Of a DNA stretch of 64,000 bases, positions 1-64,000 are shown piece by piece (positions within the stretch are counted from its first letter, which is position 1; every line of letters starts with the position of its first letter). The notes under the pieces are model-generated. The model saw only the letters and a program-made list of their open reading frames with translations. It had not been told where the DNA came from and ran no database searches. The stretch covers positions 38,132,001 through 38,196,000 of the forward strand of contig OZ076409.1 of assembly GCA_964187785.1 (NCBI GenBank). Direction: 5' to 3'. The DNA comes from Amphiscolops sp. MND2022 (lineage: Eukaryota). A program made the position numbers and the translations under genes.

Positions 1-91
1 AGGGGCCCTACCCACACGCGCCACATACTCGAACGAATAGTAATCCCGGCACCTAGCGAAAATGACTGCGTGGCACTGGGCATTTGGCATA

Positions 92-160
92 CGTCGTCGA
101 AGGGCATGCCTCGGCATGCCCACGGACGGTGGGCGTTGATGCAAGCAGGGGGGCGTTGAC
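92..160. promoter_or_regulatory. Conserved cassette left-end core: 9-bp inverted repeat GGGCATGCC-TC-GGCATGCCC (p53-family-like site) plus a direct GGGCGTTGA pair; first of 31 copies
   Basis: Palindrome at 102-121. GGGCGTTGA at 131 and 151. The hairpin is present in all 8 types; the second GGCGTTGA is absent in type F. Function is inferred. Confidence 0.6.
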
Positions 161-307
161 GTTGGAGGTGGATTGTAGTAGTAAAGTCAAGTAATGTATT
201 TCAAGTATATGAATTTTTAAAAAATTCCGAAAAAATACAAAAACAAGTCTGTAAGAAGATAAAAAACGCGGGTTTCAAACTTTTGGTCATGGCGCTGGGT
301 CTTTAGC

Positions 308-350
308 GAGTACATTCTCATCTCCCCCGAAAGGGAGATGAAATGTACTC
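308..350. repeat. Second conserved inverted repeat of the short cassettes, GAGTACATTCTCATCTCCC-loop-GGGAGATG(G/A)AATGTACTC
   Basis: Found about 250-290 nt into every short cassette (types A-F and H). The loop varies while the arms are conserved. Absent from type G. Confidence 0.85.
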
Positions 351-1320
351 AACTGTTTTGAGTTATAAGATGATAAAAATTGGAATAAATACATTAAAAT
401 TGTTAATATATCGACGAAAAGTATGTTTATATGACACCAAAGGGTATTGGTGCACTGGAAAATTACAACGAAAGACGTTTTGAGCAGGACAGCTTGCATC
501 TCAACCGCTTTCATATGAGATAAAGACTCAAAACATCAACTTTTCACATGCCTCCTACATCCTTACATCACATTCAAAACGTCATAAGTCAACGTTGAGT
601 CAAGATAAAAAGATGTTCTAAACGGTATTTTTCTCGTCAAAACAAGGGCTTTTGACATGCATTCACTCAAATTACTGGTTGGGGGGTCGTTTCCCCTTCA
701 TTGGGGGCCCGGAAAACGAAAAAAAAATTTTTGAAAATTTTTGAAAATTTTCCAAGTCCCACAACTTTTCGCCCGGGAATGCTGGAACGCTGAAACTCCG
801 TATTTAGGGCCAAATGGTTTTGCTGGGAGTAAATTCGGCCAGGGGGAGGCCTTTAGGCGAGTACATTTTCGAAAAAATGGCAAAGATAAGCTGGACCGTT
901 AGAAAAGGTTCCCCAAAAATACCGTTATTTCTCCAAGACTACAAGTCCGATCGGAACGGGCCCAAGTTCACCGTACAGCCTCAACACCCTAGAGTTTATA
1001 TTCAGCTTAACGCGTCCCGCTCCGGGCACCTGGGAACGAGATATGGGCTGACAAAGTTGAAAAAAGTGCATTTTTGCCATTTTTGGGACCGTTATTTGCC
1101 CATATCTCCTCTCACAGTGGAATTTGGGAAAAATCACCTCCTACACGTTTTACCTACTCACCAATTCCAGGCCACATGCCAAATTTCAGAAAAATCGTAT
1201 GGCTCAAACTATGAGATCTCGTAGAATTCTGCACGTTTCGGTGAGCATCCAATTCTTCTAGGTCGTCGCGGGGCCCTACCCACTCCTCGATGCAAAAGCA
1301 CGTCGAAAAGACACGGCCAC

Positions 1321-2609
1321 CTAGGCTAACGCGTTAACGCATATCTTGGTATACGTCGTCGAAGGGCATGCCTCGGCATGCCCACGGACGGGGGGCGTTG
1401 ATAAATATGGGGGCGTTGATATAAAATAATTGTCGTTGTAAGCAACTTGGTATTAAAAGGCACGTGCTGATTTTTCTGCATATCCAGACAGATTACCAAG
1501 ATTTAACTCTATGAAAATGTCGGAACCAATATGTAATCCTTATACTGCGTAGCTCGGGAAGGTAAGGGCCGTAGTTCGGTGCTTTTTGCGAGTACATTCT
1601 CATCTCCCCCGGAAGGGGGGATGGAATGTACTCAACTGTTTCAAGTTATTTGATGAGAAAAAAATGAATAAATACACAAAATTTTTTATTATAACAACAA
1701 AAAAATATGTCAAACGACAACAAAGGGTGTTGATTGATTGCCAAACTGCCATGAATTACGTTCTGAGCAAACCATATTGCATCTCAATGGCTTTCAGATC
1801 AGATAAATACTCATAACGTTTACTATTCACGTGCTTTACACCTCCAAACATCACCTTCAAAACGTCATAAGTCAACGTTGAGCCAAGATAAAAAGACGTT
1901 CTAAACGGCATTTTTCTCCTCTAAACAAGGGCTTTGCACATGCATTCACTTGCTTTACTGGTTTGGGGGTCTTTTCCCCCACTTTGGGGGCCCAAATAAC
2001 GGAAAAAAAAATTTTTGAAAATTTTTGAAATTTTCTAAGTCCCACAACTTTTCGCCCGGGAATGCTGGAACGCTGAAACTCCGTATTTAGGGCCAAATGG
2101 TTTTGCTGGGAATAAAACCGGCCAGGGGAGGCCTTTAGGCGAGTGCATTTTCGAAAAAATGGCAAAGATAAGCTGGACCGTTAGAAAAATGAAACCCCCC
2201 CGCTCCGGAAAAACGCTATATCTCCTCGAGTTTAGGTCCGATTGAGCTGAAAATTTCACACAGCATTCCTGAGACAGTTTGCAAACTTTCGTCAGCAAGG
2301 TTTGGAAGCGCTAGCGTGTACCCGTGGCGAGATATAAGATGAAATTTAAAAAAAGTTGAAAATTTTACCCCAAAAACCGTTATTTTGGTCAACAAAAAAT
2401 GTTTAGCGGGAAAAACGTCAGTAGGGAATCATCTTCACCGTGCCGAGGGGGGTACGTGTGCCAAATTTCAGCCAAATCGTATGGCTAGTTTACGAGATCC
2501 CAATTTTTTATGTCGTTTTCATCGGTTGAAAGACCCGATACCACGGAAGCGCGTCAGGGACCCTCCCCAACCGCGCAACTTCCCCCATTGTGTAAAAAAA
2601 CACCGGCAC
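1321..2609. mobile_element. Cassette type B, representative copy (9 copies, 1286-1292 bp)
   Basis: Diagnostic GATAAATATGGGGGCGTTGATATAAAA after the core. The right-hand body is shared with types C and H. Several different left and right terminal variants occur. Confidence 0.6.
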
Positions 2610-3883
2610 CTAGCGGCTACAGCGCTCCAGGTATATCTTGGTATACGTCGTCGAAGGGCATGCCTCGGCATGCCCACGGACGGTGGGCGTTGATGCAAGT
2701 AGGGGGGCGCTGACGTTAGAGATGGTTTTTGGTGAGGGAAGTTTCAAAATAGGTAAGAAACGTTCACTTTGTCGAGTCACAGTGTACAAAAAGAAGAATT
2801 TTTTCCACAAAATGAAACAATTTTCAATCTCTTTTGTGTTGGGGAAGATATAGACCGTAGTTCCTGACCTTTAGCGAGTACATTCTCATCTCCCCCGGGA
2901 AGGGAGATGGAATGTACTCAACTGTTTCAAGTTATTTGATGAGAATAAAATGAATAAATACACAAAAAAATTGTTATTATAGAAACGAAAATTACGTGAA
3001 AAGACACCAAAGGGTGATAATGGACAGCGAAACTGCAATGAAACACGTTTTGAGCAAAACATGTTGTATCTCAATGGCTTTCAGATGGGATAAATACTCA
3101 AAACATCAATTTTCCGTATCTAACGGTCACCTTCAAAACGACAAAAGTCAATGTCAAGTTAAGATAAAAAGACGTTCTAGACGGCATTTTTCTCGTCTAA
3201 ACAAGGGCTTTCCACATGCATTCACTTGCTTTACTGGTTGGGGGGTCTTTTCCCCCACTTTGAGGGCCCAAATAACGGAAAAAATTTTTTTTGAAAATTT
3301 TTGAACTTTTCTAAGTCCCACAACTTTTCGCCCGGGAATGCTGGAACGCTGAAACTCCGTATTTAGGGCCAAATGGTTTTGTTGGGAATAAAACCGGCCA
3401 GGGGAGGCCTTTAGGCGAGTGCATTTTCGAAAAAATGGCAAAGATAAGCTGGACCGTTAGAAAATTGAAACCCCCCCGCTCCGGGAAAACGCTATATCTC
3501 CTCGAGTTTAAGTCCGATTGAGCTGAAAATTTCACACAGCATTCCTAAGACAGTTTGCAAACTTTCGTCAGCAAGGTTTGGAAGCGCTAGCGTGTACCCG
3601 TGGCGAGATATAAGATGAAATTTAAAAAAAGTTCAAAATTTTACCCCAAAAACCGTTATTTTGGTCAACAAAAAATGTTTAGCGGGAAAAACGTCAGTAG
3701 GAAATCATCTTCACCGTGCCGAGGGGGGTACGTGTGCCAAATTTCAGCCAAATCGTATGGATACTTTAGGAGATCCCGGAATTCAGGGGGTCTATTTAGG
3801 AGTAGGAAAACCGAAAACACAGGAGCGCGCCAGGGGCCCTACCCACACGCGCAGAATTCCTTATCGAATGGAAATCCCGGCAC
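2610..3883. mobile_element. Cassette type C, representative copy (4 copies, 1274-1284 bp)
   Basis: GACGTTAGAGATG after the core, then CGAGTCAC and GAAGATATAGACCGTAGTTCCTGACC. The right-hand body is B-like. Confidence 0.6.
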
Positions 3884-6800
3884 CTAGCCGCTACCGCGCT
3901 AACGCATATTTTGGTGCGGGTCGTCGAAGGGCATGCCTCGGCATGCCCACGGACGGGGGGCGTTGATAAATATGGGGGCGTTGATATAAAAGAATTGTCG
4001 TTGTGAGCAATTTGGTATTAAAAGGCACGTGCTGATTTTTCGGCTTCTCCAGACAGATTACCAAGATATAACTCTATGAAAATGTCGGAACCAATATGTA
4101 ATCCTTATACTGCGTAGCTCGGGAAGGTAAGGGCCGTAGTTCGGTGCTTTTTGCGAGTACATTCTCATCTCCCCCGGAAGGGGGGGATGGAATGTACTCA
4201 ACTGTTCCAAGTTATTTGATGAGAAAAAAATGAATAAATACACAAAATTTTTTATTATAACAAAAAAAAAGTATGTCAAACGACAACAAAGGGCGTTGAT
4301 TGATTGTCAAACTGCAATGAATTACGTTTTGAGCAAACCATATTGCATCTCAATGGCTTTCAGATCAGATAAATACTCATAACGTTTACTATTCACTTGC
4401 TTTACACCTCCAAACATCACCTTCAAAACGTCATAAGTCAACGTTGAGCTAAGATAAAAAGACGTTCTAAACGGCATTTTTCTCGTCCAAACAAGGGCTT
4501 TGCACATGCATTCACTTGTTTTACTGGTTGGGGGTCTTTTCCCCCACTTTGGAGGCCCAAATAACGGAAAAAAAAATTTTTGAAATTTTTTGAAATTTTC
4601 TAAGTCCCACAACTTTTCGCCCGGGAATGCTAGAACGCTGAAACTCCGTATTTAGGGCCAAATGGTTTTGCTGGGAATAAAACCGGCCAGGGGAGGCCTT
4701 TAGGCGAGTGCATTTTCGAAAAAATGGCAAAGATAAGCTGGACCGTTAGAAAAATGAAACCCCCCCGCTCCGGAAAAACGCTATATCTCCGCGAGTTTAA
4801 GTCCGATTGAGCTGAAAATTTCACACAGCATTCCTGAGACAGTTTGCAAACTTTCGTCAGCAAGGTTTGGAAGCGCTAGCGTGTACCCGTGGCGAGATAT
4901 AAGATGAAATTTAAAAAAAGTTGAAAATTTTACCCCAAAAACCGTTATTTTGGTCAACAAAAAATGTTTAGCGAGCAAAACGTCAGTAGGGAATCATCTT
5001 CACCGTGCCGAGGGGGGTACGTGTGCCAAATTTCAGCCAAATCGTACGGCTAGTTTTCGAGATCCCAAAATTTTTGATGGGTACGTAAAGGTTAAAAAAT
5101 CCGAAATCCCGGGAGCGCGTCAGGGACCCTCCCCAACCGCGCAACTTCCCCCTTTGTGTAAAAAAACACCGGCACCTAGCGGCTACCGCGCTCCAGGTAT
5201 ATCTTGGTATACGTCGTCGAAGGGCATGCCTCGGCATGCCCACGGACGGTGGGCGTTGATGCAAGTAGGGGGGCGCTGACGTTAGAGATGAGTTGTGGTA
5301 TGCTGAGTTTCAAAGTAAGTAAGAAACGTTCATTTTGTCGAGTCACAGAGGGCAAAAAGAAGTTTTCTGCGACAAACTGAAACCATTTGCAATCCCTTTT
5401 GTGTTGTGGAAGATATAGACCGTAGTTCCTGACCTTTAGCGAGTACATTCTCATCTCCCCCGGGAAGGGAGATGGAATGTACTCAACTGTTTCAAGTTAT
5501 TTGATGAGAAAAAATGAATAAATACACAAAAAAATTGTTATTATAGAAACGAAAATTACGTGAAAAGACACCAAAGGGTGATATTGGACAGCGAAACTGC
5601 AATGAAACACGTTTTGAGCAAAACATGTTGTATCTCAATGGCTTTCAGATGGGATAAATACTCAAAACATCAATTTTCCGTATCTAACGGTCACCTTCAA
5701 AACCATAAAAGTCAATGTCAAGTTAAGATAAAAAGACGTTCTAAACGGCATTTTTCTCGTCTAAACAAGGGCTTTCCACATGCATTCACTTGCTTTACTG
5801 GTTGGGGGGTCTTTTCCCCCACTTTGAGGGCCCAAATAACGGAAAAAATTTTTTTTGAAAATTTTTGAACTTTTCTAAGTCCCACAACTTTTCGCCCGGG
5901 AATGCTGGAACGCTGAAACTCCGTATTTAGGGCCAAATGGTTTTGTTGGGAATAAAACCGGCCAGGGGAGGCCTTTAGGCGAGTGCATTTTCGAAAAAAT
6001 GGCAAAGATAAGCTGGACCGTTAGAAAAATGAAACCCCCCCGCTCCGAAAAAACGCTATATCTCCCCGAGTTTAAGTCCGATTGAGCTGAAAATTTCACA
6101 CAGCATTCCTGAGACAGTTTGCAAGCTTTCGTCAGCAAGGTTTGGAAGCGCTAGCGTGTATCCGAGGCGAGATATAAGATGAAATATAAAAAAAATTCAA
6201 AATTTTACCCCAAAAACCGTTATTTTGGTCAACAAAAAATGTTTAGCGGGAAAAACGTCAGTAGGAAATCATCTTCACCGTGCCGAGGGGGGTACGTGTG
6301 CCAAATTTCAGCCAAATCGTACGGCTAGTTTACGAGATCGAAGTCAGGTGTCACGCTATCATAGGTTAGAAGACCCGAAACCACGGAAGCGCGTCAGGGA
6401 CCCTCCCCACACGCGCAACATCCCCCATTGTGTAAAAATACACCGGCACCTAGCTGCTACCGCGCTAACGCATATTTTGGTGCGGGTCGTCGAAGGACAT
6501 GCCTCGGCATGCCCACGGACGGGGGGCGTTGATAAATATGGGGGCGTTGATATAAAATAATTGTCGTTGTGAGCAACTTGGTATTAAAAGGCACGTGCTG
6601 ATTTTTCGGCATATCCAGACAGATTACCAAGATATAACTCTATGAAAATGTCGGAACCAATATGTAATCCTTATACTGCGTAGCTCGGGAAGGTAAGGGC
6701 CGTAGTTCGGTGCTTTTTGCGAGTACATTCTCATCTCCCCCGGAAGGGGGGGATGGAATGTACTCAACTGTTCCAAGTTATTTGATGAGAAAAAAATGAA

Positions 6801-9800
6801 TAAATACACGAAATTTTTTATTTTAAAAACAAAAAAGTATGTCAAACGACAACAAAGGGTGTTGATTGATTGCCAAACTGCAATGAATTACGTTTTGAGC
6901 AATCATATTGCATCTCAATGGCTTTCAGATCAGATAAATACTCATAACGTTTACTATTCACTTGCTTTACACCTCCAAACATCACCTTCAAAACGTCATA
7001 AGTCAACGTTGAGCCAAGATAAAAAGACGTTCTAAACGGCATTTTTCTCCTCTAAACATGGCCTTTCCACATGCATTCACTTGATTCACTGGTTGGGGGG
7101 TCTTTTCCCCCACTTTGGGGGCCCAAATAACGAAAAAAAATTTTTTGAAAATTTTTGAAATTTTCTAAGTCCCACAACTTTTCGCCCGAGAATGCTGGAA
7201 CGCTGAAACTCCGTATTTAGGGCCAAATGGTTTTGCTGGGAATAAAACCGGCCAGGGGAGGCCTTTAGGCGAGTGCATTTTCGAAAAAATGGCAAAGATA
7301 AGCTGGACCGTTAGAAAAATGAAACCCCCCCGTTACGGAAAAACGCTATATCTCCTCGAGTTTGAGTCCGATTGAGCTGAAATTTTCACACAGCATTCCT
7401 GAGACAGTTTGCAAACTTTCGTCAGCAAGGTTTGGAAGCGCTAGCGTGCACCCGTGGCGAAATATAAGATGAAATTTAAAAAAAGTTGAAAATTTTACCC
7501 CAAAAACCGTTATTTTGGTCAACAAAAAATGTTTAGCGGGAAAAACGTCAGTAGGAAATCATCTTCACCGTGCCGAGGGGGGTACGTGTGCCAAATTTCA
7601 GCCAAATCGTATGGCTAGTTTACGAGATCTCAATTTTCTTTGTCGATTTCACTAGTTGAAAAACCTGATCTCACGGAAGCGCGTCAGGGACCCTCCCCAA
7701 CCGCGCAACTTCCCCCATTGTGTAAAAAGACACCGGCACCTAGGCTAACGCGCTCGAACATATCTTGGTATACGTCGTCGAAGGGCATGCCTCGGCATGC
7801 CCACGGACGGGGGGCGTTGATAAATATGGGGGCGTTGATATAAAATAATTGTCGTTGTAAGCAACTTGGTATAAAAAAGCACGTGCTGGTTTTTCGGCAT
7901 ATCCAGACAGATTACCAAGATTTAACTCTATGAAAATGTCGGAACCAATATGTAATCCTTATACTGCGTAGCTCGGGAAGGTAAGGGCCGTAGTTCGGTG
8001 CTTTTTGCGAGTACATTCTCATCTCCCCCGGAAGGGGGTGATGGAATGTACTCAACTGTTTCAAGTTATTTGATGAGAAAAAAATGAATAAATACACAAA
8101 ATTTTTTATTATAACAACAAAAAAGTATGTCAAACGACAACAAAGGGTGTTGATTGATTGCCAAACTGCCATGAATTACGTTTTGAGCAAACCATATTCA
8201 TCTCAATGGCTTTCAGATCAGATAAATACTCATAACGTTTACTATTCACGTGCTTTACACCTCCAAACATCACCTTCAAAACGTCATAAGTCAACGTTGA
8301 GCCAAGATAAAAAGACGTTCCAAACGGCATTTTTCTCCTCTAAACATGGCCTTTCCACATGAATTCACTCAAATTACTGGTTGGGGGGTCTTTTCCCCTA
8401 GGGGGGGAGGGCGGAAAACGGAAAAAAAAATTTTTGAAAATTTTTGAACTTTTCTAAGTCCCACAACTTTTCACCCGGGAATGCTGGAACGCTGAAACTC
8501 CGTATTTAGGGCCAAATGGTTTTGCTGGGAATAAAACCGGCCAGGGGAGGCCTTTAGGCGAGTGCATTTTCGAAAAAATGGCAAAGATAAGCTGGACCGT
8601 TAGAAAAATGAAACCCCCCCGCTCCGGAAAAACGCTATATCTCCTTGAGTTTAAGTCCGATTGAGCTGAAAATTTCACACCGCATTCCTGAGACAGTTTG
8701 CAAGCTTTCTTTAGCAGGGTTTGGAAGCGCTAGCGTAAACCCGTGGCGAGATATAAGATGAAATTTAAAAAAAATTCAAAATTTTACCCCAAAAACCGTT
8801 ATTTTGGACAACAAAAAAAATTTTGCGGGAAAAACGTCAGTAGGAAATCATCTTCACCGTGCCGAGGGGGGTACGTGTGCCAAATTTCAGCCAAATCGTG
8901 TGGCTAGTTTAGGAGATCCCGAAAAATCGACCCCTGTTTCCTAGCTGGTGAACACCATACCCAAGAGCGCGCAAGGGACCCTACCCAAGGCGCGCCACAT
9001 ACTTTATCGAATAGAAATCCCGGCACCTAGCGGCTACCGCGCTTGGGGTATATCTTGGTGCACGTCGTCGAAGGGCATGCCTCGGCATGCCCACGGACGG
9101 GGGGCGTTGATAAATATGGGGGCGTTGATATAAAATAATTGTCGTTGTGAGCAACTTGGTATTAAAAGTCACGTGCTGATTTTTCTGCATATCCAGACAG
9201 ATTACCAAGATATAACTCTATCAAAATGTCGAAACCAATATGCAATCTTTATACTGCGTAGCTCGGGAAGGTAAGGGCCATAGTTCGAGGCTTTTTGCGA
9301 GTACATTCTCATCTCCCCCGGGAAGGGAGATGGAATGTACTCAACTGTTTCAAGTTATTTGATGAGAAAAAAATAAATAATTACACAAAATTTTTTATTA
9401 TATCAACAAAAAAAAATGTCAAACGACAACAAAGGGTGTTGATTGACTGCCAAACTGAAATGAATTACGTTTTGGGCAAATCAGATTGCATCTGAATGGC
9501 TTTCAGATCAAATAAATACTCATAACGTTTACTTTTCACGTGCTTCACACCTCTTTACATCACCTTCAAAACGTCATAAGTCAACGTTGAGTAAAGATAA
9601 AAAGACGTTCTAAACGACATTTTTCTCCTCTAAACAAGCGCTTTGCACATGCATTCACTCAAAATACTGGTTGGGGGGTCCTTTCCCCCACATTGGGGGC
9701 CCAAATAACGGAAAAAAAATTTTTGAAAATTTTTGAAATTTTCTAAGTCCCACAACTTTTCGCCCGAAAATGCTAGAACGCTGAAACCCCGTATTTAAGG

Positions 9801-10315
9801 CCAAATGGTTTTTTTGGGAGTAAAACCGGCCAGGGGAGGCCTTTAGGCGAGTGCATTTTCGAAAAAATGGCAAAGATACGCTGGACCGTTAGAAAAATGA
9901 AACCCCCCCGCTCCGGAAAAACGCTATATCTCCTCGAGTTTAAGTCCGATTGAGCTGAAAATTTCACACCGCATTCCTGAGACAGTTTGCAAACTTTCGT
10001 CAGCAAGGTTTTGAAGCGCTAGCGTAAACCTGGGGCGAGATATAAGAGGAAATTTAAAAAAAGTTGAAAATTTTCCACCAAAAACCGTTATTTTGGTCAA
10101 CAAAAAATGTTTAGCGGGAAAAACGTCAGTAGGAAATCATCTTCACCGTGCCGAGGGGGGTACGTGTGCCAAATTTCAGCCAAATCGTATGGATAGTTTA
10201 CGAGATCGGAGATAACTGGGGTGTGAATTTGGAGTAGGAAAACCGAAAACACAGGAGCGCGCCAGGGGCCCTACCCACACGCGCAGAATTCCTTATCGAA
10301 TGGAAATCCCGGCAC

Positions 10316-11584
10316 CTAGAAAAAATTGGGCGCCCTGTGGCGCTAATGGGCATACGTCGTCGAAGGGCATGCCTCGGCATGCCCACGGACGGTGGGCGTT
10401 GATGCGAGTTTGTGGCGTTGACGTTACAGAAGTAACGTTGAGCTGATGGTGTGTAAGGTGGTTAGTAGGGAAAGTTTGGAGTGACAGAGAAAGAAACCAG
10501 TCTAAATATTAGTGGGCTTGCGCGACAGCCTAGAAAACATTGTATAAAAATAAAATTGCGCCATTGTGCGTGTCATTTAGCGGGTACATTCTCATCTCCC
10601 CCACAAAGGGGGAGATGGAATGTACGCAACAGTTTTGTGCTATCGGATGAATAAGACGGTATCAAAACGGTATCAAAGTGGGTCAAAAGACTCTAAATGG
10701 CGTTGCTGCACTAGACAACGGCAATTTACCAGCTTTGGGGTTGACTGGACGTATTCCGATTTGTTTTCAAAGAGACTTAGGTTTTTTAATTTTTTAGCAC
10801 ATAGGAAGCTCACACTAAAAATGTCATAAGTCAACGTCAGGTTAAGCTACAGAGTTTTATAATAGCTCATTTTCCTGGTCTATTCAAGCACTTTCCACAT
10901 GCATTCACTTGCAATACTAGTTGTGTGGAAGTTTCTTGACTTTGGGAGGCCTGAAATTGAAAAAAAATTTTTTGAACATTTTTTGAAAAAATTCTAAGTC
11001 ATTTATCTTTCATTCGGGAAACGCTGGAACGCTGAAACTGCGGCAAAAGGGCCAAATGGCTTTTTTGGGATGTAAACCGGCCAGGGGAGGCCTTTAGGCG
11101 AGGACCTGGAAAAAAATCTGGGCAAAAAACGGCAGAGATAGACTGGGTTTTCGAAAAAAAGTCGAGGAAATGCGCCAAATTTCCGGCTATTACTCATCCA
11201 ATTTTCATCCGATTTGGACGAAATTTTGTTCGCGCACTCCCCTTTTAGTGCTGAGTAATATTGCTCTCCACGTGCGACCCGCTCCGAGCACCTCAAAAAA
11301 AGTTATGGACCGTCAAATTCGAAAAAGACAATAAAAACGCAACAATGGGCATTTTAAACGCAATTTTGGTCAACATAAAATATTTCAATCGAAAAACGCC
11401 ACTAGGAAAAAGTTCTTATAATCTTTCAAGGAGGCTCTGTGCCAAATTTGAGCGAATCCTACAGGCTGGATCCTGAGATCTGAGAATTGTGATAGGTTTT
11501 GCATAGTATGAATTCCGGTTAACAGCCGCCCGGGGCCCCTCCCCCAGCGGCAAAGATTTTGCTGAAAAAAAAATTCCCGGCCAC
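10316..11584. mobile_element. Cassette type D (single divergent copy, 1269 bp)
   Basis: Unique left end CTAGAAAAAATTGGGCGCC. It keeps the core, the second hairpin, the GCTGGAACGCTGAAAC and CCGGCCAGGGGAGGCCTTTAGG blocks and the end GGCCAC, but the sequence between these blocks is divergent. Confidence 0.6.
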
Positions 11585-12866
11585 CTAGCGGGGAAAGACT
11601 GCGTGGCACTGGGCATTTGGCATACGTCGTCGAAGGGCATGCCTCGGCATGCCCACGGACGATGGGGCGTTGATGCAAGCAGGGGGCGTTGACGTTAGAG
11701 ATGTATGGTGGTAGTAGTAGGAGCAAGTAATGTACTTCATGTTAATTATTGTTTTAAAAAATCAAGTAATTAAAAATAACTTTTTTCAAAGCATAGAAAA
11801 CTTCCCATCCAAACATTGGCGCCATAGCATTAGGTTTTTAGCGAGTACATTCTCATCTCCCCCGAAAGGGAGATGAAATGTACTCAACTGCTTGATGTTA
11901 AAAGATGAGATAAATTGGAATAAATACATAAAAACAGTTATTATATAGAAGAAAAAAATACTCAAATGACATCAAAGTGTACTAATACTTTACTAACCTA
12001 CAATGAAAATCGTTTTTAGCAAAACTGCTTGTATCTCAATGGTTTTCCGATGAGATAAAGACTCAAAACTTCAACTTTTAACATGCTTCATATATCCTAA
12101 CATCACATTCAAAACGTCATAAGTCAATGTCAAGTTAAGATAAAAAGATGTGCTAAACGGCATTTTTCTCCTCCAAACATGGGCGTTCCACATGAATTCA
12201 CTCAAAATACTGGTTGGGGGGTCGTTCCCCTTCATTGGGGGCCCGGAAAACGGGGAAAAAAATTTTTGAAAAAATTTTGAAATTTTTCCAAGTCCCACAA
12301 CTTTCCGCCCCGGAATGCTGGAACGCTGAAACTCCGTATTTAGGGCCAAATGGGTTTGCTGGGAGTAAATTCGGCCAGGGGGAGGCCTTTAGGCATGTAC
12401 ATTTTCGAAAAAATGGCAAAGATAAGCTGGACCGTTAAAAAATTTACCCCGGAAACGCCCAAAAAACCGTTAATTTCTCGTCAAGTTTAAGTCCGATTTA
12501 AACCAAAATTTGTCCACGCACTCCTCCAACAGCGCTGAGCAATATTGATGTCCACGTGCGGAACGCTACGGGCACCTGGAAAAGAGATATTGGCTGACAA
12601 AGTTGAAAAATGTGCATTTTTGCCATTTTTGGGTCCGTTATTTGCTCATATCTCCTCTCACAGTGGAATTTGGGAAAAAATACCTTCTACACGTTTTACC
12701 TACTCACCAATTCCAGGCCACATGCCAAATTTCAGAAAAATCGTATGGCTCAAACTATGAGATCTCGTAGAATTCTGCACGTTTCGGTGAGCATCCAATT
12801 CTTCTAGGTCGTCGCGGGGCCCTACCCACTCCTCAATGCAAAAGCACGTCGAAAAGACACGGCCAC
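11585..12866. mobile_element. Cassette type E, representative copy (5 copies, 1281-1283 bp)
   Basis: Begins CTAGCGGGGAAAGACTGCG and has GAGATGTATGGTGGTAGTAGTAGGAGC after the core. The last roughly 270 bp are shared with type A. Confidence 0.6.
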
Positions 12867-15800
12867 CTAGCGGGGAAAGACTGCGTGGCATTGGGCATTT
12901 GGCATACGTCGTCGAAGGGCATGCCTCGGCATGCCCACGGACGATGGGGCGTTGATGCAAGCAGGGGGCGTTGACGTTAGAGATGTATGGTGGTAGTAGT
13001 AGGAGCAAGTAATGTACTTCATGTTAATTATTGTTTTAAAAAATCAAGTAATTAAAAATAACTTTTTTCAAAGCATAGAAAACTTCCCATCCAAACATTG
13101 GCGCCATAGCATTAGGTTTTTAGCGAGTACATTCTCATCTCCCCCGAAAGGGAGATGAAATGTACTCAACTGCTTGATGTTAAAAGATGAGATAAATTGG
13201 AATAAATACATAAAAACAGTTATTATATAGAAGAAAAAAATACTCAAATGACATCAAAGTGTACTAATACTCTGCTAACCTACAATGAAAATCGTTTTTA
13301 GCAAAACTGCTTGTATCTCAATGGTTTCCCGATGAGATAAAGACTCAAAACTTCAACTTTTAACATGCTTCATACATCCTAACATCACATTCAAAACGTC
13401 ATAAGTCAATGTCAAGTTAAGATAAAAAGATGTGCTAAACGGCATTTTTCTCCTCCAAACATGGGCGTTCCACATGAATTCACTCAAAATACTGGTTGGG
13501 GGGTCGTTCCCCTTCATTGGGGGCCCGGAAAACGGGAAAAAAATTTTTGAAAAAATTTTGAAATTTTTCCAAGTCCCACAACTTTCCGCCCCGGAATGCT
13601 GGAACGCTGAAACTCCGTATTTAGGGCCAAATGGGTTTGCTGGGAGTAAATTCGGCCAGGGGGAGGCCTTTAGGCATGTACATTTTCGAAAAAATGGCAA
13701 AGATAAGCTGGACCGTTAAAAAATTTACCCCGGAAACGCCCAAAAAACCGTTAATTTCTCGTCAAGTTTAGGTCCGATTTAAACCAAAATTTGTCCACGC
13801 ACTCCTCCAACAGCGCTGAGCAATATTGATGTCCACGTGCGGAACGCTACGGGCACCTGGAAAAGAGATATTGGCTGACAAAGTTGAAAAATGTGCATTT
13901 TTGCCATTTTTGGGTCCGTTATTTGCCCATATCTCCTCTCACAGTGGAATTTGGGAAAAATTACCTTCTACACGTTTTACCTACTCACCAATTCCAGGCC
14001 ACATGCCAAATTTCAGAAAAATCGTATGGCTCAAACTATGAGATCTCGTAGAATTCTGCACGTTTCGGTGAGCATCCAATTCTTCTAGGTCGTCGCGGGG
14101 CCCTACCCACTCCTCAATGCAAAAGCACGTCGAAAAGACACGGCCACCTAGCGATAATGACTGCGTGGCACTGGGCATTTGGCATACGTCGTCGAAGGGC
14201 ATGCCTCGGCATGCCCACGGACGGTGGGCGTTGATGCAAGCAGGGGGGCGTTGACGTTGGAGGTGGATTGTAGTAGTAAAGTCAAGTAATGTATTTCAAG
14301 TATATTAATTTTTAAAAAATTCCGAAAAAATACAAAAACAAGTCTGTAAGAAGATAAAAAACGCGGGTTTCAAACTTTTGGTCATGGCGCTAGGTCTTTA
14401 GCGAGTACATTCTCATCTCCCCCGAAAGGGAGATGAAATGTACTCAACTGTTTTGAGTTATAAGATAATAAAAATTGGAATAAATACATTAAAATTGTTA
14501 ATATATCGACGAAAAGTATGTTTATATGACACCAAAGGGTATTGGTGCACTGGAAAATTACAACGAAAGACGTTTTGAGCAGGACAGCTTGCATCTCAAC
14601 CGCTTTCATATGAGATAAAGACTCAAAACATCAACTTTTCACATGCCTCCTACATCCTTACATCACATTCAAAACGTCATAAGTCAACGTTGAGTCAAGA
14701 TAAAAAGATGTTCTAAACGGTATTTTTCTCGTCAAAACAAGGGCTTTTGACATGCATTCACTCAAATTACTGGTTGGGGGGTCGTTTCCCCTTCATTGGG
14801 GGCCCGGAAAACGAAAAAAAAATTTTTTGAAAATTTTTGAAAATTTTCCAAGTCCCACAACTTTTCGCCCGGGAATGCTGGAACGCTGAAACTCCGTATT
14901 TAGGGCCAAATGGTTTTGCTGGGAGTAAATTCGGCCAGGGGGAGGCCTTTAGGCGAGTACATTTTCGAAAAAATGGCAAAGATAAGCTGGACCGTTAGAA
15001 AAACCTCCCCAAAAATACCGTTATTTCTCCAAGACTACAAGTCGGATCGGAACGGGCCCAAATTCACCGTACAGCCTCAACACCCTAGAGTTTATAATCA
15101 GCTTAACGCGTCCCGCTCCGGGCACCTGGGAACGAGATATGGGCTGACAAAGTTGAAAAAAGTGCATTTTTGCCATTTTTGGGACCGTTATTTGCCCATA
15201 TCTCGTCTCACAGTGGAATTTGGGAAAAATTACCTTCTACACGTTTTACCTACTCACCAATTCCAGGCCACATGCCAAATTTCAGCAAAATCGTATGGCT
15301 CAAACTATGAGATCTCGTAGAATTCTGCACGTTTCGGTGAGCATCCAATTCTTCTAGGTCGTCGCGGGGCCCTACCCACTCCTCAATGCAAAAGCACGTC
15401 GAAAAGACACGGCCACCTAGCGATAATGACTGCGTGGCACTGGGCATTTGGCATACGTCGTCGAAGGGCATGCCTCGGCATGCCCACGGACGGTGGGCGT
15501 TGATGCAAGCAAGGGGGCGTTGACGTTGGAGGTGGATTGTAGTAGTAAAGTCAAGTAATGTATTTCAAGTATATTAATTTTTAAAAAATTCCGAAAAAAT
15601 ACAAAAACAAGTCTGTAAGAAGATAAAAAACGTGGGTTTCAAACTTTTGGTCATGGCGCTAGGTCTTTAGCGAGTACATTCTCATCTCCCCCGAAAGGGA
15701 GATGAAATGTACTCAACTGTTTTGAGTTAAAAGATAATAAAAATTGGAATAAATACATTAAAATTGTTAATATATCGACGAAAAGTATGTTTATATGACA

Positions 15801-18800
15801 CCAAAGGGTATTGGTGCACTGGAAAATTACAACGAAAGACGTTTTGAGCAGGACAGCTTGCATCTCAACCGCTTTCATATGAGATAAAGACTCAAAACAT
15901 CAACTTATCACATGCCTCCTACATCCTTACATCACATTCAAAACGTCATAAGTCAACGTTGAGTCAAGATAAAAAGATGTTCTAAACGGTACTTTTCTCG
16001 TCAAAACAAGGGCTTTCCACATGAATTCACTCAAAATACTGGTTGGGGGGTCGTTTCCCCTTCATTGGGGGCCCGGAAAACGAAAAAAAAATTTTGAAAA
16101 TTTTTGAAAATTTTCCAAGTCCCACAACTTTTCGCCCGGGAATGCTGGAACGCTGAAACTCCGTATTTAGGGCCAAATGGTTTTGCTGGGAGTAAATTCG
16201 GCCAGGGGGAGGCCTTTAGGCGAGTACATTTTCGAAAAAATGGCAAAGATAAGCTGGACCGTTAGAAAAGGTTCCCCAAAAATACCGTTATTTCTCCAAG
16301 ACTACAAGTCCGATCGGAACGGGCCTGACTTCCCCGTACAGTCTCAACACCCTAGAGTTTATAATCAGCTTAACGCGTCCCGCTCCGGGCACCTGGGAAC
16401 GAGATATGGGCTGACAAAGTTGAAAAAAGTGCATTTTTGCCATTTTTGGGACCGTTATTTGCCCATATCTCGTCTCACAGTGGAATTTGGGAAAAATTAC
16501 CTTCTACACGTTTTACCTACTCACCAATTCCAGGCCACATGCCAAATTTCAGAAAAATCGTATGGCTCAAACTATGAGATCTCGTACAATTCTGCACGTT
16601 TCGGTGAGCATCCAATTCTTCTAGGTCGTCGCGGGGCCCTACCCACTCCTCAATGCAAAAGCACGTCGAAAAGACACGGCCACCTAGCGGGGAAAGACTG
16701 CGTGGCACTGGGCATTTGGCATACGTCGTCGAAGGGCATGCCTCGGCATGCCAACGGACGATGGGGCGTTGATGCAAGCAGGGGGCGTTGACGTTAGAGA
16801 TGTATGGTGGTAGTAGTAGGAGCAAGTAATGTACTTCATGTTAATTATTGTTTTAAAAAATCAAGTAATTAAAAATAACTTTTTTCAAAGCATAGAAAAC
16901 TTCCCATCCAAACATTGGCGCCATAGCATTAGGTTTTTAGCGAGTACATTCTCATCTCCCCCGAAAGGGAGATGAAATGTACTCAACTGCTTGATGTTAA
17001 AAGATGAGATAAATTGGAATAAATACATAAAAACAGTTATTATATAGAAGAAAAAAATACTCAAATGACATCAAAGTGTACTAATACTGTGCTAACCTAC
17101 AATGAAAATCGTTTTTAGCAAAACTGCTTGTATCTCAATGGTTTTCCGATGAGATAAAGACTCAAAACTTCAACTTTTAACATGCTTCATATATCCTAAC
17201 ATCACATTCAAAACGTCATAAGTCAATGTCAAGTTAAGATAAAAAGATGTGCTAAACGGCATTTTTCTCCTCCAAACATGGGCGTTCCACATGAATTCAC
17301 TCAAAATACTGGTTGGGGGGTCGTTCCCCTTCATTGGGGGCCCGGAAAACGGGAAAAAAAAATTTTGAAAAAATTTTGAAATTTTTCCAAGTCCCACAAC
17401 TTTCCGCCCCGGAATGCTGGAACGCTGAAACTCCGTATTTAGGGCCAAATGGGTTTGCTGGGAGTAAATTCGGCCAGGGGGAGGCCTTTAGGCATGTACA
17501 TTTTCGAAAAAATGGCAAAGATAAGCTGGACCGTTAAAAAATTTACCCCGGAAACGCCCAAAAAACCGTTAATTTCTCGTCAAGTTTAAGTCCGATTTAA
17601 ACCAAAATTTGTCCACGCACTCCTCCAACAGCGCTGAGCAATATTGATGTCCACGTGCGGAACGCTACGGGCACGTGGAAATGAGATATTGGCTGACAAA
17701 CTTGAAAAAAGTGCATTTTCCCCATTTTTGGGTCCGTTATTTGCCCATATCTCCTCTCACAATGGAATTTGGGAAAAATTACCTCCTACACGTTTTACCT
17801 ACTCACCAATTCCAGGCCACATGCCAAGTTTCAGAAAAATCGTATGGCTCAAACTATGAGATCTCGTAGAATTCTGCACGTTTCGGTGAGCATCCAATTC
17901 TTTTAGGTCGTCGCGGGGCCCTACCCACTCCTCGATGCAAAAGCACGTCGAAAAGACACGGCCACCTAGCGATAATGACTGCGTGGCACTGGGCATTTGG
18001 CATACGTCGTCGAAGGGCATGCCTCGGCATGCCCACGGACGGTGGGCGTTGATGCAAGCAGGGGGGCGTTGACGTTGGAGGTGGATTGTAGTAGTAAAGT
18101 CAATTAATGTATTTCAAGTATATTAATTTTTAAAAAAATCCGAAAAAATACAAAAACAAGTCTGTAAGAAGATAAAAAACGTGGGTTTCAAACTTTTGGT
18201 CATGGCGCTAGGTCTTTAGCGAGTACATTCTCATCTCCCCCGAAAGGGAGATGAAATGTACTCAACTGTTTTGAGTTATAAGATAATAAAAATTGGAATA
18301 AATACATTAAAATTGTTAATATATCGACAAAAAGTATGTTTATATGACACCAAAGGGTATTGGTGCACTGGAAAATTACAACGAGAGACGTTTTGAGCAG
18401 GACAGCTTGCATCTCAACCGCTTTCATATGAGATAAAGACTCAAAACATCAACTTATCACATGCCTCCTACATCCTTACATCACATTCAAAACGTCATAA
18501 GTCAACGTTGAGTCAAGATAAAAAGATGTTCTAAACGGTATTTTTCTCGTCAAAACAAGGGCTTTCCACGTGAATTCACTCAAATTACTGGTTGGGGGGT
18601 CGTTTCCCCTTCATTGGGGGCCCGGAAAACGAAAAAAAATTTTTTTGAAAATTTTTGAAAATTTTCCAAGTCCCACAACTTTTCGCCCGGGAATGCTGGA
18701 ACGCTGAAACTCCGTATTTAGGGCCAAATGGTTTTGCTGGGAGTAAATTCGGCCAGGGGAGGCCTTTAGGTGAGTACATTTTCGAAAAAATGGCAAAGAT

Positions 18801-21800
18801 AAGCTGGACCGTTAGAAAAGGTTCCTCAAAAATACCGTTATTTCTCCAAGACTACAAGTCCGATCGGAACGGGCCTGACTTCCCCGTACAGCCTCAACAC
18901 CCTAGAGTTTATAATCAGCTTAACGCGTCCCGCTCCGGGCACCTGGGAACGAGATATGGGCTGACAAAGTTGAAAAAAGTGCATTTTTGCCATTTTTGGG
19001 ACCGTTATTTGCCCATATCTCGTCTCACAGTGGAATTTGGGAAAAATCACCTCCTACACGTTTTACCTACTCACCAATTCCAGGCCACATGCCAAATTTC
19101 AGCAAAATCGTATGGCTCAAACTATGAGATCTCGTAGAATTCTGCACGTTTCGGTGAGCATCCAATTCTTCTAGGTCGTCGCGGGGCCCTACCCACTCCT
19201 CAAGGCAAAAGCAGGTCGAAAAGACACGGCCACCTAGCGATAATGACTGCGTGGCACTGGGCATTTGGCATACGTCGTCGAAGGGCATGCCTCGGCATGC
19301 CCACGGACGGTGGGCGTTGATGCAAGCAGGGGGGCGTTGTCGTTGGAGGTGGGTTGTAGTAGTAAAGTCAAGTAATGCATTTCAAGTATATTAATTTTTA
19401 AAAAATTCCGAAAAAATACAAAAACAAGTCTGTAAGAAGATAAAAAACGTGGGTTTCAAACTTTTGGTCATGGCGCTAGGTCTTTAGCGAGTACATTCTC
19501 ATCTCCCCCGAAAGGGAGATGAAATGTACTCAACTGTTTTGAGTTATAAGATAATAAAAATTGGAATAAATACATTAAAATTGTTAATATATCGACAAAA
19601 AGTATGTTTATATGACACCAAAGGGTATTGGTGCACTGGAAAATTACAACGAAAGACGTTTTGAGCAGGACAGCTTGCATCTCAACCGCTTTCATATGAG
19701 ATAAAGACTCAAAACATCAACTTATCACATGCCTCCTACATCCTTACATCACATTCAAAACGTCATAAGTCAACGTTGAGTCAAGATAAAAAGATGTTCT
19801 AAACGGTATTTTTCTCGTCAAAACAAGGGCTTTTGACATGCATTCACTCAAATTACTGGTTGGGGGGTCGTTTCCCCTTCATTGGGGGCCCGGAAAACGA
19901 AAAAAAAATTTTTTGAAAATTTTTGAAAATTTTCCAAGTCCCACAACTTTTCGCCCGGGAATGCTGGAACGCTGAAACTCCGTATTTAGGGCCAAATGGT
20001 TTTGCTGGGAGTAAATTCGGCCAGGGGGAGGCCTTTAGGCGAGTACATTTTCGAAAAAATGGCAAAGATAAGCTGGACCGTTAGAAAAGGTTCCCTAAAA
20101 ATACCGTTATTTCTCCAAGACTACAAGTCGGATCGGAACGGGCCCAAGTTCACCGTACAGCCTCAACACCCTAGAGTTTATAATCAGCTTAACGCGTCCC
20201 GCTCCGGGCACCTGGGAACGAGATATGGGCTGACAAAGTTGAAAAATGTGCATTTTTGCCATTTTTGGGACCGTTATTTGCCCATATCTCGTCTCACAGT
20301 GGAATTTGGGAAAAATCACCTCCTACACGTTTTACCTACTCACCAATTCCAGGCCACATGCCAAATTTCAGAAAAATCGTATGGCTCAAACTATGAGATC
20401 TCGTAGAATTCTGCACGTTTCGGTGAGCATCCAATTCTTCTAGGTCGTCGCGGGGCCCTACCCACTCCTCAATGCAAAAGCACGTCGAAAAGACACGGCC
20501 ACCTAGCGGGGAAAGACTGCGTGGCACTGGGCATTTGGCATACGTCGTCGAAGGGCATGCCTCGGCATGCCCACGGACGATGGGGCGTTGATGCAAGCAG
20601 GGGGCGTTGACGTTAGAGATGTATGGTGGTAGTAGTAGGAGCAAGTAATGTACTTCATGTTAATTATTGTTTTAAAAAATCAAGTAATTAAAAATAACTT
20701 TTTTCAAAGCATAGAAAACTTCCCATCCAAACATTGGCGCCATAGCATTAGGTTTTTAGCGAGTACATTCTCATCTCCCCCGAAAGGGAGATGAAATGTA
20801 CTCAACTGCTTGATGTTAAAAGATGAGATAAATTGGAATAAATACATAAAAACAGTTATTATATAGAAGAAAAAAATACTCAAATGACATCAAAGTGTAC
20901 TAATACTGTGCTAACCTACAATGAAAATCGTTTTTAGCAAAACTGCTTGTATCTCAATGGTTTTCCGATGAGATAAAGACTCAAAACTTCAACTTTTAAC
21001 ATGCTTCATATATCCTAACATCACATTCAAAACGTCATAAGTCAATGTCAAGTTAAGATAAAAAGATGTGCTAAACGGCATTTTTCTCCTCCAAACATGG
21101 GCGTTCCACATGAATTCACTCAAAATACTGGTTGGGGGGTCGTTCCCCTTCATTGGGGGCCCGGAAAACGGGAAAAAAAATTTTTGAAAAAATTTTGAAA
21201 TTTTTCCAAGTCCCACAACTTTCCGCCCCGGAATGCTGGAACGCTGAAACTCCGTATTTAGGGCCAAATGGGTTTGCTGGGAGTAAATTCGGCCAGGGGG
21301 AGGCCTTTAGGCATGTACATTTTCGAAAAAATGGCAAAGATAAGCTGGACCGTTAAAAAATTTACCCCGGAAACGCCCAAAAAACCGTTAATTTCTCGTC
21401 AAGTTTAAGTCCGATTTAAACCAAAATTTGTCCACGCACTCCTCCAACAGCGCTGAGCAATATTGATGTCCACGTGCGGAACGCTACGGGCACGTGGAAA
21501 TGAGATATTGGCTGACAAACTTGAAAAAAGTGCATTTTCCCCATTTTTGGGTCCGTTATTTGCCCATATCTCCTCTCACAATGGAATTTGGGAAAAATTA
21601 CCTCCTACACGTTTTACCTACTCACCAATTCCAGGCCACATGCCAAGTTTCAGAAAAATCGTATGGCTCAAACTATGAGATCTCGTAGAATTCTGCACGT
21701 TTCGGTGAGCATCCAATTCTTTTAGGTCGTCGCGGGGCCCTACCCACTCCTCGATGCAAAAGCACGTCGAAAAGACACGGCCACCTAGCGATAATGACTG

Positions 21801-24800
21801 CATGGCACTGGGCATTTGGCATACGTCGTCGAAGGGCATGCCTCGGCATGCCCACGGACGGTGGGCGTTGATGCAAGCAGGGGGGCGTTGTCGTTGGAGG
21901 TGGGTTGTAGTAGTAAAGTCAAGTAATGTATTTCAAGTATATTAATTTTTAAAAAAATTCCGAAAAAATACAAAAACAAGTCTGTAAGAAGATAAAAAAC
22001 GTGGGTTTCAAATTTTTGGTCATGGCGCTAGGTCTTTAGCGAGTACATTCTCATCTCCCCCGAAAGGGAGATGAAATGTACTCAACTGTTTTGAGTTATA
22101 AGATAATAAAAATTGGAATAAATACATTAAAATTGTTAATATATCGACAAAAAGTATGTTTATATGACACCAAAGGGTATTGGTGCACTGGAAAGTTACA
22201 ACGAAAGACGTTTTGAGCAGGACAGCTTGCATCTCAACCGCTTTCATATGAGATAAAGACTCAAAACATCAACTTATCACATGCCTCCTACATCCTTACA
22301 TCACATTCAAAACGTCATAAGTCAACGTTGAGTCAAGATAAAAAGATGTTCTAAACGGTATTTTTCTCGTCAAAACAAGGGCTTTCCACATGAATTCACT
22401 CAAAATACTGGTTGGGGGGTCGTTTCCCCTTCATTGGGGGCCCGGAAAACGAAAAAAATTTTTTTGAAAATTTTTGAAAATTTTCCAAGTCCCACAACTT
22501 TTCGCCCGGGAATGCTGGAACGCTGAAACTCCGTATTTAGGGCCAAATGGTTTTGCTGGGAGTAAATTCGGCCAGGGGGAGGCCTTTAGGCGAGTACATT
22601 TTCGAAAAAATGGCAAAGATAAGCTGGACCGTTAGAAAAGGTTCCCCAAAAATACCGTTATTTCTCCAAGACTACAAGTCCGATCGGAACGAGCCTGACT
22701 TCCCCGTACAGCCTCAACACCCTAGAGTTTATAATCAGCTTAACGCGTCCTGCTCCGGGCACCTGGGAACGAGATATGGGCTGACAAAGTTGAAAAAAGT
22801 GCATTTTTGCCATTTTTGGGACCGTTATTTGCCCATATCTCGTCTCACAGTGGAATTTGGGAAAAATCACCTCCTACACGTTTTACCTACTCACCAATTC
22901 CAGGCCATATGCCAAATTTCAGAAAAATCGTATGGCTCAAACTATGAGATCTCGTAGAATTCTGCACGTTTCGGTGAGCATCCAATTCTTCTAGGTCGTC
23001 GCGGGGCCCTACCCACTCCTCGATGCAAAAGCACGTCGAAAAGACACGGCCACCTAGCGGCTACCGCGTTCGAATATATTTTGCTATACGTCGTCGAAGG
23101 GCATGCCTCGGCATGCCCACGGACGGGGGGCGTTGATGTGTGTGGGGGGCGTTGACGTTAGAGATGAGTTGTGGTATGGTGAGATTCAAAGTAAGTAAGA
23201 AACGTTCACTTTGTCGAGTCACAGAGTGCAAAAAGAAGTTTTCTGCGACAAACTGAAACAATCTCTTTTGCAATCTTTTGCAATCTCTTTTGTGTTGTGG
23301 AAGATATAGACCGTAGTTCCTGACCTTTAGCGAGTACATTCTCATCTCCCCCGGGAAGGGAGATGGAATGTACTCAACTGTTTCAAGTTATTTGATGAGA
23401 AAAAAATGAATAAATACACAAAGAAATTGTTATTATAGAAAAAAAAATTACGTCAAAAGACACCAAAGGGTGTTAATGGACAGCGAAACTGCAATGAAAC
23501 ACGTTTTGAGCAAAACATGTTGTATCTCAATGGCTTTCAGATGGGATAAACACTCAAAACATCAATTTTCCGTATCTAACGGTCACCTTCAAAACGACAA
23601 AAGTCAATGTCAAGTTACGATAAAAAAACGTTCTAAACGCCATTTTTCTCGTCTAAACAAGGGCTTTTCACATGCATTCACTTGCTTTACTGGTTGGGGG
23701 GTCTTTTCCCCCACTTTGGGGGCCCAAATAACGGAAAAAAATTTTTTGAAAATTTTTGAAATTTTCTAAGTCCCACAACTTTTCGCCCGGGAATGCTGGA
23801 ACGCTGAAACTCCGTATTTAGGGCCAAATGGTTTTGCTGGGAATAAAACCGGCCAGGGGAGGCCTTTAGGCGAGTGCATTTTCGAAAAAATGGCAAAGAT
23901 AAGCTGGACCGTTAGAAAAATGAAAGCCCCCCGCTCCGGAAAAACGCTATATCTCCCCGAGTTTAAGTCCGATTGAGCTGAAAATTTCACACAGCATTCC
24001 TGAGACAGTTTGCAAACTTTCGTCAGCAAAGTTTGGAAGCGCTAGCGTAAACCCGTGGCGAGATATAAGGTGAAATTTAAAAAAAGTTGAAAATTTTACC
24101 CCAAAAACCGTTATTTTGGTCAACAAAAAATGTTTAGCGAGCAAAACGTCAGTAGGGAATCATCTTCACCGTGCCGAGGGGGGTACGTGTGCCAAATTTC
24201 AGCCAAATCGTGTGGCTAGTTTACGAGATCGTCGAAATCACATCGTGAATTTGGAGTAGGTGTACCCGAAATAAAAGAGCGCGCCAGGGGCCCTACCCAC
24301 ACGCGCCACATACTCGAACGAATAGTAATCCCGGCACCTAGCGGGGAAAGACTGCGTGGCACTGGGCATTTGGCATACGTCGTCGAAGGGCATGCCTCGG
24401 CATGCCCACGGACGATGGGGCGTTGATGCAAGCAGGGGGCGTTGACGTTAGAGATGTATGGTGGTAGTAGTAGGAGCAAGTAATGTACTTCATGTTAATT
24501 ATTGTTTTAAAAAATCAAGTAATTAAAAATAACTTTTCTCAAAGCATAGAAAACTTCCCATCCAAACATTGGCGCCATAGCATTAGGTTTTTAGCGAGTA
24601 CATTCTCATCTCCCCCGAAAGGGAGATGAAATGTACTCAACTGCTTGATGTTAAAAGATGAGATAAATTGGAATAAATACATAAAAACAGTTATTATATA
24701 GAAGAAAAAAATACTCAAATGACATCAAAGTGTACTAATACTCTGCTAACCTACAATGAAAATCGTTTTTAGCAAAACTGCTTGTATCTCAATGGTTTTC

Positions 24801-25620
24801 CGATGAGATAAAGACTCAAAACTTCAACTTTTAACATGCTTCATATATCCTAACATCACATTCAAAACGTCATAAGTCAATGTCAAGTTAAGATAAAAAG
24901 ATGTGCTAAACGGCATTTTTCTCCTCCAAACATGGGCGTTCCACATGAATTCACTCAAAATACTGGTTGGGTGGTCGTTCCCCTTCATTGGGGGCCCGGA
25001 AAACGGGAAAAAAAAATTTTTGAAAAAATTTTGAAATTTTTCCAAGTCCCACAACTTTCCGCCCCGGAATGCTGGAACGCTGAAACTCCGTATTTAGTGC
25101 CAAATGGGTTTGCTGGGAGTAAATTCGGCCAGGGGGAGGCCTTTAGGCATGTACATTTTCGAAAAAATGGCAAAGATAAGCTGGACCGTTAAAAAATTTA
25201 CCCCGGAAACGCCCAAAAAACCGTTAATTTCTCGTCAAGTGTAAGTCCGATTCAAACCAAAATTTGTCCACGCACTCCTCCAACAGCGCTGAGCAATATT
25301 GATGTCCACGTGCGGAACGCTACGGGCACCTGGAAAAGAGATATTGGCTGACAAAGTTGAAAAATGTGCATTTTTGCCATTTTTGGGTCCGTTATTTGCC
25401 CATATCTCCTCTCACAGTGGAATTTGGGAAAAATTACCTTCTACACGTTTTACCTACTCACCAATTCCAGGCCACATGCCAAATTTCAGAAAAATCGTAT
25501 GGCTCAAACTATGAGATCTCGTAGAATTCTGCACGTTTCGGTGAGCATCCAATTCTTCTAGGTCGTCGCGGGGCCCTACCCACTCCTCAATGCAAAAGCA
25601 CGTCGAAAAGACACGGCCAC

Positions 25621-26893
25621 CTAGCGATAATGACAGCGTGGCATATGGTATTTGGCATACGTCGTCGAAGGGCATGCCTCGGCATGCCCACGGACGGTGG
25701 GCGTTGATATTTGGATGTGGAAGTCGGCTATACAAGAAGAAACACTAAAGACAAAAACCATTCAATCTCGCTATAGATTTAGGATATTTTGTCGCAGTGG
25801 TTCGGCAAACGCAAATCACACTTGTTTAGTTATTTGAATCCATCAAAATTGTGAGCTTTACAAGGCTTTTGGCAAACGTACATTCACATCTCCCCTGAGA
25901 GGGAGATGGAATGTACTCAACTGCATAAGATTCTAAGAGAAACAAAGACTTGTATAAAATATATCACAATTTCTAATAAGTCCCAAATACATCCGCTATA
26001 CACTACGGGAATGTACACATGCTTCCGACATCCCAACTGACCCATCGGAACCTTTTCCAGGTTCTTTTCATGCGTTATTGTTTGAAAATTATTGAAAATT
26101 AGGATTTTCACTACTGTGATCACGTGTTATACGCTACTCAAAAGATCATAAGTCAACATCAAGTTAAGATAAAAAGACGTTCTAAATGGCATTTTTCTCG
26201 TCAAGTGCAGGGCTTTCCACATGCATTCACTTGCAATACTAGTTGTGTGGAAGTTTCTTCACTTTGGGCGGCCTGAACTTTTTTAGAAAAATTTTGAAAA
26301 TTTTTGAAAATTTTCTAAGTCATATAAAATTTCGCCCGATAATGCTGGAACGCTGAAACCTCGTATTTAGGGCCAAATGGTTTTTTTGGGAGGTAAACCG
26401 GCCAGGGGAGGCCTTTAGGAGAGGTTCTAGAAAAAAATCTGGGCAAAAAACGGCAGAGATAAACTGGGTTTTCTGAAAAAGTCGCCAAAATGCACAAAAA
26501 AATTTGTTATTACTCTGTCAATTTTTATCCGATTTGGACGAAAATTTGTCCACGTAACCCCCTTCACATGCCGAGCATTTTCCACGTCAGGTATACGGTA
26601 CCTCCGATGCCTCTGGAACGAGATATTGCAAAATTTATCAAAAATGGGTCCATTTTTTACCTCATTTTTCGCGTTTATCTCGTCTCACAGTGGAATTTGG
26701 GAAAAATGACCTCCTACACTTTTCATATGCTCGCCAATTGGGGGCCACATGCAAATTTTCAGGAATTTCTGACGGCTCATCTTCGAGATCGTTTACTCAG
26801 GTACCTATTTTTGTATCATAGTAAAGGCACTAAGTCGGCGCAGGACCCTACCCGCGCCTCCATGGTTAAAGCTCGTCGAAAAAACGCGGCCAC
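25621..26893. mobile_element. Cassette type F (single divergent/mosaic copy, 1273 bp)
   Basis: A-like left end, then about 450 bp of largely unique sequence, a D-like middle (GCAATACTAGTTGTGTGGAAGTTTCTT), an A/E-like TCTCACAGTGGAATTTGGGAAAA block and the end CGCGGCCAC. Confidence 0.6.
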
Positions 26894-29457
26894 CTAGCGG
26901 CTACCGCGTTCGAATATATTTTGCTATACGTCGTCGAAGGGCATGCCTCGGCATGCCCACGGACGGGGGGCGTTGATGTGTGTGGGGGGCGTTGACGTTA
27001 GAGATGAGTTGTGGTAAAGTAAGATTCAATATGGGTCAAAATCGTTCACTTTCCCGAGTCACTGAGTGCAAAAAGAAAAGTTTTCTGCAACAAACTGAAA
27101 CAATTTTCAATTGCTTTTGTGTTGTGGAAGATATAGACCGTAGTTCCTGACCTTTAGCGAGTACATTCTCATCTCCCCCGGGAAGGGAGATGGAATGTAC
27201 TCAACTGTTTCAAGTTATTTGATGAGAAAAAAATGAATAAATACACAAAAAAATTGTTATTATAGAAAAGAAAATTACGTCAAAAGACATCAAAGGGTGT
27301 CAATGGACAGCGGAACTGCAATGAAACACGTTTTGAGCAAAACATGTTGTATCTCAATGGCTTTCAGATGGGATAAATACTCAAAATATCAATTTTCTGT
27401 ATCTAACGGTCACCTTCAAAACGACAAAAGTCAATGTCAAGTTGAAGATAAAAAGACATTCTAAACGCCATTTTTCTTGTCTAAACAAGGGCTTTCCACA
27501 TGCATTCACTTGCTTTACTGGTTGGGGGGTGCTTTCCCCCACTTTGGGGGCCCAAATAACGGAAAAAAAAATTTTTGAAAATTTTTGAAAAATTCTAAGT
27601 CCCACAACTTTTCGCCCGGGAATGCTGGAACGCTGAAACTCCGTATTTAGGGCCAAATGGTTTTGCTGGGAATAAAACCGGCCAGGGGAGGCCTTTAGGC
27701 GAGTACATTTTTGAAAAAATGGCAAAGATAAGCTGGACCGTTAGAAAAATGAAACCCCCCCGCTCCGGAAAAACGCTATATCTCCTCGAGTTCAAGTCCG
27801 ATTGAGCTGAAATTTTCACACAGCATTCCGGAGACAGTTTGCAAACTTTCGTCAGCAAGGTTTGGAAGCGCTAGCGTGCACCCGTGGCGAGATATAAGAT
27901 GAAATTTAAAAAAAGTTGAAAATTTTACCCTAAAAACCGTTATTTTGGTCAACAAAAAATGTTTAGCGGGAAAAACGTCAGTAGGGAATCATCTTCACCG
28001 TGCCGAGGGGGGTACGTGTGCCAAATTTCAGCCAAATCGTATGGCTAGTTTACGAGATCCCAATTTTTTATGTCGTTTTCATCGGTTGAAAGACCCGATA
28101 CCACGGAAGCGCGTCAGGGACCCTCCCCAACCGCGCAACATCCCCCATTGTGTAAAAAAACACCGGCACCTAGGCTAACGCGCTCGAACATATCTTGGTA
28201 TACGTCGTCGAAGGGCATGCCTCGGCATGCCCACGGACGGGGGGCGTTGATAAATATGGGGGCGTTGATATAAAATAAATGTCGTTGTGAGCAACTTGGT
28301 ATAAAAAAGCACGTGCTGGTTTTTCTGCATACCCAGACAGATTACCAAGATATAACTCTATCAAAATGTCGGAACCAATATGCAATCTTTATACTGCGTA
28401 GCTCAGGAAGGTAAGGGCCGTAGTTCGGGGCTTTTTGCGAGTACATTCTCATCTCCACCGTGAAGGGGGGATGGAATGTACTCAACTGTTTCAAGTTATT
28501 TGATGAGAAAAAAATGAATGAATACACGAAATTTTTTCTTATATCAACAAAAAAAGATGTCAATTGACAACAAAGGGTGTTGATTGACTACCAAACTGAT
28601 ATGAATTACGTTTTGAGCAAAACAGGTTGCATCTCAATGGCTTTCAGATCAGATAAATACTCATAACGTTTACTTTTCACGTGCTTCACACCTCCAAACA
28701 TCACCTTCAAAACGTCATAAGTCAACGTTGAATAAAGATAAAAAGACGATTTAAACGGGATTTTTCTCCTCTAAACATGGCCTTTCCACATGAATTCACT
28801 CAAATTACTGGTTGGGGGGTCTTTTCCCCTCGGGGGGGAGGGCGGAAAACCGAAAAAAAAAATTTTGAAAATTTTTGAAATTTTCTAAGTCCCACAACTT
28901 TTCGCCCGGGAATGCTGGAACGCTGAAACTCCGTATTTAGGGCCAAATGGTTTTGCTGGGAATAAAACCGGCCAGGGGAGGTCTTTAGGCGAGTACATTT
29001 TCGAAAAAATGGCTAAGATAAGCTGGACCGTTAGAAAAATGAAACCCCCCCCGCTCCGGAAAAACGCTATATCTCCCTGAGTTCAAGTCCGATTGAGCTG
29101 AAAATTTCACACCGCATTCCTGAGACAGTTTGCAAGCTTTCTTTAGCAGGGTTTTGAAGCGCTAGCGTAAACCGGTGGCGAGATATAAGATAAAACTTAA
29201 AAAAAATTCAAAATTTTACCCCGAAAACCGTTATTTTGGACAACAAAAAAAATTTTGCGGGAAAAACGTCAGTAGGAAATCATCTTCACCATGCCGAGGG
29301 GAGTACGTGTGCCAAATTTCAGCCAAATCGTGTGGCTAGTTTAGGAGATCCCGAAAAATCGACCCCTGTTTCCTAGCTGGTGAACACCATACCCAAGAGC
29401 GCGCCAGGGACCCTACCCACACGCGCCACATACTTTATCGAATAGAAATCCCGGCAC

Positions 29458-31430
29458 CTAGCCCGGGATGTACGGGCGTCGTTAGGTATGTATTTGGTAT
29501 ACGTCGTCGAAGGGCATGCCTCGGCATGCCCACAGACGGTGGGCGTTGATGTAAAGTGTGTGGCGTTGACGTTAATTAAACTAAAATATGACGTTTCAGC
29601 TTCCATAATGAAATGTAATATTCCATTTGAACTTTTATAAATCTGTTACATACATTCCAATTAATACCATTTGTTAGGTAAATAGGTTTCCTGGCATTTA
29701 GGACACATTTTGTATGGAAAAAACCATTTTTTTCAACAATTTGCTCACTATGATTCTAATAACGGAATCATGACGGCATAGTTTTTGTCGTTGATACACT
29801 GTTGATGAAGCTCTAATTGGTACTAATGCAATATATACCTACCCAAAAACACTCTTGATTAACGATTTCAGAAGGATAGCGCTTCCAAGTTGACACCAGG
29901 CCAACTTGAAAGGCTATCAAAATGTAACGGTTATGTTGGTTGAGGTTTCGGAGTCTCTGAAACTATATGGAAAAACTTTAATTTTTAATAATAGTCCATA
30001 ATAGTCGACAAAGGTACGCCGAAAGACATTTTCAAACCAAAAACCTATCCTGTGTCCAACGGTTTGGACTTCCGGTGCTATATACCCCGTTACCCCCCAC
30101 AAGGTTTCATGACTATGTTCACTACTGCAGACCGTCGAAACACCTAATAGATACTTTTATCTACAAAATACCCAACATTTGTACACAATAGACACAAAAT
30201 TTGACCATTTCCGGTCGTTTACGGTACCAGGGGGACTTTAGGGTCAACATAACGGTTATGTCCGAATGCTCGCCTAACGTCCTTCCTTACATCATACAGT
30301 GTCCAAGCACCTATTACCACTCCTTCCGCATCTAAATGCCCTTCAAATAGGACAAAAATGGCAATTTTTTTCACATAACCGTCATTTCCGGTCGTAAGGG
30401 GTAACGAGGGGTGACTGAAACTATGTCCCCCAACTCGTCTCAATGAGTACTACAATAAGTTACCTAACGTTCCCTGGCTGGGACCGACCCTTTGGGCTCA
30501 AAATATGACATTTCCGGTCACTTAATGGTTAGCCTGGGGGGCCAAGTCCGTAACGGTGATAGATAGCGGAAATCTGTTTGCCCCCCTGAAGGCACCATAT
30601 CATGAGTATGAAACCTTGTAGTAGTGAAGGACACCGTAGCTCCACGCGTTCACGAGATATTTACCCCTCAATGCCCATTTTCCGTTTTTAACCGTAAAAA
30701 AACGGGCCGGAAGCCCCATTTCCTGCTAACGGGTTGGGCCAGGGGGTCCCAAACCACATGTTTCCGATAGATCCTTGTCTAAACCTACTTTTGATATATG
30801 GCACCCGACGCGCTACTCCCACTCCTTCACACCGGAAATAGCGGTAAAACGTGGAGGGGGACATTTTTGCCGCTCATATAACGGTCATTTCCTGTGCGGG
30901 GGGTAAACTGAGGTTCACAAACTACATGTCCCCCACTTCGTCTCAAGGCCGTCCCCAAAACATCACCTAACGACCCCGCGCTCAGACGACTCCTTCCGGG
31001 TCAAAAACCTGCGTTTCCGGAAAAATAACGTTTTGGGCGGGGGGGTACTTGGAGATAGCTTCAAGCTAGAAAAATTTGGTTTGGACCTCCGGAGCCCTTG
31101 CAACACGGTCAAGAAACTTTTAGCAGGGTCCCAACGTTTTAAATCAACAGAAAAAAAGTTATGTGGCCCAATATGAATTTTACCCCTAAAATGACCCCCT
31201 AACGGTCGCCCGTGTGGCCAGAAAAAAATTTTCCGGGGTATGGAACCCGGTGGGGGGCGCTAATTTTCGGAAAATCTGGTGGGGGCCGCTCCAACTTTAA
31301 AATCCTATGGTTAGATCACGAGATCCCGAAATTTTTGCAAGATTTCCTATCGATAGCTATTAGAGTTAAAATCGGATTCAGGACCCTACCCGAATCCTCC
31401 AATATATTTGTTGGGGTTACCCCCCCGCAC
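29458..31430. mobile_element. Cassette type G, long form (1973 bp), copy 1
   Basis: Shares only terminal motifs with the other types: CTAG, the core hairpin, GCGTTGA twice, AATCCTATGG-N10-GAGATC, GGACCCTACCC and CAC. The interior of about 1.7 kb is unrelated to the other types. Confidence 0.65.
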
Positions 31431-34400
31431 CTAGCGATAATGACTGCGTGGCACTGGGCATTTGGCATACGTCGTCGAAGGGCATGCCTCGGCATGCCCA
31501 CGGACGGTGGGCGTTGATGCAAGCAGGGGGGCGTTGACGTTGGAGGTGGATTGTAGTAGTAAAGTCAAGTAATGTATTTCAAGTATATTAATTTTTAAAA
31601 AATTCCGAAAAAATACAAAAACAAGTCTGTAAGAAGATTAAAAACGTGGGTTTCAAACTTTTGGTCATGGCGCTAGGTCTTTAGCGAGTACATTCTCATC
31701 TCCCCCGAAAGGGAGATGAAATGTACTCAACTGTTTTGAGTTATAAGATAATAAAAATTGGAATAAATACATTAAAATTGTTAATATATCGACGAAAAGT
31801 ATGTTTATATGACACCAAAGGGTATTGGTGCACTGGAAAATTACAACGAAAGACGTTTTGAGCAGGACAGCTTGCATCTCAACCGCTTTCATATGAGATA
31901 AAGACTCAAAACATCAACTTTTCACATGCCTCCTACATCCTTACATCACATTCAAAACGTCATAAGTCAACGTTGAGTCAAGATAAAAAGATGTTCTAAA
32001 CGGTATTTTTCTCGTCAAAACAAGGGCTTTCGACATGCATTCACTCAAATTACTGGTTGGGGGGTCGTTTCCCCTTCATTGGGGGCCCGGAAAACGAAAA
32101 AAAAATTTTTGAAAATTTTTGAAAATTTTCCAAGTCCCACAACTTTTCGCCCGGGAATGCTGGAACGCTGAAACTCCGTATTTAGGGCCAAATGGTTTTG
32201 CTGGGAGTAAATTCGGCCAGGGGGAGGCCTTTAGGCGAGTACATTTTCGAAAAAATGGCAAAGATAAGCTGGACCGTTAGAAAAGGTTCCCCAAAAATAC
32301 CGTTATTTCTCCAAGACTACAAGTCCGATCGGAACGGGCCTGACTTCCCCGTACAGCCTCAACACCCTAGAGTTTATAATCAGCTTAACGCGTCCCGCTC
32401 CGGGCACCTGGGAACGAGATATGGGCTGACAAAGTTGAAAAAAGTGCATTTTTGCCATTTTTGGGACCGTTATTTGCCCATATCTCGTCTCACAGTGGAA
32501 TTTGGGAAAAATCACCTCCTACACGTTTTACCTACTCACCAATTCCAGGCCACATGCCAAATTTCAGAAAAATCGTATGGCTCAAACTATGAGATCTCGT
32601 AGAATTCTGCACGTTTCGGTGAGCATCCAATTCTTCTAGGTCGTCGCGGGGCCCTACCCACTCCTCAATGCAAAAGCACGTCGAAAAGACACGGCCACCT
32701 AGCGATAATGACTGCGTGGCACTGGGCATTTGGCATACGTCGTCGAAGGGCATGCCTCGGCATGCCCACGGACGGTGGGCGTTGATGCAAGCAGGGGGGC
32801 GTTGACGTTGGAGGTGGAATGTAGTAGTAAAGTCAAGTAATGTATTTCAAGTATATTAATTTTTAAAAAATTCCGAAAAAATACAAAAACAAGTCTGTAA
32901 GAAGATAAAAAACGCGGGTTTCAAACTTTTGGTCATGGCGCTAGGTCTTTAGCGAGTACATTCTCATCTCCCCCGAAAGGGAGATGAAATGTACTCAACT
33001 GTTTTGAGTTATAAGATAATAAAAATTGGAATAAAAACATTAAAATTGTTAATATATCGACGAAAAGTATAATTATATGACACCAAAGGGTATTGGTGCA
33101 CTGGAAAATTACAACGAAAGACGTTTTGAGCAGGACAGCTTGCATCTCAACCGCTTTCAAATGAGATAAAGACTCAAAACATCAACTTTTCACATGCCTC
33201 CTACATCCTTACATCACATTCAAAACGTCATAAGTCAACGTTGAGTCAAGATAAAAAGATGTTCTAAACGGTATTTTTCTCGTCAAAACAAGGGCTTTTG
33301 ACATGAATTCACTCAAATTACTGGTTGGGGGGTCGTTTCCCCTTCATTGGGGGCCCGGAAAACGAAAAAAAAATTTTTTGAAAATTTTTGAAAATTTTCC
33401 AAGTCCCACAACTTTTCGCCCGGGAATGCTGGAACGCTGAAACTCCGTATTTAGGGCCAAATGGTTTTGCTGGGAGTAAATTCGGCCAGGGGGAGGCCTT
33501 TAGGCGAGTACATTTTCGAAAAAATGGCAAAGATAAGCTGGACCGTTAGAAAAGGTTCCCCAAAAATACCGTTATTTCTCCAAGACTACAAGTCCGATCG
33601 GAACGGGCCTGACTTCCCCGTACAGCCTCAACACCCTAGAGTTTATAATCAGCTTAACGCGTCCCGCTCCGGGCACCTGGGAACGAGATATGGGCTGACA
33701 AAGTTGAAAAAAGTGCATTTTTGCCATTTTTGGGACCGTTATTTGCCCATATCTCGTCTCACAGTGGAATTTGGGAAAAATCACCTCCTACACGTTTTAC
33801 CTACTCACCAATTCCAGGCCACATGCCAAATTTCAGCAAAATCGTATGGCTCAAACTATGAGATCTCGTAGAATTCTGCACGTTTCGGTGAGCATCCAAT
33901 TCTTCTAGGTCGTCGCGGGGCCCTACCCACTCCTCAATGCAAAAGCACGTCGAAAAGACACGGCCACCTAGCGGCTACCGCGCTAACGCATATTTTGGTG
34001 CGGGTCGTCGAAGGGCATGCCTCGGCATGCCCACGGACGGGGGGCGTTGATAAATATGGGGGCGTTGATATAAAATAATTGTCGTTGTGAGCAACTTGGT
34101 ATTAAAAGGCACGTGCTGATTTTTCGGCATATCCAGACAGATTACCAAGATATAACTCTATGAAAATGTCGGAACCAATATGTAATCCTTATACTGCGTA
34201 GCTCGGGAAGGTAAGGGCCGTAGTTCGGTGCTTTTTGCGAGTACATTCTCATCTCCCCCGGAAGGGGGGGATGGAATGTACTCAACTGTTCCAAGTTATT
34301 TGATGAGAAAAAAATGAATAAATACACAAATTTTTTTTATTTTAACAACAAAAAAGTATGTCAAACGACAACAAAGGGTGTTGATTGATTGCCAAACTGC

Positions 34401-36543
34401 AATGAATTACGTTTTGAGCAATCATATTGCATCTCAATGGCTTTCAGATCAGATAAATACTCATAACGTTTACTATTAACTTGCTTTACACCTCCAAACA
34501 TCACCTTCAAAACGTCATAAGTCAACGTTGAGCCAAGATAAAAAGACGTTCTAAACGGCATTTTTCTCCTCTAAACATGGCCTTTCCACATGCATTCACT
34601 TGATTTACTGGTTGGGGGGTCTTTTCCCCCACTTTGGGGGCCCAAATAACGAAAAAAAAATTTTTGAAAATTTTTGAAATTTTCTAAGTCCCACAACTTT
34701 TCGCCCGAGAATGCTGGAACGCTGAAACTCCGTATTTAGGGCCAAATGGTTTTGCTGGGAATAAAACCGGCCAGGGGAGGCCTTTAGGCGAGTGCATTTT
34801 CGAAAAAATGGCAAAGATAAGCTGGACCGTTAGAAAAATGAAACCCCCCCGCTCCGGAAAAACGCTATATCTCCTCGAGTTCAAATCCGATTGAGCTGAA
34901 ATTTTCACACAGCATTCCTGAGACAGTTTGCAAACTTTCGTCAGCAAGGTTTGGAAGCGCTAGCGTGCACCCGTGGCGAGATATAAGATGAAATTTAAAA
35001 AAAGTTGAAAATTTTACCCCAAAAACCGTTATTTTGGTCAACAAAAAATGTTTAGCGGGAAAAACGTCAGTAGGAAATCATCTTCACCGTGCCGAGGGGG
35101 GTACGTGTGCCAAATTTCAGCCAAATCGTATGGCTAGTTTACGAGATCTCAATTTTCTTTGTCGATTTCACTAGTTGAAAAACCTGATCTCACGGAAGCG
35201 CGTCAGGGACCCTCCCCAACCGCGCAACTTCCCCCATTGTGTAAAAAACACCGGCACCTAGGCTAACGCGCTCGAACATATCTTGGTATACGTCGTCGAA
35301 GGGCATGCCTCGGCATGCCCACGGACGGAGGGCGTTGATAAATATGGGGGCGTTGATATAAAATAATTGTCGTTGTAAGCAACTTGGTATAAAAAAGCAC
35401 GTGCTGGTTTTTCTGCATATCCAGACAGATTACCAAGATTTAACTCTATGAAAATGTCGGAACCAATATGTAATCCCTATACTGCGTAGCTCGGGAAGGT
35501 AAGGGCCGTAGTTCGGTGCTTTTTGCGAGTACATTCTCATCTCCCCCGGAAGGGGGGGATGGAATGTACTCAACTGTTTCAAGTTATTTGATGAGAAAAA
35601 AATGAATAAATACACAAAATTTTTTATTATAACAACAAAAAAGTATGTCAAACGACAACAAAGGGTGTTGATTGATTGCCAAACTGCCATGAATTACGTT
35701 TTGAGCAAACCATATTGCATCTCAATGGCTTTCAGATCAGATAAATACTCATAACGTTTACTATTCACGTGCTTTACACCTCCAAACATCACCTTCAAAA
35801 CGTCATAAGTCAACGTTGAGCCAAGATAAAAAGACGTTCTAAACGGCATTTTTCTCCTCTAAACAAGGGCTTTGCACATGCATTCACTTGCTTTACTGGT
35901 TGGGGGGTCTTTTCCCCCACTTTGGGGGCCCAAATAACGGAAAAAAAATTTTGAAAATTTTTGAAATTTTCTAAGTCCCACAACTTTTTGCCCGGGAATG
36001 CTGGAACGCTGAAACTCCGTATTTAGGGCCAAATGGTTTTGCTGGGAATAAAACCGGCCAGGGGAGGCCTTTAGGCGAGTGCATTTTCGAAAAAATGGCA
36101 AAGATAAGCTGGACCGTTAGAAAAATGAAACCCCCCCGCTCCGGAAAAACGCTATATCTCCTCGAGTTTAAGTCCGATTGAGCTGAAAATTTCACACCGC
36201 ATTCCTGAGACAGTTTGCAAGCTTTCTTTAGCAGGGTTTGGAAGCGCTAGCGTGCACCCGTGGCGAGATATAAGATGAAATTTAAAAAAAGTTGAAAATT
36301 TTACCCTAAAAACCGTTATTTTGGTCAACAAAAAATGTTTAGCGGGAAAAACGTCAGTAGGGAATCATCTTCACCGTGCCGAGGGGGGTACGTGTGCCAA
36401 ATTTCAGCCAAATCGTATGGCTAGTTTAGGAGATCCCGGAATTCAGGGGGTCTATTTAGGAGTAGGAAAACCGAAAACACAGGAGCGCGCCAGGGGCCCT
36501 ACCCACACGCGCAGAATTCCTTATCGAATGGAAATCCCGGCAC

Positions 36544-37819
36544 CTAGCTGCTACCGCGTTCGGGGTATATCTTGGTGCACGTCGTCGAAGGGCATGCCTC
36601 GGCATGCCCACGGACGGGGGGCGTTGATAAGAACTATGGGGCGTTGACGTAAACATGTGTCGTTGTGAGGAAACTTTGTATAATCAGGACAGAATTTTCG
36701 GTTTTTCCAGTCAATCTACAAAGATAAAAATATATCAAAAGGTCTGCATGCATATGCAATATTTGTAGTGCGTAGCTCGGGAAGGTATTGGCCGTAGTTC
36801 TTGGCTTTTAGCGAGTACATTCTCATCTCCCCCGGGAAGGGAGATGGAATGTACTCAACTGTTTCAAGATATTAGATTAAAAAAAAAGAAAAAATGCACA
36901 AAAAATTGGTTTTATATCAAAGCAAAAATATGTCAAAAGTCACCAAAGGGTGTTAATAGACAGCGAAACTGCAATGAAACCCGTTTTGAGCAAAACATGT
37001 TGTATCTCAATGGCTTTCAGATGAGATAAATACTCAAAACATCAATTTTCCATATCTAACGGTCAATTTCAAAACGTCATAAGTCAACGTTGAGTAAAGA
37101 TAAAAAGACGTTCTAAACGGCATTTTTCTCCTCTATACAAGGGCTTTGCACATGCATTCACTCAAATTAATGGTTGGGGGGTCCTTTCCCCCACTTTGGG
37201 GGCCCAAACAACAAAAAAAAAATTTTTGAAAATTTTTGAAATTTTCTAAGTCCCACAACTTTTCGCCCGAGAATGCTAGAACGCTGAAACTCCGTATTTA
37301 GGGCCAAATGGTTTTTTTTGGGAGTAAAACCGGCCAGGGGAGGCCTTTAGGCGAGTGCATTTTCGAAAAAATGGCAAAGATAAGCTGGACCGTTAGAAAA
37401 ATGAAACCCCCCCGCTCCGGAAAAACGCGATATCTCCCCGAGTTTTTGTCCGATTGAGCTGAAAATTTCACACCGCATTCCTGAGACAGTTTGCAAACTT
37501 TCGTCAGCAAGGTTTTGAAGCGCTAGCGTAAACCCTTGGCGAGATATAAGATGAAATTTAAAAAAAATCAAAAATTTTCCACCAAAAACCGTTATTTTGG
37601 TCAACAAAAAATGTTTAGCGGGCAAAACGTCAGTAGGGAATCATCTTCACCGTGCCGAGGGGGGTACGTGTGCCAAATTTCAGCCAAATCGTGTGGCTAG
37701 TTTTCGAGATCCGAGATAACCGATGTGTGAATTTAGAGTAGGAAAACCCAAAACACAGGAGCGCGCCAGGGGCCCTACCCACACGCGCAGAATTCCTTAT
37801 CGAATGGAAATCCCGGCAC
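36544..37819. mobile_element. Cassette type H (single copy, B/C-related, 1276 bp)
   Basis: Unique segment GATAAGAACTATGGGGCGTTGACGTAAACATG after the core, followed by C-like and B-like blocks. Confidence 0.55.
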
Positions 37820-39107
37820 CTAGGCTAACGCGCTCGAACATATCTTGGTATACGTCGTCGAAGGGCATGCCTCGGCATGCCCACGGACGGGGGGCGTTGA
37901 TAAATATGGGGGCGTTGATATAAAATAAATGTCGTTGTGAGCAACTTGGTATAAAAAAGCACGTGCTGGTTTTTCTGCATACCCAGACAGATTACCAAGA
38001 TATAACTCTATCAAAATGTCGGAACCAATATGCAATCTTTATACTGTGTAGCTCAGGAAGGTAAGGGCCGTAGTTCGGGGCTTTTTGCGAGTACATTCTC
38101 ATCTCCCCCGTGAAGGGGGGATGGAATGTACTCAACTGTTTCAAGTTATTTGATGAGAAAAAAATGAATAAATACACAAAATTTTTTCTTATATCAACAA
38201 AAAAAGATGTCAAATGACAACAAAGGGTGTTGATTGACTACCAAACTGATATGAATTACGTTTTGAGCAAAACAGGTTGCATCTCAATGGCTTTCAGATC
38301 AGATAAATACTCATAACGTTTACTTTTCACGTGCTTCACACCTCCAAACATCACCTTCAAAACGTCATAAGTCAACGTTGAATAAAGATAAAAAGACGAT
38401 TTAAACGGGATTTTTCTCCTCTAAACATGGCCTTTCCACATGAATTCACTCAATTTACTGGTTGGGGGGTCTTTTCCCCTAGGGGGGGAGGGCGGAAAAC
38501 GGAAAAAAAAAATTTTGAAAATTTTTGAACTTTTCTAAGTCCCACAACTTTTCGCCCGGGAATGCTGGAACGCTGAAACTCCGTATTTAGGGCCAAATGG
38601 TTTTGCTGTGAATAAAACCGGCCAGGGGAGATCTTTAGGCGAGTACATTTTCGAAAAAATGGCTAAGATAAGCTGGACCGTTACAAAAATGAAACCCCCC
38701 CGCTCCGGAAAAACGCTATATCTCCCTGAGTTTAAGTCCGATTGAGCTGAAATTTTCACACCGCATTCCTGAGACAGTTTGCAAGCTTTCTTTAGCAGGG
38801 TTTTGAAGCGCTAGCGTAAACCCGTGGCGAGATATAAGATGAAATTTAAAAAAAATTCAAAATTTTACCCCAAAAACCGTTATTTTGGACAACAAAAAAA
38901 ATTTTGCGGGAAAAACGTCAGTAGGAAATCATCTTCACCGTGCCGAGGGGGGTACGTGTGCCAAATTTCAGCCAAATCGTGTGGCTAGTTTAGGAGATCC
39001 CGAAAAATCGACCCCTGTTTCCTAGCTGGTGAACACCATACCCAAGAGCGCGCAAGGGACCCTACCCAAGGCGCGCCACATACTTTATCGAATAGAAATC
39101 CCGGCAC

Positions 39108-41078
39108 CTAGCCCGGGATATACGGGCGTCGTTTGATAAGGATTTGTCATACGTCGTCGAAGGGCATGCCTCGGCATGCCCACAGACGGTGTGCGTTGAT
39201 GTAAAGTGTGTGGCGTTGACGTTAATTAAACTAAAATATGACGTTTCAGCTTCCATAATGAAATGTAATATTCAATTTGAACTTTTATAAATCTGTTACA
39301 AACATTCCAATTAATACCATTTGTTAGGTAAATAGGTTTCCTGGCATTTAGGACACATTTTGTATGGAAAAAACCATTTTTTTCAACAATTTGCTCACTA
39401 TGATTCTAATAACGGAATCATGACGGCATAGTTTTTGTCGTTGATACACTGTTGATGAAGCTCTAATTGGTACTAATGCAATATATACCTACCCAAAAAC
39501 ACTCTTGATTAACGATTTCAGAAGGATAGCGCTTCCAAGTTGACACCAGGCCAACTTGAAAGGCTATCATAAGGTAACGGTTATGTTGGTTGAGGTTTCG
39601 GAGTCTCTGAAACTATATGGAAAAACTTTAATTTTTAAAAATAGTCCACAAGAGTCGAAAAAATTACGCCGAAAGACATTTTAAAACCAAAAAACCTATC
39701 CTGTCTCCAACGGTTTGACTTCCGGTGCTATATACCGTTACCCCCCACAAGGTTTCATGACTATGTTCACTACTGTAGACCGTCGAAACACCTAATAGAT
39801 ACTTTTACCTACAAAATACAAAACATTTGTACCCAATAGACACAAAATTTGACCATTTCCGGTCGTTTACGGTACCAGGGGGACTTTAGGGTCAACATAA
39901 CGGTTATTTCCGAATGCTCGCCTCACGTCCTCCCTTACCTCATATAGTGTCCAAGCACCTATTACCACTCCTTCCGCACCTAAATACACTTGAAAAGGTA
40001 TAAAAATTGCAATTTTACCCACATAACGGTCATTTCCGGTCCCAAGGGGTAACGGGGGGTGACTGAAACTATATCCCCCAACTCGTCTCATTGAGTACTA
40101 CAATAAGTTACCTAACGTTCCCCAGCTGGGACCGACCCTTTGGGCTCAAAAAGTGACATTTCCGGTCACATAGCGGTTAGGCTGGGGGGCCAAGTCGGTA
40201 ACGGTGATAGATAGCGGAAATCTGTTTGCCCCCCTGAAGGCACCATATCATGGGTATGAAACCTTGTAGTAGTGATGGACACGATTGCTCCACGCGTTCA
40301 CGAGATATTTACCCCTCAATGCCCATTTTACGGTTTTAGCACCAAAAAAAGGAGGCGGAAGCCCCATTTCCCGCTAACGGGTTGGTCCAGGGGGTCCCAA
40401 ACTACATGTTTCCGATAGGTCCTTGTCTAAACCTACTTTTGTTATATAACACCCGACGCGCTACTCCCACTCCTTCACACCGGAAATAGCGGTGAAACGT
40501 GGAGGGGGGCATTTTTCACGCTCATATAACGGTCATTTCCCGTCCGGGGGGTAAATTGAGGTTGGCAAACTACTTGTCCCCCACTTCGTCTCAAGGCCGT
40601 CCCCAATACATCACCTAACGACCCCGCGCTCAGACGACTCCTTCCGGGTCAAAAACCTGCGTTTCCGGAAAAATAACGGTTTGAGCGGGGGGGTACTTGG
40701 AGATAGCTTCAAGATAGAAAAATTTGGTTTGGACCTTCGGGGCCCCTGCAACACGGTCAAGAAACTTTTAGCAGGGTTCCAAAGTTTTAAATCAACAGAA
40801 AAAAAGTTATGTGGCCCAATATGAATTTTACCCCTAAAATGACCCCCTAACGGTCGCCCGTGTGGCCAGAAAAAAATTTCCCGGGGTATGGAACCCGGTG
40901 GGGGGCGCTAATTTTCGGAAAATCTGGTGGGGGCCGCTCCAACTTTAAAATCCTATGGTTAGATCACGAGATCCCGAAATTTTTGCAAGATTTCCTATCG
41001 ATAGCTATTAGAGTTAAAATCGGATTCAGGACCCTACCCGAATCCTCCAATATATTTGTTGGGGTTACCCCCCCGCAC
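39108..41078. mobile_element. Cassette type G, copy 2 (1971 bp), the terminal unit abutting host DNA
   Basis: Co-linear with 29458-31430. Ends CCCCCCGCAC followed by host CAAG instead of CTAG. Confidence 0.65.
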
Positions 41079-42302
41079 CAAGAATGGACAGAAGATCAAG
41101 TATTAGTTTTTTTCTATCATTATTGAGGTTTTATTTATATCGCCTGAAATATTCATATCGCCACTTTTTTCTTTTTTGCCTTGGTTTTGAAGAGCACACT
41201 GTCATAGGTGTTCTGAAACGTTTTGACTTATACTGTAACTTTCACACTTCTGTACCCGAAAATCGCCCGGGTATGATTTCCTAATCACAGTACTGTAATA
41301 CGATAGCTTACCAAACTGCAAATTAGCGTCATCTTCAGCGTGCTCCTTGAGAAGCGGTGATCACATCAGATGAATAGTTGAGTAAACGTGTGAAGACAAA
41401 GTGATCGTGTCGGTTATGAAGTGGGATTTATTTTGAAATTTAATAGGAGCAGCGGAAAATTCAGTGTAATTTTACAAGATTTGCCACCGAACTGAATTTT
41501 CTAGGTTTCATTTGAAAATTACTAGCGTGCAGGCATATAGCATTTAAAAAATTCCAGCAGTCGCGGTTAGGACTGGCAATCCAACTGTTTGAAGACATGA
41601 AACATTTTCCAAGATCCGTGCCAACTTACTGTAGTTGTACCCTTGTCCAGATCTTACCAAGATCTCGCATCTCTAGGTTACCATGATGTTGCAAGACTGT
41701 GCCAACCAATTCATGTTTTACGATAAACGTGTCAAGAGTGTTTCCTCTTCTGTAGTTTAGCACGATCTTGGCATAAGTAAAATTGGCTCAACATCATAGA
41801 CAAAAGCTCCAAATATGAAGTATCGCTCTCTAACTACCCAGATAGGATGACCGAGCATGAATGAGCATGTTGTCAAAAATGAATGTCATGAACCCTTTCA
41901 TGATGCTTTCGGAGAAACTTGAAACAAATAAGTGAGAAACTGACATGCAACGAACTAAGTAATTATTTGGCTTGCCTTTAATGATGATTGGACAGTGCGT
42001 ATATGGTTTTTGCCGGTGTACCAGCTAAAGTAAATTGCCCATCTACATGATTATGAAATATACTTCAGAAATATATGAAGTTAGCATTTCAATAGTTTAA
42101 TATTCGACAAAAAATATGTTTTCTCATCAGAACTTATTTTGATTCGATGAAAGTATTTGATATGTCAGGGCCGTTGTGTATGTATGCAGAGATCCTTAAA
42201 AACAATGAACAAACACATTTTTGCATTTTACGTAATATCAACACCCTTTATGAGGGAGAAAGGAGAATTTACAAATATACAAATTAATTTATTTTGTTGC
42301 AG

Positions 42303-42525
42303 GTGTTTTCCGTCGTTCGTGTCGGGGTTGGCCATCACTGCGACCCTTGTGACCCCCGTTCTATTCGCACTGCTGCCCTCGTTCGTTTGGAGTCAGCGAG
42401 TGACATGCAACGAATTGTGTACCTCCATGTATCTTACCATGTGCTGTAAGATGGTCGTGCTTGCAGTCGGCTGTTGGGCCCTCCATCTGAGAAGACCCCG
42501 GGCTAACCTACCCTCAAACAGCATA
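42303..42525 (+). CDS. vangl: Van Gogh-like/Strabismus planar cell polarity protein, internal exon (TM1-TM2)
   Basis: Acceptor TTGTTGCAG, donor GTTAGC. Translates to CFPSFVSGLAITATLVTPVLFALLPSFVW...CNELCTSMYLTMCCKMVVLAVGCWALHLRRPRANLP, matching the Vangl pattern P.AF..LP..LW...C...CEG......FKLLIL..G.WALF.R...A..P. Confidence 0.88.
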
Positions 42526-42832
42526 GTTAGCATATGAAATGCATAAATCATATCTGAACTGTCAGCGTCAATAGGTGTCGCTTTCCATATGGAACAGTTT
42601 GAATTGTTCAATTCCATTCGGTTCCATTTATGGAATCATCCAACCTATGTAGTTATTCCAAGCGGCCTCGGTATAGTCAGCAAAAATGATCCGCAACCTT
42701 TTAAATGTTATTGAACACCAAAATTATTCCTCGGTCATTAAAACAAGACTTTTTGAGGTCAGATCGAGGAAAAGGTTATCAGTTCAAACACCTGTCAATG
42801 CTTTTCACTTCATTGTTGTGCTTTTTTTTCAG

Positions 42833-42921
42833 GCACGAACCTTCATTCTCATTCTGCTTGGTGCAATCTTGGCAAGTTTCTGGGGGTTCTACGCGTTTCG
42901 GCTAATCGCACCGGACGAAAC
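42833..42921 (+). CDS. vangl: Vangl exon (TM3)
   Basis: Acceptor TTTTTTCAG, donor GTTAGT. Translates to ARTFILILLGAILASFWGFYAFRLIAPDE, similar to Vangl SYWLFYGVRIL. Phase 0 in, phase 2 out, compatible with both neighbours. Confidence 0.88.
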
Positions 42922-43434
42922 GTTAGTTTTCGAACTTAAACTACTGAGTAAATACTACTTGAACTGAGTAAATACTTTGTCATTTCTTTTGGTAGCAACT
43001 CAGAAGGGGATCAATTTAGGAAACATCAAAAGTCTGTAGGCAGAATCGTACAGGAAAGCGTGCAAATTCATGAAAAATTCGTTCAAATTCAAGAAAAAGG
43101 CAATGATCATCTTGCAAAATATTCTTTTTCATCACACTAGGGTACTCTTTTTACACTACAGAAACGTTCAAAATATCGCAAGTCCATTGCTTAAAATTGC
43201 AAATTTCAAATTCAAATATCTTGAAATCTGCCAGAAATTCGAAAGGATTTCAGGTAGGAAAATTTCTTAAAATTTTTTGTAGTTTTCTAAAACACTTGTT
43301 TAAATTTTCTGCGATAAAAACTAAAAAAGTTAGAAATTGTGAATTTTGACAAAATTTTATCAAATTTGCACTTTTTCTCAATTTTTACAATGTTTAAAAA
43401 ATGTTTTATGTACTGTTTTCACGTTTCCGTGCAG

Positions 43435-43555
43435 AGTGAAGTACGACACAGCTCTAAATATCAGCAACACAGTGACAGACACTCTGCTCTTCTTCCACTA
43501 CCTCGCCTTCATCCTGCTAGAAGTGTGCCACCTGAGGACCAACTTCATCATCAAA
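43435..43555 (+). CDS. vangl: Vangl exon (TM4)
   Basis: Acceptor GTGCAG, donor GTAACT. Translates to VKYDTALNISNTVTDTLLFFHYLAFILLEVCHLRTNFIIK, similar to Vangl VDALLFIHYLA.VLLE.R.L. Confidence 0.92.
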
Positions 43556-44017
43556 GTAACTATAGTTAAAACTCACCCTATCACACTAATTGGTCGTTGT
43601 TCACACATCAATGACACCCTTTGGGTATGGTCGCGTGAATCGAAATATTTCACGTGCATCTTTATAGATTAAAACATTGCCCCTGGAAATATCTAAGGTC
43701 ATTCAGGAATTGCTCAAACTTTAAGTCCCCTTGAATTGAGAAAAAAATAATTCAATTCTGCAATTTTTTTATTAATTTGAATGCAATAATGTGCCGTTTA
43801 TGATGGATGCTCTATAACCCGAAATAAAGCTAGGTCTATTAATAGACCAGACAATTGTACTGGAAAAAGTTTTCAAAGCCAAATTCAACCAGAATGAACA
43901 TTTATCAAACCCCAACTATAAACTTCAAAAACTGTTGAAGGTTTCTATAACTCAGTAGAAAGTAATTACTAGTCTGTGAGTTATTTTACCTGTGATTAGA
44001 ATTAAAATTGGTTGCAG

Positions 44018-44146
44018 GTGGTCCGCAACACAGATGGGGAGAGTAAATTCTACAGTGTGGGAAGACTCAGCATTCAAAATAGTGCAATCTGGATTTTGCA
44101 GAACTACTACCGCGATTTCCCAATTTACAATCCTTACCTTTTGAAG
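44018..44146 (+). CDS. vangl: Vangl exon (start of the cytoplasmic C-terminal domain); not in the ORF track
   Basis: Acceptor TTGCAG, donor GTTTTA. Translated by hand to [43 protein letters not shown], similar to Vangl VVRS.DGESRFY..G.LSIQRAA...LE.YY.DF..YNP.L. Confidence 0.95.
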
Positions 44147-44979
44147 GTTTTATTTCATTTTTAGTACTCACACTTTATACGTTTATTCACTGATTTATAA
44201 TTTTTTTCGTTCCCATTTCTATTTGAATGACCTCTCTGATCGGATGGATAGTTAACCTTCACAATTTCTCCGAGTAAAAATAATGCCGAGAAACTATTGA
44301 CGTGCTCGTTGTATTATAAGTCTGAAAATATGAAAGTTTTATTTGTTTTTTAACATTTTTAGACATTCCAAAGCTTGATTTTTTGTTTTACTTCCATTTC
44401 TTTTGAAGGGATAAAACAATTGAATGCAAATAATATTACATTGTGTATAATATATATCTATATACTATATATTACATAGGCACAAAATATAGTCTTGGTA
44501 AATATAATTTTTAGTACGAAGCGACGTTGTATTGCGGTATTTAGGTCTACTGGTACATTACATCTATTTGGTGAGAAAAACATGTCCCCGAATAATTTTG
44601 AAATCCTTGTCAATGTCTTGTCTTTTTACATGTTCACTTTTGAAACTCTTGATAGTTTTTTGTCTAATCTTGCTCCACACAAACAAAATTTTGGCAAGAG
44701 TCTATTCGAGAGTCTCGAGAAAATCAACAACTATCAGAACAAACGTAATTTTGAAGTACAATCACCTTACTGCTGCTTACACTGCCTGGTACGCCGCTAT
44801 CATTCTTGGGAAACTGATAATAGAATAACTCACTAATGAAACTCATGATGTGATAGATTGGGGGTAGCAGGAAATACAGCAGCGTATTCAAGTGCGCGGG
44901 ATCAAGATACGGTTAGCATCAGTTTTTTTCTCATTCATTGTTAGCTTTTCTCTTCGACTGAATGGAAGCCCAGTACAAA

Positions 44980-45870
44980 AACTCTTGGATTTCTTACCAA
45001 GAGCTTGGATTTTCCCACAAAATCCTGCTACCTCTTGAATTTTTTTATAAGATCTTGGAAAGTCTTACTTCTTCCAAAAAATCTTGAATTTCTTGACAAG
45101 AATCTTGCCAAGATTCTTATCAAGAAATCCGGGAGGTGAAAAATTCGATTAGTTCAAAATTTAGTGCGATTTCACAAATTGTTGAATTAGGCCTGTTTAC
45201 AGTAATTTTGGGCCATGTTATGGAAAAATTATGAAAAAATCAATAAAATTTACCCTTTTGTCAGCAAATTTACGGCCAATTTCGGAGACCAATTGTGAGA
45301 GAGCAGAATTCAATGATTTTCCAACTTCATCTGCATTTTTTTGGATCTTTCATGTTCAATTTTAGGTCTGAAACATGTATTTTTTAAGATCCTTGATACA
45401 TACCAATTGGATCCTGTTTTCAACTCCTTTAGATCATTATTTTGCTTAATTTAGGTCTTAATTTGCAATTATGAGAGCAGAAGTCAATGATTTCCCAACT
45501 TCATCTGCATCTTTTTGGATCTTTCATGATCAATTTTGTATCTGAAACATGTATTTTTAGATCCTTAATACATATCGATTGGATCTTGTTTTCAATCTTT
45601 TTGGGCCATTATTTTAGCTCATTTGCCGAGACTTCTGAAGGTTTTATGATGACTGAGTTTATAAACGGGAATCTTGAATCCTCTTGCATTTTCTTGCCTA
45701 TTCTTGGTTTCTCTTGAATATCTTGTTAAGAATCTTGGGATTTCTTGAATTTCTTGGCACGATCTTGCAAGATCTTGCAAATTCTTGGATTTTTTGGTGA
45801 GAATCTTGGCAAGATTCTTACCAAGAAATCCAAGAATATCCAAGATTCTTATCAAGAGTTCCGAGAGTTT
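44980..45870. repeat. Low-complexity ATCTTG/CAAGA repeat blocks flanking an approximately 175-bp tandem duplication
   Basis: Repeated TCTTG/CAAGA words at about 44980-45130 and 45670-45860. GAGAGCAGAA(T/G)TCAATGATTT..CAACTTCATCTGCAT occurs at about 45299 and 45473. Confidence 0.6.
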
Positions 45871-46935
45871 TTACAATGGGAGTACAATCTCTTGCAAGAT
45901 GTACATATTCGATTCATTTTCGAAGAAAATCTAGCCAATAATCAGTAGTCTAACTACAGAGATTCAAAAACGTGATCAAAATTACCGATTTTTTTGTGTT
46001 GGTGACACCTCGCAGCCATGTCAGTATGACAAAGAAAATAAAAAGAAAAATATCTCCATGAATCTCAATAATTCAAGCATATATGCTTCCAACTAGGCAA
46101 TAAAAATCATTTCATTTGAAACACACGATGAAAACATGCATGCAAACATTTCTGAAAAGTTTTTCTGAGAGTAGAGCCAAATTTGTTTGGAGCAGTGGAG
46201 GAAAGAGCAAAGTCTAAAGTTGATATTTAAAGCTCCTGTAAAAGCTATACAAATATTGTCAGCCTCACTGTGAGAGAGTGACCTTGACTCTTGAACTTAA
46301 TTGAAAAGAAGTTAAAAGAACTATTAAATTGCGACGGGAACACGTTGAGGAAATGAACATTCATCTTACGAAACTTTCAAACTTCGAGTTTGGTTAGAAG
46401 AGATGAAACCAATGTTCGTCGTTTCCAACGCGCACTTCTGTATAGAAAAAAACACCAAAAAAAGTTCTTTGTCCGGATTCTGTCTCAAATCCAAATCTCA
46501 TTACATTGTAAGCATTAGCCTAAAAATATATTGTTAATATGGATCAATTTGATAAAAAAGACAAAAAAAAGTTTTGATATTGACTAAATCCGAACAACCA
46601 CTTTACACTTTGCCAGATATAATATGATTCGGATGAAGAGCAATGGTTTTGGTATAGAAGAAAAAGACAGTTTTCCCCAATTCCAAAATATGGACACCGA
46701 ATGAACAGTTGTCTTGTTTTTTAAGTCGGCGCCATTCTTTAAGTCTCCCCATAGCAAGCTAAGGTACCATATTTGTAGCAAAGTCGTCAAGCAATGGTCG
46801 GCTTGAAGCCGTGGTTTCAAAATGTAACCATGTATCAAAAGGTCTGATTGATGCCCATCGTTGGTCTTTTTATTTTAGCTTTTCTCTAGTATTGGTATGT
46901 TTCAAATTGAATTTAAACAAGACGGGAACGTCTGA

Positions 46936-47460
46936 AGTCGGCGCTATATCTAAGGCTTAAAAAGCGCAAAGTTTTCAAAACTGTAAAAGAGGAGACCCTT
47001 CGGACTTTTTGAAAATCCAGTTTGTTGCAAAATATCAAAAAAATTTAGGGAGACCCTTTGGAGACAAAAAAATTCTCGAAAAAAAAAACGAAAAATGAGA
47101 ATTTTGAACAGTCTCATAGTGCCGAAATATTTAAAAGGGGAGACGTAAAAGTTTGCTGCAAAATATCAAAAAAAACTTGAATGTGGGACCCTCTGAAGGC
47201 GAAAAAAATCGAAGAAATAGTCGCACAGTGCCGAAAAAAATTGAAAGAGGGCAGCTTTCCGTCTCGTCCGCTTTCGCAAATGCTCGAAAAAGTTTCTGGC
47301 TAAAGTAAGTACTCGAACCCGTGACCGCTGGGTTCACCGTAAACCGAGTAAAGTCTGTACTAAAAAGTGGTACATACACGATGAGGTATGTGGTCTGACG
47401 AAAAAAAAACTAGCCACTGTAATAGTCGGGCTCTTTTCACTAGAAAAGCGCCGACTAAAA
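46936..47460. repeat. Interspersed repeat with short inverted ends AGTCGGCGC...GCGCCGACT and a terminal hairpin (Helentron/HINE- or MITE-like)
   Basis: AGTCGGCGC at 46936 and hairpin AGTCGGGCTCTTTTCACTAGAAAAGCGCCGACT at 47424-47456. Related ends occur near 60505, 62056 and 63985. The class assignment is tentative. Confidence 0.5.
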
Positions 47461-47760
47461 ACAAGTGTGGCCCTGAGTGTAATATGGTTCCCCATACTTT
47501 GGTTCCCAAATCTCGCACTGTAATCTATATGCAAAATGGCGGAGTTGGCTGAAGAATTACTATTATAAGTAAGAAGGTCAGTAATGTGGGTTAGAAACTT
47601 TGATAAAGAATGGGGCGGGAACTAAGATCTTTCATTTTTTGAACAAACTAAAAAAATACGTTTATCTTTTCTGTTATATATTAATTTTGAGGATATTATT
47701 GGTCAATCAATCATTCACATTATCGAACTAGTTTCAAAGTTCAACCGTCATTAAGTGTAC

Positions 47761-48306
47761 TGTTTTGGGGGTAGCTATCAAGCTAATACGGAGAAACTCA
47801 AAGATAGAGTTCAAACTAGATAGATTGAGGGAACTCAAAGATAGAGTTCAAGCTAAAGATTGAGGTCTTGTTCTCAAACAAGAAGACTAAGATTGATAAC
47901 GTTTATTGACGATTTCTTATCACGGTAACGATATGAATATGAATGAATGAGTTTAGAGACAATAGTGGGGAACTGGTTGTTAGCAGGTTGTTAACCAGCA
48001 AATTAGGCATCTAAAGCCAAAGGGGCAACAAAAAGGTCTCAACTGGTTGTTTACATGTATGTAAAGACAACGTTTACAATAGTGAGCAATGGGTGGTAGA
48101 TATTGTACATCAAATGATCAATGTAATTGCTGTCAAGCAAAGTGATTGATCAAATTAAGGGTGAAAGAATAAATAGACAAAGAAACTAAAAAAGAGCACT
48201 GTCGCAGATTCGAACTCGCGCAGACCGGTTCGAAGGCAAAGACTGATCCACTGTGCTAAGTGGACTAATAATTACTGCGCGATCATTGTGATGTCATGCG
48301 CCAACA
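47761..48306 (-). repeat. 3' LTR of the BEL/Pao element
   Basis: Direct repeat of 51011-51556 with TG...CA ends; purine-rich GGCCGGTGGGA adjacent on the minus strand. Confidence 0.95.
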
Positions 48307-48718
48307 TCCCACCGGCCATGAAGTATCAGCTTCATTGAGTATATGGTTAGCACTCGTGCTAATACAGTTTGAAGGAATATGCTACCACTCGATAATAATA
48401 CAAGTAGTAATAGTAAATGTCATGAATTTGAGTTTAAAGAAGACAAAATAAAATTTGTGTTTTGGGGATTCGAACTCCAGACCTTCTGATGAGGGAATAT
48501 TGAAATCACCACTGCACCATCATCGTCCGTAAAGGGATTGGGTATACTTCGGGTAATTGAGTTGGGTGTGTGCAGCTGCAGAAAAATTTAAAATATTGGC
48601 AGGCTTCTTTGTTCTTCTCTTTACACACTAAACCTCCTCCTTCGCCCGCCCCCTTCATCCCCCCGTGAGGAAGGAATCCAGATCTGAGCAAAGTTCCCTT
48701 AGGACATTGGGAACCTAC

Positions 48719-49930
48719 TCACCAGAGGTGAGGTAGGAGTGTGGGCGTGAGGTAAGCGTTACCATCGTCTTGTAAGCGAGGTCCAAGCAGTAAGCAATCG
48801 TTGAGAGAATAGCCATTTGGGGACTTGCTGCTAGCATCGAAGACGACACGAAGCTTTGTTGTTGTACTATCTTTGAACACACAGTGATGGGGTAAGTAGT
48901 AACACAACCCTGAAGTCTGACGAGCTTCTTCCAAGTGACCCATGTCTAGAAATTCCTTGATGAAGTCACGATACTGCTGCTTCACATCACCGTGATCCTT
49001 GAGCTTTCGTTCCAAAGCGAACAATCTCTGCTTGGCTGTTTGAAAGTTGTTCGAGGGACGTGCCTCAGACTTGAAAGGAAGATGAACTGTGATGCGGCCG
49101 TCATCTGCCACATAGGTCGTCGTATCGTAATGTTCCGCACATTGACGATTTTCTTTGGACATCGGCTTCACTCGAGGAATCTCTTCATTTTCCCAGAACC
49201 GAGCAAGATCCAGTTCCACTGCAACATGGAATGATTGACATTGGTGGGCACGCACTTGGGACAACACTCCAGTGACCACCCAGCCGAAGATAGACTTGCA
49301 ATAGTGAAGCCCATAAGCCTTCCTCCTTTCGTCCAGAAAGAGATCCTCGCACACATCCGCGCCCAACAACAATTGAACGGGGCCAGGTTGATGGAAGTTT
49401 TCGTCAGCTAATGCTACACTTTTCATTGATTTCAATTGTTTCAAATTAATGAATTGAGAGGGTATATTACCTGCAATTGAGTTCAGCACTAGTGCTGTTA
49501 CTGGCAATTTTTGAGGACCAATCACGAGATTGACTGACTCCTTTGCTGCTTGTTGCCGTCCACCAATCCCTGAGATCTTCACATCAACTGTTGAACGGGC
49601 GATGTTGAGCTTCGATGCTGCATCTGCTGTGATGAAGGATGTTTGAGAACCTGAGTCCAGCAAGGCACGAAACATCATTGTCTTTCCCGCTGCATCATCA
49701 ATGCCAACCATTGCTGTTGACAGAAGCACAGAAGGACCGATGAATGTTGCACCACTTGTCACGCCACTTTGCTGCTCGACTGAACGATCGAAGTGTAGTG
49801 ATGTATGATGTCTTCCGTTGCAAGTGCGGCAGCTGAATTTCGATGGACAATCAGCCACGAAGTGCCGCCCCAGACAATTCATGCACAGTTTGAGCTTCCT
49901 CACCACTGCCTTTCTCTCACGTGTGCCCAA
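48719..49930 (-). pseudogene. BEL/Pao zinc knuckles, aspartic protease and truncated RT N-terminus
   Basis: CMNCLGRHFVADC..KFSCRTCNGRHHTSLH, ALLDSGSQTSFI and YYLPHHCVFK..TTTKLRVVFDAS...SLNDCLLLGPRLQ, then an abrupt end. No RT catalytic core, RNase H or integrase. Confidence 0.92.
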
Positions 49931-49943
49931 CTGCTTGTAGCGA

Positions 49944-50996
49944 TCACACTGAGAAATTGAGTGAGACCCTTTGCATTTTTTTCATCTGACAGCTTGTTGA
50001 GTGCTCAACAGTTGAGGAGTATGCTTCTTGAAGCACCTTCTTAGGCGTCGTCTTGGGGACAGAAGCCTCATGCTGGTCGCCTCTTGATTCCAATGCACGG
50101 CTTCGTCTATCCATGAATGTAGTTAACTCCTTGAATGTTAACACATCTGTGCCAGGATGAGCCAATTCAAATTGCTTCCTCGACTCAGCATCAAGTTTCT
50201 CCAGCAGCCAATACACAAGTATTGCATCCCATTGATCGACAGGAAGCCCTAACGCTTCTAGTGCTTGCACATGTTCATTGTTCGACTCCAGTAACTTGCG
50301 CAGCTCGACATTTGACTCCTTCTTGATGGCTGGTAGGTCATGAATTGGCGCCAAGTGCGCCTTCACGATTGATCGCTTGTTGTTGTAGCGCTCCTCTAAC
50401 TTACGCTTGGCGATGTCGTAATTGGTATCAGTGACCAACAAAGATGAAACTATCTGAGCTGCATCACCCTTCAGTGCCAGCTTGAGGTAAGATAGCTTCT
50501 CAACATTGGTCATGTCACGTTTGCTGTCAACCAAGGTTGTATATTGGTCCCAGAAAGAGACCCACTGTGTGTATTCACCGCTGAATGAAGGAAGGGTCAG
50601 CTTGGGGAGCTTGGTCGTCAGACTGCCACTTGATGGAGCCGCCGCGCCGCCTATGCTTGGAGGCTGCATCTCTTTTATCTTGCCCTGACACCACTTCACA
50701 GCCCTTTCGGCTGCCATGAACACGTCAGCCGCTTCCTCCACATCGGCTACTAGTTCATCGTCGTCATCAATGAGTTGTTGGATCTGCGAGTCCAACTCTG
50801 TCAGCATCTTGCGACGATCAATCAGGAACTCCAATGTGGCTTGAACATCCTCGAGCGGTCCACCAGCTTGCCGGATTGCTGCTGCCCGTCTTGTGAAGAC
50901 GCCGCGATGAGCCCCTCTTGATCGTTTGAGCTGAGGCAACTTCATCTCACCACCAGAGCCGTCTGGACCTCCTGATCCATCTGCTGTTGACATCAC
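49944..50996 (-). pseudogene. BEL/Pao gag (DUF1759-type), frameshifted before the zinc knuckles
   Basis: Motifs KLPKLTLPSFSGEYTQWVSFWDQY, EKLSYLK.ALKGDA and NYDIA...LEERY are typical of BEL/Pao Gag. Confidence 0.9.
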
Positions 50997-51009
50997 GTCG
51001 AGGTCACCA
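50992..51009 (-). promoter_or_regulatory. Primer-binding site complementary to the tRNA-Trp 3' end
   Basis: The minus strand reads TGGTGACCTCGACGTGAT. The eukaryotic tRNA-Trp 3' end is ...ATCACGTCGGGGTCACCA (one difference, recalled from memory). Confidence 0.8.
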
Positions 51010-51010
51010 A

Positions 51011-51556
51011 TGTTTTGGGGGTAGCTCTCAAGCTAATACGGAGAAACTCAAAGATAGAGTTCAAACTAGATAGATTGAGGGAACTCAAAGATAGAGTTCA
51101 AGCTAAAGATTGAGGTCTTGTTCTCAAACAAGAAGACTAAGATTGATAACGTTTATTGACGATTTCTTATCACGGTAACGGTATGAATATGAATGAATGA
51201 GTTTAGAGACAATAGTGGGGAACTGGTTGTTAGCAGGTTGTTAACCAGCAAATTAGGCATTTAAAGCCAAAGGGGCAACAAAAAGGTCTCAACTGTTTGT
51301 TTACATGTATGTAAAGACAACGTTTACAACAGTGAGCAATGGGTGGTAAATATTGTACATCAAATGAGCAATGTAATTGCTGTCAAGCAAAGTGATTGAT
51401 CAAATTAAGGGTGAAAGAATAAATAGACAAAGAAACTAAAAAAGAGCACTGTCGCAGATTCGAACTCGCGCAGACCGGTTCGAAGGTAAAGACTGATCCA
51501 CTGTGCTAAGTGGACTAATAATTACTGCGCGATCATTGTGATGTCATGCTCCAACA
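51011..51556 (-). repeat. 5' LTR of the BEL/Pao element
   Basis: Direct repeat of 47761-48306; followed on the minus strand by the primer-binding site and gag. Confidence 0.95.
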
Positions 51557-52353
51557 TGTACTTTGTTATCTTGAGAAGCTCTTTAATGCCTGAGATTGTC
51601 TGATAATGGATTGTAAATCCTTGAAGGATCAATATTATCAAAAAATTGTCTCCAAACAAGCGTAATTTGAATCAGCTATATGAACTGAATTTGTAAAAAC
51701 GTTTGGTTCGCTGGCCTATATCTTGTACTTGAGCTATCTCATTTCAATTTGAGAAGGACATTGGTTGACGAAAAAAAATCTGCATAATGATTAGTGGAAT
51801 TAAAATGTTTGATAAATGTCTCTTCAAAACAGGAATGCTGGAAAATGAAAGAACATCACAAAAAGTGATAACTTCCTAGTAATCAGGAAAAATTGCTATC
51901 GTGAAAGTACTTTGCATTTTCTACCATGTTTTGTAACACCTTTTGTTACGAAGATTCCAATGTAAAGGATATGGATAATAAAAGGATGTCGCACTCATAG
52001 AATGAAATCGAATGAAGCCATATGAACATGGACCTGTTCAATTGTATGTCTACATCGGTTTGTTAAAAGATTACACATGTGGTCACATGATATTCCATGC
52101 TTGCAAATGTTGCAAAACTATTGTATGGAACCATGTGGTTCCATACATGAAATCGCATGGAAGTGGATGGTGCATTGGTCCAAAAAAGGCAAAAAGCCCA
52201 CCCCACAAGCCGCCGCACCAATATGTCGACATCGTTTGCGATAAAAATTCGGTCCAACAAAATAATTGAAGTCAACATAATCTCATGTTTTGCATTAATT
52301 GACACCTAAAAGTTACTAATTTTATTTTGGTGTGGAGAAAAACGCAAAAATAA

Positions 52354-52447
52354 GAAACAAGGTGTACCTGGGGGAAACAAGAAACATAGTCCCAAAACTA
52401 TAGTTTTGGGACTATGTTTCTTATTTCCCCCAGGTACACCTTGTTTC
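52354..52447. repeat. 94-bp near-perfect palindrome
   Basis: 47-bp arms centred on ACTA|TAGT (52400/52401), one mismatch. Confidence 0.9.
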
Positions 52448-53341
52448 ACAAATCAAAGCTGTGTTTCAGTTTCTTATTATAATAAACTGGAACACAGCGT
52501 TGATTTGTAATAAGCAGTTTGAAGACAATCCAAAAGCAATAGGTCATACGTTTTTAGCCTAAAACTAGTTTTTAAAAGTTCTCAAGCATTTTAGTGGCAA
52601 GACTAATTAGCTGAATGATTCGAACATTATATTCGCGCTAGCTTCATCTTTGACGTTGAATGGCTAATGCGTTTGCTCTAATGGAAATTGCTGATTCACC
52701 ACTTAGAGCAAATCAGTCGTTTTTAATGACAGTTGATGATTCATCTATCTTTACGTAGGAAACAAAGAGAGCCATAATATTTTATCTTGACAGCCTAAAT
52801 TAATGCCTTCCGTTTGCACAAGAGTGGAACAGATATTTCGAGAGTTGAAATTATCATTTCACAAAAAAAACACTGAAAGGTTTCAAAGCCCTCGAGAGGA
52901 GTTTCCTGAAAACCCAAACCGAACAATTACCACCATTTACTGCAGTAATACGGCTGCTGAAACAGGCTCAAAGAACGACGGAGACATGAATTTTAAAAAT
53001 AGTTCCGGATTTCTTAGTGTTCCCTGTGTAACTTTCCGAGAGTGGCTTTGGACGTTTGAGACCATTTTCCCCGTCTCTGGAATTGACAGGAGTGATAAGT
53101 TACAAGTTTTCGAAAGTCCTTGAAATGAGCGTTCATTTGGTACATTCGCATTTCTCAGTCTTAAACAGGTGAGGAATTATTAGGATTCTCGTCAGAATTT
53201 CGGAAGTCAGAATACGTTATCGTTATTTTTTGCACATTTTTGCATGCAAAATTGTTTCAGCAGGTTGAAGCACTTCGATTGTGAAAACGACTAGAAATAG
53301 TCGTTGTTGGGTGAAATAAGCCTTTAGATTGAGTCTCGACC

Positions 53342-53455
53342 GATTATACCGAAGGTATAGTGTTTTTTACAATTTTAGAGTTTTGTCTATCGTGACAATT
53401 GTCACGATAGACAAAACTCTAAAATTGTAAAAAACACTATACCTTCGGTATAATC
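53342..53455. repeat. 114-bp perfect palindrome
   Basis: 57-bp arms with no spacer, centred on ACAA|TTGT (53398/53399). Confidence 0.92.
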
Positions 53456-53719
53456 TTAAGATACGATCTTGGAATAATGTATTATCTTAGTAAGATCTTA
53501 TTAAGAATCTTGTCATGAGTTCCATGGTCGCCAAGATGTAGTAAGAATTTGGTAGGATCTTGCCAAGACAGCCAAGATGCTAGTAAGAGGGTCAACCCGG
53601 GGAGTTATCAACGGATGATCGGCCAATTAGTACAAATGGACTGTCCTTGTCAACAATCTGGGCAAAGTTTTTAAACATTTTTCAATGAAATTTTTTCTAT
53701 CCTCATTTCATGTGTGTAT

Positions 53720-53934
53720 ACTTAAAAAACAATACACACTAGAAAATAGGAAGCATTGAGAAGTTAAAATCCAAGAACCCGGTTCTTGGAATTTCACTTC
53801 TTAATGCTTCCTATTTTCTAGTGTATATTGTTTTTAAGTGAAAAAAAAACTGAAAGATTTAAAATGTGAAAGAAGTTAGTGCACTGGGCCAGGTCTTTGT
53901 GCACTAACTTTTTTTACATTTTGAATCTTTCAGT
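53720..53934. repeat. Two adjacent imperfect palindromes (53720-53839 and 53849-53934)
   Basis: ACACTAGAAAATAGGAAGCATT...AATGCTTCCTATTTTCTAGTGT and ACTGAAAGATT...GTTAGTGCAC/GTGCACTAAC...AATCTTTCAGT. Confidence 0.85.
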
Positions 53935-56725
53935 GAATATGAATATCCTTCGAGTTCATCATTAATTTAACGCTCAACTCGACTCGCAGAATGCAACTCA
54001 AGATGCAGAATGTTTTGAACATTTTTCAATTTGGTAAAATTTTGAATGTTTCCGTAAACATGAATGTCCTTCGGACTGTTGCAGGGCTCGCGGTAAAACT
54101 CGTAAAATCGATCAATAATAAGAGGAATCCAAATGTGTCAACAGCTCGTCCTTTGGAAAACACCAGTCGACTAGTAAGTCACCGTGTTCTTTCCTTGTGA
54201 GGTCTTTTTTTTTATGTCTGACTGCTCTCCGTCTTTCGTTGTGCTTCTAGAAGTTCTAGAAGATAATTTCCCCATGACATCGGAGTGGTCGACAAACCAG
54301 GGCAACCCACCGGTGGCCACCGCACTTCCCATCGCAGCCCCACCGGTGGCCATGACACATTTTGTGGTGGCCAGGGGTCGCACACCGGTGGCCACCGGTG
54401 GGAAAAAATTTCATGTTGTATACAAAATATTGCAAAAATCGTGACGCGAACCTGTATTAATTTTGTTGACACTCCAGCATTTACCTCTGCGCGTTAAGCA
54501 ATGGTGGGCTTAAAGCTGTGGTTTCAAAGTGACTTGCTCAAAGTCACAAAGGTTTGACTGCTCACCGTTGCTCTTTTTTGTTTTTTCTTGGATTTCTCCG
54601 CCAAATGCGTTATTTATAAGAGTCGGAAAAAATTTTCGACTACTTATCCAATCGTGTCGTTTTTTTCCTCCCGACTTTTTCATGAAAATTTCAAATTTCT
54701 CAAAAACTGTCGATACGATTTTCATAAAATTTTGCATAGTTATTCTACACCCAAAGGGGCCCCTGCGTGCGGCGTCAAAATTGTATGACTGGAATGTGAG
54801 AAACATAGCCAAAATTAGCCCAAAAATGGCCAAAAATAGCCCAAAAACAGCCGTTTTTCGACTTCTTTTGATTTCGCAAAAACTGTTCATACGATTCGAA
54901 CGGAATTGTGTACAGTCCTTCTACACTATATTATGGTCCTTTGTGTCATTTTTCAATTTTTTTCGATTTTCTCAAAACTGTCCATACAATTCGAACGAAA
55001 ATTTCTACAGTCATTTTCTACACCATAGTATGGTCTATGTGTGCAATTTCAATAAATCCGTATAACTGGGATTGGAGCGAGTCAGAAGGAAAGAACCTAA
55101 ACCCATATGCGGCTCTGGTTTGTCAATGACCATACCACTAACCTAGGGATGAAGGTCTTGCTTAAGGACCAACAATGGTGAGTTAAGAGAGATTCGAACC
55201 TGATACCGCCCCAGTACAGCCCGAATATGTCTAGCACGAACCATTTTCAATGTCTCGTTTTCCAATTGTTTTTTGCTCCAGTATACCGGTTTATCAATTA
55301 AATGCTGTATTTTTAGTCGGGTTTTTCTTTACAAAAAGCGACTAGATTCATCGACTACTCCCCTATTGATTTTCAGCGGAAACAAAGCGTTTTGCGAGCA
55401 GAGATGGTCACTTTTAGGTTTTTCCACACTTAACGAAGTGACTTAAGGAAGTGAAACAAATTTTTGTAAGAAAATTTCGACAATTTTTGTACAACATTTT
55501 TTTTCGTGTTTTGTGGTTTTTTGTAAAAGAAACGTCTTTTCTGAGTCTTGAGGGTGACCTCTTTCTCACTTTTTGATCCTGCCTAACTGATGAGTGTTCC
55601 TAATGAATGTGGAAAAGACTTTTTTTCAGCTTTTTTTCAGTTGTGTGCGTCTTTTTTTCCGAAACTTTCATTTAATCAAAAGCTACCCCCTCGCTTTCAT
55701 AACTGATTTCGACTTGGGGAAATGTAGGTTTGCGAGTTCAAAGTTCCATTTCGGCACTAAGAGACTTTCCGAAAAAAACATTTTGAAAAATTGTTTTCGA
55801 AAAACGGGGTTTTTGTTTTTCCAGGTGAAGAAAATGTGCTTCCCGAGTCTTATGCGTATCCCTTGGGGTGTTTATAGGCCGTGCGAAATTGATGAAAGTT
55901 TATAAATTATGTCCTTTGAATATTTAAAAAACTTGGACTTTTGAAACGCGATCTGAATGATTTATGCTGGGCTCTTTGACCTTCCTTTCTGTTGCTCTTC
56001 ACTGACGCGTCCGAGGATTCTCTAGCGGAAGACATTCATGTTTTATCTTTGGGCTGCTGGTTGTCGGTATTATCGTGCCTAATTGTTCGCCCTTCAGGTG
56101 AGTCCTCACCATGCTAGGTAATTTGTTCAGATCTTTGGACAGTTCCTACTTTGTTGGTAGCTGTGATTCGATTATGAAGCGGTCCACTTTCTTCGCCTAC
56201 GCAAAACTCCAGACTCGGATTTCTGACAGTTTATCGGACACTTCATTTGTCACCTTTTCAATATTCGTTCGGGTCTCTGGAGTCGACGGCTATCTTTATC
56301 GACTTGTCCCTCTCCACCGTTCTCCAACATTATGAAAAAATCAGTAGCTTCTTCTACATATCCGGAGTCTATTTGACATTTCAATTCGATTCCGCGTCCC
56401 GTACATGTACAGGTGTTGGTCTTGTTTTTCATTGTAAATGCTTTGCATCCAGTTTCAGGTTCATCTCTACCTCTACGCCTTTGAACGAATGATTTGTTTC
56501 GATTGTTTTTTAGTTTCTTCTCTAGTTTTGTTTTCCGTTCGGCTTCCGTATGGTTTTCCATTTGGTTTGTGTTTTTAAAAGCCTCGCTCATTTTCCTACT
56601 ACCATTTCGATTTGTGTAGAAGAAAATTGGAATGATCTTACTTTAAATGGGGGTCGAAACTCTTGACGTTGATGAATCACTTTATTCAATTTTGACAACA
56701 ATAATAATGGCACGTGACAAATTAT

Positions 56726-58282
56726 TCAACGATTTCCATTACACTCCAGGGGACATAACTGGTGGGCACCCTTGACAGTTTCGCCAGTTTTCGTTTTGAG
56801 TTTACATTTTCGAACAATGTTGTCCGACCCTGGGTAAACTTCTGTCACCAGACCCAAGGGCCATAGTCCTCTGGGCGAGTTGTTTTCAAGAATCCACACC
56901 ACTTGACCTTTTATGATTGGATCTTTGGTCGTATGCCACTTTGATTGGGGCCTCAGTGTCGGCAAGTACTCTTTCATGAGTCTTGTCCAGAATTGATTGG
57001 CATTTGACTCGCACTGTCTATTTAGTTGAATGAGTCTATAGGTGTGTTTGTTCGCTTCTAAGGTTGTCGTTGGGAAGTTGCTGCATCGTGGGATGATGAA
57101 ATGGTTGGGTGTGAGGCATTCTATGTCGTTGCTATCTGCTGAAGCTTTTGTCAGAGGTCTGCTATTCATAATTCCTTGGCAAAAGAAGGTATTGAATGTC
57201 TGTTGGGTCCGATTTTGGGTTCCAGACATTGAGTAGAGGATTCTCTTCGCTATTCTGATTAGACGTTCCCAAGCTCCTCCTTGATGCGGCGTTCCAGGGG
57301 GTATAACTTTCAAGTCAATTTGTTGGGTTCCTAGGTTTTCTTCTATCTTTCCCAGGTCCAAGGATTTGGCTGCTGCGTGGAATGTACTCGCGTTGTCAGA
57401 TGTTAAGCTTGTTGGTTTTCATCGTCGGCTTGTGAATCGTCTGATCGCTAGTTAGCATGAGTCCGTTGTCAGGTCTTCAACAACTTCGAAGTGTACTGCT
57501 CTTGTTTTGAAACAGGTGAAAATGCAGACGTATTGGCTGGTGCGTTGATTTCTTTGATATACAGGAAAGGGTCCAAAGTAGTCCAATTCAATGTCTTCGA
57601 AAGCTGCAGGTGTTTCCGCGAATCTAAATTCCGGCAGGTTACCCATTTTGAGTTGACTAGGTAGTTGTCGTTGGCGTTTGCAGATGAAACAATTCTAGAT
57701 TATTTGTTTGAGTGTGGTTGTCAAATGGGTCATCCAGTGTTCTTGTTGAAGTATTACTCTCATGTGTTCTAGTCCAACAAGTCCTTCATCTTCGTGTATA
57801 TGCTGTATGTAGAGTCGTATGATGTAATTTTTGGCATCCACAATTTGAGGGTTTTTTATTCGAGAGTTGATTGGGGTTTTTTGAAGTCGGCTGAGTGATC
57901 GAAGTGTTCCTTGTTGACCGAGATATGGGTTGAAGTTGACAATCTTGCTGCGTGCTTTAACGGCTTGTGTTCATTGGATGTCCTTGATGTCTTCTGGAAA
58001 GCTTTCATTTTGTGTGACTCTGAAAAGAATGTCTTTACTCCGTTGATAACGTTCTTTTACTGTGGATAGTCGTCGTTTCGCAAGATCCATTGTCTTCCCA
58101 ATATAGAAGGTAGTTCGAAGCAGTCTTTTCCACGATGTGAATCGTTTGTAGTCCACGAAGGTATGCGGTGTATTGCAGATTAGGCTGTAGGTTTGTATGT
58201 CCTCCGTTTTTGATGTCGGCATATTCTCTAGGGTGCTGGGTGTGGTTTTTTCGATAGTTCGAGGCCATAAATGTGAAGGCAA
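56726..58282 (-). pseudogene. Decayed BEL/Pao pol 3' region (post-RNase H and integrase, DUF5641-type tail)
   Basis: Fragments RFTSWKRLLRT, MGNLPEFRF...LDYFGPF...YVCIFTCFKTRAVHFEVVEDLTTDS, PHQGGAWERLIR, NSRPLT..LTPNHF and FW....EYLPTL...KW...WPLG.V...YPG.D..VR, broken by stops and frameshifts. Confidence 0.9.
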
Positions 58283-58746
58283 CTTGAGAAACGACGACTA
58301 TCCACAGTAAAAGAACGTTATCAACGGAGTAAAGACATTCTTTTCAGAGGCACACAAAATGAACGCTTTCCAGAAGACATCAAGGACATCCAAAGAACAC
58401 AAGCCGTTAAAGCACGCAGCAAGATTGTCAACTTCAACCCATATCTCGATCAACAAGGAACACTTCGATCACTCTGCCGACTTCAAAAAGCCTCAATCAA
58501 CTCTCCAATAAAAAACCCTCAAATTGTGGATGCCAAACATTACATCATACGACTCTACATACAGCATATACACGAAAATGAACGACATGTTGGACTAGAA
58601 CACATGAGAGTAATACTTCAACAAGAACACTGGATGACCCATTTGACAACCACACTCAAACAAATAATCCACAACTGTTTCATCTGCAAACGCCAACGAC
58701 AACTACCTAGTCAACCCAAAATGGGTAACCTGCCGGAATTTAGATT
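58283..58746 (+). repeat. Inverted duplicate of 57621-58084 (integrase zinc-finger region)
   Basis: About 464-bp reverse-complement copy; ORF 58526-58816 re-encodes H...H..C..C and MGNLPEFRF on the + strand. Confidence 0.88.
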
Positions 58747-60166
58747 TTCCTACTATTTAGACTCGCTCATTTTCCTACTACCATTTCGATTTGTTCCGAA
58801 CTGCATACTTTTGTAAAGTGTCTTTTTCAGTTACGCTAAAAGGTACTTTTGTCTTTCCCAGTTCTTGTTCCCACAGGGATTGCAGTCTGGTACCTGCGTT
58901 TGTGGATTCAATGTTTGTAGCTTTCCATCCAGGTCCTGCTCTAGCTGATGTATAGGTTCTTTTTTATATTCAGTTCGGATGTTTCCGTTCATGTTTATGC
59001 TGGTATGTGTCTTCTTGTATTATTTCGATGAAGGATTCGATTGGTTGGTCGGATTTTCTCCTTTTTCGTTGAGGTGTTTTCCTATGATTATCAATGGAAA
59101 ATTTGCAGTAATGAGTTGCTCTGCAGTTAATGCTTGGATGTCACATTTGGATGTCGAGGAATCGGTCGGTACCAAGTTTCTCCCAGCTCTATGTTTTCTT
59201 TCGGTTGTGCTTCAAAAAACTGTTCCGTTGTGTTATCTGTTTTTGTCCAACATGAATCGTTTTTCGAATCATTCAATAAGTCTGGTTCTTATCATTGATG
59301 ATATGAGTTAATTTCAGTATCCTTCTCATGGCGTCTATTGTCTTTTGCCCATTCTCCAGATCAGCATTTTCTTCAGCTTCGTTTGTTGTGCGTTGTCGAG
59401 TGTCTGTGTTTTTGCAAGAAAAAAGTTTATCATGCACCAATAATCCCCATCTGCGGTCTGTCTACAGGTGTCTAATTGTAACTTAAACAGTTGGATATAT
59501 CTCAAAATATATATCTCGAATATATTCGCATCACTGAAGAACGGCATAGCCATTGATGTTCTTTGTTTCTATACTTTGGCCATTGTCTTGTGTTTAGGAT
59601 AAGTGTTTTCGTGACTGCGCCACGTTGTATTGTTCCATTCCTTTTAACCCGGATTATGATGTAAGTACGCTGAGATAAAATAGTCAACGCACTCCAACTG
59701 TTTAAGTTACAATTCATATTTACACTAGGCTCAATACTATATCTAATGATAGCCCCTGTTGATCGATCATCTCCACGCAGTGAATAGTTGTTAACAGTAC
59801 AAGTCTCAAGGACGGTTAACGTTCATGAAAATTTGAGCTCCGTAACTCAGAGGCGCTTTGCTCTAGGATGCTTATGACTGCACAAAATGTTGGCTTTTGA
59901 CGAGTCTGGGGCGTTTTTGTATGAATATCACCTTGCCTGAACTCGAGGCAGGAATGACATTCAATTTGTTCAAAGACTAAATGCAGAGAAGATCCACAAT
60001 AAAGACAGACTTTCAAAAAAACATTCCTTAAAAGATGCTTTTTCTGATAAGCTGACATGATCTATACAAAAGCTGCAAGTGCCTAAATTTCCATCAGCCA
60101 TTTTGGAAACTGCTATTTTTCCTTATGATTAAACGGGATGTTTTTATGTCGCTAATGTGTTTTCAG

Positions 60167-60441
60167 ATTCCTTCAAAAAAATCAGAAAATAATCAGAACA
60201 ACGGGGTCACAAAGTACCAGGTGTATGACATAGACGGGACAGGTGCAGGCAGTGTACCCAGCAGTTTAAATTTGAACGGGAGTATCATTTCCAACTCTCG
60301 GGCCATCATGGCTGCCAGCGCCCGAAGACGCGAGTCCAGTCGCAACGAGAGGTTCTACGAGGAACAAGAATACGAGTTGAAAGTTGCCAAAAGAAGAGCA
60401 CGATTGATTGTCGCTGCAGAAGAAGCATTCTACCATATAAG
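60167..60441 (+). CDS. vangl: Vangl exon (coiled-coil region); the gene continues downstream
   Basis: Acceptor TTTTCAG, donor GTAATA. Contains YQVYDIDG...[49 protein letters not shown], the Vangl signature. Phase 0 join to the 44146 donor across an intron of about 16.0 kb. Confidence 0.95.
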
Positions 60442-60833
60442 GTAATAATGCTTCGTAGCATTCTACTGCCTACCAGATTAGGAAAACAGGCCCATCACGG
60501 CGAAAGTCGGCACTTTCTTCAAGGTCTAAAACAATGAAAATCAATAAATGTTGTCGATAGCTGCTTTGAAAAACAATTTGAAAAAATATGGAAGTGTAAA
60601 GAAAACACAAAAAGTACCCTTAAATCTCATGATACTCAAAATATTCCCAATTGGAAACTTTTGAATTCGAAAAACGGTTTTTCCTACCTGAAAACATCAA
60701 GAAAATCGGAACAGGGTTTCTTTCGGTGTTACAAAAAATTTCCGAAAGAAAGTAACCCAGTGCCAAAACACAACGAGGGACCCTTTGATCTCACATATTA
60801 TTGTACATCACGAAAAAAAAACAGGAACATCTA

Positions 60834-62051
60834 CAGTAGTGATAATATTAAAAGCAACATAACGAATCTAGTTTGCAAATCTCAAGATCTAGCCGTCGGA
60901 ATGTCCTCGGGTTTTGTATGTTTTGTAGAGAAATTCTGGCTCTTGAAGTGGATAGTAAATTTAGCGTCACAATTTTGATTGGGATGCCAAAAATTAGTCT
61001 GCAAAAGCGACGCCAGGTTATTAACCTGTACAAACAAAAAAGGAATATTTGACGAATTTCCAAAGAGTTATTAATAATTTCATCGACAGTTCTTCGCATC
61101 ATCAAGAAGAACGAAGCTTCTGGAACCGTAGAAGACAGGAAAAGACCGGGTGGAAACCGCAGAATAAACGAAAAAATGAAAACAAAATTGTCGTCAGGAC
61201 AGCGAAAAAAGATCCATTCCTTAACTTTACCGAAATAAAAAATAAGAGCTCTCCTTCGAAATTTCCGCGTCTTATTTCTGACGAATCTTAGCCAGCCGTG
61301 GTCTGAAAGCCAGAATATGTCCGAAGAAATCTCTTATATCCGATGTAAACCGGCAAAAAAGGCTGACTTGGTGTCGGGAAAAATTGAGAGGTATTCCGTG
61401 GAAAAACGTAAATTTTCCGGACGAAACATGGATAGAAATGCGACCGACAAGAATAATTTTTGTACGACGCCCCAGAAACAAGCGATTCAATCGAAAATAC
61501 GTCCTGAAACATCGTCTAATTCCATCAAAAAAGCTAATGCTTTGGGGGTGCATTCGATCGAACGGAGAAAAAATTAGTTCCAAAGTTGATGCCAGCTGTT
61601 ATATACAAATTCTGAAAAATCATGCCCTAAACTTCTTGGATTTGCATGAAATTTTCCAACAAGACAACGCCCCGGCCCACAGTGCCAAAAAAACACGAAT
61701 GTTTTTCGAAAATGCCCTCGTATGTCTAGAAAATTGGCCGCCTCAGTCACCAGATCTGAATATCATTGAAATTTTGTGGTCAGTTCTGAAGAAGGCAATC
61801 TCCCGGAGAAATCCCCGAAATCTTGATGAACTCTTGTCTTTTTCTCAAGAAGAATTCGCCAAAACACCAAAAGAGTATGTGCAAAAACTTTATGACTCAG
61901 TTCCCAGCCGAATTACTCTCGTCTTACAAAACAATGGATATGCCACAAAATTTTGAAATGTAAGCAATGTATCTCGTTCTTGTTTTGAGTATTTGCATTT
62001 TGAAAAATTCAAAGTCTTCCCACTATGTTGCTTTCAATAATATCACTACTG
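60834..62051 (+). mobile_element. Tc1/mariner (DD34E) DNA transposon, decayed
   Basis: 28-bp terminal inverted repeats CAGTAGTGATA(A/T)TATT(A/G)AAAGCAACATA at 60834-60861 and 62024-62051 (2 mismatches). TA on the left and TG on the right, consistent with a mutated TA duplication. Confidence 0.92.
60984..61956 (+). pseudogene. Tc1 transposase, frameshifted N-terminus and readable catalytic domain
   Basis: FPDE, WGCI, FQQDNAPAH and WPPQSPDLNIIE, with 34 residues between the second D and the E. The N-terminal part from ATG 60984 is split across frames. Confidence 0.88.
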
Positions 62052-62407
62052 TGCAGTCGGCGCCCGCTTGAGGCTTAAAAGCGTGAAGTCTTTCAAATAT
62101 GCTGAACAGCTGCTTTTAGAAAAATTTTGAAATTTGGAAAAAAAATTTGAAAAATTTTGTTTAGGAGTGAAAAAAAATTTCCTGATTTAAAATGTCTTAC
62201 ATGCCTTCGGTGAGATGGAAAACGTCGCACAGTGCCGAAAGATCCAACAGGGTACCCTTTGCTCTTTTACTTTCGCTTTTACTTTTTCAAGCTGCTTTTG
62301 ATCAACATTATTGTTCTATTGTGTTTATTGTAGTTTTTTCTTGTTTTTGAGTTTCACCTACATCTGCTCTGGAATTTTTGGCACAGTTTTAACACCCCTG
62401 ATAAATA

Positions 62408-63279
62408 CCCAGGTTTTCGACCTTTGCGAATCTGTGCAGATCTGCAGGATTTTTGCAGATCTTTGCAGATATGTGCAGATCTGCAGGATTTTTGCAGATC
62501 TTTGCAGATATGTGCAGATTCGAAGAAAAATGACCTTATCAGAAACACACTAAAAACCAAACAGCTATGTCAAACGAATAATAAAAATGTTTAAAACTCG
62601 AGCGAAGTCTCATCTATGTCAAAATGATGAAACATTTTTCTGCAGCAATCTGTACAGATCTGTAGAGTTTTGCACATCTTTACAGATCTTTACAGATCCA
62701 AACAAAGACCAATAAATTACTATAACGTATTCCGAGTTACCAGAACTTATTAAAATTACTCCAACAAACCATGTTCCCGAGATATTACAACAACAACACT
62801 TTATCAACACATCTACCAACCCAGAAGGTTGCCACATGTCAAATATCATCCGTCAAAACGAAGTCAATGAGGCAAACGAGCTTCTCAAAGTTCAACAACC
62901 ACATCTGCAAAGTTCAAGTGAAATGGATAAATTACGGTGTATAACCAATACGGCTCATTCTCCAGTCACCATAACTACCGTGATGGGGGCAATCTTTTTT
63001 TCTCGAGAATTTTGAGTGATCGAGAGTATCAACTGACTGAGCCTTGGTCAGCTAAAGTAGTTGATGAAGTAGTTAAAGAAGACCAAAAATGCAGTCATTG
63101 ATTCCTTAGAAGCTGCAGAAAAACATATTTCTGCAAAAATCTTTAGAGAAAATCTGCACACTTCTGTAAAGATCTTGCAGATCTGTATGGATCTGCACGA
63201 TTCAGTGCAACGATCTTTGCAGAACCCTGCAGAAAAATCCTGCAGATCTGCACAGATTCGCAAAGATCGAAAACCTGGG
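62408..63279. mobile_element. MITE-like element with about 50-bp inverted ends and GCAGAT subterminal repeats
   Basis: TA|CCCAGGTTTTCGACCTTTGCGAATCTGTGCAGATCTGCAGGATTTT ... AAAATCCTGCAGATCTGCACAGATTCGCAAAGATCGAAAACCTGGG|TA. No transposase ORF. Confidence 0.8.
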
Positions 63280-64000
63280 TAACTGAAGCTACGTAATACA
63301 TTTTAAAACAATATAGAGTTTCAAATATCGGCCTCAAAATGTGAAAATGCTCTTCATGAATTATGATAGCAAATTAAATTTCTGCAAGGAACGTTGTAAT
63401 TATTATTTAATTTACAAAGTTGCTGTTACAAAAACTGAACACTGGCTTCTAGGCAATCTCTAGAATCAACAGAATCTGACAGTTTGAGGCAAGTTTTTTT
63501 CAAAAACTCGACTAAAAGCAGAAACTATTTTTTGGGTCATTTTTCGCCTGTATTTTACTCAATGCACTGATCAAAAATGGAAATGACAGCAGATAAAAGA
63601 TTTCAATGAGCTTGAAGAAGACAATAGTTAAAACTGCTTGAACCTTTTACAAGTTTTTACAAGTTACCAAGCTAAAATTTCATGCATCTCAATTTCACTG
63701 ATTCAATTGATTTTTATCAAGCTGTCTGGTACATATGTCTTCAATTTGGCGGCAATTTCGAGCCGCGAAGTTTTGCAGGCTTCATTAAAAAGCCCTTCTA
63801 ATTTCTAAGACAGCTCGGACTTCATCCATTTTAATGCAATTCAACTTCAGTCAAGTTTTAAGTTTCACAGTAGTGTCGTCTTCATCGTGCAACTTGACTA
63901 AAGATTATCTTGACTTATAACGCAAGTTGAGCACAAACAGTACACGCTATATTGTCACACAAGTTCCCGAAAACTTCCATTTTTAGTCGGCGCTTTTCTA

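Follow-up and report, generated by a model that had tools for sequence, protein, structure and literature searches.

The 26-nt stretch that follows the motif GAGATC near the right end of a set of repeated units in Amphiscolops sp. MND2022, hereafter the tag, is most likely a free spacer made conspicuous by the homogenisation of its neighbour. The window analysed here, 64,000 nt of contig OZ076409.1, contains a head-to-tail array in which units of several families share one anatomy and meet at exact junctions; their tags are homologous, and the units are mosaics of one another. On balance, we favor a reading in which the tag is a spacer, free in its sequence, within the end module of non-autonomous Helitron-like elements, and in which old versions of that spacer escaped the homogenisation acting next to it.

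Units of several families are joined exactly in one array

All array units lie in a single strand orientation, in the order A B C B C B B B N9 A' A' A A A' A A A' A C A' N21 C B L A A B B H B L (Table 1). Units were cut at CACC/TAG, where the stroke marks the limit between neighbors, and the unit starts given in the initial annotation therefore lie one base further left. Every internal junction has this sequence, and the minus strand of each unit ends with CTAG. Different families meet at 11 of the 30 junctions between complete units, always exactly, with family-specific sequence reaching the 7-mer on both sides and without filler. These exact, filler-free joints between families point to site-specific joining as their probable origin. 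The array has clearly been reshuffled by crossing-over; a satellite spread by unequal crossing-over alone fails on the 11 exact between-family joints, which share only 7 nt.

An assembly artefact appears unlikely because identical tags, without a single mismatch, are found as far as 33 kb apart. One sequencing run shared 0.16 of words and gave 7 contigs on 2790-4060; four of these, 151-314 nt long at depth 2-5, fall on parts of the body, with none reaching across the tag or the junction.

The length of 29 of the 31 units is 1267-1292 nt, while the two L units measure 1971-1973 nt. Families of the short class are only 54-68% alike, yet have collinear boxes in common, and family L has little in common with the other units beyond the ends. 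Along whole units, A/T phasing of 10-11 nt was detected in 8 of 8 representatives (p at most 0.005), compared to 2 of 17 flank blocks that reach 0.10. Lengths and phasing together hint at a nucleosome-sized constraint. Inside family L units, a decayed periodicity of about 166 nt was detected (lags 167, 332 and 499, z 4.9-12 vs a shuffle maximum of 4.4); a search for sub-repeats of about 160 nt in short families gave no consistent period in 7 of 7 tested.

Two side observations concern the same units. A multiple of 160-164 nt approximates the unit lengths, 8-fold for the short units and 12-fold for L. Furthermore, u9 (10317-11585) and u21 (25622-26894) each represent a family with a single copy; each has patches in common with the other and with family A, and the left end of u21 is A-like.

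Both ends of the units carry conserved structures. The core 20-mer of the left-end palindrome is exact in 29 of 31 units. At the right end, 4 of 5 families have a stem of 5-6 bp, compared to a mean of 2.9 bp for cross-family arms, and its sequence varies from family to family while the loop stays fixed; family A has a stem of only 3 bp. B and C units bear a second, inverted copy of the GAGATC box. A left-end variable window of about 8 nt follows directly after the junction, within the haplotypes of the smaller variable window listed in Table 1.

None of the 12 array ORFs tested had a Pfam match, and no transposase was found in the array. No Rfam family reached its gathering score in the window, and a snoRNA match in 9028-12900 was rejected at 23 bits against a cut-off of 60. 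A metagenome scan with an 18-nt piece of the hairpin, a query that is too short, returned 118 loci, none of which extended the hairpin, and the best unit alignments were 23-35 nt long; the 29-nt hairpin had 0 matches in viral contigs.

Table 1. Coordinates of the array, its units, tags and downstream exons within the window.
Feature	Position	Strand	Remarks
Head-to-tail array	1-41079	+	31 complete units plus the end of a further one; left boundary outside the window
Unit junction CACC/TAG	2607-2613	.	31/31 internal junctions
Outer right boundary CACC/AAG	41076-41082	.	Sole flank in the window; 1 base off the internal junction
Unit u2, type B	1322-2610	+	1289 nt; bears the tag studied
Long internal palindrome	1590-1633	+	Kept in 7/7 aligned 1.27-1.29 kb representatives; absent from family L (alignment, blastn)
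Homogenised stretch of about 480 nt among B/C/H	1995-2473 (approximate)	+	6-40 differences in about 478
Conserved box ending GAGATC	2460-2499 (GAGATC 2494-2499)	+	GAGATC at this place in 31/31 units
u2 tag, 26-nt variable spacer	2500-2525	+	Identical in u22 (28060-28085)
Right-end stem-loop	2549-2576	+	5-6 bp stem around conserved GG(A/G)CCC..CCC loop
Second, smaller variable window, left end of B/C/H units	2614-2640	+	10 haplotypes/14 over the first 27 columns
Left-end palindrome	2647-2682	+	Nearly invariant in all families including L
u3 tag	3776-3801	+	Identical in u28 (36436-36461)
u4 tag	5065-5091	+	One base longer
u5 tag	6340-6365	+	
u6 tag	7630-7655	+	Identical in u27 (35149-35174); 19/26 to u2 tag
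u7 tag	8919-8944	+	Identical in u23 (29351-29376) and u30 (39000-39025)
u8 tag	10208-10233	+	
u19 tag	24231-24256	+	
Family L unit	29459-31431	+	1973 nt; second copy 39109-41079
u29 tag	37712-37737	+	21/26 to u8 tag
Strabismus/Vangl exons	42280-42516, 44018-44146, 60185-60442	+	Pfam PF06638, E 3.6e-14, 4.9e-20, 4.7e-21

Tags are homologous and shared between bodies

The nine tag variants that the initial annotation had listed on the 14 B, C and H units are all exact, as are their assignments to units. Its claim that identical tags sit on B and C bodies also holds: the left arms of u2/u22 and u3/u28 differ at 69 and 67 of 110 columns, respectively. Such shared tags, together with the mosaicism of the units, support the proposal that tags are exchanged as modules.

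Conversely, the cassettes had been described as otherwise near-identical, which they are not, as whole units are only 79-99% alike. In left-arm spacers, the divergence among B, C and H is as deep as in the tags (distance between clusters of 0.44-0.69 in columns 100-250 vs 0.65 in the tag). The tags, described there as radically different, are also not unrelated to each other, as shown by the identity between the tags of u2 and u6 and of u8 and u29 (Table 1) and by a mean tag identity of 0.354 compared to 0.258 ± 0.014 in shuffles (0 of 3000 reach it). Furthermore, B/C/H tags resemble the tags of A, N9, N21 and L (0.332 vs 0.268, 1 of 3000 shuffles), and all 13 tags share a fixed A/T profile (variance 0.057 vs 0.018, 0 of 3000 shuffles) that fits the unit-wide phasing of 10-11 nt. 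No tag column is invariant, and all six substitution classes were seen.

In all 14 B/C/H units, GAGATC lies 57-59 nt from the GG(A/G)CCC loop, compared to 52-55 nt for units of the other families. The fallback of the initial annotation, a neutral spacer of constrained length, is also supported.

At a distance of 25%, the tags fall into 8 clusters, making the tag the most lineage-rich stretch of the unit. By the same measure, the 480 nt upstream form 1 cluster (mean pairwise distance 0.05), the next 23 nt form 5, the last 57 columns 1 and the left arm 3; left of the right-end module, no window of 27 columns exceeds 5 clusters. Among the 91 B/C/H pairs, 6 differ at 0 tag positions and none at 1-4, so that distances are either 0 or at least 5 of 26. 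In families A and A', a single change was counted in 338 tag nt compared to 80 in 2600 just upstream, and the same tag is present in 12 of 13 family A units. The A/A' counts and the B/C/H pair distances rule out steady hypermutation of the tag; a comparison of pairs with the same tag is circular and was left out of this judgement.

Probable homogenisation of the neighbouring stretch and possible selection on the tag

Within the flat stretch of about 480 nt, B/C/H units differ by 1-8%, and its right part is poorly conserved compared to A, N9 and N21. Because this right part aligns poorly between families, the stretch is not under strong constraint; given also that the tag is only as deep as the left-arm spacers, the oddity lies in the flatness of the neighbour. 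Recombination among units is apparent from a four-gamete minimum of 54 intervals, 14 of them in the flat stretch, a count inflated by repeated mutation in saturated columns. Another sharp-edged patch occurs at approximately columns 660-700 in 4 pairs. A mirror case was observed between A and A', which differ at 22-29 of 50 columns up to another GAGAT box and at 0-4 of 50 past it.

We built a toy model with uniform mutation, fixed boxes, turnover of units and homology-dependent conversion. Its settings were searched by hand, and the model therefore demonstrates possibility only. It failed in 12 of 12 lower-conversion settings and in 4 of 8 high-conversion settings; in 4 of the 8 high-conversion settings, a flat interior (0.00-0.06) stood beside a tag of 2-9 lineages in most snapshots. 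These settings indicate that an edge effect can produce the abrupt left border without selection. However, the successful runs left the next 23 nt and the terminus as diverse as the tag, while the observed cluster counts drop from 8 to 5 to 1, and only 2 of 48 snapshots combined a flat interior with at least 8 tag lineages. The rightward fall would also be explained if a few terminal haplotypes had spread recently, or if constraint were stronger than in the model.

The preferred reading, in which the tag is a spacer between the conserved box and the stem-loop, can be set out as follows. The units would be non-autonomous rolling-circle (Helitron-like) elements whose mobility and strand polarity we infer from their ends. 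Read on the minus strand, the end module (terminus, stem-loop, spacer and conserved box) would come first and the palindrome and CTAG last, with copies of several families joined exactly at the CTAG end. Tag versions would represent old subfamily ends that diverged as far as other free spacers did. Frequent patchy recombination between units would have flattened their long shared interior, presumably in tracts whose homology gave out at the last conserved box and where the unit stops, so that old end versions may have persisted and moved between bodies.

The neutral model misses the rightward fall in diversity, which leaves room for alleles maintained by selection. Tag versions may thus have been kept apart as a footprint of a host repressor that the elements escaped, or as a specificity site read by variants of the transposase; conversion would then flatten both flanks while selection protects the 26 nt. 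We regard this as possible but not probable. The diversifying escape put forward in the initial annotation may hold on the same grounds. In six pairs, chosen for that pattern, the tags are far more divergent than either flank. For instance, u3 and u8 have 13 differences in 26 tag positions, 0 in 83 downstream and 28 in 498 upstream, and the pairs u3/u29 and u2/u4 likewise combine a narrow peak with flat flanks on both sides. PMC3924837 presents narrow divergence peaks with homogeneous flanks as a mark of selection acting under gene conversion, and the lineage count of the tag, the highest in the unit, is in line with it. In contrast, the sharp-edged patch lies away from the tag, family A, the commonest in the array, is nearly uniform at the site, the tag is no deeper than the left-arm spacers, and the binding partner that selection would call for is hypothetical.

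Other origins of the tag

A burst of rewriting was considered as well, in which transposition or repair would involve a mutagenic or templated step acting locally beside the bound box, with faithful copying afterwards. Bimodal distances and the fixed tag length are what such a burst would leave, and in the window the same tags were not seen on other right arms that could have donated them. However, the site has no invariant column, shows six kinds of substitution and no adenine-only pattern, family A is quiet at the same site, and the entire 110-nt end, beyond the tag alone, is old and mosaic. Rewriting is therefore very doubtful. The same lack of an adenine-only pattern and of an invariant column, together with the lack of a template-like match in the window, led us to reject the variable repeat of a diversity-generating retroelement. 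A microsatellite remnant near the tag was not supported, as 15 distinct segments of 50 nt had no periodicity of 2-6 nt (p 0.88).

The reading of the tag as a barcode, guide or spacer, put forward by the initial annotation, was not supported. Spacers of CRISPR-like or guide arrays are unrelated to each other and have foreign or genomic targets, whereas the tags are related and A/T-patterned and have no target in the window, where 0 of 13 matched elsewhere better than shuffles. Nor do tags predict the neighboring unit, since the tags shared by u2/u22 and u3/u28 precede different bodies. Some native ends fold back on their tag, but no better than chimeras (p 0.70-0.94), and pairing of the tag with its own end was rejected. 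A length near that of piRNAs, the conserved motif upstream, the stem-loop downstream and the cassette-like array would suit tags that serve as guides, captured spacers or small-RNA cassettes with expression driven from the conserved box, yet the homology and pattern of the tags, their lack of matches, of covariation with the neighboring unit and of better native folds, the lack of an Rfam family at gathering score, and the lack of an exact match in viral contigs for the 3 of 9 B/C/H tags tried, a weak test for an animal, make such an origin highly improbable.

Relation to Helitron-like and other elements

We compared the units with the definitions of HLE1 and HLE2 as given in part in PMC4067079 and PMC4344730. 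For HLE1, the 3' CTRR is represented by CTAG on the minus strand in 31 of 31 junctions, where the G may belong to either unit. An invariant palindrome lies about 30-70 nt from CTAG, and the last 35 nt form only weak hairpins of uneven strength (0 to -6.7 kcal/mol, 19 distinct ends). The 5' TC is absent, as all units start with GTG/GGTG on the minus strand and C, G or A follows CTAG on the plus strand. Insertion between A and T was not seen in either orientation at the sole visible flank (41080 onward, n=1). For HLE2 and HINEs, the 3' palindrome occurs in all families and a 5' stem of 5-6 bp in 4 of 5. Subterminal inverted repeats of 11-15 nt were not found, the best 12-nt match being 8-9 of 12, as in shuffles, in 9 of 9 representatives; likewise, exact inverted matches were no longer than in shuffles in the 13 tested. 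The 5' module contains no microsatellite, and, taking GGTG as the unit start, the single outer flank visible has TT at its end on the minus strand. The units may thus work like a Helitron-like element, yet fit neither group, not HLE1 because of the missing 5' TC and A-T site, and not HLE2 because of the missing subterminal inverted repeats.

Several traits recall canonical Helitrons such as Helraiser and lepidopteran Hel-2. A right end made of a palindrome and CTAG is described in parts of PMC4778049 and PMC11417382, and, as in these elements, the units have a minus-strand CTAG with an upstream palindrome and no terminal inverted repeat. The latter source also depicts left termini as more diverse than right termini, and exact head-to-tail joints and tandem arrays of Helitrons are reported in PMC5876387, at least in the sections on these topics; the units resemble HLE1 in all three respects. 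The account of Hel-2 further mentions a variable microsatellite near its 5' end. Unlike HLE1, the units start with GTG/GGTG instead of TC, their sole flank is not A-T, and their large palindrome is about 30-70 nt from CTAG compared to 11. Moreover, a single rolling-circle concatemer would not mix families as the array does. Non-canonical Helitron ends do exist, as with CCAA in Paramecium (part of PMC13085455).

HLE2 elements and HINEs (DINE-1, mite HINE, oyster Cg_HINE) share with the units, as far as the accounts of them extend, a 5' stem-loop, a variable segment, a 3' palindrome, a non-coding nature and the lack of a target duplication. According to PMC7492417, the 5' module of oyster HINEs includes a segment of high variability, and their central repeats measure 140-180 nt, a length that in the array only the period of family L resembles. 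In contrast, the units have no subterminal inverted repeats of 11-15 nt, their variable segment has a fixed length and no microsatellite, and their junctions have no T runs, TT being found only at the outer flank on the minus strand.

The IS91 target reads CTTG/CAAG. IS91-type elements and Replitrons resemble the units in that they lack inverted repeats, have hairpins near the ends and share a tetranucleotide at the terminus with their target (CTAG at the junction and CAAG at the flank of the units); tetranucleotide targeting by IS91 and the short terminal repeat of Replitrons are covered in part of PMC10288648. The direct repeat expected of Replitrons and Cryptons would fit CCTAG at the junction and CCAAG at the flank, at the right boundary only. 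However, IS91 is bacterial, and Replitrons, as that account has it, come from algae, plants and protists and have a direct repeat at both termini, while no Rep gene is found here.

Independently of what the tag is, the units could be cassettes moved by a tyrosine recombinase, Crypton-like or integron-cassette-like, that crosses over inside CACCTAG, instead of by a rolling-circle enzyme. The lack of terminal inverted repeats, of visible duplication and of filler at 31 of 31 junctions, the similarity of the outer flank to the junction and the mixed family order would agree with this, and Cryptons have terminal direct repeats of 4-6 bp and proposed circles according to the portion of PMC3212892 devoted to them. 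Crypton and integron cassette arrays also share with this one a short direct repeat at the ends, exact joints and a mixed cassette order. They differ in that no recombinase gene is found in the window, inverted arms around the crossover are not found at the junction, and the cassettes here are free of genes. In addition, the changing stem around a fixed loop suggests single-stranded recognition, and CTAG with a palindrome is a Helitron right end. We therefore consider a tyrosine recombinase rather unlikely.

The array precedes Strabismus/Vangl exons

Three exons that match Strabismus/Vangl (Table 1) identify the window as animal DNA. The first Vangl exon detected lies 1.2 kb beyond the array and starts at position 80 of the Pfam profile, and no exon earlier than 42280 was found in the window. 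The array may therefore lie within a Vangl intron. ORFs with DUF1759, aspartyl protease, DUF5641 and DDE_3 Pfam matches sit among the exons; we take them to be Bel/Pao and Tc1-like remnants.

Other repeats were noted in this region. A retrotransposon-like insert between Vangl exons (47764-51115) has long similar terminal stretches near 47764 and 51014 and minus-strand gag-like and protease ORFs. A near-perfect inverted repeat of about 55 nt per arm lies in intron DNA at 53340-53456, and a decayed repeat at 54640-55050 has A/T-phased boxes that resemble the box family of the array, yet does not align to the units. A second retrotransposon remnant (DUF5641, 56726-58816) has an inverted internal segment, and is followed by a remnant of a Tc1/mariner-like transposase (60848-61956; DDE_3, HTH_Tnp_Tc3_2) and by a short 10/39-nt minisatellite at 62422-62700.

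Implications

The exact, mixed-family, constant-length array with non-canonical ends is more unusual than the tag. In the open literature, supplements aside, we found no report of exact arrays of mixed families. It is conceivable, though unlikely, that an animal element grows integron-like libraries, in which non-coding cassettes of about 1.28 kb from many families insert exactly at earlier ends, and in which the 26 nt are a selected specificity or escape site whose alleles, shuffled onto common bodies, decide how the transposase recognizes the end or how the host silences it.

If the tag is a free spacer, it would be a clean, small example of how gene conversion can fake a barcode at the end of a repeat. 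If its versions are maintained by selection, a conflict between transposon and host, or between transposon and transposase, would be pinned to a 26-nt site with natural alleles. In addition, the array would stand as a case of Helitron-like elements whose ends are non-canonical and which, next to or within a Vangl gene, stack exactly, irrespective of family and at a constant length, and an autonomous partner with these ends could represent a new rolling-circle or recombinase group.
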